This document shows, piece after piece, positions 1-32,000 of a stretch of DNA of 32,000 bases; positions within the stretch are counted from its first letter, which is position 1; each line of letters opens with the position of its first letter. Both the position numbers and the translations under genes were made by a program. The DNA lies in the NCBI RefSeq assembly GCF_000020385.1, contig NC_010814.1:600001-632000 (forward strand), written 5' to 3'. This stretch comes from Trichlorobacter lovleyi SZ (GTDB taxonomy: Bacteria; Desulfobacterota; Desulfuromonadia; Geobacterales; Pseudopelobacteraceae). The notes below the pieces were generated by a model. The model saw only the letters and a list, made by a program, of their open reading frames with translations, was not told the DNA's origin and did no database searches.

Positions 1-82
1 CCACCGGGGCGAGGATCTTGACGCCTTTCTTGACGCTGTCAGGCAGGGTAGTACCTGGGCGGAAGGGGAGCATGGCGGGCCG

Positions 83-1801
83 TTGACCATGGCCCACAGC
101 CTCTATGGTGTGGCCCACAGCTTCTACCGCGAACGCTTCGGTGAGCGCAGGCGGAGCGCCACTCCATTTGTCAGCGCCCTGCTGGACCGTTTTTTCAATC
201 TGGGCACGGACAAAGGCTCCTTTGTGGAAAAGATCAGGCTGTTCGTACTGAAAAACCTGCCGGAAAAACGTTCGAGCAGAGAACTTGGCTTTGAGGAGCT
301 GCTGGACAGCGAGGCCCGGCAACTGCTTAATGATGCCCCCTTTCTGGAAGGGCTGAAAGGGGCCGACCTGAACCGGAAGATCTTCATGGTCACCAGCCGG
401 TTGGCAAACCGGATTCTGTATCAGTACACCAACCGCTTCATGTCACTTTCGATGCAGGCAGGTTTTTTCGATTATCTCAACACGGCAGGCACCATCGGCC
501 TGGTGCATCTGCTGATCTCTCCCTACTACCTGGCCTTTCACCACCAGCATAAAGGCAAGGAACTGATTCGCGAGATAGCGGAGCGGCTGCCGGAGATCCC
601 GTTTTCGCCTGCAGAGGAGAAGATCGCCCTGTTTACCGACACCCTGGATGAGATCAACGGCGTGGCCATGACGATCCGGCGTCTGATCAGGACCGCCCAG
701 GAACGGGGCATCAGCCTGACCGTGATCACCTCTGGCGATGACAGTCAGGCCGCACCCGCAGGGGTGAAACAGTTCCAGGCGGTGGGCGACTTTGTGCTGC
801 CGGAATATCCTGAACTGAAACTGAGTTTTCCGCCTATTCTGGATGTGCTGAACTACATCGAGAAGGAAGGGATTACCCGCATCCATATCAGCACCCCCGG
901 CACGGTCGGTCTGCTGGGGCTGCTGATAGCCCGGCTGATGAACATTCCGGTGGCCGGTACCTACCACACCGACATCCCGCAGTATGTCCGCAGCCTTACC
1001 AATGATGAATTTCTGGAGCAGGCGGCCTGGAGCTATATGATCTGGTTCTACAACCAGATGGAAGAGGTGCTGGTTCCTTCCAGCGGTACGCGGGAACAGT
1101 TGCTCTCCCACGGTCTGCCGCCGGAGAAGATGAAGCCGCTGCCGCGCTGGGTCGATACGGAACAGTTTTCGCCTGACAAACGGGTTGAGCGTTTCTGGCT
1201 TGAGCGTGGCCTCAGCGGCAGGATCACCCTGCTCTATGTGGGGCGGGTCTCACGGGAAAAGGGGCTGGATCTGCTGGTTGAGAGCTTTTGCAGGCTGATT
1301 GATGAAGGTGCGGAGCTCTGTCTGTCAGTGGTTGGCGACGGCCCCTACCGCGGGGAGATGGAGCAGGCCCTTGCCGGGTATCCGGTGTTGTTTACCGGCT
1401 ACCTGCAGGGTGAAGAGCTGCAGCAGGCCTATGCCTCGGCAGACCTGTTTGTTTTCCCCAGCGCCACCGATACCTTCGGCAACGTGGTGCTGGAGGCCCA
1501 GGCATCAGGGCTGCCGGTGATCGTATCTGATGCCGGGGGGCCCTGTGAATTGATGATTGGCGGCGAGACCGGCATGGTGTTCAGCGCCGGTAGCCAGGAT
1601 GAACTGACCGGCGCGATCCGCAGTATGACCGCCAATCGCCTGATGCTTTCCCTGATGGGAGAGAGCGCCCGGAGCTTTGCGCTGGCAAAGGCGCCACACG
1701 CATCAGATACCTACAGTACCATCCTGCAGCCCGGCCCCAGGCCGGATGCCGGTTATTCCACGTTTGGGGAGAGCCCATGTCTGCAGTCCTGTTCCTGCTG
1801 A
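83..1801 (+). CDS. GT-B fold family-4-type glycosyltransferase with a ~190-aa N-terminal extension
   Basis: 572-aa ORF. The C-terminal half carries GRVSREKG and FVFPSATDTFGNVVLEAQASGLPVIVSD (E-x7-E type motif of retaining GT4/GT1 enzymes). The N-terminal part has a hydrophobic segment, GTIGLVHLLISPYYLAF. Start is TTG 83 or ATG 89. TTG 83-85 overlaps the TGA (84-86) of a frame that is open from the window edge. Confidence 0.8.
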   Translation: MTMAHSLYGVAHSFYRERFGERRRSATPFVSALLDRFFNLGTDKGSFVEKIRLFVLKNLPEKRSSRELGFEELLDSEARQLLNDAPFLEGLKGADLNRKIFMVTSRLANRILYQYTNRFMSLSMQAGFFDYLNTAGTIGLVHLLISPYYLAFHHQHKGKELIREIAERLPEIPFSPAEEKIALFTDTLDEINGVAMTIRRLIRTAQERGISLTVITSGDDSQAAPAGVKQFQAVGDFVLPEYPELKLSFPPILDVLNYIEKEGITRIHISTPGTVGLLGLLIARLMNIPVAGTYHTDIPQYVRSLTNDEFLEQAAWSYMIWFYNQMEEVLVPSSGTREQLLSHGLPPEKMKPLPRWVDTEQFSPDKRVERFWLERGLSGRITLLYVGRVSREKGLDLLVESFCRLIDEGAELCLSVVGDGPYRGEMEQALAGYPVLFTGYLQGEELQQAYASADLFVFPSATDTFGNVVLEAQASGLPVIVSDAGGPCELMIGGETGMVFSAGSQDELTGAIRSMTANRLMLSLMGESARSFALAKAPHASDTYSTILQPGPRPDAGYSTFGESPCLQSCSC

Positions 1802-2829
1802 TCGCAACATTCCTGCTTGCTGCCTACCTCTGGTGGGGCTTCCGCTTTTTACCGGCTGAACGCTGGCAGATCTTTGCAACCGTGCCGGGGCGTAAAAACG
1901 GGCCGGGAAGCTGGCAGGGAATCAACTTTACCTGGTACGGTCTTTTGACCGCCAACGCCTATCTGGTGGCGGTTGCCGTGCTGCTGGTGCTGCTGGGGTC
2001 GGTTGGGGTGCCGCCGCTGGGTACGGCCCTGCTGGCTGCAGCCCTGCTCTGCTGCTGCGTACCGGCCTCACGGCTGGTGGCGCGGATTGTGGAGAAAAAG
2101 GCCCACACCTTTACGGTTGGCGGTGCGGTCTTTGTGGGAATCATCATCACCCCGTTTCTGATCAGCCTGCTGAACCGGCTGGTTGGTCCGCAACTGGGCT
2201 TCCAGATCCCGGTCATGGCGGCCTATGCTGCCATTGCGATCGCCTATGCCTTTGGCGAAGGGCTGGGGCGGCTGGCCTGCATCAGCTTCGGCTGCTGCTA
2301 CGGCAAGCCGGTTCCACAGGATAGTGGATTGCTGAACCGGCTTTTCAACGGTCGCGGATTTGTCTTTCAGGGCAGCACCAAGAAGGTTGCCTATGCAGGG
2401 GATATGGAGGGGGTTGAGGTCATTCCGGTCCAGGCCATAACAGCCGTGCTCTATACCGTTTGCGGCCTGCTGGCAACAGCACTGTTTCTTGGGGCTCACA
2501 ATGCTGCTGCCTTCCTGTTGGCAACCACGGTTACCCAGGGCTGGCGTTCCTTTTCCGAGACCATGCGGGCCGACTACCGTGGAGCAGGCAGGATCTCTGC
2601 CTATCAGGTCATGGGGCTGGTGGGTCTGCTGTACGCCTTTGCCATGGTCTGGCTGCTGGGCGGGGAAGTAAGCGCGCCTGCTCAACTCGCTGCAGGGCTT
2701 ACCAGTATCTGGAGTCCGGCCCTGATCCTGTTTCTGCAGGGGATCTGGTGTGTCATATTTTTTTACACCGGACGTAGTACCGTTACCGGGGCAACGCTCA
2801 GCTTTCATCTCCACCATGACCGGATCTGA
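1777..2829 (+). CDS. Polytopic membrane protein, prolipoprotein diacylglyceryl transferase (Lgt)-family-like
   Basis: 350-aa ORF that is hydrophobic throughout. The segment GEGLGRLACISFGCCYGKP resembles the GR-x-G...GCCYG core of Lgt-family proteins. ATG 1777 overlaps the upstream glycosyltransferase gene by 25 nt. Confidence 0.55.
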   Translation: MSAVLFLLIATFLLAAYLWWGFRFLPAERWQIFATVPGRKNGPGSWQGINFTWYGLLTANAYLVAVAVLLVLLGSVGVPPLGTALLAAALLCCCVPASRLVARIVEKKAHTFTVGGAVFVGIIITPFLISLLNRLVGPQLGFQIPVMAAYAAIAIAYAFGEGLGRLACISFGCCYGKPVPQDSGLLNRLFNGRGFVFQGSTKKVAYAGDMEGVEVIPVQAITAVLYTVCGLLATALFLGAHNAAAFLLATTVTQGWRSFSETMRADYRGAGRISAYQVMGLVGLLYAFAMVWLLGGEVSAPAQLAAGLTSIWSPALILFLQGIWCVIFFYTGRSTVTGATLSFHLHHDRI

Positions 2830-2835
2830 TGATTC

Positions 2836-3795
2836 ATGCCAACCACGACACGCCACCCCAACCAGCTTGATACAGAAGAAGCGCTGGCATTATTGAAACA
2901 ACTGGTCCTGCTGGATGGGCCGGGTTCAGCCAACCTGTCGCGCCTGCAGGTGATGCAACTGCTCTGTGCCCGTAAACGTGCCCTTGCTGCTGCTGATCAC
3001 TCCTTTGATACGCTGCTGTTTGAACTGGGCAAGCAGCTGGATGAACAGATCCGGGATGGCGCCCCTCTGGCAATCAAAAAACGCTTTACCCTGCTGACCG
3101 ACTACTTTCACAAGCTGGAACTGGCCAGCGGCCACCTGAACCACCTGGCCTTCATGGGCAGTTACCAGCTGGATGTCGAGCTGCTGGTGGAACTGAAGCA
3201 CGACATGGAGTGGTTTGAGGAGATCGAGGCCGGTCTGTTCAGCCGTCTGATGGTGGATGATCTGCTCAAGAGCCAGCTGCTGGACAGCTTCGGCCGCCGC
3301 CGGGTCAAGCTGCTGGTGGATGGCCTGGCGCAGATTCAGACCGTCAGGACCCAGAAAAACGACATGAAATTCTTTGATCTGCAGGCGGTGCAGGGGATTA
3401 TCAGCCGTCTACAGCAGCTGGAAAAGGAAGAGCGGCTCTTCATGCTGCTGGCGGAGATCGTGGCGGAACAATCCAGGCTGAATCAGGCCGCCATGAGCAC
3501 CCCCCAGGGGCGGGAGGTGATCCGGCGGGTTACCACCATTGAACTGCGCCAGCGCCACGGGGTGGAGGGTGATATACCGGATGAGCTGTTTCAGAAGGCC
3601 TTTGAACTGGTCAAACTGGAGGCGATCTATTCCAATGCCATCCTGCCGCAGGTGGTACGGGGCAATAGCGCCCTGCGGCAGGATTTCATCAAAAAATCAG
3701 GGCTGGATCTGTTCTACATTGAAGATTTAGAAGATCAGTACTGCAGGCGTAACGGCATTGATCCTGCGTTGATACGGGAGCTGCGGGAACAATAG
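2836..3795 (+). CDS. Hypothetical protein, predicted all-alpha (Leu/Glu/Gln-rich), no recognisable motif
   Basis: 319-aa ORF beginning 6 nt after the upstream stop. Composition matches the neighbouring genes. I recognise no family. Confidence 0.6.
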   Translation: MPTTTRHPNQLDTEEALALLKQLVLLDGPGSANLSRLQVMQLLCARKRALAAADHSFDTLLFELGKQLDEQIRDGAPLAIKKRFTLLTDYFHKLELASGHLNHLAFMGSYQLDVELLVELKHDMEWFEEIEAGLFSRLMVDDLLKSQLLDSFGRRRVKLLVDGLAQIQTVRTQKNDMKFFDLQAVQGIISRLQQLEKEERLFMLLAEIVAEQSRLNQAAMSTPQGREVIRRVTTIELRQRHGVEGDIPDELFQKAFELVKLEAIYSNAILPQVVRGNSALRQDFIKKSGLDLFYIEDLEDQYCRRNGIDPALIRELREQ

Positions 3796-3859
3796 TCGCG
3801 CTGTGTACGGCAAACAGCCATGATGATTTGTTGTTGTAATGCCCCCTAAAAAATAATAC

Positions 3860-3888
3860 TTGCCCATGCTTCCGTACGACGGTAGTAT
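3860..3888 (+). promoter_or_regulatory. Sigma70-type promoter candidate for higBA
   Basis: TTGCCC (3860-3865), a 17-nt spacer, then TAGTAT (3883-3888). The higB ATG at 3894 lies only 6 nt past the -10 hexamer and has no Shine-Dalgarno. Confidence 0.45.
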
Positions 3889-3893
3889 GGGCT

Positions 3894-4175
3894 ATGATTG
3901 TTTCATTTCATGACAGTGAAACCAGTAAAGTCTGGGAAGGTCAGTTCTCCCGCAAGCTGCCCCATGATATTCAGCAGGTGGCACGGCGTAAGTTGAGGAT
4001 GCTTAACAACGCTGGTCGGGTGGATGATCTACGCATCCCTCCGCAAAACAGGCTTGAGAAGCTTTCTGGTGATCGTGAAGGACAGTGGAGTATTCGGATC
4101 AACGACCAATGGCGAGTCTGCTTCCTCTGGAATGAAGGAACGGCATCGCGTGTTGAGATATGTGATTATCACTGA
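3894..4175 (+). CDS. higB: HigB-type (RelE/ParE superfamily) toxin, plasmid-maintenance killer family
   Basis: 93 aa. MIVSFHD...LRIPPQNRLEKLSGDREGQWSIRINDQWRVCFLWNEG...VEICDYH matches the HigB-like toxin pattern, including the terminal DYH. The toxin-first gene order is typical of higBA. Confidence 0.85.
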   Translation: MIVSFHDSETSKVWEGQFSRKLPHDIQQVARRKLRMLNNAGRVDDLRIPPQNRLEKLSGDREGQWSIRINDQWRVCFLWNEGTASRVEICDYH

Positions 4176-4179
4176 GGTG

Positions 4180-4482
4180 ATGGATATGGCACAACTAGCA
4201 AACGTACATCCTGGGGAAGTCTTGAAAGAGGAATTTCTGGTACCTATGGGGATCAGCCAGTACCGGCTTGCCAAAGAGATCGGGGTGACGGAATCCAGAA
4301 TATCGGCCATTTGCCAAGGCAAACGGGCAGTCGGGGCGGATACTGCTGCCCGTCTTGCCCGTTTCTTTGGAACCACTGCCGCCTTCTGGCTTGGCCTTCA
4401 GGCTGATTATGATACAGAAGAGGTGGAGCGCAACCTGTCTGCCGAACTTGAAAAGATTCATCCCTGGAAGATGGCGGCGTAA
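4180..4482 (+). CDS. higA: HigA-type antitoxin, XRE-family HTH
   Basis: MDMAQLANVHPGEVLKEEFLVPMGISQYRLAKEIGVTESRISAICQGKRAVGADTAARLARFFGTTAAFWLGLQADYD is the classic HigA antidote pattern. ATG 4180 (or 4186) lies 5 nt after the higB stop. The longer 4024 start lies inside higB. Confidence 0.85.
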   Translation: MDMAQLANVHPGEVLKEEFLVPMGISQYRLAKEIGVTESRISAICQGKRAVGADTAARLARFFGTTAAFWLGLQADYDTEEVERNLSAELEKIHPWKMAA

Positions 4483-4811
4483 GGCTGGTACCTGCTTTTG
4501 TGCGTGACCAGCCCGACGGTCTTTTTCGTTGCCCCCGCGTTCAGACGAAAGTAGGGACACACCATTATAATAAATCTGTCATCTTTTCTTCGTGAGCAGC
4601 ACCCTTCCTCTGCCTGATCTGGTAGCACTTCCCTCTTGCGATACTCAACATCTAAGCCCAGTTTTGCCATTGCGGCAGGCTTCTCAAATTTTCTCCCTTC
4701 CTTTCTTGAAATTGCCGAAAAGGGTGGTATTCAAGTATTCGCATAGTGCGAATAAGAACATGCTCTTTCCTCAACCCGGTAGTTGTGGTTGTGACACACT
4801 TGTTAAAATAA

Positions 4812-4835
4812 CAGAAAGTCAAGCCTGACCCCATG
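4812..4835. repeat. Left 24-bp inverted repeat
   Basis: CAGAAAGTCAAGCCTGACCCCATG. Its last 3 nt are the ATG of the truncated transposase ORF. Confidence 0.9.
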
Positions 4836-5387
4836 AGCTACAGTGGTTATACCGACTACGACTGGTATCAGGCCCTGATGGACAGCAGCATCTTCTTTGT
4901 AGCCCGGCTCAAGGACAATGCCTTGGTTGAGTACTTCAAGAAACGTCCGGGCCGCAGGTCACAGGGAGTGCTCACTGATCAGGAAATCAGCCTGAACGGG
5001 ATCAAGGGCAGCCTCCGCCTGGTTCATTTTGTTGCTGAAGATGGAAACGAGTACCGCTTCGTCACCAACGCAAACCACATTCCTGCTGCACTGGTGGCCG
5101 AATTGTACAAGGAACGCTGGCAGATTGAGCTGTTCTTCAAGTGGATCAAGCAGAACCTGAAGATCAAGGCGTTTTACGGCACCTCGGAGAATGCAGTGCT
5201 GACGCAGATCTGGATAGCACTCTGCGTGTACCTGGTACTGGCCTGGCTGAAGTTCATGTCAAAGATCACCATTACGATGCAGCAGATGTTACGGTTATTA
5301 CAGCTCAATCTGTTCGAACGAAGAGACCTGGAAAGCTTATTCAAACCAACGAAAGCATTGCCAAATCCTCAACTGGCGTTGCTTTGA
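4833..5387 (+). pseudogene. IS4-family DDE transposase, C-terminal ~184 aa only (5'-truncated)
   Basis: Contains YKERWQIELFFKWIK, an exact Y-x2-R-x3-E-x6-K (YREK) signature of IS4-family DDE_Tnp_1 transposases. The N-terminal half with the first two catalytic Asp residues is absent. Similarity begins near SGYTDYDW, directly after the left inverted repeat. Confidence 0.8.
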
Positions 5388-5403
5388 AAACTATGGGACA
5401 GCA

Positions 5404-5760
5404 GTGGGACAGCAGTGTCGATGGATATATCTTTTAGCAGCAGTCCCATTCTTTTTGTTTGCGCTGACTGGAATTGCATATGGTGCTTTTCTTTTATACT
5501 TCCTGCCAGCTCTGCTTTGTGTGGTCCAGTTTATACGTCCGACAATTTTTCTTTGGGCAACAATTCTTGGAATGTTTACCTGTGGTTCAGTTGCCTACCT
5601 GTTTGAAACGGGAAAAGACCTTTTAGGAATAATAGCTGGAGAAAGAGATAAAATTTTTCTAAACGCTGCAGACTCGTCTGTATTTACTCTACTACTTGTA
5701 GTTTTAATTTCAATTTCAGTAGCACTAATTCGGTGGAAGCCGGAACTCAGAATAAAGTAA
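5404..5760 (+). CDS. Small hypothetical membrane protein (about 4 hydrophobic helices)
   Basis: 118-aa ORF with a GTG start in clearly AT-richer DNA. Hydrophobic segments are LLAAVPFFLFALTGIAYGAFLLYFLPALLCVV, IFLWATILGMFTCGSVAYLF and VFTLLLVVLISISVALI. No SD-like sequence or family was recognised. Confidence 0.35.
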   Translation: MGQQCRWIYLLAAVPFFLFALTGIAYGAFLLYFLPALLCVVQFIRPTIFLWATILGMFTCGSVAYLFETGKDLLGIIAGERDKIFLNAADSSVFTLLLVVLISISVALIRWKPELRIK

Positions 5761-5787
5761 AAGTCAAAAGCGATATAACTAGAAAGA

Positions 5788-5815
5788 AACACCTGCCCAA
5801 AACCCGGCAGGTGTT
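5788..5815. terminator. Possible bidirectional intrinsic terminator
   Basis: Perfect 10-bp stem AACACCTGCC / GGCAGGTGTT with an 8-nt loop. It is followed by TTCTTTCT on the minus strand (downstream of the FRG gene) and by a weaker TCTTCCTCT on the plus strand. Confidence 0.5.
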
Positions 5816-5842
5816 CTTCCTCTACGTTGGATCAAGAGGAGT

Positions 5843-5866
5843 GCATGGGGTCAGGCTTGATTTTCT
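5843..5866. repeat. Right 24-bp inverted repeat
   Basis: CATGGGGTCAGGCTTGATTTTCTG, the reverse complement of the left copy with one mismatch (4818/5860). Confidence 0.9.
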
Positions 5867-5955
5867 GCTTTTCAAAACTGATCACCAGGGAATAGAAACC
5901 AGAGATACTTCCCGTATTAAAAGGTTAGCTGCCTCTCAAGCTACAATCCCCACCC

Positions 5956-6741
5956 TCAGCGAGGACTGTAGTGTCGTTTCAGCCAGCGGCTTAAACCATC
6001 CAGGCCGGGAAACAGCACCCGTTCGGTGATGTTGGCCTGGTCAAGTTTGTCGCGGATCTCCCATTTTAAGGCAGCCGGTATGATGATCTTGCGGCCGGTT
6101 TCAGGATGGTTGGCCAGCCAGCTGTCCAGCGCCATGCCGGGGGAGGTCATGACCGAGCAGAAGGCAAACTGGTTGACGATCCGGTCATCAATGGAGGGCG
6201 GCTCGAAAAACAGGGCAACGTCATCCCGGGCAATGCCATCCAGCTCGGACAATGAGCTGATCACTTCCGTCAACATCTCTACGGTCAGTACATTCGCGCC
6301 TTCCTGCTCAAGTTTGTGACGCAATACGTCAGGTAATAACTGGTGGGCCTTGACGTAATTCACGGCCCAGACCACCCCGTCTATATCGCTCTTCTCAATG
6401 TTGGCCGTGGCAAAGTGCATGGCGATAAAGGGAGAGTAGGTCCAGTCCAGCAGACGGGTCGGCAGGCCGTAGTGCTGGGCCACCGAGAGCCAGTGCCAGA
6501 TCGAGTCCCGCTCCACCACCCGCTGATGGGCGTATTTCTTGAAGTTGCGCAACAGGTGGTGTTCCAGCTCGGCATAGGGGCCGCCCAGCCGCATCAGGGT
6601 GGTCTCAAGGCGGTAGCTGACATCGGACAGCCCCCTGAAGGCGAAACGTGAGCGGTAGCGCCCCAGATCCTCGTTCCACGAATCGGCAAACAGGGCCTGC
6701 TGCAGTTCATCCCAGGAGTGGACGGTGATGGTTGCGAGCAT
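5956..6741 (-). CDS. FRG-domain protein (uncharacterised family)
   Basis: 261 aa with RFAFRGLSD (the eponymous FRG motif), AQHYGLPTRLLDWTYSPFIAMHFA and DDRIVNQFAF blocks typical of the FRG domain. The start lies 4 nt after the mgsA stop. Confidence 0.75.
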   Translation of the reverse strand: MLATITVHSWDELQQALFADSWNEDLGRYRSRFAFRGLSDVSYRLETTLMRLGGPYAELEHHLLRNFKKYAHQRVVERDSIWHWLSVAQHYGLPTRLLDWTYSPFIAMHFATANIEKSDIDGVVWAVNYVKAHQLLPDVLRHKLEQEGANVLTVEMLTEVISSLSELDGIARDDVALFFEPPSIDDRIVNQFAFCSVMTSPGMALDSWLANHPETGRKIIIPAALKWEIRDKLDQANITERVLFPGLDGLSRWLKRHYSPR

Positions 6742-6745
6742 GGCG

Positions 6746-7213
6746 TCAGGCCTTGTTCTTCAGACGTTGCTTGTACTCCTCATAGTCCTGCATCAGACGT
6801 TCATAGGGGTCGTGCATCAGTGAGGAGGAGATCAGGAAGTCGGCGGTGGAGCGGTTGCAGGCCACCGGAATATTCCAGACCACCGCTATCCGCAGCAGCG
6901 CCTTGACGTCCGGGTCGTGGGGCTGCGGCTCCAGCGGGTCCCAGAAGAAGATCACGAAGTCGATCTCCCCCTGGGATATCATGGCGCCGATCTGCTGGTC
7001 ACCCCCCAGCGGCCCGCTCTGCAGCCGGGTTACCTGCAGGTCAAGCGATTCCGCCAGCAGCGCCCCGGTGGTGCCGGTGGCGTACAGGTCATGTTCCACC
7101 AGGATGGCGCGGTTGTAACGGGCCCATTCGATCAGATCCCGTTTTTTGTTGTCATGGGCCACCAGGGCGATCCGTTTGCGTGACCCCATCTCGATGATGT
7201 TGTAAGAAGGCAT
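6746..7213 (-). CDS. mgsA: Methylglyoxal synthase
   Basis: KRIALVAHDNKKRDL...LYATGTTGALL...SGPLGGDQQIGAMISQGEIDFVIFFWDPLEPQPHDPDVKALLRIAVVWNIPVACNRSTADF is near-colinear with E. coli MgsA. ATG 7213 is preceded by GGAAAGGAAAA. The 7282 start would add 23 non-conserved residues. Confidence 0.9.
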   Translation of the reverse strand: MPSYNIIEMGSRKRIALVAHDNKKRDLIEWARYNRAILVEHDLYATGTTGALLAESLDLQVTRLQSGPLGGDQQIGAMISQGEIDFVIFFWDPLEPQPHDPDVKALLRIAVVWNIPVACNRSTADFLISSSLMHDPYERLMQDYEEYKQRLKNKA

Positions 7214-7309
7214 GCTGTTTTCCTTTCCGGGCACAGGGGCTCTCGGTGCTGTCGCGGTAGCTCCGTTGCGGTAACAGTACACCTTTTCGCTGACCGGTTC
7301 CAGTGGCAG

Positions 7310-9514
7310 TTACCGCTTTGCCAGCCAGATTTCAACCCGGTTGTTGCGCTGCCTGCCCTCTTTGGTACTGTTGTCGGCCACCGGCAGGCTTGAGCCGAAC
7401 CCTTCAGCCGCTGCCACCATGATGCCGCGAGAACGCAGTTCCTGGGCCACCTGACCAACCCGCTGGTGGGAAAGTGCCAGGCTGCTGTGGGGATCGCTGC
7501 TGGCATCGGTGAAGCTGAACAGCAGCAACTGGCGTCCCTGCAGCTCTTTGGTTGAGAGCGCCCGCACCAGCCGGTCCAGGTCGCGATAGGCCTTGTTGTC
7601 AAGCTGGCCGTCGGCGGTGAATTTGACGTTGAGCGAGAGGCGTTCCGCACTGCTTGCCAGCATGCGGTAACGCTCAGGGGCATTGGCAGGGATGGAGGAG
7701 TTGCCCATCCGCACTGAAAGCGGCACAAAGCCGTTTTTTTCCACGATGGCCTGTCCTTCAGGGGAGAGGGCAAATTCGACAAAATCCCTGATCTTCTGGT
7801 TTTTGGGCTGTCCCGGTGTGTAGAGGTAGAGACGGCGGGCCAGACCGTAGTCTTCGGTGGCAACGGTAAAGGGGGTCGGCAGGATCGGCTGGGCACCACC
7901 GCTGATGGCCACCGCCTTGGAGGATTTGACGTAGGGCAGGCCGATGAAGCCGATGCCGTTGGGGTCGCTGGAGACATCCCGTGAGAGCTTGACGCTGTCC
8001 TCGAAGCGCTTGGCCTCTTTGACCAGTTTTTCCTTGTGCAGCACCAGGCTCTTGAAGGTGTCGAAGGTGCCTGATTTGTCATCACGGGCATAGACATGCA
8101 CCGGCGCAGCCTTGGCAGCGCTGTTCAGCTGCTTCCATTCAGGGATCTTGCCGGTGAAGAGCCCCTGGGTATCGGCCATGGTCAGGGTTGCAACCGGGTT
8201 GGTGCTGTTGACGATGACCGCCACTCCGTCCAGGGCCAGGACATGCTCGTTGGCGCGGGAGGTCATGTTCCCCAGCAGCGACAGCCGCTTGACCTCGTCA
8301 TCCTTGATCCTGCGGGATGACATGCCGATGTCGCAGGCGTTGGCCTGCAACCCTTCAAAGGCGGTGGTGGAGCCGTGGGCCTTGATCTCCACCGCCCGGT
8401 TACGGCGTCCCTCCATGATTCCTTCCACCAGCTGTTCTTCGTGGTTTTTGCCCGGTACCCGCCGGATACGGACCGCCCCCTGCTTTTTGAGAAACTCCTC
8501 GGCCAGCGCGGGGGCCAGTTCTGCGCCGATGGTGTTGGAACCCTGCAGCTTCAGGATGATGTCGTAGGAGTTGATCCAGTGGTAGTAGTAGCCGCCGCCG
8601 GTTGCCAGCAGCAGGGCGCTCACCAGCGATGACATCACCAGGCCGCGGCGGCGCCTGAGCCAGGAGTCGGCAATCCCTTCGGCCGGTGCCTTGGGCAGCA
8701 GGGCGACCCGGTGCGCCTCAAGGGCGGCCAGGAACTCGACGCAGCTCTGGTAGCGGTTGGCCGGGTCCTTTTCCAGGGCCTTGTGGACGATGGCTGCCAG
8801 CTCTTCATGGGTATCCGGCGCAAAGCTCCTGATATCCGGGATGGTGCTGTCAAACTGGTTCATCAGGGTATCGACCGCGGATTCTTCGCTGAACGGCAGC
8901 CTGCCGGCCAGCATGTTGTACAGGATCAGCCCCACGGCGTAGATGTCGCTCTGGGGGGTCACGGTAAAGGGGTTCAGGATCTGCTCCGGGCTCATGAAGG
9001 CGGCCTCGCCTCCCTGACCAACCTCCTGCAGGTCTTCGCCGTACTTCAGCAGCGCCACCCCGAAGTCGGAGATCTTCAGCCCGCCGTTGCGGTCCAGCAG
9101 GATGATCGCGGTGGTCAGGCCACGGTGGATCACCCCTTTGTCATGGGCGAAGCGCAGCCCCTGCAGCAGCCGTACCGCATAGTGCAGGGCAATCTGTTGC
9201 GGAAAGGGACCATTATGTTCGATCATCCGGTCCAGGGCAGCGCCGTTATAGTATTCCATCACCAGCCAGAACCCGCTGTTGTGCTCAAAGAAGTCGGTGG
9301 CCTGCAGGATGTTGGGATGCACCATCCCGGCCAGCAGCTTGGCCTCGTTATAGAACCGCTCCCGGTATGATTCGGTGCCCGGCAGCTTCGGGGTCAGGGA
9401 TTTCAGCAGGAAACGCTTGCCCAGCAGGATATGTTCGGCCATCAGCAACGCCCCTTTGCCGTAGGGGGCCGCCCCTTCGATGCGATAGTGATACAGCATG
9501 GTTCCCTTTTCCAT
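7310..9514 (-). CDS. Hanks-type Ser/Thr kinase-like (predicted pseudokinase) - TM - PstS-like periplasmic binding domain - OmpA-like domain
   Basis: 734 aa.
- Kinase fold, aa ~6-265: FLLK, NEAKLL, DFG and SPE are present, but the catalytic loop reads HRGLTTAI instead of HRDLKPxN.
- TM segment, aa ~291-314.
- PBP_like_2/PstS-type domain, aa ~320-600: GSNT, GSTTA and R-x3-SGT (ARDDKSGTF).
- OmpA-C-like end: GFGSSLPVADNSTKEGRQRNNRVEIWL. Confidence 0.85.
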   Translation of the reverse strand: MEKGTMLYHYRIEGAAPYGKGALLMAEHILLGKRFLLKSLTPKLPGTESYRERFYNEAKLLAGMVHPNILQATDFFEHNSGFWLVMEYYNGAALDRMIEHNGPFPQQIALHYAVRLLQGLRFAHDKGVIHRGLTTAIILLDRNGGLKISDFGVALLKYGEDLQEVGQGGEAAFMSPEQILNPFTVTPQSDIYAVGLILYNMLAGRLPFSEESAVDTLMNQFDSTIPDIRSFAPDTHEELAAIVHKALEKDPANRYQSCVEFLAALEAHRVALLPKAPAEGIADSWLRRRRGLVMSSLVSALLLATGGGYYYHWINSYDIILKLQGSNTIGAELAPALAEEFLKKQGAVRIRRVPGKNHEEQLVEGIMEGRRNRAVEIKAHGSTTAFEGLQANACDIGMSSRRIKDDEVKRLSLLGNMTSRANEHVLALDGVAVIVNSTNPVATLTMADTQGLFTGKIPEWKQLNSAAKAAPVHVYARDDKSGTFDTFKSLVLHKEKLVKEAKRFEDSVKLSRDVSSDPNGIGFIGLPYVKSSKAVAISGGAQPILPTPFTVATEDYGLARRLYLYTPGQPKNQKIRDFVEFALSPEGQAIVEKNGFVPLSVRMGNSSIPANAPERYRMLASSAERLSLNVKFTADGQLDNKAYRDLDRLVRALSTKELQGRQLLLFSFTDASSDPHSSLALSHQRVGQVAQELRSRGIMVAAAEGFGSSLPVADNSTKEGRQRNNRVEIWLAKR

Positions 9515-9543
9515 TACTCAGAACTCCTTGCTCTTGTAGTTGG

Positions 9544-12500
9544 TTATGCTTCTGCCGGCAGGGTGCCAAGCACCACTCGGGGCGCCTCGTAACTGTCTTT
9601 AACCGCCACCGACGAGCCCCTGACCTTCTTGGCGGTCTTTTTGACCTCGCTGGCCATGGAGGCCAGCTGGGCATAGGAGCTGATCTGCAGCTGCCCGGTG
9701 CTGATCACCGCCACTGAAAGCGACAGCAGGCTGAAGGTCTCCAGCTCACCCTTGCGGTTGAAGGAGGTGTAACAGCCCTTGGCGTAGTCGCTGGAACCGT
9801 GCAGCAGCGGCAGCCGTGCGTCAAATTCGGCGATCACCTGGCGGGATAGGGCGGCGGCGTAGCCGGGGCCGGTGATGATGATGAAGTCGTCACCGCCGAT
9901 ATGTCCGCAGAAGTTCCTGGCCTGCTTGCCCTGCAGCAGCTCATCGGCGTGAAATTTCAGGATATCCCCCACCACCTGGATCACCATGTCGCCCCGCTCA
10001 AAGCCGTAGAAGTCGTTGTATGGCTTGAAGTGGTCAATATCGATGTAGGCGATGTCGAACGGCATGCCGGACTCCAGCCGCCGGGTGGTCTCACGCTGGA
10101 TACTCTCGTTGCCCGGCAGGCCGGTCAGCGGGTTGGCCCCCTTGGCCAGCTTCAGGTTCAGGGCGGTGATCGCCTCCACCAGGGTGCGGACATCCAGAAT
10201 GCCCCGGTAGACGCCGCGCCTGGCAACGCAGATGTTCTCCAGCCGCATGGTGCCAAAGTTGCCGTGCAGCGCCTGGGCCGCCTCTTCAATACTGGCGTCA
10301 GACTCAATCACCAGCGGCACCGGCTGCATCAGGTCGCGTACCTTTTTGGAGTGGTTGATATGAAATGCGTAGCCGATCCGCCCCACAATCTGCTCTTCGA
10401 TGAACTCGGAGCGGTTCAGTACTCCCGCTACCCGGTGCTGATCCACCACCGGCAGTACCTGCAGCCGTTTGTCGGTCTGAAATCGCTCCAGGGCGGTGTT
10501 CAGACGGTCAGCCGGTCTGAGCGGCTCGATATGCAGGGTTATGTCGGCAACGGTCTGCAGCGAGCGATCATCCTCTTCCTGGGGTACTGGCATGGCTGCC
10601 GGAGGGGTGAGTTCCTGCCCGATCTGTTCAGGCTGCGGGTCAGACGGCTCACCGGCAAGCAGTTGCGCGCCATTCAGCAAAAAGAGTTCAAATGCCTCAC
10701 GCTGCATCGGTTTGCCAAAGTAGTAGCCCTGCATGGTGTCGCAGCCAAGTTCCTGCAACAGTTGGTGCTGGCTGGGGGTCTCCACCCCTTCTGCCGTTAC
10801 CTTGAGGTGCAGTGAGCGGGCCATGGCAATGATGGCAACCACAATCGCCCGGTCATCGGGGTTGCTGTCCAGCTCGTTCACAAAGGAACGGTCAATCTTG
10901 ATCCGATCCACCGGCAGGTGTTTCAGATAGGTCAGGGACGAATAGCCGGTGCCAAAGTCGTCAATGGCCAGTTTAACCCCCAGCTCCTTCAGCCTGAAGA
11001 TCTGCTCGGTGTTTTCATTGGAATGTTCCATCAAGAGCGATTCGGTCAGCTCACAGCAGAGTGCATCAGGTGGCAACCCCACCATCTGCAGTTGACGGGC
11101 GACCCGCTCTGCAAACTGGCGGTCCTTTAGCTGGCGGGTCGAGACATTGACGGCAACAGTCAGGTGGGGATAGCCCTGTTCCCGCCACTGTTTACAGTTC
11201 TGCAGGGCCAGTTCCAGCATCCGGTCTCCCAGCTGCACAATGGCGCCGTTGGCCTCAGCCACCGGAATAAACTTGTCCGGCCCCACCAGCCCCAGGGTGG
11301 GGTGCTGCCAACGGGCCAGTGCTTCCATCCCGACCAGTTTTTTGCCGTCCTGGCTGAACAACGGCTGATAGCAGGCAAAGAACTCCCCGGCCCGTAAACC
11401 CCGCAGGATGCTTGATTCAATCTGCATCTGTTCCCTGACCGCCTGGTTCATCTCTTCTGCATAGAACTTGAAGCCGCTTTCACCGGCAATCGACTTGGAC
11501 TGCGCCTGGAGCTGCGCCAGGTGGGCATGCTGCAGCAGCACCTCGCCGCTGCGTCCGTCACCGGGAAAGATGGCAATGCCGATATGGGCGTTCAGCTGAA
11601 ATTCGGCGTCATGCAGGCTGAACGGCTCATTGATGGCATCAAGCAGTTTGGTGATGACCGGCAGAATATCCCGTTCGCTGCCGCTCTTGGGCAGCAGGAT
11701 GCCGAATTCACCCTTCTGCAGCACCGCGAGGGTGTCGGTCTCGCGCAGGACATCCTGCAGCCGGTCGGCCACGCTGCGCAGCAGCTCGTCACAGTCGTCG
11801 CCACCCCGTGCGCTGATCGCACCGGGGCAGCGCCCCAGCACCAGCTTCAGCACCGACAGGGCCTGCTCTTCGCGGCTGCTGATGGCCAGCAGCTGGGCCA
11901 GACGGTCGCTGAGCAGCTTGTGGTTGGGCAGGCCGGTGATGGCGTCATAGCGGGTCAGCTCTTCCACCTTGCGGGCGGCCTGCTTCAGCAGGGTGATATC
12001 CTCCAGAAAGATGATGGTGCAGGAGTCTCCTTCAAACAGGATCCGGTGGGCAGAAATCGACCCGGTCAGCAGGGAGCCGTCCTGACGCCGCAGGGTGACC
12101 TCCAGTCCCTGAACCGCGCCGTTGCTGCGGATCTGACGGATCAGGTCCAGCCGTTCCGAACTGTGTTCCCAGAGCTTCAGGTCGCTGTCACTGTGTCCCA
12201 CAATGCTGGCAACCGCGTAGCCGGTCATAGCGGCAAAGCGCTGGTTGACCGACAGGATCCGGCGGTCCTGGTCCCGTACCACTGCAATACCGTTGGGAGA
12301 GGCATGAAAGGCCCTGATGATCAGCTCATGGGAGGATGAATCGTTTCGGGTAAAGCGCCGGATCAGCAGGTAGAGCATGGCCGCCGTGATCAGCAGCAGC
12401 CCGGCCCCTGCGGCAATATGTGTCAGGTATGACAGCCCTTCCGGCAGATTGAGTTGCCGTTCAAGCAGCCCGGCCGAGATGGTCCAGATGCCGCCGAACA

Positions 12501-12654
12501 GCAGGAAGGTGAGGGTGATGCTGCGGGCGGTCAGGGGCAAAACCCGGCCGAACAGCAGCAGCTTTGCCTGGCGGCCCGGTATGTTGGCCGGTTTGATAGC
12601 GTCATCCGGCAGCCACTGTCTTCCTGCTATCGGGTGCTGCGTAACGGTATGCAT
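9544..12654 (-). CDS. Membrane-anchored PAS - degenerate GGDEF - EAL - CBS pair - GGDEF(GGDDF) c-di-GMP signalling protein
   Basis: 1036 aa with two N-terminal TM segments and a PAS domain (aa ~110-225).
- GGDEF-like domain 1 has QKGEF at aa 313-317 and lacks the DxDxFK block.
- The EAL domain carries all signatures: EAL 444-446, NVS, ELTES, DDFGTGYSSL, KIDRSF, AEGVET, QGYYFGKP.
- CBS pair, aa ~700-830.
- The C-terminal GGDEF has IDIDHFKPYNDFYGFERGD and GGDDF at aa 920-924. Confidence 0.9.
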   Translation of the reverse strand: MHTVTQHPIAGRQWLPDDAIKPANIPGRQAKLLLFGRVLPLTARSITLTFLLFGGIWTISAGLLERQLNLPEGLSYLTHIAAGAGLLLITAAMLYLLIRRFTRNDSSSHELIIRAFHASPNGIAVVRDQDRRILSVNQRFAAMTGYAVASIVGHSDSDLKLWEHSSERLDLIRQIRSNGAVQGLEVTLRRQDGSLLTGSISAHRILFEGDSCTIIFLEDITLLKQAARKVEELTRYDAITGLPNHKLLSDRLAQLLAISSREEQALSVLKLVLGRCPGAISARGGDDCDELLRSVADRLQDVLRETDTLAVLQKGEFGILLPKSGSERDILPVITKLLDAINEPFSLHDAEFQLNAHIGIAIFPGDGRSGEVLLQHAHLAQLQAQSKSIAGESGFKFYAEEMNQAVREQMQIESSILRGLRAGEFFACYQPLFSQDGKKLVGMEALARWQHPTLGLVGPDKFIPVAEANGAIVQLGDRMLELALQNCKQWREQGYPHLTVAVNVSTRQLKDRQFAERVARQLQMVGLPPDALCCELTESLLMEHSNENTEQIFRLKELGVKLAIDDFGTGYSSLTYLKHLPVDRIKIDRSFVNELDSNPDDRAIVVAIIAMARSLHLKVTAEGVETPSQHQLLQELGCDTMQGYYFGKPMQREAFELFLLNGAQLLAGEPSDPQPEQIGQELTPPAAMPVPQEEDDRSLQTVADITLHIEPLRPADRLNTALERFQTDKRLQVLPVVDQHRVAGVLNRSEFIEEQIVGRIGYAFHINHSKKVRDLMQPVPLVIESDASIEEAAQALHGNFGTMRLENICVARRGVYRGILDVRTLVEAITALNLKLAKGANPLTGLPGNESIQRETTRRLESGMPFDIAYIDIDHFKPYNDFYGFERGDMVIQVVGDILKFHADELLQGKQARNFCGHIGGDDFIIITGPGYAAALSRQVIAEFDARLPLLHGSSDYAKGCYTSFNRKGELETFSLLSLSVAVISTGQLQISSYAQLASMASEVKKTAKKVRGSSVAVKDSYEAPRVVLGTLPAEA

Positions 12655-12709
12655 GGTTGGTTCCTCTATCAGGCTGCTGGAAAACTACTGCGGAGCCCGT
12701 CAGCCGCTG

Positions 12710-14953
12710 TTACGCTGCTGCGGCAGTTCTGATCGGGATACTGTGCAGCGCATCAAAGACCGGGCTGCGGTACTGTTCCGGCGCTGTTGGTGCCGCTGCG
12801 GCAGGCAGCGGGTCGTCATACCGGAACTGGTTCAGCTCGGCCTGCAGTTCCTGCGAGATGGCAGCCAGGTGGATCGATTCATCCGAGATTGCCGCGGCAG
12901 CCTGCAGGGTTTCCCGCAGGGTGGTGTCAATGGCCAGGATGTCGTTGCTGATCTGGCTGGAGGTGGCCGACAGCTCCTCAGTGGCGGTGGCGATCTGCTG
13001 GGTCATCCCCTGCAGTCCGTCAACACTTTCAACAATGCTGGCCAGGGCGCAACCGGCCTCTTCAGAAAACTCTACCCCCCGGGTGACCCGTGTCAGGCTC
13101 TGCTGCATCGCTTCCACGGCCTTGCCGGTGTCCCCCTGGATCGCCGACAGCTTCCCGGCAATCTCGACCGTGGCCTGCTCGGCACGGCGGGAGAGGTTGC
13201 GGACCTCGTTGGCCACCACGGCAAAGCCAAGGCCGTGTTCTCCGGCCCGGGCCGCTTCAATGGCGGCGTTCAGCGCCAGCAGGCCGGTCTGGTCCGTGAT
13301 ATCCCTGATGGTCTCAAGTATCTCGCCGATCTGTTGTGAACGCTCGTGCAGGCTGGCTATGGTGGTTTGGGATTCCCCGACCGATTCGGCAATCGCCTGA
13401 ACCTCGGCAATGGTACGGTTCACCACTGCGGCACCGTTTTGGGCGGTCTGCCGGGCCATGCCGGCGGAACCGGCGATCCTGGCCGTGTGCTGTGCCACAT
13501 CGGCCACGGTCTGGGACAGCTGACTGCCTGCCGTGGCAACCTGGCTGACCCGTTCGCTCTGTTCCTGAACCTGGCAGGTGATCAGGTTGACGGTGCCGGA
13601 AAGCTCCTGCGAGGTGCCGGCCAGGGTGCCGGCGGTTCCGGCGATCGCCCCGACAATCCGCCTGAAGGAGCTGATCAGGCTGTTAAAGGCGTTGATGGAC
13701 TGGCCGATCTCATCGTTGTTCAGGACCGTCACGCTGCGACGCAGGTCACGGCTCTCGGCGATCTCGCCGATGGTGCTCTGCAGCTGGCCGAGCGGCTTGC
13801 GGATGATCATGGCCACCAGCCAGTTCAGGGCCAGCACCAGGATGCCGATCAGCAGTGCGCCCCCCAGCATGATCGCAGTCCGCCGGTGCGACGTGGCATC
13901 CATCGCCTCGACAAAGTTCTGCTGTTCGCTGGTGGTGGCAGTAACCTGTGCCTCGCTCTGGCGGGCCTGTTCAAGGGTAACCTGCCTGATCTGCGCCACG
14001 GTCGCCTCCACCTGTCCCATGCTGGCCAGCACATTGCGCTGGGCTGCGGCGATCCGCCTGATCGCCGCGCCTGCCCGGCCGGCACCGCTGCCGATCTGTT
14101 CAATGGCATCCCTGACCACGCCACCGCTTTTGACCGACATGACTTCAGCTTCAGCCTGCTTCAGGCTCTTGCCGATTCTGGCCTGTACGGTGCCGATCTC
14201 TCCGGCCAGCCTGTCCAGCTCTGCTGCCGAGCTGCTCAGCATGATCATGCGGGCCTTGGCGTCCAGCAGGCGCAGGTCGATATGGATGCTGTCCACCGCC
14301 TCAACCGCTGCCATGACCCGTTTGTTGATCTCCATGTCGTTTTCAACACCGTTGCGGTAGTTCTGCACCTTTTCCGCCAGGCTGGCATTTTCGGCCAGCC
14401 CGGTGACCGAACCGCCCTTCAGCGCCTGTTCAATATCCCTTGAAGAGGATTGGGCCCGCCGCGCAGCCGTGCTGCGTAGTCCGGAGATGACATCGCGAAT
14501 CCCCTCCAGTGACTTTTCCGCCGCTCTGATGGAACCGCTCAGATTGGTTGCCTCGGCCTTGAAGATCTCCAGGCTGGTGAACTTGTCCTGCAATGCCGCC
14601 GCCACCTGCTGCTCAAGGGTTGCAAAGGCGGAGACATCCAGCTGCACCCCTTTCAGCTCCTGGATCTCCTTGCTCAGTTGATCAAGCCTTTTGCGGCGTT
14701 CCTCCATTACAGCGGTCTGCTTCTGTAATTCCCGTGGGTCTTCCAGCATGCCGGTTTGCAGCAGGTCACCGGAGAGCCGCTCCACGGTCTGCTGAAACTG
14801 CAGCATCTTGACCTGCAGCGGGGTGGAGCGGGTGGTCAGCTCCCGGATAGTGCCCTGGAATCCTGCGATGGTGTAGTAGCCCAGCAGCACGACAGCAGCA
14901 AAGCCGACAAAGGTTATCAGGCTGTTGATCAATAGTTTCCGGCGGATGGTCAT
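12710..14953 (-). CDS. Methyl-accepting chemotaxis protein with a large helical periplasmic sensor region and HAMP
   Basis: 747 aa. TM1 is aa ~7-30, followed by a ~340-aa helical ectodomain and TM2 at ~365-390. A HAMP domain follows, then the conserved hairpin LALNAAIEAARAGEHGLGFAVVANEVRNLSRRAEQAT. Confidence 0.92.
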   Translation of the reverse strand: MTIRRKLLINSLITFVGFAAVVLLGYYTIAGFQGTIRELTTRSTPLQVKMLQFQQTVERLSGDLLQTGMLEDPRELQKQTAVMEERRKRLDQLSKEIQELKGVQLDVSAFATLEQQVAAALQDKFTSLEIFKAEATNLSGSIRAAEKSLEGIRDVISGLRSTAARRAQSSSRDIEQALKGGSVTGLAENASLAEKVQNYRNGVENDMEINKRVMAAVEAVDSIHIDLRLLDAKARMIMLSSSAAELDRLAGEIGTVQARIGKSLKQAEAEVMSVKSGGVVRDAIEQIGSGAGRAGAAIRRIAAAQRNVLASMGQVEATVAQIRQVTLEQARQSEAQVTATTSEQQNFVEAMDATSHRRTAIMLGGALLIGILVLALNWLVAMIIRKPLGQLQSTIGEIAESRDLRRSVTVLNNDEIGQSINAFNSLISSFRRIVGAIAGTAGTLAGTSQELSGTVNLITCQVQEQSERVSQVATAGSQLSQTVADVAQHTARIAGSAGMARQTAQNGAAVVNRTIAEVQAIAESVGESQTTIASLHERSQQIGEILETIRDITDQTGLLALNAAIEAARAGEHGLGFAVVANEVRNLSRRAEQATVEIAGKLSAIQGDTGKAVEAMQQSLTRVTRGVEFSEEAGCALASIVESVDGLQGMTQQIATATEELSATSSQISNDILAIDTTLRETLQAAAAISDESIHLAAISQELQAELNQFRYDDPLPAAAAPTAPEQYRSPVFDALHSIPIRTAAAA

Positions 14954-14982
14954 GGCACGTCTTCCTCTCTGTCTATGGCGAA

Positions 14983-15016
14983 ACAGAACAGTAACAGGCG
15001 ACTGTTACCGTTCTGT
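14983..15016. repeat. 15-bp-arm inverted repeat in the MCP / zinc-ribbon divergent region
   Basis: ACAGAACAGTAACAG - GCGA - CTGTTACCGTTCTGT, with 14 of 15 positions complementary. It lies 30-63 nt upstream of the MCP start codon. Confidence 0.85.
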
Positions 15017-15181
15017 GACGGCCGGGAAAAATGTCTGTGGCGACCCGGATAAGCTGTGTTCGGGGCCTCCGGTAGTTTGTTGCAGACTCTTTGGAAACCC
15101 GACACCCAGTTGTCATTTTTTGGCGCTATGGTCTGGCAAACGATAAGTACATGCCAATCAAGAGGCAGGAGGACGACTGCT

Positions 15182-15373
15182 ATGAGAACACGAACCCACG
15201 ACGACTACTATGCCTGGACCTGTGACTGGTGCGACAGCGAGAACCGGACCCTCTGGGTGCGGGTGGCTCACGGTGATGTGGCCTGCGGAGCCTGCCACCG
15301 CACCACCAGCTTTCCGACCTCAAGTGTTGCCCTGACTGCCGGGCAGCAGCCGATGCTGAGCGGCCAGTGTTAG
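15182..15373 (+). CDS. Small zinc-ribbon protein (CxxC...CxxC)
   Basis: 63 aa, MRTRTHDDYYAWTCDWCDSENRTLWVRVAHGDVACGACHRTT... AGGAGG lies 9 nt upstream of ATG 15182. Confidence 0.55.
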   Translation: MRTRTHDDYYAWTCDWCDSENRTLWVRVAHGDVACGACHRTTSFPTSSVALTAGQQPMLSGQC

Positions 15374-15384
15374 AGAGGTGGACC

Positions 15385-15480
15385 ATGTTTCTGTTACGGA
15401 TTTTGAGCATGAAGCGGGAGTTTGACCTGATTGACCAGCAACTTGAACGTTTACGCCGTTTGGCGGGCCGTAAGGCCTGA
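15385..15480 (+). CDS. 31-codon ORF (MFLLRILSMKREFDLIDQQLERLRRLAGRKA), possible micro-protein
   Basis: Not in the supplied track because it is under 60 aa. ATG 15385 is preceded by GAGAGGTG. The ORF fills the gap between the zinc-ribbon ORF and the hydrolase gene. Its basic amphipathic helix is the only feature. Confidence 0.3.
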   Translation: MFLLRILSMKREFDLIDQQLERLRRLAGRKA

Positions 15481-15497
15481 GATCGGGGAGATCATCC

Positions 15498-16580
15498 ATG
15501 AAGCAGTTGTTGAGCAGACACCTTCAGCCGTTAACTGAGCGCCATCCGGCCCTGATGAACATGGCCACCGCCACCGCCGGGTTTTTGCGTTCGATAGCCA
15601 TCAAGCCGTACAGGCAGCGCCACCGTCCACGGGAGCTGGCGCTGTGGGAGCGTTATCACAGTCTGCATGCCGTGCGTTGTCAGGTCTATCGTGAAAAGTC
15701 TGCCGGTGGACGTCCTACCATTGTGGTGGCCGGTTTTGTGCCGGATGCCACCGAGGTGGTGGAGTTTCAACGTCCGCTGCTGCGCAGCCACGGCAGCATC
15801 TATTACCTCAACTACCCGCGTAACGGTTTCAGCCACGAACTGTTTGAGGCGCAGCTGGCCGACCTGATTGATGAGCTGAGTCTGAAGGGAGAGCGGCCGG
15901 TGCTGATGGGGGTCAGCTTCGGCGCCGGACTGGTGGTTGATTTTCTGCGGCGGGCCTCGGAACAGCTGCATGACCGTCTGCGCGGCCTGCTGCTGGTCAG
16001 CCCGGTACTCTGCACCGCCGACCTGATCCGGCCCGACAACCAGCGCAACGGCGGGGTTCGGATGCTGGAGTCAAACCTGCGTAAGATATTGAAGGCCGAC
16101 CCAAATGATGAGAGCGATCTGAACCGGCAGCTGGAGCGGGCGCGGCGCTGTTTTCAGGCCCTGTTTGAGGCAGGGGCGGAAAACCGCAGCCTGACCACCC
16201 GCCACCTGGCCATCCGGCAGCGGATATTCGGGGTGCTTGAGCATACCTCCAACCTTGGCGGCTATCAGCGGGTGCTGGCCTTGCGCAGCTTTGCCGAACC
16301 GGCTGCAGGCAGGACCATCTTTGGCGGACCGACCCTGATCATGCTGGCCGAGGATGAGCAGAGCATTCTGGTGCCGGGATCGCCCACCCTGCAACTATGT
16401 GCCGATCATGCCGCCCTGCGTTCGGTCTTCCCCGAAGCCAGGGCCTGTCTGATCGCCTCAAACAATGATGCCGACCCGGTGGCCCATGCCTCGCTGATCT
16501 TTCATCAGCACTGCTACAATCCGCGCATGGAGCAGTGGTTGCAGAAGCTGCATAACCAGCCGCTCCTGGCGGTGGTGTGA
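15498..16580 (+). CDS. Alpha/beta-fold hydrolase
   Basis: 360 aa with the nucleophile elbow G-V-S-F-G (VLMGVSFGAG). An upstream GGGGAG serves as the ribosome-binding site. Confidence 0.7.
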   Translation: MKQLLSRHLQPLTERHPALMNMATATAGFLRSIAIKPYRQRHRPRELALWERYHSLHAVRCQVYREKSAGGRPTIVVAGFVPDATEVVEFQRPLLRSHGSIYYLNYPRNGFSHELFEAQLADLIDELSLKGERPVLMGVSFGAGLVVDFLRRASEQLHDRLRGLLLVSPVLCTADLIRPDNQRNGGVRMLESNLRKILKADPNDESDLNRQLERARRCFQALFEAGAENRSLTTRHLAIRQRIFGVLEHTSNLGGYQRVLALRSFAEPAAGRTIFGGPTLIMLAEDEQSILVPGSPTLQLCADHAALRSVFPEARACLIASNNDADPVAHASLIFHQHCYNPRMEQWLQKLHNQPLLAVV

Positions 16581-16582
16581 TA

Positions 16583-16702
16583 CCAATTCCAACTCAAGGC
16601 GATATCATCGTTGGCTCGTCTTCTACTCCTCGACGTACTGTCGTGTACGCCTGCGTCGTCGAATTCCTCGCCGCCTTGATCTCATCCTTGATTTGAAATT
16701 GG
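16583..16702. repeat. Long imperfect palindromic intergenic element (class with a CGACGTACTG...TGTACG core)
   Basis: Outer arms 16583-16599 and 16686-16702 are complementary at 15 of 17 positions. The core CGACGTACTG (16631-16640) plus TGTACG (16644-16649) recurs at 24142-24159. Confidence 0.8.
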
Positions 16703-16815
16703 CGACTACCTGATATATGCCGCCTACCTGCCCGGTATGTCTCGGTCGCTGCGCTCCGGGCGCCTGGTATACGGCCTTCCTCATACGTTTTCAGTTTCAG
16801 TTCAAAGGAGCACCA

Positions 16816-18402
16816 TTGAAGTTTCCTGTTTCCCTGTTGTCTCTGCCGCTGCGCGCCGCCGCCGATATCCGTGCCCGGCGCTTTTTACGCAAAGATCCGC
16901 TGGGCAGCCAGCGTGAACTGCTGCCCCGCCTGCTGCAGAGGGCGGCAAAAACCCGCTTTGGCCGCGAGTACGGCTTCAATTCTCTGGCCAGCCTGCCCTT
17001 TGAAGTCTGCTATCAGCAGTTTCAACAGCAGGTGCCGATCCGTACCTATCGTCAGTTCTGGGATGACTGGTTTGCAGCCTGCCTGACAACCACCCCGCAG
17101 GGACAGCAGTTGCGGCTGCAGGATCAGAGCTGGCCCGGACTGATCCCCTGGTTCTGCGAGACCTCCGGCACCACGGCGCCAACCAAGTTCATTCCCTTTA
17201 CCCATGAGATGTTCAGGATGAACCAGCGGGCAGCCCTGGATATGCTCTGCTGTTACCTGGCAGCTGAACCGGGCAGCAGGGTGCCGGAGGGCAAGATCCT
17301 CTACATGGCCGGCAGCACCCGGCTCAAGCAGATGGGGCCGGGTGTGCTGGCCGGTGACATGAGTGCCATTACCCTGCAGCAGCGGCCCGCCTGGCTGAAC
17401 CCGTTTGTAGAACCACAGGAGCCGCTGACCTCGGCCCCGTGGGATCAGCGGCTGGACGGCATGGCCCGGCTGCTGCTGGCAGACCGGAAGATACGGATCA
17501 TCTCCGGGGTGCCGCCCTGGATTTTACTGCTGCTGAAGCAGGTGGAATCCCTGGCCGGTCGTCCGGTGCGTGAGGCGTTGCCCAGTCTGGAACTGATCAT
17601 TCACGGTGGTACCAGCATGGCCCCCTATGCTGCAGAATACCAACGGCTGCTCCCTTCTGGCGGCCCCCGCTTTCTGGAACTGCTGCCTTCATCCGAGGCG
17701 TTCATGGGCTTTCAGGTGCAGGGTGAGGCAACCATGCGGTTGACACCGTTTTACGGCTCGTTTTTCGAGTTTGTGCCGATTGAACAGCTGGATGAGAGCG
17801 GCGCACCGCTTTCTGACGCCCAGGCTGTACCGCTGGCCGGGGTGGTGACCGGTCAGCGGTACGCCGTGATTCTTTCCACCTGCTCCGGGCTGTGGCGCTA
17901 CCATATCGGCGATACCCTGCGCTTTCTGGATGCCGACCGGTTCCATTTTGAATTTACCGGCCGGGATAAGTTTCTGGATCGCTTTGAGGAGAAGGTGACC
18001 CAGACCGAGGTGGAACAGGCGGTGGCTATGCTGAACAAGCGGCACGACGGTCTGGTGCGGGAGTTCATGGTGGGGGCAGATATTGGCGGTCGTTGCCACC
18101 ACTGGGTACTGGCCTGCCGGGGCAGTGCGCTGCTGCCGGACCAGGCCTCACGTTTGCTGGACGACCAGCTGCGTAGCGCCAATGCCGATTATGACACCTT
18201 CCGGCAACAGGGAAGGATTAACAGTCCCCGTGTACTGCTGGTGTCGGAACAGCAGATCTATGACTGGTCGGCAGAGGTGCGTGGCAAGCTGGGCGGCCAG
18301 AGCAAGATCCCCCACATTGATCCGACCCTGACCGGTGAGCTGGTCAAAAGCCTGTCCGGCTATGCCTGTAACAATAGTTTCCAATCTTTTGCCTCCCCGT
18401 AA
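16816..18402 (+). CDS. GH3-family (acyl-adenylate-forming amido-synthetase-like) protein
   Basis: FCETSGTTAPTKFIPFT (GH3 nucleotide-binding motif) and GLWRYHIGDTLRF are present. TTG 16816, preceded by AAAGGAG at 6-nt spacing, is preferred over ATG 16717, whose extra 33 aa look non-native. Confidence 0.75.
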   Translation: MKFPVSLLSLPLRAAADIRARRFLRKDPLGSQRELLPRLLQRAAKTRFGREYGFNSLASLPFEVCYQQFQQQVPIRTYRQFWDDWFAACLTTTPQGQQLRLQDQSWPGLIPWFCETSGTTAPTKFIPFTHEMFRMNQRAALDMLCCYLAAEPGSRVPEGKILYMAGSTRLKQMGPGVLAGDMSAITLQQRPAWLNPFVEPQEPLTSAPWDQRLDGMARLLLADRKIRIISGVPPWILLLLKQVESLAGRPVREALPSLELIIHGGTSMAPYAAEYQRLLPSGGPRFLELLPSSEAFMGFQVQGEATMRLTPFYGSFFEFVPIEQLDESGAPLSDAQAVPLAGVVTGQRYAVILSTCSGLWRYHIGDTLRFLDADRFHFEFTGRDKFLDRFEEKVTQTEVEQAVAMLNKRHDGLVREFMVGADIGGRCHHWVLACRGSALLPDQASRLLDDQLRSANADYDTFRQQGRINSPRVLLVSEQQIYDWSAEVRGKLGGQSKIPHIDPTLTGELVKSLSGYACNNSFQSFASP

Positions 18403-18407
18403 CATGT

Positions 18408-18425
18408 CTGTCACAAAACTCGTAT
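18408..18425 (+). promoter_or_regulatory. Candidate Pho box upstream of pstS
   Basis: CTGTCAC-AAAA-CTCGTAT compared with the enterobacterial consensus CTGTCAT-A(A/T)A(T/A)-CTGT(C/A)A(C/T). The first half-site matches 6 of 7 and the second 4 of 7. It lies 61 nt upstream of the pstS ATG. Confidence 0.3.
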
Positions 18426-18485
18426 ATGGTGGCAATTAAGCAACACACACCTGAAAATACCAACAATACCAAGGAGGATGTACCA

Positions 18486-19451
18486 ATGTTGAAGAAGAGC
18501 GTCCTGGCGCTGTGCGCCACCCTCTGCATCGCCACTGCAGCCCATGCGGAAAAAGTCAAGGTTGATGCAAAGCTGCCGTCCTACAAGGCCACCTCAGGCG
18601 TGTCCGGCAACCTGAACAGCATCGGTTCCGACACCCTGAACAACCTGATGACCTACTGGGCAGAAGGCTTCAAAAAGAAGTACCCCAACGTCAACATTCA
18701 GATTGAAGGCAAAGGTTCATCAACTGCTCCTCCTGCGCTGATCGCCGGTACCGCCCAGCTGGGCCCCATGTCCCGCATGATGAAGGGCAAAGAGATTGAG
18801 GATTTTGAGAAGAAGTACGGCTACAAGCCGACCAAGGTTGGCGTGGCCCTGGATTCTCTGGCTGTGTTTGTTAATAAGGATAACCCGATCAAGTCACTCT
18901 CCCTTGATGAAGTTGACGCCATCTTCTCCAAGACCCGCAAGCGCGGGCTGCCTGAGATCACCACCTGGGGTCAGGCCGGTGTGCATGGCGCCCTGGCTGC
19001 CAAGCCGATCTCCCTGTTCGGCCGTAACTCCGCCTCCGGCACCTATGGTTACTTCAAGGAGCACACCCTGAAAAACGGTGACTACAAGAATACCGTTAAA
19101 GAGCAGCCCGGTTCCGCCTCTGTGGTTGAAGGTGTTGCCAAGGATATCAGCGCCATCGGTTACTCCGGTATCGGCTATGCCACCTCCGGCGTCAAGGCAG
19201 TGCCCCTGTCCGATAAAAAAGGCGGCCAGGTGTTTGAGGCCAACTATGCCAACGTGCTGTCCGGCAAGTATCCCCTGGCCCGTATGCTCTACATCTACGT
19301 AGCCAAGAAGCCGGGTGAGCCGATGCCCAAGGTGGTGGAAGAGTTCCTGAAGTTTGCCCTGTCCAAGGAAGGCCAGCAGATTGTGGTCAAGGACGGCTAT
19401 GATCCGCTGCCTGCATCTGCTGCTGCCGAGCAACTGAAGGCGTTGAAGTAG
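18486..19451 (+). CDS. pstS: Phosphate ABC transporter substrate-binding protein
   Basis: Signal peptide MLKKSVLALCATLCIATAAHA. PstS-family blocks are GSDTL, GKGSSTAPPALI and R-x3-SGT (GRNSASGTYGYF). AAGGAGG lies upstream of ATG 18486. Confidence 0.9.
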   Translation: MLKKSVLALCATLCIATAAHAEKVKVDAKLPSYKATSGVSGNLNSIGSDTLNNLMTYWAEGFKKKYPNVNIQIEGKGSSTAPPALIAGTAQLGPMSRMMKGKEIEDFEKKYGYKPTKVGVALDSLAVFVNKDNPIKSLSLDEVDAIFSKTRKRGLPEITTWGQAGVHGALAAKPISLFGRNSASGTYGYFKEHTLKNGDYKNTVKEQPGSASVVEGVAKDISAIGYSGIGYATSGVKAVPLSDKKGGQVFEANYANVLSGKYPLARMLYIYVAKKPGEPMPKVVEEFLKFALSKEGQQIVVKDGYDPLPASAAAEQLKALK

Positions 19452-19463
19452 AAACGGCCTGAA

Positions 19464-19542
19464 CCCTTCTCCCCGAGGGAGAAGGGGGCCGAAGGCCGGA
19501 TGAGGGGGCAGCAGTGATCTGAAAGATTCCTCTGCCCCCTCA
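19464..19542. repeat. Cluster of GC-rich hairpins in the pstS-pstC spacer
   Basis: CCCTTCTCC/GGAGAAGGG (19464-19486), GGCC-GAA-GGCC (19487-19497) and TGAGGGGGCAG/CTGCCCCCTCA (19501-19542, 11 bp). Confidence 0.85.
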
Positions 19543-19548
19543 CCCTAG

Positions 19549-19579
19549 CCCTCTCCCTCAAGGGAGAGGGAATTTTTTC
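19549..19579 (+). terminator. Intrinsic terminator or attenuator after pstS
   Basis: CCCTCTCCCT-CA-AGGGAGAGGG stem followed by AATTTTTT (T6 at 19573-19578), 13 nt before the pstC ATG. Confidence 0.75.
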
Positions 19580-19591
19580 TCAGGATTCTCC

Positions 19592-21517
19592 ATGGCCTCC
19601 TCAATTGTAGATAAATCCCGTCGTAATGACCGTCTGGCCGCCTGGCTGATCAAGGCCGGCGGTCTGTTTGTGATCGTTGCCGTCATCGGCATTCTGATGC
19701 TGATCGCCCGGGTCGCCCTGCCGCTTTTTTATGCGCCTTCTGCCGACAGGCTGCCCGAGGTCTCTGCCGAACTGCAGGCGCTGCTTGCAACTGACGGCTC
19801 CGGTACCAGCCAGACCCGTGAGCTGGGTGAAAGCGGTTCCCTTACGATAACGCTGCTGCCGGGCAACCGGTTTGCCGTCCAGCGCCGTAATGTTGAAAAA
19901 GATCTGCTGGGGAATGAAAAAACGACGGAACAGAGCTACAAGCTGTCTGACCCGTTGCCCGGTACGATCTCGACCTTCTGGCTGGGGCGTAAGGGACAGA
20001 ACCTGTACGCAGGCACTGATAACGGCTGGCTGGTGCGCTGGGATCTGTCCGGCGACGGTGAAGGACGACTGATTGAAACGGTGGAGGCATTTAAGGATCA
20101 TCGCCGCATCACGGCCCTGGCAACGGTGCTGGGCGATAACTCGCTGGCAGTGGGTGATGCCAGGGGAGAGATCACAACCTGGATGCCGATTGCCAAGCCG
20201 GGCAGCGGTGAAGACAAACAGCTGGCGCTGATCCACCACCTGCCGGGGTTTGCCCAGCCGGTCAGCCGCTTGCTGGCCTCTCCGCGTGACAAGTCTCTGG
20301 CTGCCTTTGATGCCGGCGGGACGATCAGGCTGGTGCATATGACCAGCGAACGGCTGCTGCTGGAACTGCAGGCCGGGCTGCCGGTCACTGCGGCAGCCTT
20401 TGCCGACCGTGGCCGCCAACTGGTGGTGGCTGGTGCCGACGGCAGGAGCGTGGCCTGGAAACTTGATATCCCGCACCCTGAGATATCGTTTTCGACCCTG
20501 TTCGGCAAGGTCTGGTACGAAGGCTACAATAAACCTGAATATGTCTGGCAGTCCTCGGCAGCCACCGACGACTTTGAACCCAAGATCTCTTTGATGCCGC
20601 TGATCTTCGGCACCTTCAAGGCCACCCTGTTTGCCATGCTGTTTGCGGTGCCGCTGGCCTTGCTGGGGGCGATCTATACCAGCCAGTTCATGGCCCCGTC
20701 CCTGAAGGGGCGGATCAAGCCGGCGGTTGAGATCATGGCGGCGGTGCCGTCAGTGGTGGTCGGCTTCCTGGCCGGACTCTGGCTGGCCCCGCTGATGGAC
20801 AAACACCTGCTGGCGCTTTTTCTGGCCACGATCATGGTGCCGGCCATGTTGCTGGCTGCCATCCTGGTCTGGCGTCCCCTGGCTGAAAAGACCGAGATCG
20901 GCCGCAATCTGAAGGGATACGAGTTTCTGGGGCTGCTGCCGGTGGTGGTGCTGGCGCTCTGGCTTTCAGGACAACTGGCAGTGCCCCTTGAGGCGACCTT
21001 TTTCGGCGCCGATCTCAAGCAGTGGCTCTATTCGGCGCTGGGGGTGCGCTATGACCAGCGCAACAGCATCATTATTGCCATTGCTCTGGGATTTGCCGTG
21101 ATCCCGATCATCTTTACGATTGCCGAGGATGCCCTCTCCAACGTGCCCCGCAACCTGTCCGCCGCCTCTCTGGCCCTGGGGGCCAGCCGCTGGCAGACTG
21201 CCTGGAGAGTGGTGCTTCCTTCAGCCCTGCCGGGCGTCTTTTCCGCGATCATGATCGGCTTTGGCCGTGCCGTCGGTGAGACCATGATCGTGTTGATGGC
21301 AACCGGCAATACCCCGATCATGAGCTGGTCCCTGTTTAACGGCCTGCGTTCGCTCTCGGCCAACATCGCGGTGGAGATCCCCGAGGCACCTTTGAACGGT
21401 ACCCTCTACCGGACCCTGTTTCTCTCAGCAGTGCTGCTGTTTGTGCTGACCTTTATCATCAACACCGCGGCCGAACTGCTGCGGCAACGCTTCCGTAAAA
21501 AGTACGGACGGTATTGA
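19592..21517 (+). CDS. pstC: Phosphate ABC transporter permease, long form with a ~290-aa periplasmic N-terminal domain
   Basis: 641 aa. The C-terminal half has the PstC signature AASLALGASRWQTAWRVVLPSALPGVFSAIMIGFGRAVGETM. The N-terminal TM is followed by four repeats spaced ~45 aa apart: GTDNGWLVRWD, GDARGEITTWM, DAGGTIRLVH and GADGRSVAWK. Confidence 0.88.
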   Translation: MASSIVDKSRRNDRLAAWLIKAGGLFVIVAVIGILMLIARVALPLFYAPSADRLPEVSAELQALLATDGSGTSQTRELGESGSLTITLLPGNRFAVQRRNVEKDLLGNEKTTEQSYKLSDPLPGTISTFWLGRKGQNLYAGTDNGWLVRWDLSGDGEGRLIETVEAFKDHRRITALATVLGDNSLAVGDARGEITTWMPIAKPGSGEDKQLALIHHLPGFAQPVSRLLASPRDKSLAAFDAGGTIRLVHMTSERLLLELQAGLPVTAAAFADRGRQLVVAGADGRSVAWKLDIPHPEISFSTLFGKVWYEGYNKPEYVWQSSAATDDFEPKISLMPLIFGTFKATLFAMLFAVPLALLGAIYTSQFMAPSLKGRIKPAVEIMAAVPSVVVGFLAGLWLAPLMDKHLLALFLATIMVPAMLLAAILVWRPLAEKTEIGRNLKGYEFLGLLPVVVLALWLSGQLAVPLEATFFGADLKQWLYSALGVRYDQRNSIIIAIALGFAVIPIIFTIAEDALSNVPRNLSAASLALGASRWQTAWRVVLPSALPGVFSAIMIGFGRAVGETMIVLMATGNTPIMSWSLFNGLRSLSANIAVEIPEAPLNGTLYRTLFLSAVLLFVLTFIINTAAELLRQRFRKKYGRY

Positions 21518-21530
21518 CGTGAAGACAATG

Positions 21531-21656
21531 GAACGCGGATGACACGGATCTGGCGGATCATCGCGGATTTGAAAGGCAGAACAAAGACCGTAAGGGTTAA
21601 ATCCGGTTTAATCAGTTAATCCGCGCAAATCAGCTCAATCAGCTTCATCCGCGTTC
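21531..21656. repeat. Long palindromic element between pstC and pstA (CGGAT/ATCCG class)
   Basis: Perfect 12-bp outer arms GAACGCGGATGA (21531-21542) and TCATCCGCGTTC (21645-21656). CGGAT starts at 21536, 21545, 21554 and 21564. ATC(C/A)G starts at 21601, 21611, 21619, 21629, 21638 and 21647. Confidence 0.9.
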
Positions 21657-21690
21657 TATTAATGATAGCTTCTATCCAAAAGGTGTACCT

Positions 21691-23283
21691 GTGAAAAACT
21701 ACTGGAAACGTGGCGAACCAATGGTGCTGACTGCCGGGGCAACCCTGGCGGTGATTCTGTTCATGACCTTGACCCTGATGGCCGTTATTCTGGGCAACAG
21801 TCTGGGCTACTTCTGGGTCAAGGGGCTGGTGCGCTATAAACTGACTGACGGCAGCTACCTGATGGGGCAGCTGACGGCCAAGGAACGGCATGCCTTGACC
21901 AATGTCAAGCGGGTGCAGCTGAAGGTCGGCAACCGGGATCTCTACTCCCAGGATTTCCGCTGGGTGGATGAGTCGGAGGTGGCAGAACGGGATATCCCCA
22001 AAGATGCCTATCTGCTGGAGCGTCGTGAACACGGCAATTTCTTCGGCTTCCTGAAGGAGCTGCGGGGGAGTGACGGCGTTGCAGTTGCGGCTGATCCGGT
22101 CTCCCTGAAACGTCTGCACGAGGCAACGGTGCAGAGGCAGCAGGGGCTGAAGGATATCAAGGATCGGATGTCCAGTCTGAACCAGGCCTCCGAGCGTCTG
22201 CGGCTCAAGGTCCAGAAGCTTGAGTTCCGTGGAGCCGAGGCGCATGCCGCCGAGATTACTGCCCTGAATGAAAAGAAGGCAAAGCTGACCGAAGAGTTTG
22301 ACGGGCTGAATGAACAGCTGAACCAGAAGCAGGGGGAGCTGAACAAGGCCGTAGCGGTCTTCAGCGATGCTGCCGGAACCGCCAAGGAGCTGCCGCTGCT
22401 GGAGATTGTGCGGATTTATCAGCCCAACAGCATGTCGGTGTTTGCCAAGGCCTGGGCTTATCTGGGCAAGATCCGTGAGCTGCTGTTTGATGACCCCCGT
22501 GAATCGAATACGGAAGGCGGACTCTTCCCGGCCATCTTCGGCACGGTCATGATGGTGCTGCTGATGTCGGTTTTCTCGCTGCCGTTTGGGGTGATTGCCG
22601 CCATCTACCTGCGGGAGTACGCTAAAGAAGGCAGGCTGGTACAACTGGTGCGGATTGCGGTCAACAACCTGGCCGGCGTGCCTTCGATCGTCTACGGCGT
22701 GTTTGGTCTGGGCTTCTTTGTCTACGGCATCGGCGGTTCGCTGGACAAGCTGTTCTTTCCGGAGCGCTTACCGACCCCGGTATTCGGTACCGGCGGTATC
22801 CTCTGGGCCTCCCTGACCCTGGCGCTTTTAACCGTGCCGGTGGTGATCGTGGCCACTGAAGAGTCGCTTGCCTCAATTCCGAAGGGGATCCGTGAAGGCT
22901 CACTGGCGCTGGGGGCCACCAAGTTCCAGACCCTGACCAAGGTGCTGCTGCCGATGGCCACACCGGGTATCATGACCGGCCTGGTACTCTCCATGGCCCG
23001 TGCCGTGGGGGAGGTGGCGCCGCTGATGATGGTGGGGGTGGTCAAGCTGGCCCCGACCCTCCCCTTTGACGGACAGTTCCCGTTCTTTCACATGGATCGC
23101 AAGTTCATGCATCTGGGCTTCCATATCTTCGATGTCGGCTTCCAGTCTCCCAATGTCGAGGCCGCCAAGCCGATGGTCTACGTCACCACCTTGCTGCTGC
23201 TGCTGATCGTGGTTGTCGCCACCAGCCTGGCGATCCGTTTCCGTAACCAGATGCGGCGCAAGTACACCACGTCACATTTCTAA
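21691..23283 (+). CDS. pstA: Phosphate ABC transporter permease, long form with a periplasmic coiled-coil insert
   Basis: 530 aa. Contains the PstA block EGSLALGATKFQTLTKVLLPMATPGIMTGLVLSMARAVGEVAPL. A heptad-like charged segment spans aa ~125-215. Start is GTG 21691, with ATG 21721 as the alternative. Confidence 0.88.
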   Translation: MKNYWKRGEPMVLTAGATLAVILFMTLTLMAVILGNSLGYFWVKGLVRYKLTDGSYLMGQLTAKERHALTNVKRVQLKVGNRDLYSQDFRWVDESEVAERDIPKDAYLLERREHGNFFGFLKELRGSDGVAVAADPVSLKRLHEATVQRQQGLKDIKDRMSSLNQASERLRLKVQKLEFRGAEAHAAEITALNEKKAKLTEEFDGLNEQLNQKQGELNKAVAVFSDAAGTAKELPLLEIVRIYQPNSMSVFAKAWAYLGKIRELLFDDPRESNTEGGLFPAIFGTVMMVLLMSVFSLPFGVIAAIYLREYAKEGRLVQLVRIAVNNLAGVPSIVYGVFGLGFFVYGIGGSLDKLFFPERLPTPVFGTGGILWASLTLALLTVPVVIVATEESLASIPKGIREGSLALGATKFQTLTKVLLPMATPGIMTGLVLSMARAVGEVAPLMMVGVVKLAPTLPFDGQFPFFHMDRKFMHLGFHIFDVGFQSPNVEAAKPMVYVTTLLLLLIVVVATSLAIRFRNQMRRKYTTSHF

Positions 23284-23306
23284 GCTGTACAAAAGGATGA
23301 AAACTG

Positions 23307-24092
23307 ATGAGTCCAGAATCTGTTGATCTGAGTAAACATCCCGCCATTATCGAGGTTGAGAACGTCAATCTCTATTACGGGGCTTCGCAGGCACTGAAAG
23401 ATATCTCGCTGACCATGCGCCGCAATCAGGTGACCGCCTTTATCGGCCCTTCCGGCTGCGGCAAGTCAACCCTGTTGCGCTGCCTGAACCGGATGAACGA
23501 TCTGATCGATTCGGTCAGGATTGAAGGCAGTATCCGGCTTGACGGTGATGAGATCACCGGAAACAGGACCGATGTCATCTCGCTGCGCCGCCGGGTAGGG
23601 ATGGTTTTTCAACAGTCCAACCCGTTCCCCAAGTCGATCTATGAAAATATCGTGTACGGCCTGCGGATCGCCGGGATCAATGACAAGGCCACCCTGGATG
23701 AAACCGTGGAACGGAGCCTGAAAGGTGCCGCGATCTGGAATGAGGTCAAGGATCGCCTGCATGACTCGGCCCTGGGGCTGTCCGGCGGTCAGGCACAACG
23801 GATCTGCATTGCCCGGGCGATTGCCACCAACCCGGAAGTGATCCTGATGGATGAACCCTGTTCAGCCCTGGACCCGCTTTCAACGCTGAAGATTGAGGAA
23901 CTGATTGACGAACTGAAGGAACAGTATACGATTGTGATCGTGACCCACAACATGCAGCAGGCAGCGCGGGTTTCCGATGCAACCGCCTTCTTCTATCTGG
24001 GGGAGCTGATTGAGATGGGTGATACCAAAAAGATCTTCACCAACCCTGAAAAACAACAAACGGAAGATTACATAACAGGGAGATTCGGCTAA
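23307..24092 (+). CDS. pstB: Phosphate ABC transporter ATP-binding protein
   Basis: Walker [10 protein letters not shown], signature LSGGQAQR and Walker B ILMDEP are present. The PstB-typical N-terminus and the C-terminal [10 protein letters not shown] are also seen. Confidence 0.95.
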
Positions 24093-24212
24093 AAACAGCC
24101 CTTTTTCGCCCTGATCCCGTCAAGCTGCTGCCTGCCTTGTGCGACGTACTGCCTGTACGTCTCCGCGTCAGGCCTTGCTTGCCGGAACCATGACGAAAAA
24201 GTTCGTGTTTTT
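24091..24212. repeat. Long imperfect palindromic element between pstB and phoU (same core as 16583-16702)
   Basis: Arms 24091-24125 and 24177-24212 are about 27 of 35 complementary with one indel. The central core is CGACGTACTG (24142-24151) plus TGTACG (24154-24159). Confidence 0.8.
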
Positions 24213-24251
24213 TGAGTAGCAGCTTTTACTTTTGTTTTTGGAGAATACGTT

Positions 24252-24920
24252 ATGAGTGGACATGTAGTTTCATCCTACGATGCAGACCTGAACGATCTGC
24301 GGCAGCGAATTCTGACCATGGGCGGGCTGGTGGAAAAGATGATCGCCGATGCGGTCAAGTCGCTGGTTGACCGGGATACCGAGCTTGCCGAGCGGATCAT
24401 TGCCATGGACCATGAGGTGAACAACCATGAGGTCGTGATCGACGAACGCTGTCTGGAACTGTTGGCGCTGCGTCAACCCACCGGCAAGGACCTGCGTTTT
24501 ATCACCCTGGCTCTGAAGATTGTCACCGATCTGGAGCGGATCGGCGACAAATGTGCCAACATGGCCAAGCGGGCCCGGCAACTGAACCAGGAACCGCCGC
24601 TCAAGCCGTACATCGATATCCCGCGTATGGCCCACTGGGTTGAGGTGATGATCAAGGAGGCGCTGGATGCCTTTGTACGCGGGGATGACGTCCTGGCGGT
24701 CAAGGTCTGCAAGGACGACCAGATGGTGGATGACCTGAATGAGCAGGTTCAGCGTGAGCTGTACAGCTACATGATTGAGGACCCTTCGACCATCAGCCGT
24801 GCCATGCGCCTGACCTACATTTCCAAGTCGTTGGAGCGGATCGCCGATCATGCAACCAATATTGCCGAGATGGTGATCTTTATGGTCAAAGGCAAGGATA
24901 TCCGCCACACGATCGCCTGA
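24252..24920 (+). CDS. phoU: Phosphate signalling complex protein PhoU
   Basis: 222 aa with two PhoU repeats. Typical motifs are LERIGDKCANMAK and LERIADHATNIAE. Confidence 0.93.
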   Translation: MSGHVVSSYDADLNDLRQRILTMGGLVEKMIADAVKSLVDRDTELAERIIAMDHEVNNHEVVIDERCLELLALRQPTGKDLRFITLALKIVTDLERIGDKCANMAKRARQLNQEPPLKPYIDIPRMAHWVEVMIKEALDAFVRGDDVLAVKVCKDDQMVDDLNEQVQRELYSYMIEDPSTISRAMRLTYISKSLERIADHATNIAEMVIFMVKGKDIRHTIA

Positions 24921-25025
24921 ACGGGAAACGGATCTTTTTCCCGCTGAACACGGCATGCCTTACCGTCAGCAGGCCAAAGGCAATAAGCAGGTTTCCCGTG
25001 GCTGGCAGGGGAGCGATTGCTGCAG

Positions 25026-25065
25026 ATAAAAATAACGGGCGGCTCTTGTTACGGAGCCGCCCGTT
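25026..25065 (-). terminator. Intrinsic terminator of the 25096-25476 gene
   Basis: Perfect 12-bp stem AACGGGCGGCTC/GAGCCGCCCGTT (25034-25065) with an 8-nt loop. On the minus strand it is followed by ATTTTTAT. Confidence 0.75.
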
Positions 25066-25095
25066 GCTGTTGCCACGATCCGGTCTGCGGGGTGA

Positions 25096-25476
25096 TTAAC
25101 GGTTGGGACCGGGACCACCGGGCCCCATGCCGCCAGCTCCGGGACCCATGCCGCCGGGCCGCGGTCCCATACCGGCCGGTCTTGCCGGCATGTCAGGCAG
25201 TGTTACGCCGCGCTCCCTGGCCCGCTGCTGCATCTTTTCGTGATGTTCCTTGCGGATCTGCTCCCGCTCCTCAGCTGTTTTGGCAGCACGCAGTTTAGTG
25301 CGGTGCTCGAGCCGTTCCTGGCGGGTCATCAGCTGGCTGCCATAGATCTGTTCCCGTGCCTGCTTCTTGACGGCAGGTGCCACCGGTTGAGGAGTCGCTT
25401 CTTCAGCAGCAAAAAGGCCTGCCGGCACCGCCAGCAGTCCAGCCAGCACTACACCTGTCAGATACCTGTGCATCAT
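25096..25476 (-). CDS. Secreted small protein, charged helical core plus C-terminal GMGP repeats
   Basis: The MMHRYLTGVVLAGLLAVPAGLFA signal is preceded by AAAGGGGGAAGG. The core is QLMTRQERLEHRTKLRAAKTAEEREQIRKEHHEKMQQRARERG. The tail is PAGMGPRPGGMGPGAGGMGPGGPGP. The 25668 start of the track ORF is unlikely. Confidence 0.65.
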   Translation of the reverse strand: MMHRYLTGVVLAGLLAVPAGLFAAEEATPQPVAPAVKKQAREQIYGSQLMTRQERLEHRTKLRAAKTAEEREQIRKEHHEKMQQRARERGVTLPDMPARPAGMGPRPGGMGPGAGGMGPGGPGPNR

Positions 25477-25592
25477 ACCTTCCCCCTTTCCAGCGTGTGT
25501 GAATGCGTACCTTTGTTTGCCGGTACGCTGCCTGACAAGCCTACCACTGTCTGGAGGATTCGCAACCGGCAGAAACATAACAAACCGGAAGG

Positions 25593-25994
25593 CTAGTGCT
25601 CTTTGTAGCCCAGTACCACCAGCAGGCAGCTGTGGTCGGCAATCACGTTGACCCCGGCAGCTGTGCACCGTGCAATGGCAGCATCGCTCTCTGCACCGGG
25701 CTGCATCCAGATATTGGTGATACCGCGGGCAATGGCAGCCTCAACCACCTTCTCCGTCACCGCAGGCGGGGTGATGACCGAGATGCTGCTAACATTATCC
25801 GGCAGGTCAGCCACCGTGGCAACCGTCGCAATCCCCTCAACTGAAGCCGTTTTGGGATTAACCGGAATGGCTGTTTTTTTGTTCTGCAGGTAGCAGCGCA
25901 GCACCTTGTTGCCATACTTGCTGCGATCCTCCGATGCACCCACCACACCAAACGCCTCTGCCTTCAAAAAGGTCTCAATTGCTTCAGTCATCAC
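25593..25994 (-). CDS. CoA-binding domain protein (YccU-like)
   Basis: 133 aa. FGVVGASEDRSKYGNKVLRCYL...IPVNPK...VADLPDNVSSISVITPP...NIWMQPGAES matches the small CoA-binding (Rossmann-like) family. Confidence 0.8.
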   Translation of the reverse strand: MMTEAIETFLKAEAFGVVGASEDRSKYGNKVLRCYLQNKKTAIPVNPKTASVEGIATVATVADLPDNVSSISVITPPAVTEKVVEAAIARGITNIWMQPGAESDAAIARCTAAGVNVIADHSCLLVVLGYKEH

Positions 25995-26005
25995 ATTTCT
26001 CCTTT

Positions 26006-26184
26006 GGGTCTATCAGGAAGTAACTATTACATCCTGCATTTCATCTTTGGGCATCTTTGCCCGGACTTCAATCACAAAATCCTCACCGTAGCCCTGCTAC
26101 GCCTACGGTTTTGTTCAATCAGTCCAGTCAAATCTCTCCCAAATCAGAGCGCAGTATTTGTAACACTTATTTCCCGATAGACCC
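26006..26184. repeat. Nested imperfect palindrome in the divergent CoA-binding / mqnE intergenic region
   Basis: Outer 18-bp arms 26006-26023 and 26167-26184 show 16 Watson-Crick pairs, 1 G-T and 1 mismatch. The inner hairpin is centred on GTAGC-CCT-GCTAC (26088-26100), with flanking ACAAAA/TTTTGT and GGACT/AGTCC blocks. Confidence 0.8.
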
Positions 26185-26230
26185 TTATCTTGATCTTGCA
26201 CCGCTTTTCCAGTTGCCGTATGCTGTCAAC

Positions 26231-27310
26231 ATGACAACATTAGCCACTATTAAAGCAAAAGTCCATGCCGGTGAACGGCTTTCCGAGGCCGATGCGCTGG
26301 CGCTGTATGCCTCCAATGACCTGCTGACCATCGGTGAGCTGGCAGCCTGGGCAAATGAGCGTAAAAACGGCGCAAATGTCTATTTCAACGTTAACCGTCA
26401 TATCAACCCCACCAATGTCTGTGTCAACCGCTGCGCCTTTTGCGCCTTTTCCCGCACCGCCGAGGCCGATGATGCCTACACCCTGGCCCTGGACCAGATG
26501 GTGGGCCGGGCAGTGGAGGCGGTTGGCCAGGGGGCTACCGAGGTGCATCTGGTGGGTGGCCTGCACCCGGACCTGCCGTTTGCGTTTTATCTTGAGCTGT
26601 TGCAGGATATCCGTAAAAACGCACCATCCCTGCATATCAAGGCCTTTACCGCGGTTGAGATTGACTACTTTGCCCGGATCAGCAGCCAGACCGTGGAACA
26701 GGTGCTGGCACAGCTGATTGAGGCAGGTCTGGGCTCCATGCCCGGTGGCGGGGCCGAAATCCTGGTGGAAGAGGTGCGTCAGAAGATCTGCCCGGAAAAG
26801 ATCAGCGGCCAGCGCTGGCTGGAGGTACATCGCTTGGCGCACGGGGCAGGACTTAAGACCAATGCCACCATGCTGTACGGTCATGTTGAAACCGCTGCTG
26901 ACCGGGTGCGCCACATGACACTGCTGCGGGAACTACAGGACCGGACCGGCGGGTTCCAGGTCTTTATTCCGTTGGCCTGGCAGCCGGAAAACTCACCGCT
27001 GAAGCTGGACACCAAAGGGACCTCCGGACTGGATGACCTGAAGACCCTGGCCATTGCCCGTCTGTTTCTGGATAACTTCCAGCATATCAAGGCCTACTGG
27101 ATCATGCTGGGGGAGAAGATCGCCCAGGTGGCGCTGGCCTTTGGAGTGGATGATCTGGACGGCACCGTGGTGGAGGAAAAGATCGGCCATGATGCCGGGG
27201 CAGCCACGCCCCAGTCACTGACCCTGGAGCGGTTGATCCGTTTGATCAGGGTTGCCGGTAAAACACCTGTGGAGCGGGATACGCTCTACAATCCACTGCG
27301 TAGTTTTTGA
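26231..27310 (+). CDS. mqnE: Radical-SAM enzyme of the MqnE/MqnC family, most like aminofutalosine synthase
   Basis: YFNVNRHINPTNVCVNRCAFCAFSR (CxxxCxxC cluster in the MqnE-type context). 359 aa from ATG 26231. The 26057 start would read through the palindromic repeat. Confidence 0.7.
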   Translation: MTTLATIKAKVHAGERLSEADALALYASNDLLTIGELAAWANERKNGANVYFNVNRHINPTNVCVNRCAFCAFSRTAEADDAYTLALDQMVGRAVEAVGQGATEVHLVGGLHPDLPFAFYLELLQDIRKNAPSLHIKAFTAVEIDYFARISSQTVEQVLAQLIEAGLGSMPGGGAEILVEEVRQKICPEKISGQRWLEVHRLAHGAGLKTNATMLYGHVETAADRVRHMTLLRELQDRTGGFQVFIPLAWQPENSPLKLDTKGTSGLDDLKTLAIARLFLDNFQHIKAYWIMLGEKIAQVALAFGVDDLDGTVVEEKIGHDAGAATPQSLTLERLIRLIRVAGKTPVERDTLYNPLRSF

Positions 27311-27318
27311 ATCTGATT

Positions 27319-27420
27319 GCCGCGAAAGAACGCAGAGAACGCAAAGATGAGTTTTGGAGTAGTTTGGCTTGAACCCTTCAATAATGCATGTTCTTTGTGA
27401 TCTTTGCGATCCTTTGCGGC
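27319..27420. repeat. Palindromic element (GAACGCA/TGCG class) downstream of mqnE
   Basis: The 29-nt arms 27319-27347 and 27392-27420 show 23 Watson-Crick pairs, 3 G-T and 3 mismatches. The arms are 9-10-nt tandem units: GAACGCA at 27328 and 27337, and CTTTG(T/C)G at 27393, 27402 and 27412. Confidence 0.88.
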
Positions 27421-27436
27421 CAATAATTCCCACGCC

Positions 27437-28435
27437 GTGATCCACTGTCCGTTCATCAAACAGCCTGCCCCTGATGGTTTTCAGACCGCTCTTAAACGCC
27501 TTTCCCGGCGGTTTCAGGTCTACGCTGCCACCTCACCGCAACCGCTACCGGCTCCGGGGCTGCTCATCACCCCGGAGATCCGGCAGCAGTCCGAACTGTA
27601 CCTGCCGATCAGTGAAATCAGACAGTTGTTCTATCGCCTGTATCAGTATGTCCTCAGTCATCCACCTATCTTCGGAAACACGCCATTTCACACCTGTCCC
27701 AGTTGGGCTGACTGCTTTGTTGCGCTGCCTGTCTGGCTGCAGTTTTCAGCCAATCCGGCCCGTTTGTTGGAGAGGTTGCTGGATGATCAGCAGTTGTTGA
27801 CCCGTTTCCTCTTTTCTTCTTTTCTGCCGGGCCGTTTTAATGGCGCAGGATTTGGACGCTATCCGGGGCAGCTTAGTTGGTTACAGCAGCATCTGGCACA
27901 AAAAAACGGATCTCTGCGGATACTTGATGCAGCCTGTGGCAGTGGTGAAGGGACCTGGGAGGTGGCAGAACTGCTGGCTGAACAGTGCTGGCAGCCGGAG
28001 CAGGTTCAGCTTGAGGGCTGGACCATTGAGCCGCTGGAGGTCTGGGCAGCGCAGACACAGTGCCTGCCCCATGACCCGCAGCGGGAGAAGAACTATCAGC
28101 AGCGGGTGCAGCCATTACGGGAACAGGGCTGGGGGGAACGGATCAGCTTCAGGGCTGTTGATCTGCTGGCTGGGCAGGTTGAATCAGCCCCCTTTGATCT
28201 GATTCTCTGTAATGGCCTGCTGGGAGGGCCGATTATCCATCAGCCCCGACCGTTACAGCAGGTGGTGATGCAGCTTGCAGCCCTGCTGGCAGAAGGAGGC
28301 GTACTGCTGGTTGCTGACCATTTTCACGAAGGCTGGAAAAAACGGGTGCCGGAGGCGGTTCTTGGCGCCTTGATGGAGAAAGCCGACTTGCAGGCACGGC
28401 AGGCCGGAGGAGGGCTGGCAGCCATCAGAAACTGA
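27437..28435 (+). CDS. Class I SAM-dependent methyltransferase, CheR-like motif set
   Basis: LRILDAACGSGEGTWEVAELL resembles the CheR motif I (WSAGCSTGEEPYS) and FDLILCNGLLGG resembles the CheR FDLIFCRNVLIY. There is no in-frame ATG near the 5' end. TTG 27404 lies inside the repeat arm, so GTG 27437 is used here. The start is uncertain. Confidence 0.6.
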   Translation: MIHCPFIKQPAPDGFQTALKRLSRRFQVYAATSPQPLPAPGLLITPEIRQQSELYLPISEIRQLFYRLYQYVLSHPPIFGNTPFHTCPSWADCFVALPVWLQFSANPARLLERLLDDQQLLTRFLFSSFLPGRFNGAGFGRYPGQLSWLQQHLAQKNGSLRILDAACGSGEGTWEVAELLAEQCWQPEQVQLEGWTIEPLEVWAAQTQCLPHDPQREKNYQQRVQPLREQGWGERISFRAVDLLAGQVESAPFDLILCNGLLGGPIIHQPRPLQQVVMQLAALLAEGGVLLVADHFHEGWKKRVPEAVLGALMEKADLQARQAGGGLAAIRN

Positions 28436-28440
28436 CAGTT

Positions 28441-29409
28441 TTAATAGAAATACTGTCGATCTTTCAGGTTGTATAAGCCGCCTACCTGATCAGTGTAGCC
28501 GTTGTAGAGCAGGGTTTTACGACGTTCATTGCTGCCCAGCAGGGACTCTTCGGCCTGGCTCCAGCGTGGATGGGGAATCGCCGGATTGATGTTGGCCCAG
28601 AAACCGTACTCGTTCGGAATCATGGCGTTCCAGAAGGTAGCGGGCTGCCGGTCGGTAAAGACTATTTCAACCACCGACTTGATGCTTTTGAAGCCGTATT
28701 TCCACGGAGCAACCAGCCGGATCGGCGCGCCGTGCTGTTTGGCCAGTTCATGCCCATAGAGGCCGGTGGCCATGAAGCTGAGGTCATTCATCCCTTCGGC
28801 AAGCGTAAGCCCTTCGTGGTACGGCCAGAGCTCAACACTGCTCCGCTTCTGTTCCGGAGCCTGGTCACGCCTGAGAAACGAAATAAACGAGATATGCGTT
28901 GCCGATGACAGCGGTTCAACCCGCTTGATCAGGGCAGACAGCGGAAATCCGATCCAGGGAACCGCCATTGACCAGGTCTCCACACAGCGAAAACGATAGT
29001 GACGTTCCTCTTGCGGGATCAATTTCAACAGCTCGTCAACAGAAATGGTCAGCGGTTTTTTAACCAGCCCGGTAATCTTCAGTTCCCAGGGGCGGGTCAG
29101 AAAGCGATCTACCCGGCGCCAGACCTCTTTGCTATGGGTAAATTCATAAAAATTGGTGTATGCGGCAGCCTCTGCCTGATCAGTCAGCGGACGATCCAGC
29201 CGGTAGCTGCCGTTGCGGGGAGCGTGCAACTGCTTCAGGTTGACCAGCGTACCGTTCAGATCACGGCTCTGGGCAGCGTAGTTGGTGCAGGCGTTCAGCA
29301 GAGGCCAAGCGTTCAGCCCCAGAAAACCGAGCGCCTTCAACAGGGTACGCCGGGTACGGAAAACCTCTTCTGCGGTCAACTCGGATGTCGGCAGCTTGTA
29401 GCTCTGCAT
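28441..29409 (-). CDS. msrP: Periplasmic protein-methionine-sulfoxide reductase catalytic subunit (YedY/MsrP, molybdopterin)
   Basis: Tat-type signal RTRRTLLKALGFLGL. NFYEFT, RFRCVETWSMAVPWIGFPL, GAPIRLVAPWKYGFKSIKSVV and HPRWSQAEE run colinear with E. coli MsrP. Confidence 0.9.
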   Translation of the reverse strand: MQSYKLPTSELTAEEVFRTRRTLLKALGFLGLNAWPLLNACTNYAAQSRDLNGTLVNLKQLHAPRNGSYRLDRPLTDQAEAAAYTNFYEFTHSKEVWRRVDRFLTRPWELKITGLVKKPLTISVDELLKLIPQEERHYRFRCVETWSMAVPWIGFPLSALIKRVEPLSSATHISFISFLRRDQAPEQKRSSVELWPYHEGLTLAEGMNDLSFMATGLYGHELAKQHGAPIRLVAPWKYGFKSIKSVVEIVFTDRQPATFWNAMIPNEYGFWANINPAIPHPRWSQAEESLLGSNERRKTLLYNGYTDQVGGLYNLKDRQYFY

Positions 29410-29475
29410 AACAGCCCTCCCCTTGGTCAGATTACTGCAGGGCCGGATAGTCAGTCCAGGAGCCTGTGATCAGCC

Positions 29476-29512
29476 GATACCGGGGTGCCGCAGATGACGG
29501 CGCCCCGGTATC
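29476..29512 (-). other. GC-rich intercistronic stem-loop between the Met-rich peptide gene and msrP
   Basis: ATACCGGGGTGCC (29477-29489) pairs with GGCGCCCCGGTAT (29499-29511). That gives 13 bp with one non-Watson-Crick position and a 9-nt loop. No U-tract follows on the minus strand. Confidence 0.8.
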
Positions 29513-29522
29513 ATACTACCAG

Positions 29523-29762
29523 TTATTTCATGGCAGGCGCAGCTTCTTTCATCTCTTTTTTCATCTCGCCATCTGCTTTCATCTCTTTTTCAGGCTTTTT
29601 GGCTTTCTTCACTTTCTTGACCATTTTCTTCTTTTCCATCTTCTTGTCTTCCATTTGGGGTGCCGCAGCGTCCATCGGCTTCATCGGCTCTGCAGCGATG
29701 GCTGCAGCAGAAAATGTTGCCAGTGCAGATACAACCGTTAACAACAATGCGAATTTTTTCAT
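29523..29762 (-). CDS. Secreted Met/Lys/Glu-rich low-complexity mini-protein (MrpX-like by composition and context)
   Basis: 79 aa. AAGGAGG lies 6 nt upstream of the ATG. The Sec signal is MKKFALLLTVVSALATFSAAAIA. The 56-aa mature part contains 9 Met (16%) and 18 Lys. Confidence 0.75.
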   Translation of the reverse strand: MKKFALLLTVVSALATFSAAAIAAEPMKPMDAAAPQMEDKKMEKKKMVKKVKKAKKPEKEMKADGEMKKEMKEAAPAMK

Positions 29763-29827
29763 GTTCTGACCTCCTTGTGGTCGTGTTAATGTAATGGCCA
29801 GACCATAACGCGCCTGATGCCCTGCTG

Positions 29828-29847
29828 ACTGTAAGCGTGCTTACAGT
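29828..29847. promoter_or_regulatory. Candidate Crp/Fnr-family operator
   Basis: ACTGTAAGC-GT-GCTTACAGT has perfect 9-bp arms and reads as TGTAA-N6-TTACA, the half-site spacing of CRP-type sites. It lies between the divergent regulator gene (ATG 29905) and the peptide gene (ATG 29762). Confidence 0.5.
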
Positions 29848-29904
29848 TTTTCCATCTGTTTTCACCTTATTGATGCAGTAATGTATCTCTGCGGAGTGAC
29901 TGAT

Positions 29905-30597
29905 ATGCACGATTCAAAGCTGTGGTACCTGAAGAGAATGGATATTTTCAGCGGCTTGACCCCGGATGAGTACGCGGTAATTGATCGCGGCTCACGCTCC
30001 TTATCTCTGAAAAAGCGGGCGCTGCTCCCCTATCGCGGTACAGCCGGTGATGCAGTCTATTTTATCAAGTATGGCCGGATCAAGGTCATCAGGACATCGC
30101 CTGACGGGAGGGCGCTGATTCTGGATATTCTCGGAGCAGGTACCCTGCTGGGAGAGCTTGTCCGGGAGCCGGCAGGAGATGATGAAGGGGTAACGGCAGA
30201 AGCGATGGAAGAGACCTTGCTCTGCATGATGCAGCGGGATAATTTTGATCATCTTATGGAACTTGTGCCGAAACTTTCCACACGGATTACAAAGCTGTGC
30301 GGCCTGCGCCTGAAACGGGTTCAGAACCGTCTGGTAGATATGTTGTATTGCTCGGTTGAAGTGCGTCTTGCAAGAGCCTTGCTCAATCTGGCAGAAGAAT
30401 TCGGTGTTTCTCTGCCAGACGGTATGCTGATAGACCTGCGACTTACCCATAACGAACTGGCAGGATTGATCGCCTCAACCCGCGAAACGGTTTCTGCGAT
30501 GCTTATGGAGCTGCATAAAAGGGGGCTGCTTGAATTCCGCAGGCATCGGATTCTGCTGGTTCAGCCGATGAAACTTGCGGCGATTGCCGGGCGCTAG
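29905..30597 (+). CDS. Crp/Fnr-family transcriptional regulator
   Basis: Contains a cNMP-binding-like beta-roll (DAVYFIKYGRIKVIRTSPDGRALILDILGAGTLLGE) and a C-terminal HTH (THNELAGLIASTRETVSAMLMELHKRGLL). There is no N-terminal Cys cluster. ATG 29905 is preferred over 29881. Confidence 0.85.
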   Translation: MHDSKLWYLKRMDIFSGLTPDEYAVIDRGSRSLSLKKRALLPYRGTAGDAVYFIKYGRIKVIRTSPDGRALILDILGAGTLLGELVREPAGDDEGVTAEAMEETLLCMMQRDNFDHLMELVPKLSTRITKLCGLRLKRVQNRLVDMLYCSVEVRLARALLNLAEEFGVSLPDGMLIDLRLTHNELAGLIASTRETVSAMLMELHKRGLLEFRRHRILLVQPMKLAAIAGR

Positions 30598-30603
30598 ACG
30601 GTG

Positions 30604-31398
30604 TCAAACCGTGCACATGATCCGTTTAACCAGGTAATCACCTCCGATCACCAGATATTCCCCCTCCCCCTTTAACAGACTGGTGGGGAGCAGTTCATCA
30701 AAAAAGAAGATCTTTGAGGTGGGGACCTGTATCCGCCAGACTATCGAGCCGAACTCCCAGGCCCGCTCCTCTTCGTCCGTAAACGAGACCAGATTGTTCA
30801 GCCGCACAATCTGCTCACGCTTGCTCACCTGCTCGATAATCTGATCTTCAGTTGCACCGTTGGTGCCGCGAAAGAGCGTAAGTTGGATCAGTTCGCCATG
30901 ACTGCGGCTCAGCTCGTACTGACAATATTCGTACAACAGATCAAGCTGGGCGTTGATGGCGTTGGTCCGCTTGCTGCCACGGGTACGATCCATGATGTAG
31001 CAGTAGTGGGCCTCTGAATCCGTGCCGCTGATCCGGCCGTTGTGAAAGGTAGGGGCAATTCCCATCCGGCTCTCAACCCAGCTTTTCAGCACCGCCCCTT
31101 CCACTGAATTGCTGTCCATCATCCATCCCTTCAGAAAGCGCAGATAACTGTTCCGTAACGCCTTTCTTGCAGAATCGGTATGGCCGTCCTCATGGTGAAG
31201 CTGGAATTTGACCGAGAGGTAGTCACTGAACACCTGACCACGCTCTTCACGGCTTGCAATGGTATCAAGCTTGTTAAACAGAAAGCGGTTGGCTTCCCGC
31301 ACCCCCTGCAAAAACAGCGGTTGCGGATGTTCGTTGAAGTGACGGGAGCCGATCACCCAGGGGGGCAGGTTGCATAAATTGAAGGCGGTACTCGACAT
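30604..31398 (-). CDS. draT: DraT-family NAD+-dependent ADP-ribosyltransferase (dinitrogenase-reductase ADP-ribosyltransferase-like)
   Basis: FNEHPQPLFLQGVRE, LKSWVESRMGIAPTFH, QLDLLYEYCQYEL, VRLNNLVSFT and LKGEGEYLVIGG match my recollection of Rhodospirillum DraT. The R (TLFRG), S (VSFT) and E-x-E (GEGEY) arrangement of R-S-E ADP-ribosyltransferases is present. Confidence 0.7.
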   Translation of the reverse strand: MSSTAFNLCNLPPWVIGSRHFNEHPQPLFLQGVREANRFLFNKLDTIASREERGQVFSDYLSVKFQLHHEDGHTDSARKALRNSYLRFLKGWMMDSNSVEGAVLKSWVESRMGIAPTFHNGRISGTDSEAHYCYIMDRTRGSKRTNAINAQLDLLYEYCQYELSRSHGELIQLTLFRGTNGATEDQIIEQVSKREQIVRLNNLVSFTDEEERAWEFGSIVWRIQVPTSKIFFFDELLPTSLLKGEGEYLVIGGDYLVKRIMCTV

Positions 31399-31425
31399 TG
31401 AGAGGCCTTTACCGGAAACTGTTTT

Positions 31426-31550
31426 ACCGCAGAGGACGTAGAGGTTCGCAGTGTAATAACAGAAGGATATGAATTATCCATGCAAACAAAATGGCAAACG
31501 TTTTTCCGGCCTTTTGATTATCCTCTGTGTTACTCCGTGTCCTCTGTGGT
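31426..31550. repeat. Palindromic element (AGAGG/CCTCT class) between the NifX-like gene and draT
   Basis: Arms 31426-31443 and 31533-31550 are complementary at 14 of 18 positions. AGAGG occurs at 31431 and 31440. CCTCT/ACTCC occurs at 31522, 31532 and 31541. Confidence 0.8.
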
Positions 31551-31576
31551 GAACTGCCTTTTCCAGGTTTGTTAAG

Positions 31577-31909
31577 TTAATACAGCTTGATAACTTCTTT
31601 CAGCACATCAATGATCGGCCCGCTCAGACTTATGATATCAATCCCCAATCGTTCCATCTCCTCTTTCGGGGATTCACCTATCATGGCCGTTACTACCACC
31701 CGGCAGGCGCCTAAACCGCCGGCAATAGCTGCCAGCTTGTCCGCCATCAGGCTGTGCCCCGGACCGGTGCCGCCGCAGTAGGGAGGGGCCTGCACCTCAT
31801 ACAACAGTACAGGCTCTCCTGTCCCTACCTCGAACACTAAAAACCGCTCGGCCTTACCGAAATGGGTATCAATCTGTTTGCCATCGGATGATGTTACGGC
31901 GATCAGCAT
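31577..31909 (-). CDS. NifB/NifX-family (dinitrogenase FeMo-cofactor-binding fold) small protein
   Basis: 110 aa. MLIAVTSSDGKQIDTHFGKAERFLVFEV...ACRVVVTAMIGESPKEEMERLGI fits the Nitro_FeMo-Co family pattern. AAGGAGG lies upstream. Confidence 0.75.
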   Translation of the reverse strand: MLIAVTSSDGKQIDTHFGKAERFLVFEVGTGEPVLLYEVQAPPYCGGTGPGHSLMADKLAAIAGGLGACRVVVTAMIGESPKEEMERLGIDIISLSGPIIDVLKEVIKLY

Positions 31910-32000
31910 GATGAGCCTCCTTGTGTACCGCCGAAGGTCTTGTTGCTACAGTGATGCCGATTCAAACGAGAAACATTTCTTCGGGCAGGTCCGGCCACAG

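Follow-up and report, generated by a model that had tools for sequence, protein, structure and literature searches.

The five minus-strand genes between positions 5956 and 14953 of the analysed window, a stretch of 32,000 nt from Trichlorobacter lovleyi SZ, were interpreted, with slightly more confidence than doubt, as a Pho-box-controlled accessory operon of the Trichlorobacter clade that would bundle low-phosphate behaviour, the last gene (FRG) probably standing outside the phosphate role. In the direction of transcription the string comprises ORFs for an MCP chemoreceptor (12710-14953, 747 aa), a PAS-GGDEF-EAL-CBS-GGDEF protein (9544-12654, 1036 aa), a pseudokinase-PstS-OmpA protein (7310-9514, 734 aa), the methylglyoxal synthase MgsA (6746-7213, 155 aa) and an FRG protein (5956-6741, 261 aa).

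ORF calling gave gaps of 55, 29, 96 and 4 nt, in this order. The third gap is 96 nt because mgsA starts at ATG 7213, which is preceded by the RBS GGAAAGGA and is the only start from which relatives align; a longer ORF (6746-7282) would reduce the gap to 27 nt. In the terminator scan of positions 5956-14953 no minus-strand terminator-like site was detected, and by scan and folding the sole such site is the intrinsic-terminator-like hairpin that closes the string on the minus strand at 5816-5787 (11 pairs, U-rich tail, fold z = -2.6). The original prediction, which had been made from the window alone and had placed a hairpin at 5788-5815, was thereby borne out, as it was for the gene layout and gaps, the lack of an internal terminator and the separation of kinase gene and pstS by about 9 kb. 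Folding of the three intergenic regions of the string was no better than that of shuffled sequence, and the number of promoter-like sites inside the string was at chance level. Five co-directional genes with short gaps are a common arrangement in bacteria and therefore the run alone is not beyond chance.

A Pho box consists of two 7-bp direct repeats 4 bp apart, replaces the -35 element and lies about 10 bp before the -10 hexamer. The search for such sites upstream of position 14953, which had been proposed with the original prediction, was positive: by motif search and an alignment of nine lineages (A3) a Pho-box-like promoter was located on the minus strand at 14988-15019, with the box GTCAC-AGAACG-GTAAC (15019-15004), a 9-nt spacer and the -10-like hexamer TACTGT (14993-14988), 35-66 nt upstream of the MCP start. 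The minus strand at 15021-15004 reads CCGTCAC-AGAA-CGGTAAC, i.e. two 7-bp direct repeats 4 bp apart with an 11-bp period, and the box occupies the -35 position with the -10 hexamer 9 nt on, as in the Pho-box layout. In the 32-kb window the pattern GTHAC-N6-GTHAC occurs twice (0.11 expected), only upstream of the MCP gene, in its orientation, and upstream of pstS, and CTGT-N7-CTGT occurs six times (0.93 expected), two of these at the MCP promoter, one per strand. In alignment A3, 7 of 15 invariant columns fall on GxxAC, GT and T....T of the promoter element, and the first and last T of the -10 hexamer are invariant. Box and -10 hexamer are kept in the nine lineages, with equivalents in eight relatives, and the gene that follows the conserved box varies between this MCP gene, a different MCP gene, the GGDEF/EAL gene and a deletion remnant. 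Similar boxes precede the kinase gene (loci L015-L017) or the MCP gene (L011, L015, L017) in clades at 46-53% identity. The strict Pho-box consensus did not single out the sites, this consensus being that of E. coli and possibly not the motif of PhoB in this lineage. A relaxed motif had 32 matches in the 32-kb window, so that single relaxed matches at distant loci are weak evidence.

The region between the string and the divergent operon measures 228 bp and contains two back-to-back candidate promoters, as judged by motifs. The second Pho-box-like promoter (15101-15132, plus strand; GACAC-CCAGTT-GTCAT-N10-TATGGT) faces the divergent operon and is built like the pstS promoter; its conservation is seen in the left part of alignment A3. 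This operon (15182-18402, plus strand) comprises a 63-aa Zn-ribbon ORF (15182-15373), a 31-aa ORF (15386-15481), an OlsI-like alpha/beta-hydrolase gene (15498-16580) and a gene for an OlsH-like GH3 enzyme (16717-18402), and is predicted to serve phosphorus-free aminolipid synthesis; the OlsH/OlsI pathway has been described (PMC12493201). Both small ORFs were also called in L081, L085 and L086. The adjoining genes pstS, pstC, pstA, pstB and phoU (18486-24920, plus strand; real start of pstS at 18486) are preceded by the Pho box used as reference motif for the genome (18399-18428, plus strand; GTAAC-ATGTCT-GTCAC, 8 nt, -10 TATATG), which is conserved in L003, L006 and L015. Among the relatives, an alkaline phosphatase gene lies directly upstream of the kinase gene in L017/L018, and PhoX, Ppx-GppA and CHAD genes were found near mgsA in L082, L083, L086 and L087. 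By its predicted gene content the neighbourhood of the string is phosphate-themed, here and in relatives.

The third protein of the string has the Pfam domain order Pkinase-PBP_like_2-OmpA and is bitopic, with a cytoplasmic pseudokinase domain, one TM helix, and periplasmic PstS-like and OmpA-like peptidoglycan-binding domains. Its kinase domain was matched by Pfam Pkinase with 134 bits, and the beta3 Lys (K38) and the alphaC Glu (E57) are invariant among homologues. The catalytic loop reads vihrGlTtaIilld versus ivhrDiKpqNilid in the active kinase 4EQM (HRD to HRG, Lys to Thr and Asn to Ile), and the Gly-rich ATP loop GxGxxG is gone (IEGAAPYGKGALL versus GSGGQGAVY in acidobacterial homologues). 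The catalytic Asp is absent in the whole Geobacteraceae clade; the homologues from Acidobacteria and Myxococcota are canonical. With Asp, Lys and Asn of the catalytic loop lost in the Geobacteraceae proteins along with the Gly-rich loop, any output of the pseudokinase must be non-catalytic. The PstS-type domain was matched by PBP_like_2 with 93.5 bits (cut-off 27), by TIGR02136 with 186 bits, slightly below the cut-off of 206.6, and by solved PstS proteins in the PDB, including 4OMB of P. aeruginosa, with E-values down to 9e-25. As read from the sequence it keeps intact phosphate-binding motifs: GSxT, SSR and RDDxSGT, the latter as RDDKSGT, are invariant in 15 homologues. For the OmpA-like domain (37.1 bits, cut-off 27.2) the NxRVE motif (N724, R726, V727, E728) is invariant. 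The earlier designation as a Pi-binding pseudokinase agrees with the degenerate kinase loop and the intact motifs of the PstS-type domain. More than 1,500 homologues with the fused receptor architecture were found in Desulfuromonadales, Acidobacteriota, Myxococcota and Verrucomicrobiota; the literature search yielded no paper on a fused kinase-PstS-OmpA receptor.

For the MCP the Pfam domains 4HB_MCP, HAMP and MCPsignal were assigned, the 4HB_MCP_1 match being weak and HBM not being detected by Pfam, together with two TM helices and a periplasmic all-helical sensor of about 325 aa. The AF2 model of the sensor has six helices (pLDDT 69, moderate confidence), and its best PDB matches are TorS in the TorS-TorT complex (3O1H; TMt 0.75) and the HBM of McpS (TMt 0.57-0.59). 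By this model the sensor may be a double four-helix bundle of the TorS/HBM type, a fold class that reads periplasmic binding proteins, as in CtpL-PstS and TorS-TorT. The second protein of the string is a membrane PAS-GGDEF-EAL-CBS protein with a second GGDEF-like domain (Pfam; EAL 250.7 bits) and also matches NCBIfam PDE families. In its translation all EAL catalytic motifs are present (EAL, N, ExxE, DDFGTG, KxD, EGVE and QG), the first GGDEF domain is degenerate (QKGEF, with RxxD retained), the C-terminal domain has GGDDF, and the active-site motif GG[DE]EF was found in neither GGDEF domain. The protein is predicted to be a c-di-GMP phosphodiesterase.

The mgsA product carries an MGS domain and matches the NCBIfam equivalogs PRK05234 (227 bits, cut-off 84) and TIGR00160 (195 bits, cut-off 147); methylglyoxal synthase is inhibited by Pi. 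In every Trichlorobacter-like locus mgsA is the last gene of the string. In L007, L010 and L086 mgsA follows the kinase gene after 23-33 nt, in several relatives inserted repeats occupy 210-436 nt at this junction, and the 96-nt gap of the window contains a conserved block that may act as a separate promoter of mgsA. The mgsA gene is probably co-transcribed with the rest of the string, but may have a transcript of its own. The FRG protein was matched by Pfam FRG with 106 bits and by the PADLOC model PDLC04938 of PDC-S15 nearly over its full length (residues 23-259, E = 7.4e-45). Frg has been placed in the ART superfamily and proposed as a NADase effector (PMC9503650). The protein shares with the PDC-S15/Frg clade this nearly end-to-end match; it differs in that its gene is apparently coupled translationally to the housekeeping-type mgsA, outside a defence island, and its activity is a candidate one. 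The FRG gene is probably an accessory, defence-type gene. In the window it is bordered by HigBA and a transposase remnant.

Comparison of the loci of relatives showed how far the genes of the string belong together. The whole string is restricted to Trichlorobacter-like genomes, and as most carriers belong to the same genus-level clade, its synteny reflects ancestry in part. The MCP gene is lost in L006, L014 and L081, the GGDEF/EAL gene in L006, and the kinase gene in L081 and, apart from a remnant, in L083; since such losses are frequent, no single component is obligatory. In distant Geobacteraceae (41-53% identity) only the genes of the kinase, a TIGR04442 protein and the MCP are kept, in adjacency. 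The synteny that the original prediction implied was therefore found in Trichlorobacter-like genomes and was reduced to this trio in distant Geobacteraceae, and the notion of five genes as a conserved unit was not upheld, the whole string being clade-limited and the MCP, kinase, GGDEF/EAL and FRG genes being individually lost or replaced. That the five genes are mere neighbours inherited in one genus, each with its own regulation and with direction and short gaps meaningless functionally, is an explanation we regard as unlikely. It would account for the clade restriction, the repeated loss or replacement of genes, the extra genes or repeats that separate kinase gene and mgsA in relatives, the unrelated contexts of mgsA elsewhere (e.g. 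after ftsH) and the commonness of co-directional runs, but against it stands that the Pho-box promoter remains ahead of whichever gene a deletion leaves first, that the string has no internal terminator-like site, that junctions in several lineages are 23-33 nt or overlapping, and that the adjacency of kinase and MCP genes outlasts inversions in distant Geobacteraceae. The original prediction in its full form, in which all five proteins including FRG act as one unit and the PstS-pseudokinase steers taxis, c-di-GMP and the methylglyoxal bypass in response to the external Pi that it senses, appears very improbable. The absence of the FRG gene from L010, L081, L083 and L086, which keep the remainder of the string, the dispensability of the kinase in L081 and L083, the border with HigBA and the transposase remnant, and the match to a candidate single-gene defence family with ART-superfamily NADase effectors in the literature outweigh the Pho box upstream of the string, the tight spacing down to the 4-nt mgsA-FRG junction and the conservation of the mgsA-FRG pair in L001-L003, L006, L007, L014 and L085. 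The proposed coherent phosphate role is consistent with the Pho box, the PstS motifs and the phosphate-themed neighbours; it does not extend to FRG, to a fixed five-gene unit or to the link between mgsA and the PstS protein, which was not found outside the Trichlorobacter clade among the loci compared.

The regulatory element itself allows another explanation, namely that a regulator different from PhoB, e.g. a palindrome-binding repressor shared with the divergent lipid operon, uses the conserved repeat ahead of the MCP gene as its operator, and that the string is not controlled by phosphate. The box is embedded in an imperfect palindrome (14980-15019, 15-bp inverted repeat), which is unusual for the head-to-tail sites of PhoB, and it scores low against the strict E. 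coli consensus. However, the same half-sites, spacing and -10 distance recur at the pstS promoter, here and in L003, L006 and L015, and the palindrome is largely lost in L081, L086, L014 and L010, where the direct repeat and the -10 hexamer persist. A non-PhoB operator is thus considered quite improbable.

If the string is a Pho-box-controlled operon, scarce Pi would, as the motifs suggest, lead PhoB~P to activate the two back-to-back promoters. One of them would drive the OlsI/OlsH-like aminolipid genes, next to pstSCAB-phoU with its own box, and the other the genes for the MCP, the EAL phosphodiesterase, the PstS-pseudokinase-OmpA protein, MgsA and possibly FRG. The MCP would mediate phosphate-related taxis and may read the Pi-loaded PstS-type domain, which here would be anchored both in the inner membrane and at the peptidoglycan. 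By lowering c-di-GMP the EAL enzyme would, in the manner of RapA, shift behaviour from attachment to motility, the pseudokinase domain would act as non-catalytic cytoplasmic output or scaffold, and MgsA would recycle Pi from DHAP. FRG would be a later defence-type insertion, translationally coupled to mgsA and without a phosphate role.

Several known systems resemble parts of this scheme. The CtpL-PstS system of Pseudomonas aeruginosa, which performs indirect phosphate chemotaxis (PMC4926252; review PMC8050422), would share with the string a chemoreceptor linked to Pi starvation, a double four-helix-bundle sensor (tentatively modelled for the string), a high-affinity Pi binder of the PstS type as possible co-receptor and a tie to Pho. 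In contrast, the PstS-like domain of the string forms one polypeptide with a TM helix, a pseudokinase and an OmpA-like anchor instead of being a free transporter subunit, and its gene is a neighbour of the MCP gene, the corresponding genes of Pseudomonas being unlinked; moreover, the MCP has no Pfam HBM match by sequence and co-receptor binding is putative. TorS-TorT, to which the sensor model of the MCP comes closest in structure, belongs to a fold class that senses ligands by way of a binding protein; it differs in its ligand and in having a histidine kinase instead of an MCP as output, and the sequences are about 12% identical. In Pseudomonas fluorescens, RapA, a c-di-GMP phosphodiesterase of the Pho regulon (PMC3032545), is also an EAL phosphodiesterase behind a low-Pi promoter (predicted for the string), and lowering of c-di-GMP at scarce Pi is predicted here as well. 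The enzyme of the string is much larger, a membrane protein of the PAS-degenerate GGDEF-EAL-CBS-GGDEF-like type with predicted activity and regulation, and its gene lies in one string with those for an MCP and a PstS receptor. Hanks-type kinases of the PknB/Stk1 family and bacterial pseudokinases have the same plan of a cytoplasmic kinase fold, one TM helix and an extracytoplasmic ligand-binding domain; homologues from acidobacteria and myxobacteria that share the PstS-OmpA ectodomain carry canonical catalytic motifs, unlike the Geobacteraceae clade with its lost catalytic residues and Gly-rich loop.

We regard the string as a modified form of the control of taxis and c-di-GMP by Pho that is already known. 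More specifically, and as a speculative proposal that is unlikely to hold, the peptidoglycan-tethered PstS-pseudokinase might serve both as Pi-loaded co-receptor of the adjacent MCP and as dead-kinase allosteric partner of the adjacent phosphodiesterase within one Pho-induced operon. If this were true, a single Pho-induced operon would couple external Pi to taxis, to c-di-GMP and, via co-transcribed MgsA, to the recycling of Pi from triose phosphate.

Five genes in a row on one strand are in themselves nothing out of the ordinary. The ORF check confirmed the positions and gap sizes given in the original prediction. On the minus strand of this window from Trichlorobacter (formerly Geobacter) lovleyi lie genes for a chemoreceptor (MCP; 12710-14953, 747 aa), a GGDEF/EAL protein (9544-12654, 1036 aa), a kinase-PstS-OmpA receptor (7310-9514, 734 aa), MgsA (6746-7282 in the longest form of the ORF) and an FRG protein (5956-6741, 261 aa). 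They are separated by 55, 29, 27 and 4 nt, where the value of 27 nt applies to the longest mgsA ORF. The true start of mgsA is ATG 7213 with the RBS GGAAAGGA, giving a product of 155 aa; the alignment of the relatives begins only there, which widens the third gap to 96 nt. A string without internal terminator but with a hairpin after it had been claimed, and this was borne out: a single minus-strand terminator-like site was found within 5300-15600, the hairpin at 5816-5787, which folds far better than its shuffles (z = -2.6). Three intergenic regions of the string folded no better than shuffles. An Rfam scan of the window returned no RNA family, and the gaps are therefore taken to hold no riboswitch or leader.

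The MCP start (14953) is separated by 228 bp from the next plus-strand gene, a previously overlooked 63-aa Zn-ribbon ORF (15182-15373, CxxC...CxxC). This divergent region contains an imperfect palindrome (14980-15019) with CTGT-N7-CTGT on both strands. A search for Pho-box-like sites upstream of 14953, which the original prediction had proposed, was positive. The strict E. coli consensus CTGTCAT-N4-CTGTCAT gave three matches with at least 11 of 14 positions compared to 1.8 in shuffles, and none at pstS; since it did not discriminate, a lineage motif derived from pstS promoters was used instead. In the T. lovleyi pstS promoter, 8 nt separate GTAAC-N6-GTCAC from a downstream TATATG. Its generalised form GTHAC-N6-GTHAC occurs at exactly two sites in 32 kb (0.11 expected), one at pstS and the other at 15019-15004 on the MCP strand, with TACTGT (14993-14988) 9 nt downstream. 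From the position of this hexamer, a 5′-UTR of approximately 27 nt carrying the RBS is predicted for the MCP gene. A second box of the same layout, GACAC-CCAGTT-GTCAT-N10-TATGGT, is located at 15101-15132 on the plus strand, opposite to the MCP box. The relaxed motif (at least 9 of 10 positions) has 32 matches in the window, too many to count alone, and the box evidence is therefore based on common architecture and footprint and not on single matches.

The footprint was read from an alignment of nine lineages that covers the DNA preceding whichever gene of the string comes first. It has 15 invariant columns, of which seven coincide with GxxAC, GT and the two outer T positions of the -10 hexamer. 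The box is kept with this MCP gene in first position in the window, in T. thiogenes (L003) and in the related loci L086, L083 and L010, with a different 578-aa MCP gene in L085, with the GGDEF/EAL gene in L081 and L014, and with a deletion remnant in L006. In genomes further removed, perfect matches are also present upstream of the kinase gene in L017 and L018, upstream of the MCP gene in L011 and within the MCP upstream region in L015. One-mismatch boxes of the same architecture precede the kinase gene in L015 and L016 (TTGnCAC-CCCS-ATGTAAC-N8-TGCTATSTT), and L015 and L017 have in common a one-mismatch box of this layout in the MCP upstream region. The PhoX/mgsA intergenic region of L082 contained no convincing box, and a literature search gave no relevant report of mgsA as a Pho-regulon member. 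A sigma-54 promoter considered upstream of mgsA was rejected, as its spacing is off by one.

The gene content behind this promoter was compared using the kinase-PstS-OmpA protein as seed and the best 80 of 510 candidate stretches encoding a relative. The complete five-gene string is present in T. thiogenes and L085; L086 has the first four genes with FRG missing, and L008 the first three before the contig ends. Inside the genus-level Trichlorobacter clade the string is highly variable. L014 lacks the MCP gene, L006 the MCP gene and most of the GGDEF/EAL gene, and L081 both the MCP and the kinase gene. In L010 a LMWPc domain stands at the end of the GGDEF/EAL protein and FRG is absent, and L004 and L005 carry an additional GGDEF-EAL gene between the kinase gene and mgsA. 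L083 has no kinase gene; the last ~15 codons survive as a remnant (6916-6968, ..GRQRNKRVEVWVTKR and stop, between a LMWPc gene and mgsA), showing that the receptor gene was deleted in this lineage. A fixed five-gene system, as originally proposed, was thus not borne out, as the MCP, kinase, GGDEF/EAL and FRG genes are each lost in some relatives.

The conserved part of the string always ends with mgsA. Owing to inserted repeats, between 23 and about 436 nt separate the kinase gene from mgsA in the clade loci; insertions of 210-436 nt were seen in L002, L003, L006, L014 and L085, with long GC-rich palindromes in that of L003. A block just upstream of mgsA, CTGCYACTGGAAYC..GGTGTACTGT, is conserved in the window, L001, L002, L003 and L006 and could be an internal promoter for mgsA. 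Homologues of mgsA at 72-76% identity occur in unrelated contexts, e.g. downstream of tilS-hpt-ftsH.

The expected synteny stood only in part: the string recurs in Trichlorobacter-clade loci (L003, L085), but among the best 80 of 510 stretches the kinase gene outside the clade never adjoins mgsA or FRG, and an EAL gene is near only once. There, at 46-53% identity, the kinase gene adjoins a TIGR04442-family gene and usually also the orthologous MCP gene (41-44% identity, full length, either orientation). The TIGR04442-family ORF of the window (2836-3795, plus strand) is convergent to the string. Its product is helical without TM helix and matches only the C-terminal half of the NCBIfam model (positions 331-607 of 608); in L010-L018 no other gene accompanies the kinase gene as constantly as the homologue of this ORF. 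None of the string partners was present in the loci from Acidobacteriota, Verrucomicrobiota and Myxococcota, and neighbour clustering of 73 PstS-OmpA loci revealed no universal partner.

The FRG protein matches PADLOC PDC-S15, a candidate single-gene defence family, over nearly its full length (E = 7e-45). Frg has been described as a member of the ADP-ribosyltransferase superfamily and proposed as an NADase antiviral effector (PMC9503650). The gene is missing from loci in which the other genes of the string persist, and its neighbours inside a low-GC patch are a DDE transposase remnant (4833-5387) and HigBA (3894-4482); together with the defence-family match, this is most simply explained by a later accessory insertion, which would make FRG a passenger of the string. 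The GC content at 5001-6000 is 0.45. The HigB/HigA-like pair and the transposase remnant (3894-5387) separate FRG from the TIGR04442 gene; the transposase piece was found in L001 as well and is absent from T. thiogenes.

In the 734-aa receptor, which is 100% identical to an NCBI T. lovleyi entry, a kinase fold is followed by a single TM helix and then by PstS-like and OmpA-like domains. Its catalytic loop reads vihrGlTtaIilld, compared to ivhrDiKpqNilid in the active kinase 4EQM, and the Gly-rich loop is degenerate. In a 15-sequence alignment the HRD Asp was absent from every Geobacteraceae/Desulfuromonadaceae member, and the label pseudokinase is therefore justified. The Geobacteraceae proteins have lost the catalytic residues, whereas homologues from Acidobacteria and myxobacteria that share the ectodomain have canonical kinase motifs. 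For the PstS domain, matches were obtained to PstS proteins of solved structure, P. aeruginosa 4OMB among them, and its GSNT, SSR and RDDKSGT motifs are invariant in the alignment; the claim of a pseudokinase with a PstS domain was thus upheld. PADLOC kinase matches (PD-T4-6, Mad6, PglW) were judged generic kinase-fold similarity and were not counted as evidence for the receptor as a defence protein. A literature search for a PstS-OmpA-(pseudo)kinase protein found nothing relevant; the kinase or pseudokinase-PstS-OmpA arrangement is an uncharacterised, widespread receptor architecture. Where PstS-OmpA proteins lack a kinase domain, the preceding gene encodes a tubulin-like (Tubulin_2) protein of ~1000 aa, chiefly in Acidobacteriota, or a DUF4388 protein in Desulfuromonas and Geopsychrobacteraceae (L020, L024, L027, L036, L042, L064 and L077, gene at -1; L043, L045, L056 and L063). 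The PstS-OmpA gene of Desulfopila (L041) is preceded, at a distance of 44 nt, by one for a PilJ-PAS-GGDEF-EAL protein.

The MCP is built from two TM helices, ~325 aa of helical periplasmic sequence, a HAMP domain and the MCP signalling domain. Pfam detected no HBM in the sensor, and comparison with the PDB by sequence yielded no meaningful match. As just seven homologues were found, the alignment behind the AlphaFold model of the sensor is shallow (8 sequences); the model (pLDDT 69) has six helices in a two-long and four-short pattern. In the PDB the model came closest to the sensor domain of TorS in complex with TorT (E = 3.7e-4, TMt 0.75), and it also matched the HBM domain of McpS (TMt 0.57-0.59). 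TorS reads its ligand via a periplasmic binding protein, as does the HBM receptor CtpL, namely through Pi-loaded PstS (PMC4926252; PMC8050422), which makes a partnership of the PstS domain with the MCP plausible.

The 1036-aa protein is a membrane protein with PAS, GGDEF, EAL, CBS and C-terminal GGDEF-like domains in this order. The active site of the first GGDEF domain is degenerate (QKGEF) with the RxxD site retained, the EAL domain has all catalytic motifs (EAL, NVS, ELTES, DDFGTGYSS, KIDRSF, EGVET, QGY), and the C-terminal domain carries GGDDF. The best prediction for the protein is a phosphodiesterase. MgsA scored above both NCBIfam equivalog cut-offs; the enzyme is inhibited by Pi.

Behind the second box and downstream of the Zn-ribbon ORF, a 31-aa ORF and genes for an alpha/beta-hydrolase and a GH3 enzyme are located on the plus strand within 15182-18402. 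The GH3 enzyme reached 346 bits on the OlsH model, under the cut-off of 620. OlsH and the alpha/beta-hydrolase OlsI give rise to a phosphorus-free ornithine lipid (PMC12493201), and the genes at 15182-18402 are predicted to form an OlsI/OlsH-like operon for a phosphorus-free aminolipid directly upstream of pstS. The Zn-ribbon and 31-aa ORFs were also called in L081, L085 and L086. pstS follows with its own box, and pstCAB and phoU are next. The true pstS start is ATG 18486 (RBS AAGGAGG, signal peptide MLKKSVLALCATLC...) and not the mechanical ATG 18426, which falls within the -10 of the pstS box promoter. PstA (21691-23283, 530 aa) and PstC (19592-21517, 641 aa) are both much longer than usual, PstC having an N-terminal extension of ~380 aa with only faint WD40/beta-propeller-like matches. 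In L017 (6521-9670) and L018 (6545-9679), the gene directly before the box and the kinase gene encodes an alkaline phosphatase of 1049 aa that carries a choice-of-anchor I domain, and PhoX, Ppx-GppA and CHAD genes are near mgsA in relatives. At 83-2829 (plus strand) a GT4 glycosyltransferase gene, with a weak GlcN-phosphatidylglycerol synthase match and homologues near the string in L003, L081 and L086, overlaps that of an LGT-like membrane protein; these may be further lipid-remodelling genes. draT (dinitrogenase reductase ADP-ribosyltransferase, 372 bits; 30604-31398, minus strand) lies beside a Crp/Fnr-type regulator gene (29881-30597).

The analysis thus shows the layout, the domain states and a promoter footprint in common with pstS that persists through gene loss. 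Rather than one five-gene unit, the string is more aptly called a putative modular accessory operon of Pho type, with a core and a passenger. Of the original proposal, the phosphate role gained support that is real but indirect, and the single unit was not supported, given the gene losses and the probable passenger FRG. The PstS-(pseudo)kinase receptor and the MCP make up the core that is conserved in Geobacteraceae, and the GGDEF/EAL gene and mgsA are additions of the Trichlorobacter clade. RapA is the known Pseudomonas paradigm of Pho-regulated c-di-GMP turnover (PMC3032545). We infer that PhoB~P would activate both divergent promoters when Pi is low, and that the MCP and the EAL enzyme would move the cell towards motility and taxis, after Pseudomonas CtpL/CtpH and RapA. 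The PstS-pseudokinase-OmpA protein would bind Pi while tethered to membrane and wall, its cytoplasmic side being non-catalytic, and MgsA, probably co-transcribed, would recover Pi from DHAP.

In functional terms the string would be a variation on the taxis and c-di-GMP control already known to be Pho-regulated, with an uncharacterised receptor architecture at its centre. To our knowledge, Pi-controlled taxis (CtpL/CtpH) and Pi-controlled c-di-GMP turnover (RapA) have been described in Pseudomonas only, and there as separate systems; here both functions, with a receptor and a methylglyoxal synthase, appear behind a single conserved Pho-type promoter. For annotation, two start codons were corrected (mgsA, pstS) and a putative OlsI/OlsH-like aminolipid operon was identified beside pst. 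The group to which these genomes belong is environmentally important and respires metals and organohalides. If true, the proposed roles would provide a compact model of the behaviour of subsurface Geobacteraceae under phosphate limitation and a first functional handle for the PstS-OmpA receptor family.

Follow-up and report, generated by a model that had tools for sequence, protein, structure and literature searches.

A membrane pseudokinase with PstS-like and OmpA-like periplasmic domains in Trichlorobacter lovleyi: a possible phosphate receptor

A gene on the minus strand at 7310..9514 of the window, by which we mean the whole 32,000-nucleotide stretch of Trichlorobacter lovleyi SZ DNA that was analysed, encodes a 734-aa single-pass membrane protein (ACD94338.1 / WP_012468694.1). 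Its cytoplasmic head is, by the operational definition applied to sequences, an old and selected pseudokinase and not a product of recent decay. We propose that the protein is a single-pass inner-membrane, peptidoglycan-referenced receptor for periplasmic phosphate with a non-catalytic output, acting via candidate partners, a reading that we hold at slightly below an even chance. A sequence-only reading of this DNA had already suggested a sensor of phosphate or another oxyanion behind a dead kinase. The dead-kinase residues, the residues of the pocket and of the OmpA-like domain, and the phosphate-related neighbours uphold that suggestion in part, but the architecture is not unusual and its implied rarity was overstated: proteins combining kinase, PstS-like and OmpA domains make up all of the best 120 database matches, and the PstS-like plus OmpA-like cassette was counted in no fewer than 545 species genomes, with differing cytoplasmic heads. 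The remark that no characterised member was known does hold. A literature search on the architecture (pseudokinase, PstS and OmpA combinations) and on the protein and Pfam accessions found nothing, and this kind of protein appears uncharacterised.

Domain architecture and proposed mechanism

The reading frame is unbroken, with an ATG start and AAGGAG 8 nt 5′ of it. Three Pfam domains are recognised along the 734-aa protein: Pkinase at residues 32-256 (E 8.5e-39; 134 bits, cutoff 31.7), PBP_like_2 at 371-586 (E 2.5e-26) and OmpA at 636-724 (E 4e-9; 37.1 bits, cutoff 27.2). The cytoplasmic Hanks-type kinase-like domain, the pseudokinase (residues 1-272; 8699..9514, minus), is supported by Pfam, Foldseek and dN/dS. 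It is followed by a single TM helix (residues 289-315; 8570..8650, minus), placed by hydropathy and AlphaFold2, whose core at 291-309 is the sole hydrophobic segment in the hydropathy profile and which is preceded on its cytoplasmic side by RRRR. Beyond the membrane lie a PstS-family Venus-flytrap binding domain (residues 317-600; 7715..8566, minus), recognised by Pfam, NCBIfam and its PDB relatives, and a C-terminal OmpA-like peptidoglycan-binding domain (residues 623-732; 7319..7648, minus), recognised by Pfam together with D670 and R685. The same order of kinase fold, one TM helix, PstS-family and OmpA-like domains had been read from the sequence; Pfam/NCBIfam, hydropathy and AlphaFold2 confirm it, and every motif quoted in that reading was found at its position in 7310-9514 (minus). 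The whole-protein Foldseek search returned kinase matches only, and for this reason the binding and OmpA domains were compared with the PDB by sequence.

In the AlphaFold2 model (mean pLDDT 87.4) one helix, 289-315, continues directly into strand 1 of the binding domain; the inter-domain geometry is uncertain at a pTM of 0.59. Across the pseudokinase clade, the end of the TM segment and the GSNT motif of the binding domain are separated by only ~14-20 residues, a spacing from which TM helix and binding domain are predicted to be tightly coupled. We infer the ligand, mechanical coupling, partner and output of the proposed receptor as follows. The flytrap would be joined at one end to the TM helix and at the other to the OmpA-like domain that holds peptidoglycan. 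Binding of orthophosphate, or of a closely similar oxyanion, would close the flytrap, and closure would move or re-orient the TM helix because one end of the domain is tied to that helix and the other is fixed to the wall. The kinase-like domain, presumably unable to transfer phosphate normally for want of the catalytic Asp, Lys and Asn and of the Gly-rich loop, would serve as a conformational switch or scaffold whose state alters partner binding. A TIGR04442-family protein would be the best candidate for that partner, and the neighbouring chemoreceptor and c-di-GMP enzyme would be possible downstream links.

The periplasmic cassette

Conservation is higher in the cassette than in any of the heads: where overall identity is ~53% or below, the cassette is 51-63% identical and the heads 25-52%. 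Besides kinases, its heads include receiver-type domains (REC/Response_reg, PilZ, DUF4388) and zinc ribbons, and in 31 of the 71 loci that could be classified among 80 sampled, Pseudomonas included, the cassette carries only a signal peptide or membrane anchor. One such head-less cassette in Pseudomonas (L078) follows an adjoining Exo_endo_phos gene; another, in Acidobacteriaceae (L025), has dnaG, rpoD and mutS2 as neighbours, which give no functional hint. For cassettes with receiver-type heads or only a signal peptide, an effector role fits at least as well as a sensory one, and all of these observations could mean that the cassette is the working part of the T. lovleyi protein too: a wall-tethered module that binds or retains phosphate, or a phosphate-dependent link between layers of the envelope, with the head merely anchoring it or regulating it from cytoplasmic signals. 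We regard this inside-out arrangement as unlikely, though a serious contender. Purifying selection acts on the head as strongly as on the cassette, and the head has a clade-specific conserved surface and its own syntenic candidate partner in the TIGR04442 protein, all of which argues that it is more than an anchor; moreover, distant relatives join the cassette to canonical kinases in the classic receptor-kinase arrangement.

The receptor that we favour needs an anion pocket, and the binding domain has the makings of one. Its fold starts at about residue 317 and not at 371, the late HMM start being explained by a 20-residue beta-hairpin insert at 347-367. NCBIfam TIGR02136 (PstS family) matches residues 366-599 with 186.4 bits, below the cutoff of 206.6, covering profile positions 60-295. 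The sequence-only claim of a full PstS-family domain thus stands for the fold and the ligand motifs and is weakened by a score under the trusted cutoff. The nearest PDB relatives are 4Q8R/4GD5 (C. perfringens PBP-1, E 1e-24), in which the phosphate ligands are S11, T12, S13, S41, S59, R125, S129, G130 and T131 (PMC5381212). From the alignment we propose S326, N327, T328, S382, S400, R477, S481, G482 and T483 as anion ligands. The last six align directly to PBP-1 S41, S59, R125, S129, G130 and T131, and the first three were assigned as the equivalents of S11, T12 and S13 by motif and AlphaFold2 topology, the GSNT motif (325-328) lying at the end of strand 1 and start of helix 1 in the model, like GSTS in PBP-1. 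The R-x3-S-G-T signature pointed out earlier is indeed there, as ARDDKSGTF (residues 476-484, with R477, S481, G482 and T483; 8063..8089, minus), and aligns to the PBP-1 ligands; its counterpart in the genome's own PstS reads GRNSASGTY. The proposed pocket residues are invariant or nearly so in 72 kinase-headed and 75 mixed-head relatives. Identity to PBP-1 extends to 8 of the 9 ligand positions, the exception being Thr12, replaced by an Asn327 that is invariant among kinase-headed relatives.

The sub-cutoff score, Asn327 and the hairpin insert mean that specificity could differ from phosphate. The pocket might then take a different oxyanion or some phosphorylated molecule; arsenate, phosphite, pyrophosphate and an envelope component that carries phosphate are examples. 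PstS proteins of the PBP-1 type, which are without the selectivity-conferring Asp, discriminate arsenate poorly (PMC5381212). We consider a ligand other than orthophosphate rather improbable, given how nearly the pocket reproduces a phosphate-bound structure. The one deviating position varies among real PstS proteins, as the GSDT in the first loop of the genome's own transporter PstS indicates, and the neighbouring genes are those of phosphate and polyphosphate, not of arsenic or phosphonate.

At the other end of the cassette, the OmpA-like domain scores above the PF00691 threshold and has the expected Asp and Arg, in agreement with the OmpA-C-like C-terminus described before (NNRVEIW lies at 724-730). 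When its sequence is aligned with solved OmpA-like domains from the PDB, D670 (in FTD) and R685 (in LSxQR) fall on the TD and LSxxR motifs. Both motifs are matched in the domains of TssL, YiaD, ArfA and YfiB, of which TssL and YiaD are the best matches. The conserved Asp (TD) and Arg (LSxxR) of OmpA-like domains contact the peptide stem. Both residues are nearly invariant across 75 cassettes. In one pseudokinase sub-clade, in which DFG reads GFG, Trp replaces the Arg at R685 and OmpA matches are weak; wall anchoring may for this reason not be essential to the function of the clade.

Gene neighbourhood and the kinase-like head

The best candidate for a cytoplasmic partner of the head, judged from synteny, is a soluble, all-alpha TIGR04442-family protein of 319 aa (2836..3795, plus; NCBIfam 207 bits against a cutoff of 150). 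Synteny with its gene holds at 9 of 10 loci of the pseudokinase type and at 0 of ~70 others, which carry active-kinase or other-head versions. It adjoins the pseudokinase gene in all three sub-clades, with the stop codon overlapped in some. The AlphaFold2 model of the TIGR04442 protein has a pLDDT of 85.9; a fold search of the model against the PDB gave nothing significant (best E 0.12), and none of the homologues found carries an annotation. Neither this neighbour nor the conserved chemoreceptor neighbour had featured in the sequence-only reading.

Other neighbours lie on the same strand as the pseudokinase gene. Directly downstream is a methylglyoxal synthase gene, mgsA (6746..7282, minus; NF003559, 226.6 bits), whose position is conserved across the Trichlorobacter sub-clade. 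Domain searches identified, directly upstream after a 29-nt gap, a PAS-GGDEF-EAL-CBS-GGDEF membrane protein (9544..12654, minus), with an orthologue in the same position at three other loci (L006, L014, L015), and beyond it a methyl-accepting chemotaxis protein (MCP; 12710..14953, minus) with a periplasmic domain of ~330 aa, which heads the run. From MCP to mgsA the gaps are 55, 29 and 27 nt, and a scan of 5800-15500 for promoters and terminators found no minus-strand terminator-like site between them, with counts below the shuffle expectation; this lends weak support to an operon. Phosphate-economy genes recur around the clade and its relatives. In T. lovleyi, pstSCAB-phoU and an OlsH-like GH3 gene lie 7-9 kb from the pseudokinase gene, with pstSCAB on the opposite strand and including a separate, genuine PstS (18426-19451; TIGR02136, 265 bits). 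At L006 the neighbours are ppx-gppA, CHAD and His_Phos_1, at L095 and L096 an alkaline phosphatase gene stands beside the pseudokinase gene, and ppk1 adjoins an active-kinase homologue. Together these neighbourhoods point to phosphate.

The chemoreceptor allows a further explanation, in which the protein is a tethered co-receptor whose phosphate-loaded binding domain docks on the periplasmic domain of the MCP, the pseudokinase head being secondary. Each of the three sub-clades has orthologues of the MCP (740-747 aa; 40-74% identity over ~713 aa) no more than 5 kb from the pseudokinase gene, its place at the head of a closely spaced run and the size of its periplasmic region would suit such a role, and there is a precedent in Pseudomonas aeruginosa, where free PstS, also a transporter subunit, docks when phosphate-loaded on the chemoreceptor CtpL and stimulates it (PMC4926252). 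We nevertheless think docking improbable as the main function, as several pseudokinase loci (L004/L017, L019, L094) have no MCP in their flanks, and the strong conservation of the head and its link to TIGR04442 would be left unexplained.

A receptor with non-catalytic output, as we propose, calls for a head that has kept its fold and lost its chemistry. The fold is supported by the PF00069 match above the gathering threshold and by Foldseek matches to the kinase domains of PknB, Stk1 and PknA (target TM-score 0.86-0.88, 28% identity). Of the elements of an active enzyme, HRDxKxxN is absent, the catalytic loop at residues 130-137 (9104..9127, minus) reading HRGLTTAI with Gly132 for Asp, Thr134 for Lys and Ile137 for Asn. 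GxGxxG is absent as well: active relatives have GxGGxG, the T. lovleyi head has EGAAPYGKG at 13-21, and no clade member carries the motif. The beta3 Lys, alphaC Glu and DFG Asp are present (K38, E57 and D150), as are the structural salt-bridge residues. Alignment with the clade and with distant relatives thus bears out what had been read from the letters, namely a glycine loop that is degenerate, a catalytic Asp and a metal-binding Asn that are lost, and a beta3 Lys (in FLLK), an alphaC Glu, DFG (150-152; 9059..9067, minus) and SPE (175-177) that are retained. On this basis the head is a kinase fold that has lost the Gly-rich loop and, in the catalytic loop, the Asp, Lys and Asn.

Since K38, E57 and D150 are retained, nucleotide binding, or weak or atypical catalysis, by the head is possible. 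Weak phosphotransfer without the HRD Asp is reported for some eukaryotic 'pseudokinases', and K38, E57 and D150-F-G are kept in the Trichlorobacter and HRN sub-clades. That the head still catalyses, whether by weak phosphotransfer or in a different nucleotide-dependent reaction, is very unlikely even so: the four losses (Gly-rich loop, catalytic Asp, catalytic-loop Lys, metal-binding Asn) come together, the activation segment of the T. lovleyi head holds no Ser or Thr, and the DFG Asp is itself gone (GFG) in 21 of 38 clade members, which are equally conserved.

The loss is old. None of the 38 aligned relatives at or above 44% identity has the HRD Asp; G, N or E stands in its place, and all 38 keep K38. 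The more distant proteins of the same architecture, 34 of 34, have HRD...N. Relatives at 37-43% overall identity, from Acidobacteriota, Myxococcota and Verrucomicrobiota, have a canonical active site, and most distant members presumably have an active kinase, to judge from these residues. Neighbour-joining trees of the kinase region and of the periplasmic region alike recover the pseudokinase clade as monophyletic. Its dN/dS is 0.08-0.18 in the kinase-like domain against 0.14-0.21 in the binding domain, so a catalytic residue lost across orthologues coexists with purifying selection, which is what operationally defines a pseudokinase. Within the clade, conservation reaches 90% or more at 63 positions of the head, of which about half are peculiar to the clade; these cluster in alphaC, in the beta4-beta5 region, in the segment that follows SPE and near residues 226-229, a distribution that fits a retained interaction surface. 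An exhaustive search with the kinase head returned multi-kinase-domain proteins as best matches, among which a single same-family representative (P0026) stands out. A recently decayed gene with no special function, which only the loss of catalytic residues would suggest and which had been offered as the explanation should orthologues show a canonical HRD, is virtually ruled out by the absence of HRD from every orthologue down to 44% identity, by monophyly, by the dN/dS values and by an intact ORF in every member.

The wider reading would be that the cassette gives Gram-negative bacteria a general, Pst-independent, direct sensor of periplasmic phosphate with interchangeable heads (active kinases, REC/DUF4388, PilZ, zinc ribbons), of which the kinase head of Geobacter-type bacteria long ago became a non-catalytic switch, making with TIGR04442 a new signalling pair built on a pseudokinase; we think this possible, if doubtful. 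External phosphate is classically sensed indirectly, through PstSCAB activity and PhoU acting on PhoR. If our proposal is true, a PstS-type pocket within the receptor itself would provide a direct, transporter-independent phosphate input, by means of a cassette found in hundreds of species across many phyla. The clade would also show, in a clean bacterial example, how a receptor kinase can become a signalling device that does not catalyse, with active sisters for comparison and a specific candidate partner, in a field, bacterial pseudokinase biology, that is still thin. Geobacter-type organisms matter in subsurface metal reduction and dechlorination, and in them the receptor could tie c-di-GMP and chemotaxis to the supply of phosphate.

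Comparison with known systems

The T. lovleyi protein follows the plan of the receptor Ser/Thr kinases PknB and Stk1, which are the best structural matches of its head: the kinase fold is N-terminal and cytoplasmic, and a lone TM helix joins it to a ligand-binding region outside the cytoplasm at the C-terminus. It differs from them in having lost the Gly-rich loop and three catalytic residues (Asp, Lys and Asn), in having PstS-like and OmpA-like domains in place of PASTA repeats as its sensor, and in belonging to a Gram-negative host, so that the sensor is periplasmic. Closer in the state of the head is M. tuberculosis MviN (Rv3910), in which a kinase-like cytoplasmic domain without catalytic residues is attached to a membrane protein as a scaffold. 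B. subtilis YukC/EssB is likewise described as a membrane pseudokinase (PMC9600267). Both resemble the T. lovleyi protein in carrying a kinase-like cytoplasmic domain without catalytic residues on a membrane protein; their membrane and extracellular parts are unrelated to its own, and they work in the synthesis of the cell wall and in type VII secretion, not in the sensing of nutrients.

Conserved bacterial Hanks-type domains without catalytic-triad residues are also described in the main text of the 2025 preprint 'Atlas of the Bacterial Serine-Threonine Kinases' (10.1101/2025.01.12.632604), which lists seven pseudokinase families (CP1, DYD, DLHK, GLW and ActPs1-3), all with the VAIK Lys substituted. 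As described there, these families are set apart from the T. lovleyi clade, which keeps the Lys (38/38) and loses the HRD Asp; that main text mentions no PBP, PstS or OmpA architecture.

The binding domain shares its fold and anion-ligand motifs with PstS of PstSCAB (TIGR02136 type; 4GD5/4Q8R, 4OMB, 4N13) and, compared across 251 residues with the PstS of its own genome, is 32% identical. Unlike PstS, which is a free or lipid-anchored transporter subunit, it sits in one chain with a TM helix before it and an OmpA-like domain after it, it has the hairpin insert, the Asn at one ligand position and the score under the family cutoff, and it is encoded apart from pstCAB, 9 kb from pstSCAB. As in the PstS-CtpL pair (PMC4926252), a PstS-type domain would be used for signalling, putatively in T. 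lovleyi, with an orthologous MCP in synteny; here the domain is tethered and the interaction with the MCP hypothetical. With MotB/PomB, TssL and YiaD, which are stators or secretion-system anchors with neither a binding-protein domain nor a kinase-like head, the T. lovleyi protein shares a single TM helix and, beyond it, a periplasmic part whose C-terminus is an OmpA-like domain carrying TD and LSxxR.

Domain anatomy and the modular cassette

The receptor of Trichlorobacter (Geobacter) lovleyi is encoded by an intact ORF on the minus strand (7310-9514; 734 codons, ATG start, AAGGAG 8 nt upstream), and a database match shows its product to be identical to ACD94338.1 / WP_012468694.1, annotated solely as a 'protein kinase domain-containing' or 'substrate-binding domain-containing' protein. 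The anatomy proposed by the sequence-only reading is borne out by Pfam and NCBIfam hits, a single TM segment and an AlphaFold2 model, and each motif that it quoted lies at the expected position. Pfam places Pkinase at residues 32-256 (E 8.5e-39), PBP_like_2 at residues 371-586 (E 2.5e-26) and OmpA at residues 636-724 (37.1 bits against a cutoff of 27.2), while the NCBIfam PstS-family model TIGR02136 matches residues 366-599 at 186.4 bits, against a cutoff of 206.6. Hydropathy gives one membrane segment, residues 291-309, preceded by RRRR. In the AlphaFold2 model, built on 72 relatives (mean pLDDT 87.4), the first strand of the binding domain follows directly on a single helix (289-315), with disorder at the activation segment (153-168) and the juxtamembrane stretch (274-292).

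We tentatively favor, at a little under even confidence, a phosphate receptor in the periplasm whose PstS-type flytrap would sit between the TM helix and an anchor in the wall. When the flytrap closes, the movement would be passed on to the catalytically dead kinase-like head, which would act as a conformational switch or scaffold, with a TIGR04442-family protein as its best candidate partner. What the comparisons show directly is the anatomy, the lost residues, how old the loss is, the selection on the head, the residues of the pocket and the synteny; ligand, coupling, partner and output are our inference. The sequence-only reading had proposed a wall-tethered sensor of phosphate or another oxyanion signaling through a dead kinase scaffold, which is reasonable as a putative function.

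The architecture is widespread, not unique, and apparently unstudied. Proteins combining kinase, PBP_like_2 and OmpA domains make up most of the best 120 database hits; literature searches for the architecture and for the T. lovleyi protein itself returned no paper on either, in keeping with the earlier remark that no characterized member was known. Scanning a single genome for each species gave at least 545 loci that code for relatives, and among the matches listed most cover only residues ~318-733, the cassette of PstS-like and OmpA-like domains. PBP_like_2 and OmpA are both present in 75 of 75 extracted ORFs, in which the N-terminal head is variously Pkinase (15), DUF4388 (6), Response_reg (4), PilZ (1), a Cys-rich zinc-ribbon-like N-terminus (many Acidobacteriota) or a signal peptide or anchor alone (e.g. 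Pseudomonas). Receiver-type heads and head-less versions both lend support to an inside-out arrangement, with the cassette itself as the effector and the heads regulating or anchoring it, which we regard as unlikely. Head and cassette are always divided by one hydrophobic segment, and in the pseudokinase clade (38 relatives with at least 44% identity) only ~14-20 residues separate that segment from the GSNT motif. Heads across loci L020-L093 (L-numbers denote genomic loci of relatives) comprise active kinases, REC+DUF4388, PilZ, Cys-rich zinc-ribbon-like N-termini and signal peptides only, and L037 and L042 have possible Roadblock-like N-termini.

Proposed phosphate-binding pocket and predicted wall anchor

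Among solved structures, residues 315-632 come closest to those of phosphate-binding proteins, namely C. perfringens PBP-1 (4Q8R/4GD5, E 1e-24), P. aeruginosa PstS (4OMB/4PQJ), B. burgdorferi BB0215 (4N13) and S. pneumoniae PstS. Nine PBP-1 residues bind phosphate: S11, T12, S13, S41, S59, R125, S129, G130 and T131 (PMC5381212). The last six correspond to receptor S382, S400, R477, S481, G482 and T483 in an HMMER alignment, and the model sets S326, N327 and T328 against the first three, where strand 1 ends and helix 1 begins, as in PstS. Eight of the nine positions are identical in the receptor; position 327 is Asn throughout the receptor family and Asp in the T. lovleyi transporter PstS (GSDT). 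GSNTIG, HGSxTAF, CDIGMSSR, ARDDKSGT(F/Y) and GIGFIGL are near-invariant across all relatives. For a pocket of this composition, we consider another oxyanion or a phosphorylated compound decidedly unlikely as the ligand. The model also shows a 20-residue beta-hairpin (347-367) inserted between helix 1 and strand 2, which accounts for the late HMM start and the PstS-family score under the cutoff.

Alignment relates the OmpA-like domain to the domains of TssL, YiaD, ArfA, YfiB and OprF that bind peptidoglycan, and both D670 (FTD) and R685 (LSxQR) have their counterparts there. On sequence grounds it belongs to the OmpA-like domains and is predicted to bind peptidoglycan. In the GFG sub-clade of the pseudokinases (proteins P0032-P0062; L004, L017-L019, L094, L095), which has also lost the DFG Asp, OmpA hits are weak or faint and Trp replaces the OmpA-like Arg (SEQWT versus LSxQR). 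In these proteins the binding of peptidoglycan may have changed or disappeared, with the remaining protein conserved.

Gene neighborhood and a candidate partner

The receptor gene lies in a minus-strand run of MCP (12710-14953), PAS-GGDEF-EAL-CBS-GGDEF (9544-12654), receptor and mgsA (6746-7282) genes, with gaps of 55, 29 and 27 nt, and a scan for minus-strand terminator-like sites between the MCP gene and mgsA found none. The MCP is a chemoreceptor of 747 aa with TM segments at 5-23 and 357-375 and an unusually large periplasmic region of ~330 aa, and its orthologs (40-74% identity over ~713 residues) lie at most 5 kb from the receptor gene in all three pseudokinase sub-clades. By analogy with PstS-CtpL (PMC4926252), the receptor might be a tethered co-receptor for this syntenic MCP, a role that seems to us very unlikely. 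The c-di-GMP protein encoded between the two genes, with PAS-GGDEF-EAL-CBS and a second GGDEF, has an ortholog in a related Trichlorobacter (L006, 4457-7882) with an extra C-terminal LMWPc (low-molecular-weight phosphatase) domain.

Genes of phosphate economy recur around the receptor and its relatives. Directly downstream across the whole Trichlorobacter sub-clade is mgsA, whose product is inhibited by phosphate. L006 has ppx-gppA, CHAD and His_Phos_1 neighbors, and an alkaline phosphatase gene, together with a HAD hydrolase, stands beside the pseudokinase gene in L095 (3311-5748) and L096 (1760-3364). Farther afield, ppk1 adjoins a Pyrinomonadaceae active-kinase homolog (L010/L011, 9353-11485), and an Exo_endo_phos gene lies directly upstream of a head-less Pseudomonas cassette (L078). 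A DAGK_cat/YegS-like gene recurs near relatives in L001, L095 and L096. In the window, pstSCAB-phoU is adjoined, just upstream of pstS, by a gene pair on the plus strand: one for a 360-aa protein with a weak alpha/beta-hydrolase match (15498-16580), and one for a GH3-family protein resembling the lyso-ornithine lipid synthetase OlsH (16717-18402; 345.7 bits against a cutoff of 620). The same pair occurs ~4 kb from the receptor gene in L004/L017, beside His_Phos_1 and CHAD genes, and may represent a phosphorus-free lipid pathway. The PstC-like (19592-21517, plus strand, 641 aa) and PstA-like (21691-23283, plus strand, 530 aa) permeases have roughly double the normal length; PstC scores 195.9, just below its cutoff of 196.45, and its extra N-terminal region of ~380 aa gives weak WD40/beta-propeller matches.

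As best candidate partner of the pseudokinase head we infer a TIGR04442-family protein (2836-3795, plus strand; 319 aa, 207 bits). Its match to the family model (608 positions) is confined to the C-terminal half, 331-607, and it is 44% identical to the L006 copy. All three sub-clades have a gene of this family (~310 aa) next to that of the receptor: L001 and L006 show a tail-to-tail arrangement, and in L004, L005, L094 and L095 the family gene is co-directional and overlaps or nearly abuts the receptor stop codon. By tblastn, 9 of 10 distinct pseudokinase loci contain it, L096 being the one without and breaking off 1.1 kb downstream; ~70 loci whose heads are active kinases or of other types gave no hit, and homologs were found in Geobacter-type bacteria only. 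The protein is soluble, with no hydrophobic segment detected, and its model is all-alpha, for which a PDB fold search gave no match. Between its gene and mgsA is a low-GC stretch (4000-6750; GC 0.479 versus ~0.60) holding an HTH_3 gene (4024-4482), a DDE transposase fragment (4833-5387) and an FRG-domain gene (5956-6741, minus strand), which looks like an insertion splitting the receptor-mgsA block from the TIGR04442 gene.

The pseudokinase head and known systems

The head was compared in alignments of 110 full-length database relatives plus PknB, and then of a curated set of 72. None of the 38 proteins that share 44% identity or more with the query has the GxGxxG loop or the HRD Asp, in whose place 31 have Gly, 6 Asn and 1 Glu; substitutions also prevail at the catalytic-loop Lys and Asn (T134 and I137 in the query), and GFG replaces DFG in 21. 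Ser and Thr are both absent from the query activation segment, VALLKYGEDLQEVGQGGEAAFM. K38, E57, H130, R131, F151, G152, S-P-E, D190 (alphaF Asp) and R254 (alphaH-alphaI Arg) are invariant in the clade, so that the fold keeps its structural skeleton; in Foldseek, the head matches the kinase domains of PknB, Stk1 and PknA (target TM-score 0.86-0.88). That such a head keeps residual or atypical catalysis strikes us as highly improbable.

GxGGxG, K, E, HRDxKxxN and DFG are all present in each of 34 distant relatives of the same architecture (37-43% identity overall, 25-32% in the head), from Pyrinomonadaceae/Blastocatellia, Archangium, Vitiosangium, Pendulispora, Polyangiaceae and Verrucomicrobiota. 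Neighbor-joining trees of the kinase region and of the periplasmic region each group the 38 pseudokinases as a single clade, with three sub-clades (HRG+DFG, HRN+DFG, HRG+GFG). Pairwise dN/dS between the query and three orthologs is 0.08, 0.17 and 0.18 for the head and 0.14, 0.16 and 0.21 for the binding domain. Within the clade, conservation reaches at least 90% at 63 head positions, about half of them clade-specific, including R51, Y55 and L61 (alphaC), Q71, F75, F76, N181, P182, P226, D227, I228 and R229. By these comparisons the head is an old pseudokinase still under selection, and the loss of its catalytic residues is ancient. Recent decay of a kinase gene, the objection that the sequence-only reading had tied to orthologs with a canonical HRD, therefore fails and is rejected as having next to no probability, given a monophyletic loss, no HRD in any of the 38 and a head dN/dS of 0.08-0.18.

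The interest of the system lies in an ancient, monophyletic clade of pseudokinases that has active sister proteins, a modular cassette and a clade-specific candidate partner, TIGR04442. The receptor would work in the manner of a PknB-type receptor Ser/Thr kinase; unlike those active kinases, its head is without the catalytic loop and the Gly-rich loop, and so falls outside their membership. It holds a PstS-family domain and differs from PstS in scoring below the curated TIGR02136 cutoff and in having no transporter-subunit context. To the bacterial membrane pseudokinases MviN and YukC its resemblance is in principle only. The main text of a 2025 kinome atlas makes no mention of a PBP or OmpA architecture, and a VAIK-Lys substitution is reported there in all seven bacterial pseudokinase families (10.1101/2025.01.12.632604); going by that description, the receptor clade, which keeps K38, does not fit these families.

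Follow-up and report, generated by a model that had tools for sequence, protein, structure and literature searches.

A conserved regulator, secreted Met/Lys-rich peptide, and msrP unit in Trichlorobacter lovleyi as a candidate periplasmic methionine redox module

The methionine sulfoxide reductase MsrP is generally described together with MsrQ, the partner that passes electrons to it from the respiratory chain. In Trichlorobacter lovleyi SZ, an msrP gene has no msrQ beside it and is preceded by a gene for a small, methionine- and lysine-rich secreted peptide, which raises the question of what such a pair of genes may do and how it may be controlled. We analyzed the 32-kb stretch of DNA that carries the pair (hereafter, "the window") along with related loci, and conclude, with a probability of about 0.6, that the locus encodes a periplasmic methionine redox module made up of two genes under the control of a regulator. 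The features that this reading draws on are, in window coordinates:

28441–29409, minus strand: msrP, molybdopterin methionine-sulfoxide reductase catalytic subunit, 322 aa (NF003767, Pfam, identity to E. coli MsrP)
28984–28986, minus strand: codon of MsrP Cys142, the presumed Mo ligand (RFRC142VETWSM, aligning with RMRCVEAWSM of E. coli)
29287–29409, minus strand: predicted MsrP export signal, twin-arginine RRTLLK followed by ...WPLLNAC41 (Cys41 codon at 29287–29289)
29476–29512, minus strand: strong predicted RNA stem-loop between the peptide gene and msrP (folding and comparison)
29523–29762, minus strand: peptide gene, 79 aa, secreted, Met/Lys-rich, MrpX-like (ORF)
29694–29762, minus strand: predicted Sec signal peptide, residues 1–23, leaving a mature part of 56 aa
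29770–29776, minus strand: Shine-Dalgarno sequence AAGGAGG, 7 nt from the start codon of the peptide gene (read from the sequence)
29802–29807, minus strand: −10-like hexamer TATGGT, 22 nt downstream of the palindrome; putative promoter element
29830–29845, no strand: perfect palindrome TGTAAGCnnGCTTACA, TGTAAGC-AC-GCTTACA (TGTA-N8-TACA); candidate operator of the Crp-family regulator
29905–30597, plus strand: Crp-family transcription regulator, divergent from the peptide gene (Pfam cNMP_binding, HTH_Crp_2, and Crp)

The anatomy of the gene pair bears out what a sequence-only reading had described: a 79-aa ORF with a strong Shine-Dalgarno sequence and a Sec signal, located 113 nt upstream of and co-directional with a clear msrP/yedY, whose stop lies 5 nt from that of a convergent methyltransferase ORF (27404–28435, plus strand). 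The signal sequence, MKKFALLLTVVSALATFSAAAIA before AEP, has an n-h-c region ending in AIA/AE (a call judged by eye) and is kept across 12 homologs, while a purine-rich Shine-Dalgarno sequence is kept in 8 of 8 lineages (GGAGG, or GGGGG in L099 and L101). The mature part contains, as had been counted, 9 Met (16%), 18 Lys (32%), and 8 Glu among its 56 residues; it is 52% charged, consists nearly entirely of Met, Lys, Glu, Asp, Ala, and Pro, lacks His and Cys altogether, and has a net charge of +7 and a pI of 9.7. Across the other 23 window proteins, by comparison, Met accounts for 2.2% of residues, and a binomial calculation puts the chance of nine or more Met in a stretch of 56 residues at ~3 × 10−6. 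An AlphaFold2 model (pLDDT 63, pTM 0.24) displays one long helix and no globular fold.

Homologs of the peptide form a family of 12 members with 55 to 100% identity. Six Met positions of the mature part do not vary in this family, and the Met count per protein stays between 7 and 12. Met residues are the best conserved of the mature part, and the loss of a Met is offset in the adjoining alignment column. Indels among the homologs are multiples of three codons, pN/pS between four lineages amounts to 0.13–0.27, and the gene is called by gene callers in independent assemblies. From these sequence comparisons, we take the gene to be real and selected for its Met content. Searches of Pfam and NCBIfam assigned the peptide to no family; the hits to Asr, DUF6943, and the L20 "sunset" domain all fell below threshold and are taken as noise. 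UniRef names it "Pentapeptide MXKDX repeat protein"; however, the TIGR02953 model (cutoff 41 bits) gave no match at E ≤ 10 for the window peptide, its homologs P0002–P0004 and that of L011, or the peptide of L018, whereas C3568 of uropathogenic E. coli (UPEC), our positive control, scored 35 bits (E = 9 × 10−9). Because of this missing match, common descent with MrpX is unproven and the likeness may be only compositional.

The enzyme itself is readily assigned. It scores 400 bits against the NCBIfam equivalog NF003767 (cutoff 207), matches the Pfam domain Oxidored_molyb (PF00174, E = 2.7 × 10−31), and is 43% identical to E. coli MsrP, with which it has the Cys context RxRCVExWSM in common; the cysteine in it we take to be the Mo ligand from the E. 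coli YedY structure. Its twin-arginine segment (RTRRTLLK, residues 18–25) belongs to a longer stretch, RTRRTLLKALGFxGLNAWPLLNACTNYAAQ, that is nearly invariant in the MsrP of seven Geobacteraceae lineages with the msrP start on the contig. Cys41 in this stretch aligns with canonical lipoboxes of related enzymes, LLAGC (L013 and L040 from Pseudanabaena; L029 and L050) and LSAC (L014). WPLLNAC41 is probably a noncanonical lipobox, and the protein may accordingly be lipidated.

Between the two genes, a 64-nt stretch containing the stem-loop has a predicted folding energy of −34.3 kcal/mol (z = −4.1 versus shuffled sequences), and every lineage has a stem-loop at this position, each with a different sequence. 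L099 and L101 carry a canonical intrinsic terminator here (GGGGGCA...TGCCCCCGCTTTTT), the T-run of which directly adjoins the msrP Shine-Dalgarno sequence, so that msrP in these lineages can hardly have a promoter of its own. The window stem-loop has no U-tract, and a terminator scan of 28300–30000 called none; it is likely a partial terminator or a transcript-stabilizing hairpin, and a weak internal msrP promoter is conceivable. The window contains no match to an Rfam family; the stem-loop is therefore no riboswitch or small RNA of a known type. The inter-cistronic structure, the probable lipobox, and the MsrP clade unlinked to msrQ (see below) are features beyond those in the sequence-only reading.

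On the other side of the peptide gene, the neighboring regulator, for which the longest ORF runs from 29881 and which probably begins with the ATG at 29905 (230 aa), was confirmed to be of the Crp/Fnr type by its Pfam domains. Among proteins of solved structure, mycobacterial Crp, GlxR, and CooA are closest to it. It stands divergent beside the peptide gene in 9 of 9 lineages, with 58 to 88% identity and invariant LLCMM and LYC motifs. Oxygen sensing of the FNR type was considered and rejected, as the alignment displays no N-terminal Cys cluster. The palindrome in the intergenic region is the sole site within three mismatches in the 32-kb window. Each of the 8 lineages for which DNA is available keeps it, 81 to 88 nt before the start codon of the peptide gene, while the surrounding intergenic sequence has diverged. 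A TATnnT/TAAnnT hexamer is found at a fixed 21 to 22 nt from the palindrome in 7 of 8 lineages (L011 has TATTCA there), and a consensus scan of 28300–30000 found no sigma-70 −35/−10 pair. Since TATGGT lies 22 nt downstream, the palindrome would be centered at about −41.5, the geometry of a class II activator. This geometry and the conservation of both elements agree with a class II Crp/Fnr-activated promoter; like attenuation by the stem-loop, this is a prediction from comparative sequence evidence only.

Taken as a whole, the arrangement of divergent Crp-family regulator, palindrome, peptide gene, stem-loop, and msrP is kept in at least nine Geobacteraceae lineages, while the genes on both flanks differ. 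The small ORF, whose conservation had been left to be checked, adjoins msrP in every context with enough flanking sequence (the window, L001–L007, L010–L012, L092–L096, L099–L102, and the P0128 contig). The earlier description of an analogous but "differently wired" Met-sink and repair pair fits this conserved unit, because a Crp-family regulator with a conserved candidate operator is part of it. In a separate and unrelated lineage (L018, L107, and L015), a two-component system is followed by an MXKDX peptide, a hairpin, and an MsrP from the clade of the window enzyme (see below); msrQ is absent there as well. We also considered a recent horizontal transfer: The nearest MsrP from outside the Geobacteraceae is only 55 to 61% identical, and the GC content of the module (0.48–0.57) is not anomalous.

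What, then, of the partner? The earlier claim that this msrP lacks msrQ stands for the neighborhood, the 32-kb window, and the related loci; as a genome-wide statement, it reaches beyond the window. A tblastn search with five diverse MsrQ queries (E ≤ 1) found no MsrQ homolog in the window or in 100 related loci; as a positive control, E. coli MsrQ finds its alphaproteobacterial and Deinococcus counterparts at 35 to 40% identity (E ≤ 10−13). There was no msrQ within 4 kb at any of the 80 nearest MsrP loci, 69 of which have at least 700 nt of downstream sequence, and none after msrP in any Geobacteraceae context, some of which reach 10 kb. None of the multi-TM neighbors of related msrP genes belongs to the MsrQ family (PF01794); as alternative membrane partners, we noted Mpo1-like, ZIP, EamA, and DoxX proteins and a cytochrome bd subunit II, none of which recurs across the clade. 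In a neighbor-joining tree with five MsrQ-linked sequences, the window MsrP falls into a clade of 77 MsrPs (0 of 77 with msrQ within 4 kb) that is split from the MsrQ-linked enzymes with 100/100 bootstrap support. Its hosts are Geobacteraceae, Pseudanabaena, many Alphaproteobacteria, Nitrospinota, and Entotheonella. The clade carries fixed substitutions relative to the MsrQ-linked enzymes (e.g., T202 versus R and N208 versus H), which suggests a different partner surface; its signature residues also include W271, F251, and A184. When E. coli MsrQ was compared with a large protein database, the 120 matches listed were all enterobacterial and hence uninformative on T. lovleyi, and a search of the literature available to us gave nothing relevant on lovleyi together with methionine sulfoxide reductase, nor on MsrP without MsrQ.

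The strongest competitor to an MsrQ-independent enzyme is that the missing msrQ is a matter of gene order only, with an MsrQ encoded elsewhere in the T. lovleyi genome serving the window MsrP. The DNA examined here amounts to 32 kb of that genome, and of two Nitratireductor species, one carries canonical msrPQ on a plasmid and the other (L051) has an unlinked MsrP that belongs with the window enzyme, so that linked and unlinked types could coexist in one genome. Against it stand the outcome of a sensitive search at the 80 nearest loci and the separate, well-supported clade with its fixed substitutions; we consider it a serious possibility that falls somewhat short of an even chance.

Other explanations concern the peptide. 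One, raised in the sequence-only reading, is a periplasmic Cu(I)/Ag(I) binder or buffer that would act through thioethers, with msrP merely keeping the ligands reduced. The peptide is indeed secreted and Met-rich, with one MxxM (MKPM) and several Mx3-5M spacings, and Met-rich segments of CueO are reported to recruit Cu(I) (PMC11494321). The absence of His and Cys and the unfavorable positive charge and high pI for binding cations nevertheless make this a weak alternative: No copper or silver resistance genes were recognized among the window ORFs or in eight other contexts, the invariant partners are only MsrP and a Crp-type regulator instead of a sensor of the CueR or CusRS type, and we judge it very improbable. 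Slightly less so, but still improbable, is that Met is incidental in a basic, disordered periplasmic protein that would give Asr-like protection, serve MsrP as a chaperone or adaptor, or act as a cationic membrane-active peptide. Its Lys-richness and single predicted helix would suit such roles, as would a weak resemblance to the Asr model (15–18 bits, E = 0.003–0.02), although this score is far under the 50-bit cutoff and arises from the signal peptide and the Lys/Ala content. Asr itself is not known to contain Met. The six invariant and otherwise compensated Met residues speak against this reading, as do the near absence of Leu, Ile, and Phe and the lack of an amphipathic Met face (in the model helix, 35–74, Met residues are spread all around), and the strict linkage to MsrP would be left unexplained. 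That the ORF is a chance or untranslated one, as its shortness, low complexity, and lack of a Pfam or NCBIfam match might suggest, is extremely improbable in view of the purifying selection, the indels in multiples of three codons, the Shine-Dalgarno sequence and signal peptide kept in 8 to 12 lineages, and its prediction in independent assemblies.

We therefore return to the methionine redox module, for which we propose the following mechanism. Upon a presumed inducing signal, the Crp-family regulator would bind the palindrome ~41.5 bp upstream of the start site and activate a promoter in which a −10 box stands without a −35 box. The Sec-exported, non-globular 56-aa peptide would be the product of the first cistron, and its ~9 solvent-exposed Met residues would be oxidized by periplasmic oxidants (HOCl, chlorite, and peroxides), sparing other envelope proteins. 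The stem-loop or leaky terminator would keep the peptide mRNA in excess, and the read-through transcripts would encode MsrP, which would be exported by the Tat pathway, probably be lipid-anchored, and reduce methionine sulfoxides of the peptide and of other periplasmic proteins to Met. Because MsrP would return the sulfoxides of the peptide to methionine, such a sink would be recyclable. MsrP is described as preferring unfolded, clustered Met in polar sequence without Thr or Pro on the C-terminal side (bioRxiv 10.1101/243626); on reading the peptide sequence, we found no Met directly followed by Thr or Pro. As the subfamily is never linked to msrQ, electrons would come from an unlinked MsrQ or from another periplasmic or membrane carrier.

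T. lovleyi is a strict anaerobe that respires organohalides and metals, and strict anaerobiosis counts against the module reading. In E. coli, however, chlorite has been shown to oxidize Met under anaerobic conditions (PMC9805139), and a module of this kind in a strict anaerobe adds to the recent evidence that methionine oxidation matters without oxygen. An MsrP clade that is never linked to msrQ raises the question of what reduces these enzymes, and in two lineages, this clade is coupled to a Met-rich peptide of proposed sacrificial function. A bolder reading, which we offer tentatively and regard as rather doubtful, is that the window MsrP represents an MsrQ-independent, sometimes lipid-anchored subfamily with another donor, such as the periplasmic c-type cytochromes of Geobacteraceae, and that at least two lineages independently recruited a Met-rich peptide to form a self-contained periplasmic methionine redox buffer, which in Geobacteraceae would be switched on by an uncharacterized Crp-family sensor. 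The concept of a Met sink is already published for MrpX, BcrX, and C3568 (PMC4436054, PMC8315932, and PMC8550376), and the advance is, for this reason, incremental unless a new electron donor is found. The compact module of regulator, operator, peptide, attenuator, and enzyme is tractable both for testing a recyclable methionine sponge and for finding the signal of a new Crp-family regulator.

How does the locus compare with known systems? PcoE/SilE and CusF-type Cu/Ag proteins, going by the usual definitions of their metal-binding motifs, have Met/His motifs and cop/cus/sil/pco linkage, which are absent from the T. lovleyi peptide and its contexts (the window and eight others). The MXKDX family of TIGR02953 resembles the peptide in size, signal peptide, and Met/Lys/Asp-rich repeats, but the T. 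lovleyi family is Lys/Glu-rich instead of Lys/Asp-rich, and its five-residue period is partial (MEDKK MEKKK MVKKV). E. coli MsrPQ (YedYZ; Gennaris et al. 2015) has a homologous catalytic subunit with a Tat signal and the same Mo-Cys context; there, msrQ directly follows msrP, control is by HprSR, and no dedicated Met-rich peptide is known. The export signal of E. coli MsrP ends in AHA, with no lipobox Cys.

Closer parallels are found where a peptide and a reductase go together. In UPEC CFT073, C3566–C3568 are under OrhK/OrhR (PMC8550376), and C3568, a secreted peptide of 80 aa, is 17% Met and has a local pattern, MK(x)DG-x-MKK, that recurs in the C-terminal half of the T. lovleyi peptide; unlike the latter, it contains His and Cys and is near neutral, the peptide gene comes last, the membrane partner is of the cytochrome b type, and control is by a two-component system. 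The UPEC reductase is 27.6% identical to E. coli MsrP, and, more generally, the MrpX-linked reductases form a divergent "HGT clade," the UPEC example scoring 71 bits on the MsrP model versus 400 bits for the canonical-type T. lovleyi enzyme. The BcrX-BcrQ-BcrP system of Brucella melitensis, which is HOCl-inducible and contributes to HOCl resistance, likewise has an MXKDX peptide gene as the first cistron (bcrXQP), divergent from the regulator (PMC8315932), but an MsrQ-like bcrQ lies between the peptide and reductase genes, and the regulator is the ECF sigma factor BcrS with the anti-sigma factor AbcS. Finally, in the MrpX-YedY1/YedZ1 system of Azospira suillum PS (Melnyk et al. 2015, PMC4436054), a Sec-exported peptide rich in Met and charged residues (20% Met, 44% charged, probably unfolded) is likewise encoded beside a periplasmic Mo-dependent methionine sulfoxide reductase. 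There, the order is yedY-yedZ-mrpX, with the peptide last and the membrane heme partner in the operon, whereas in T. lovleyi the peptide comes first, a hairpin follows, and no membrane partner gene is present; the Azospira regulator is the ECF sigma/anti-sigma pair SigF/NrsF and that of T. lovleyi is a Crp-family protein. In both, a dedicated regulator is encoded divergently, and MrpX has been proposed to act as a recyclable oxidant sink (PMC4436054), the role that we suggest for the T. lovleyi peptide.

The locus is laid out just as the sequence-only reading had described it: a 79-aa ORF with a Shine-Dalgarno sequence and a signal peptide encodes a Met- and Lys-rich mature part, msrP follows 113 nt downstream, the msrP stop codon lies 5 nt from that of a convergent methyltransferase ORF, and the neighboring, divergently transcribed regulator is of the Crp/Fnr type.

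Features of the locus in window coordinates
27404-28435, plus strand, methyltransferase ORF of 343 aa (weak CheR and SAM-methyltransferase domain matches)
28441-29409, minus strand, msrP, 113 nt 3′ of the peptide gene
29476-29512, minus strand, stem-loop of 37 nt in the spacer between peptide gene and msrP
29523-29762, minus strand, peptide gene of 79 aa, encoding MKKFALLLTVVSALATFSAAAIAAEPMKPMDAAAPQMEDKKMEKKKMVKKVKKAKKPEKEMKADGEMKKEMKEAAPAMK
29770-29776, minus strand, Shine-Dalgarno sequence AAGGAGG of the peptide gene, read from the sequence
29802-29807, minus strand, −10-like hexamer TATGGT downstream of the palindrome
29830-29845, intergenic between regulator and peptide gene, perfect palindrome TGTAAGCACGCTTACA, candidate operator
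29905-30597, plus strand, Crp-family regulator gene, divergent from the peptide gene
30604-31398, DraT gene (dinitrogenase reductase ADP-ribosyltransferase; domain match, 372 bits)
31577-31909, Nitro_FeMo-Co gene (NifX/NifB-like; domain match)

The signal peptide is typical, ending AIA/A, and leaves a mature part of 56 aa with 9 Met (16%), 18 Lys (32%), 8 Glu, and, by composition count, no His or Cys (net charge +7, pI 9.7). The Met enrichment stands out against the other 23 window proteins, which contain 2.2% Met (binomial probability of 9 or more Met among 56 residues, ~3e-6). Conservation marks the small ORF as a genuine gene. A profile search recovered a family of 78- to 85-aa proteins that are 55 to 100% identical and differ in length by whole codons; between four lineages, pN/pS was 0.13 to 0.27, versus 0.08 to 0.11 for msrP. 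In a 12-sequence alignment, six Met of the mature part are invariant (M27, M37, M61, M67, M71, and M78) and a seventh nearly so, while a lost Met is offset by a new one a single column away (KKKMVKK to KKKPMKK), and the Met total among homologues is held at 7 to 12. AlphaFold2, run on the family alignment, found no globular fold (pLDDT 63, pTM 0.24) and instead returned one long helix, a shape often drawn for Lys/Glu-rich sequences, around which the Met side chains, as computed from this model, point all ways and form no single face.

We collected genomic contexts by exact-sequence look-ups of the peptide and seven homologues, which covered at least nine lineages, while two extra loci (L010 and L011) came from the MsrP scan. 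The sequence-only reading had allowed that the small ORF might not be conserved beside msrP; the adjacency is kept in at least nine lineages, and wherever the flanking DNA suffices, we observed the same order of a divergent Crp-family regulator, the peptide gene, and a gene for an Oxidored_molyb protein of ~322 aa. The regulator-side flank varies by lineage (DraT and nif-associated genes, response regulators, a PAS-GGDEF-EAL protein, or DUF155), as does the flank 3′ of msrP (methyltransferase, saccharopine dehydrogenase, HD-domain response regulator, or DsbD_2/FixS), and the unit therefore runs from the regulator to the msrP stop codon. The methyltransferase ORF is absent 3′ of msrP elsewhere; related locus L092, for example, has saccharopine dehydrogenase there. 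DraT and Nitro_FeMo-Co adjoin the regulator in lineages similar to T. lovleyi, whereas loci L097, L099, and L101 lack this adjacency, which therefore looks incidental to the module.

Elsewhere in the window, a 734-aa ORF (7310-9514) combines Ser/Thr protein kinase, PBP_like_2 (phosphate-binding-protein-like), and OmpA domains, an architecture also present 3′ of msrP in L092. A phosphate-transport cluster (18426-24920) includes a PBP_like_2 gene (18426-19451) and, by correspondence with genes called on related locus L001, two BPD_transp_1 permeases, an ABC ATPase, and PhoU. Because this cluster sits between the module and the counterparts of the genes directly adjoining msrP in L092, T. lovleyi may have undergone an insertion or a rearrangement.

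Between the two cistrons, a 64-nt stretch holding the stem-loop folds with a dG of −34.3 kcal/mol (z = −4.1 versus shuffles), and a strong stem-loop occupies the same spacer position in every lineage, each time with a different sequence. A T-rich tract follows it in L010 and L011, and in L099 and L101 the spacer holds an intrinsic terminator of canonical form (GGGGGCA...TGCCCCCGCTTTTT); its T-run directly adjoins the Shine-Dalgarno sequence of msrP, thus leaving no room for a separate msrP promoter. The window's own hairpin has no U-tract and was not called in a terminator scan of 28300-30000, and an Rfam search of the window found no known RNA family. On the simplest reading, the peptide gene and msrP share an operon that is interrupted by a leaky terminator or a stabilizing hairpin. 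Such an arrangement, with putative attenuation at the window's hairpin, would leave peptide mRNA in large excess over msrP mRNA, as expected if the peptide is a stoichiometric sink and MsrP the catalytic repair enzyme.

Upstream, the palindrome is the sole such site in the window, even with three mismatches allowed. In each of the eight lineages with available DNA, it lies 81 to 88 nt 5′ of the start codon of the peptide gene, and it is kept in L011, L097, L099, and L101 despite intergenic surroundings that cannot be aligned. A TATnnT/TAAnnT hexamer follows 21 to 22 nt 3′ of it in seven of the eight, with TATTCA in L011; a consensus scan of 28300-30000 found no −35/−10 pair. With the transcription start that we infer, the palindrome would be centered at about −41.5, the textbook layout of a class II Crp/Fnr-activated promoter, and the regulator would bind there. 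The closest solved structures to this regulator are mycobacterial Crp, GlxR, and CooA, and the regulator alignment revealed no FNR-type N-terminal cysteine cluster. The motifs LLCMM and D(M/L)LYC are invariant in the regulators of eight lineages (58 to 88% identical), and their Cys and Met could be redox-sensitive residues. A Crp/Fnr link to msrP would have some precedent, since it has been tentatively suggested that Shewanella msrPQ falls under the FNR homologue EtrA (mentioned in PMC9805139).

The reductase itself scores 400 bits on the NCBIfam equivalog NF003767 (cutoff 207) and shares 43% identity with its E. coli counterpart, including the sequence RxRCVExWSM around the Mo-ligand cysteine. 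Its N-terminus (RTRRTLLKALGFxGLNAWPLLNACTNYAAQ) is near-invariant in the seven Geobacteraceae lineages with the msrP start on the contig, and signal peptides are rarely so well conserved. In the nearest outside relatives, canonical lipoboxes align with Cys41, namely LLAGC (Pseudanabaena L013 and L040; L029 and L050) and LSAC (L014), and several MsrPs of the unlinked clade described below carry a canonical lipobox after the Tat motif. MsrP is hence a probable Tat-exported lipoprotein, and we hold this at probable because LNAC departs from the textbook lipobox.

The lack of msrQ beside msrP, pointed out from sequence alone, was borne out: tblastn with five MsrQ queries (E. coli, Azospirillum, Nitratireductor, Mesorhizobium, and Deinococcus; E ≤ 1) found no homologue in the window or 100 related loci, and the method is sensitive, as E. 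coli MsrQ alone recovered alphaproteobacterial and Deinococcus MsrQ at 35 to 40% identity (E ≤ 1e-13, 7.3-Gb database). The multi-TM neighbors of related msrP genes, considered as alternative membrane partners, proved to be Mpo1-like, ZIP, EamA, DoxX, or cytochrome bd subunit II proteins, with no ferric-reductase-like or b561 protein among them. None of the 77 near-full-length MsrPs closest to the query (L010-L089 and the window) has msrQ within 4 kb. In a neighbor-joining tree, these unlinked sequences, collected with peptide patterns derived from the query, form one clade apart from a linked set of five MsrQ-adjacent MsrPs (bootstrap 100/100 in a subsample of 30 unlinked and 5 linked sequences). 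The clade spans Alphaproteobacteria including Stellaceae and SAR116, Pseudanabaena, Nitrospinota, Entotheonella, and Geobacteraceae, and fixed differences (unlinked/linked, window numbering) include T202/R, N208/H, W271/Y, F251/L, and A184/M or F. An MsrQ encoded away from msrP is a tentative candidate for the electron donor, somewhat on the doubtful side, and a carrier other than MsrQ could serve instead.

As to the peptide, the sequence-only reading had offered Cu(I)/Ag(I) binding as an alternative to a methionine sink, yet metal binding is unlikely for a strongly cationic peptide without His or Cys and with no recognized metal-resistance genes nearby. A role as an Asr-like or other basic peptide would suit its charge but is quite improbable, as it would explain neither why Met are the most conserved residues nor the constant adjacency to MsrP. 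The methionine-sink reading is plausible also for an anaerobe, because MsrPQ is required by E. coli under anaerobic conditions in which chlorate is converted to chlorite by nitrate reductases (PMC9805139).

A similar order occurs, as an independent case, in an unrelated uncultured lineage (L018 3485-4957, L107 887-2218, and L015 3765-4957). Here, a two-component pair (histidine kinase, OmpR-type response regulator) precedes an MXKDX-type peptide (94 to 97 aa, 20% Met, net +7), a hairpin, an unlinked-clade MsrP, and a radical-SAM gene, with no msrQ at the three loci; the L015 peptide gene copy is probably frameshifted or otherwise truncated. The order of peptide first and MsrQ-less MsrP second thus recurs under a different regulator. 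Another protein with the JGI name "pentapeptide MXKDX repeat protein" (P0143; L109 1585-1842) has no msrP on its short contigs (2.3 to 2.8 kb), and such peptides may therefore not always accompany a reductase gene.

Among known systems, MrpX of Azospira suillum has a signal peptide, 20% Met, and 44% charged residues, is encoded in the operon yedY1-yedZ1-mrpX, is induced 20- to 60-fold by chlorite or hypochlorite via SigF/NrsF, and is oxidized in vivo and later returned to the reduced form (PMC4436054); the ECF sigma factor BcrS controls the homologous bcrXQP system of Brucella (PMC8315932), and OrhKR controls that of UPEC, c3566-c3568 (PMC8550376). The MsrQ-like gene c3566 (L091 30552-31150; CFT073 NC_004431.1 3415551-3416149), treated as functional in published work (PMC8550376), is listed in RefSeq as a pseudogene with a frameshift, under the name "cytochrome b/b6 domain-containing protein," and its straight translation contains 4 stops. 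R. sphaeroides MsrP favors substrates that are unfolded and whose Met cluster within polar sequence, with neither Thr nor Pro C-terminal to them (bioRxiv 10.1101/243626); in the T. lovleyi peptide, the residue after each Met is Lys, Glu, Asp, or Val. The peptide resembles MrpX by every sequence-level criterion, but the formal family match fails: no hit to TIGR02953 at E ≤ 10, versus 35 bits for UPEC C3568. Its UniRef name is "Pentapeptide MXKDX repeat protein," only the C-terminal MKADGEMKKEMKE resembles MXKDX units, and such low-complexity sequence cannot decide common descent. The sink-and-repair reading of a differently wired module holds for the most part, although it claimed too much novelty, the MrpX/MsrP principle being already published. 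From its sequence, the T. lovleyi module is a variant of that methionine-sink system, marked by a Crp-family regulator and a conserved candidate operator, by a peptide gene placed first and followed by an attenuator-like hairpin, and by a canonical-type, probably lipidated MsrP of a clade not linked to msrQ; its interest would rise if this clade proves truly MsrQ-independent. The Azospira, Brucella, and UPEC systems all carry the membrane haem partner, whereas the T. lovleyi locus lacks msrQ, and their reductases belong to a divergent clade, the UPEC enzyme scoring 71 bits on the MsrP model compared to 400 for T. lovleyi MsrP.
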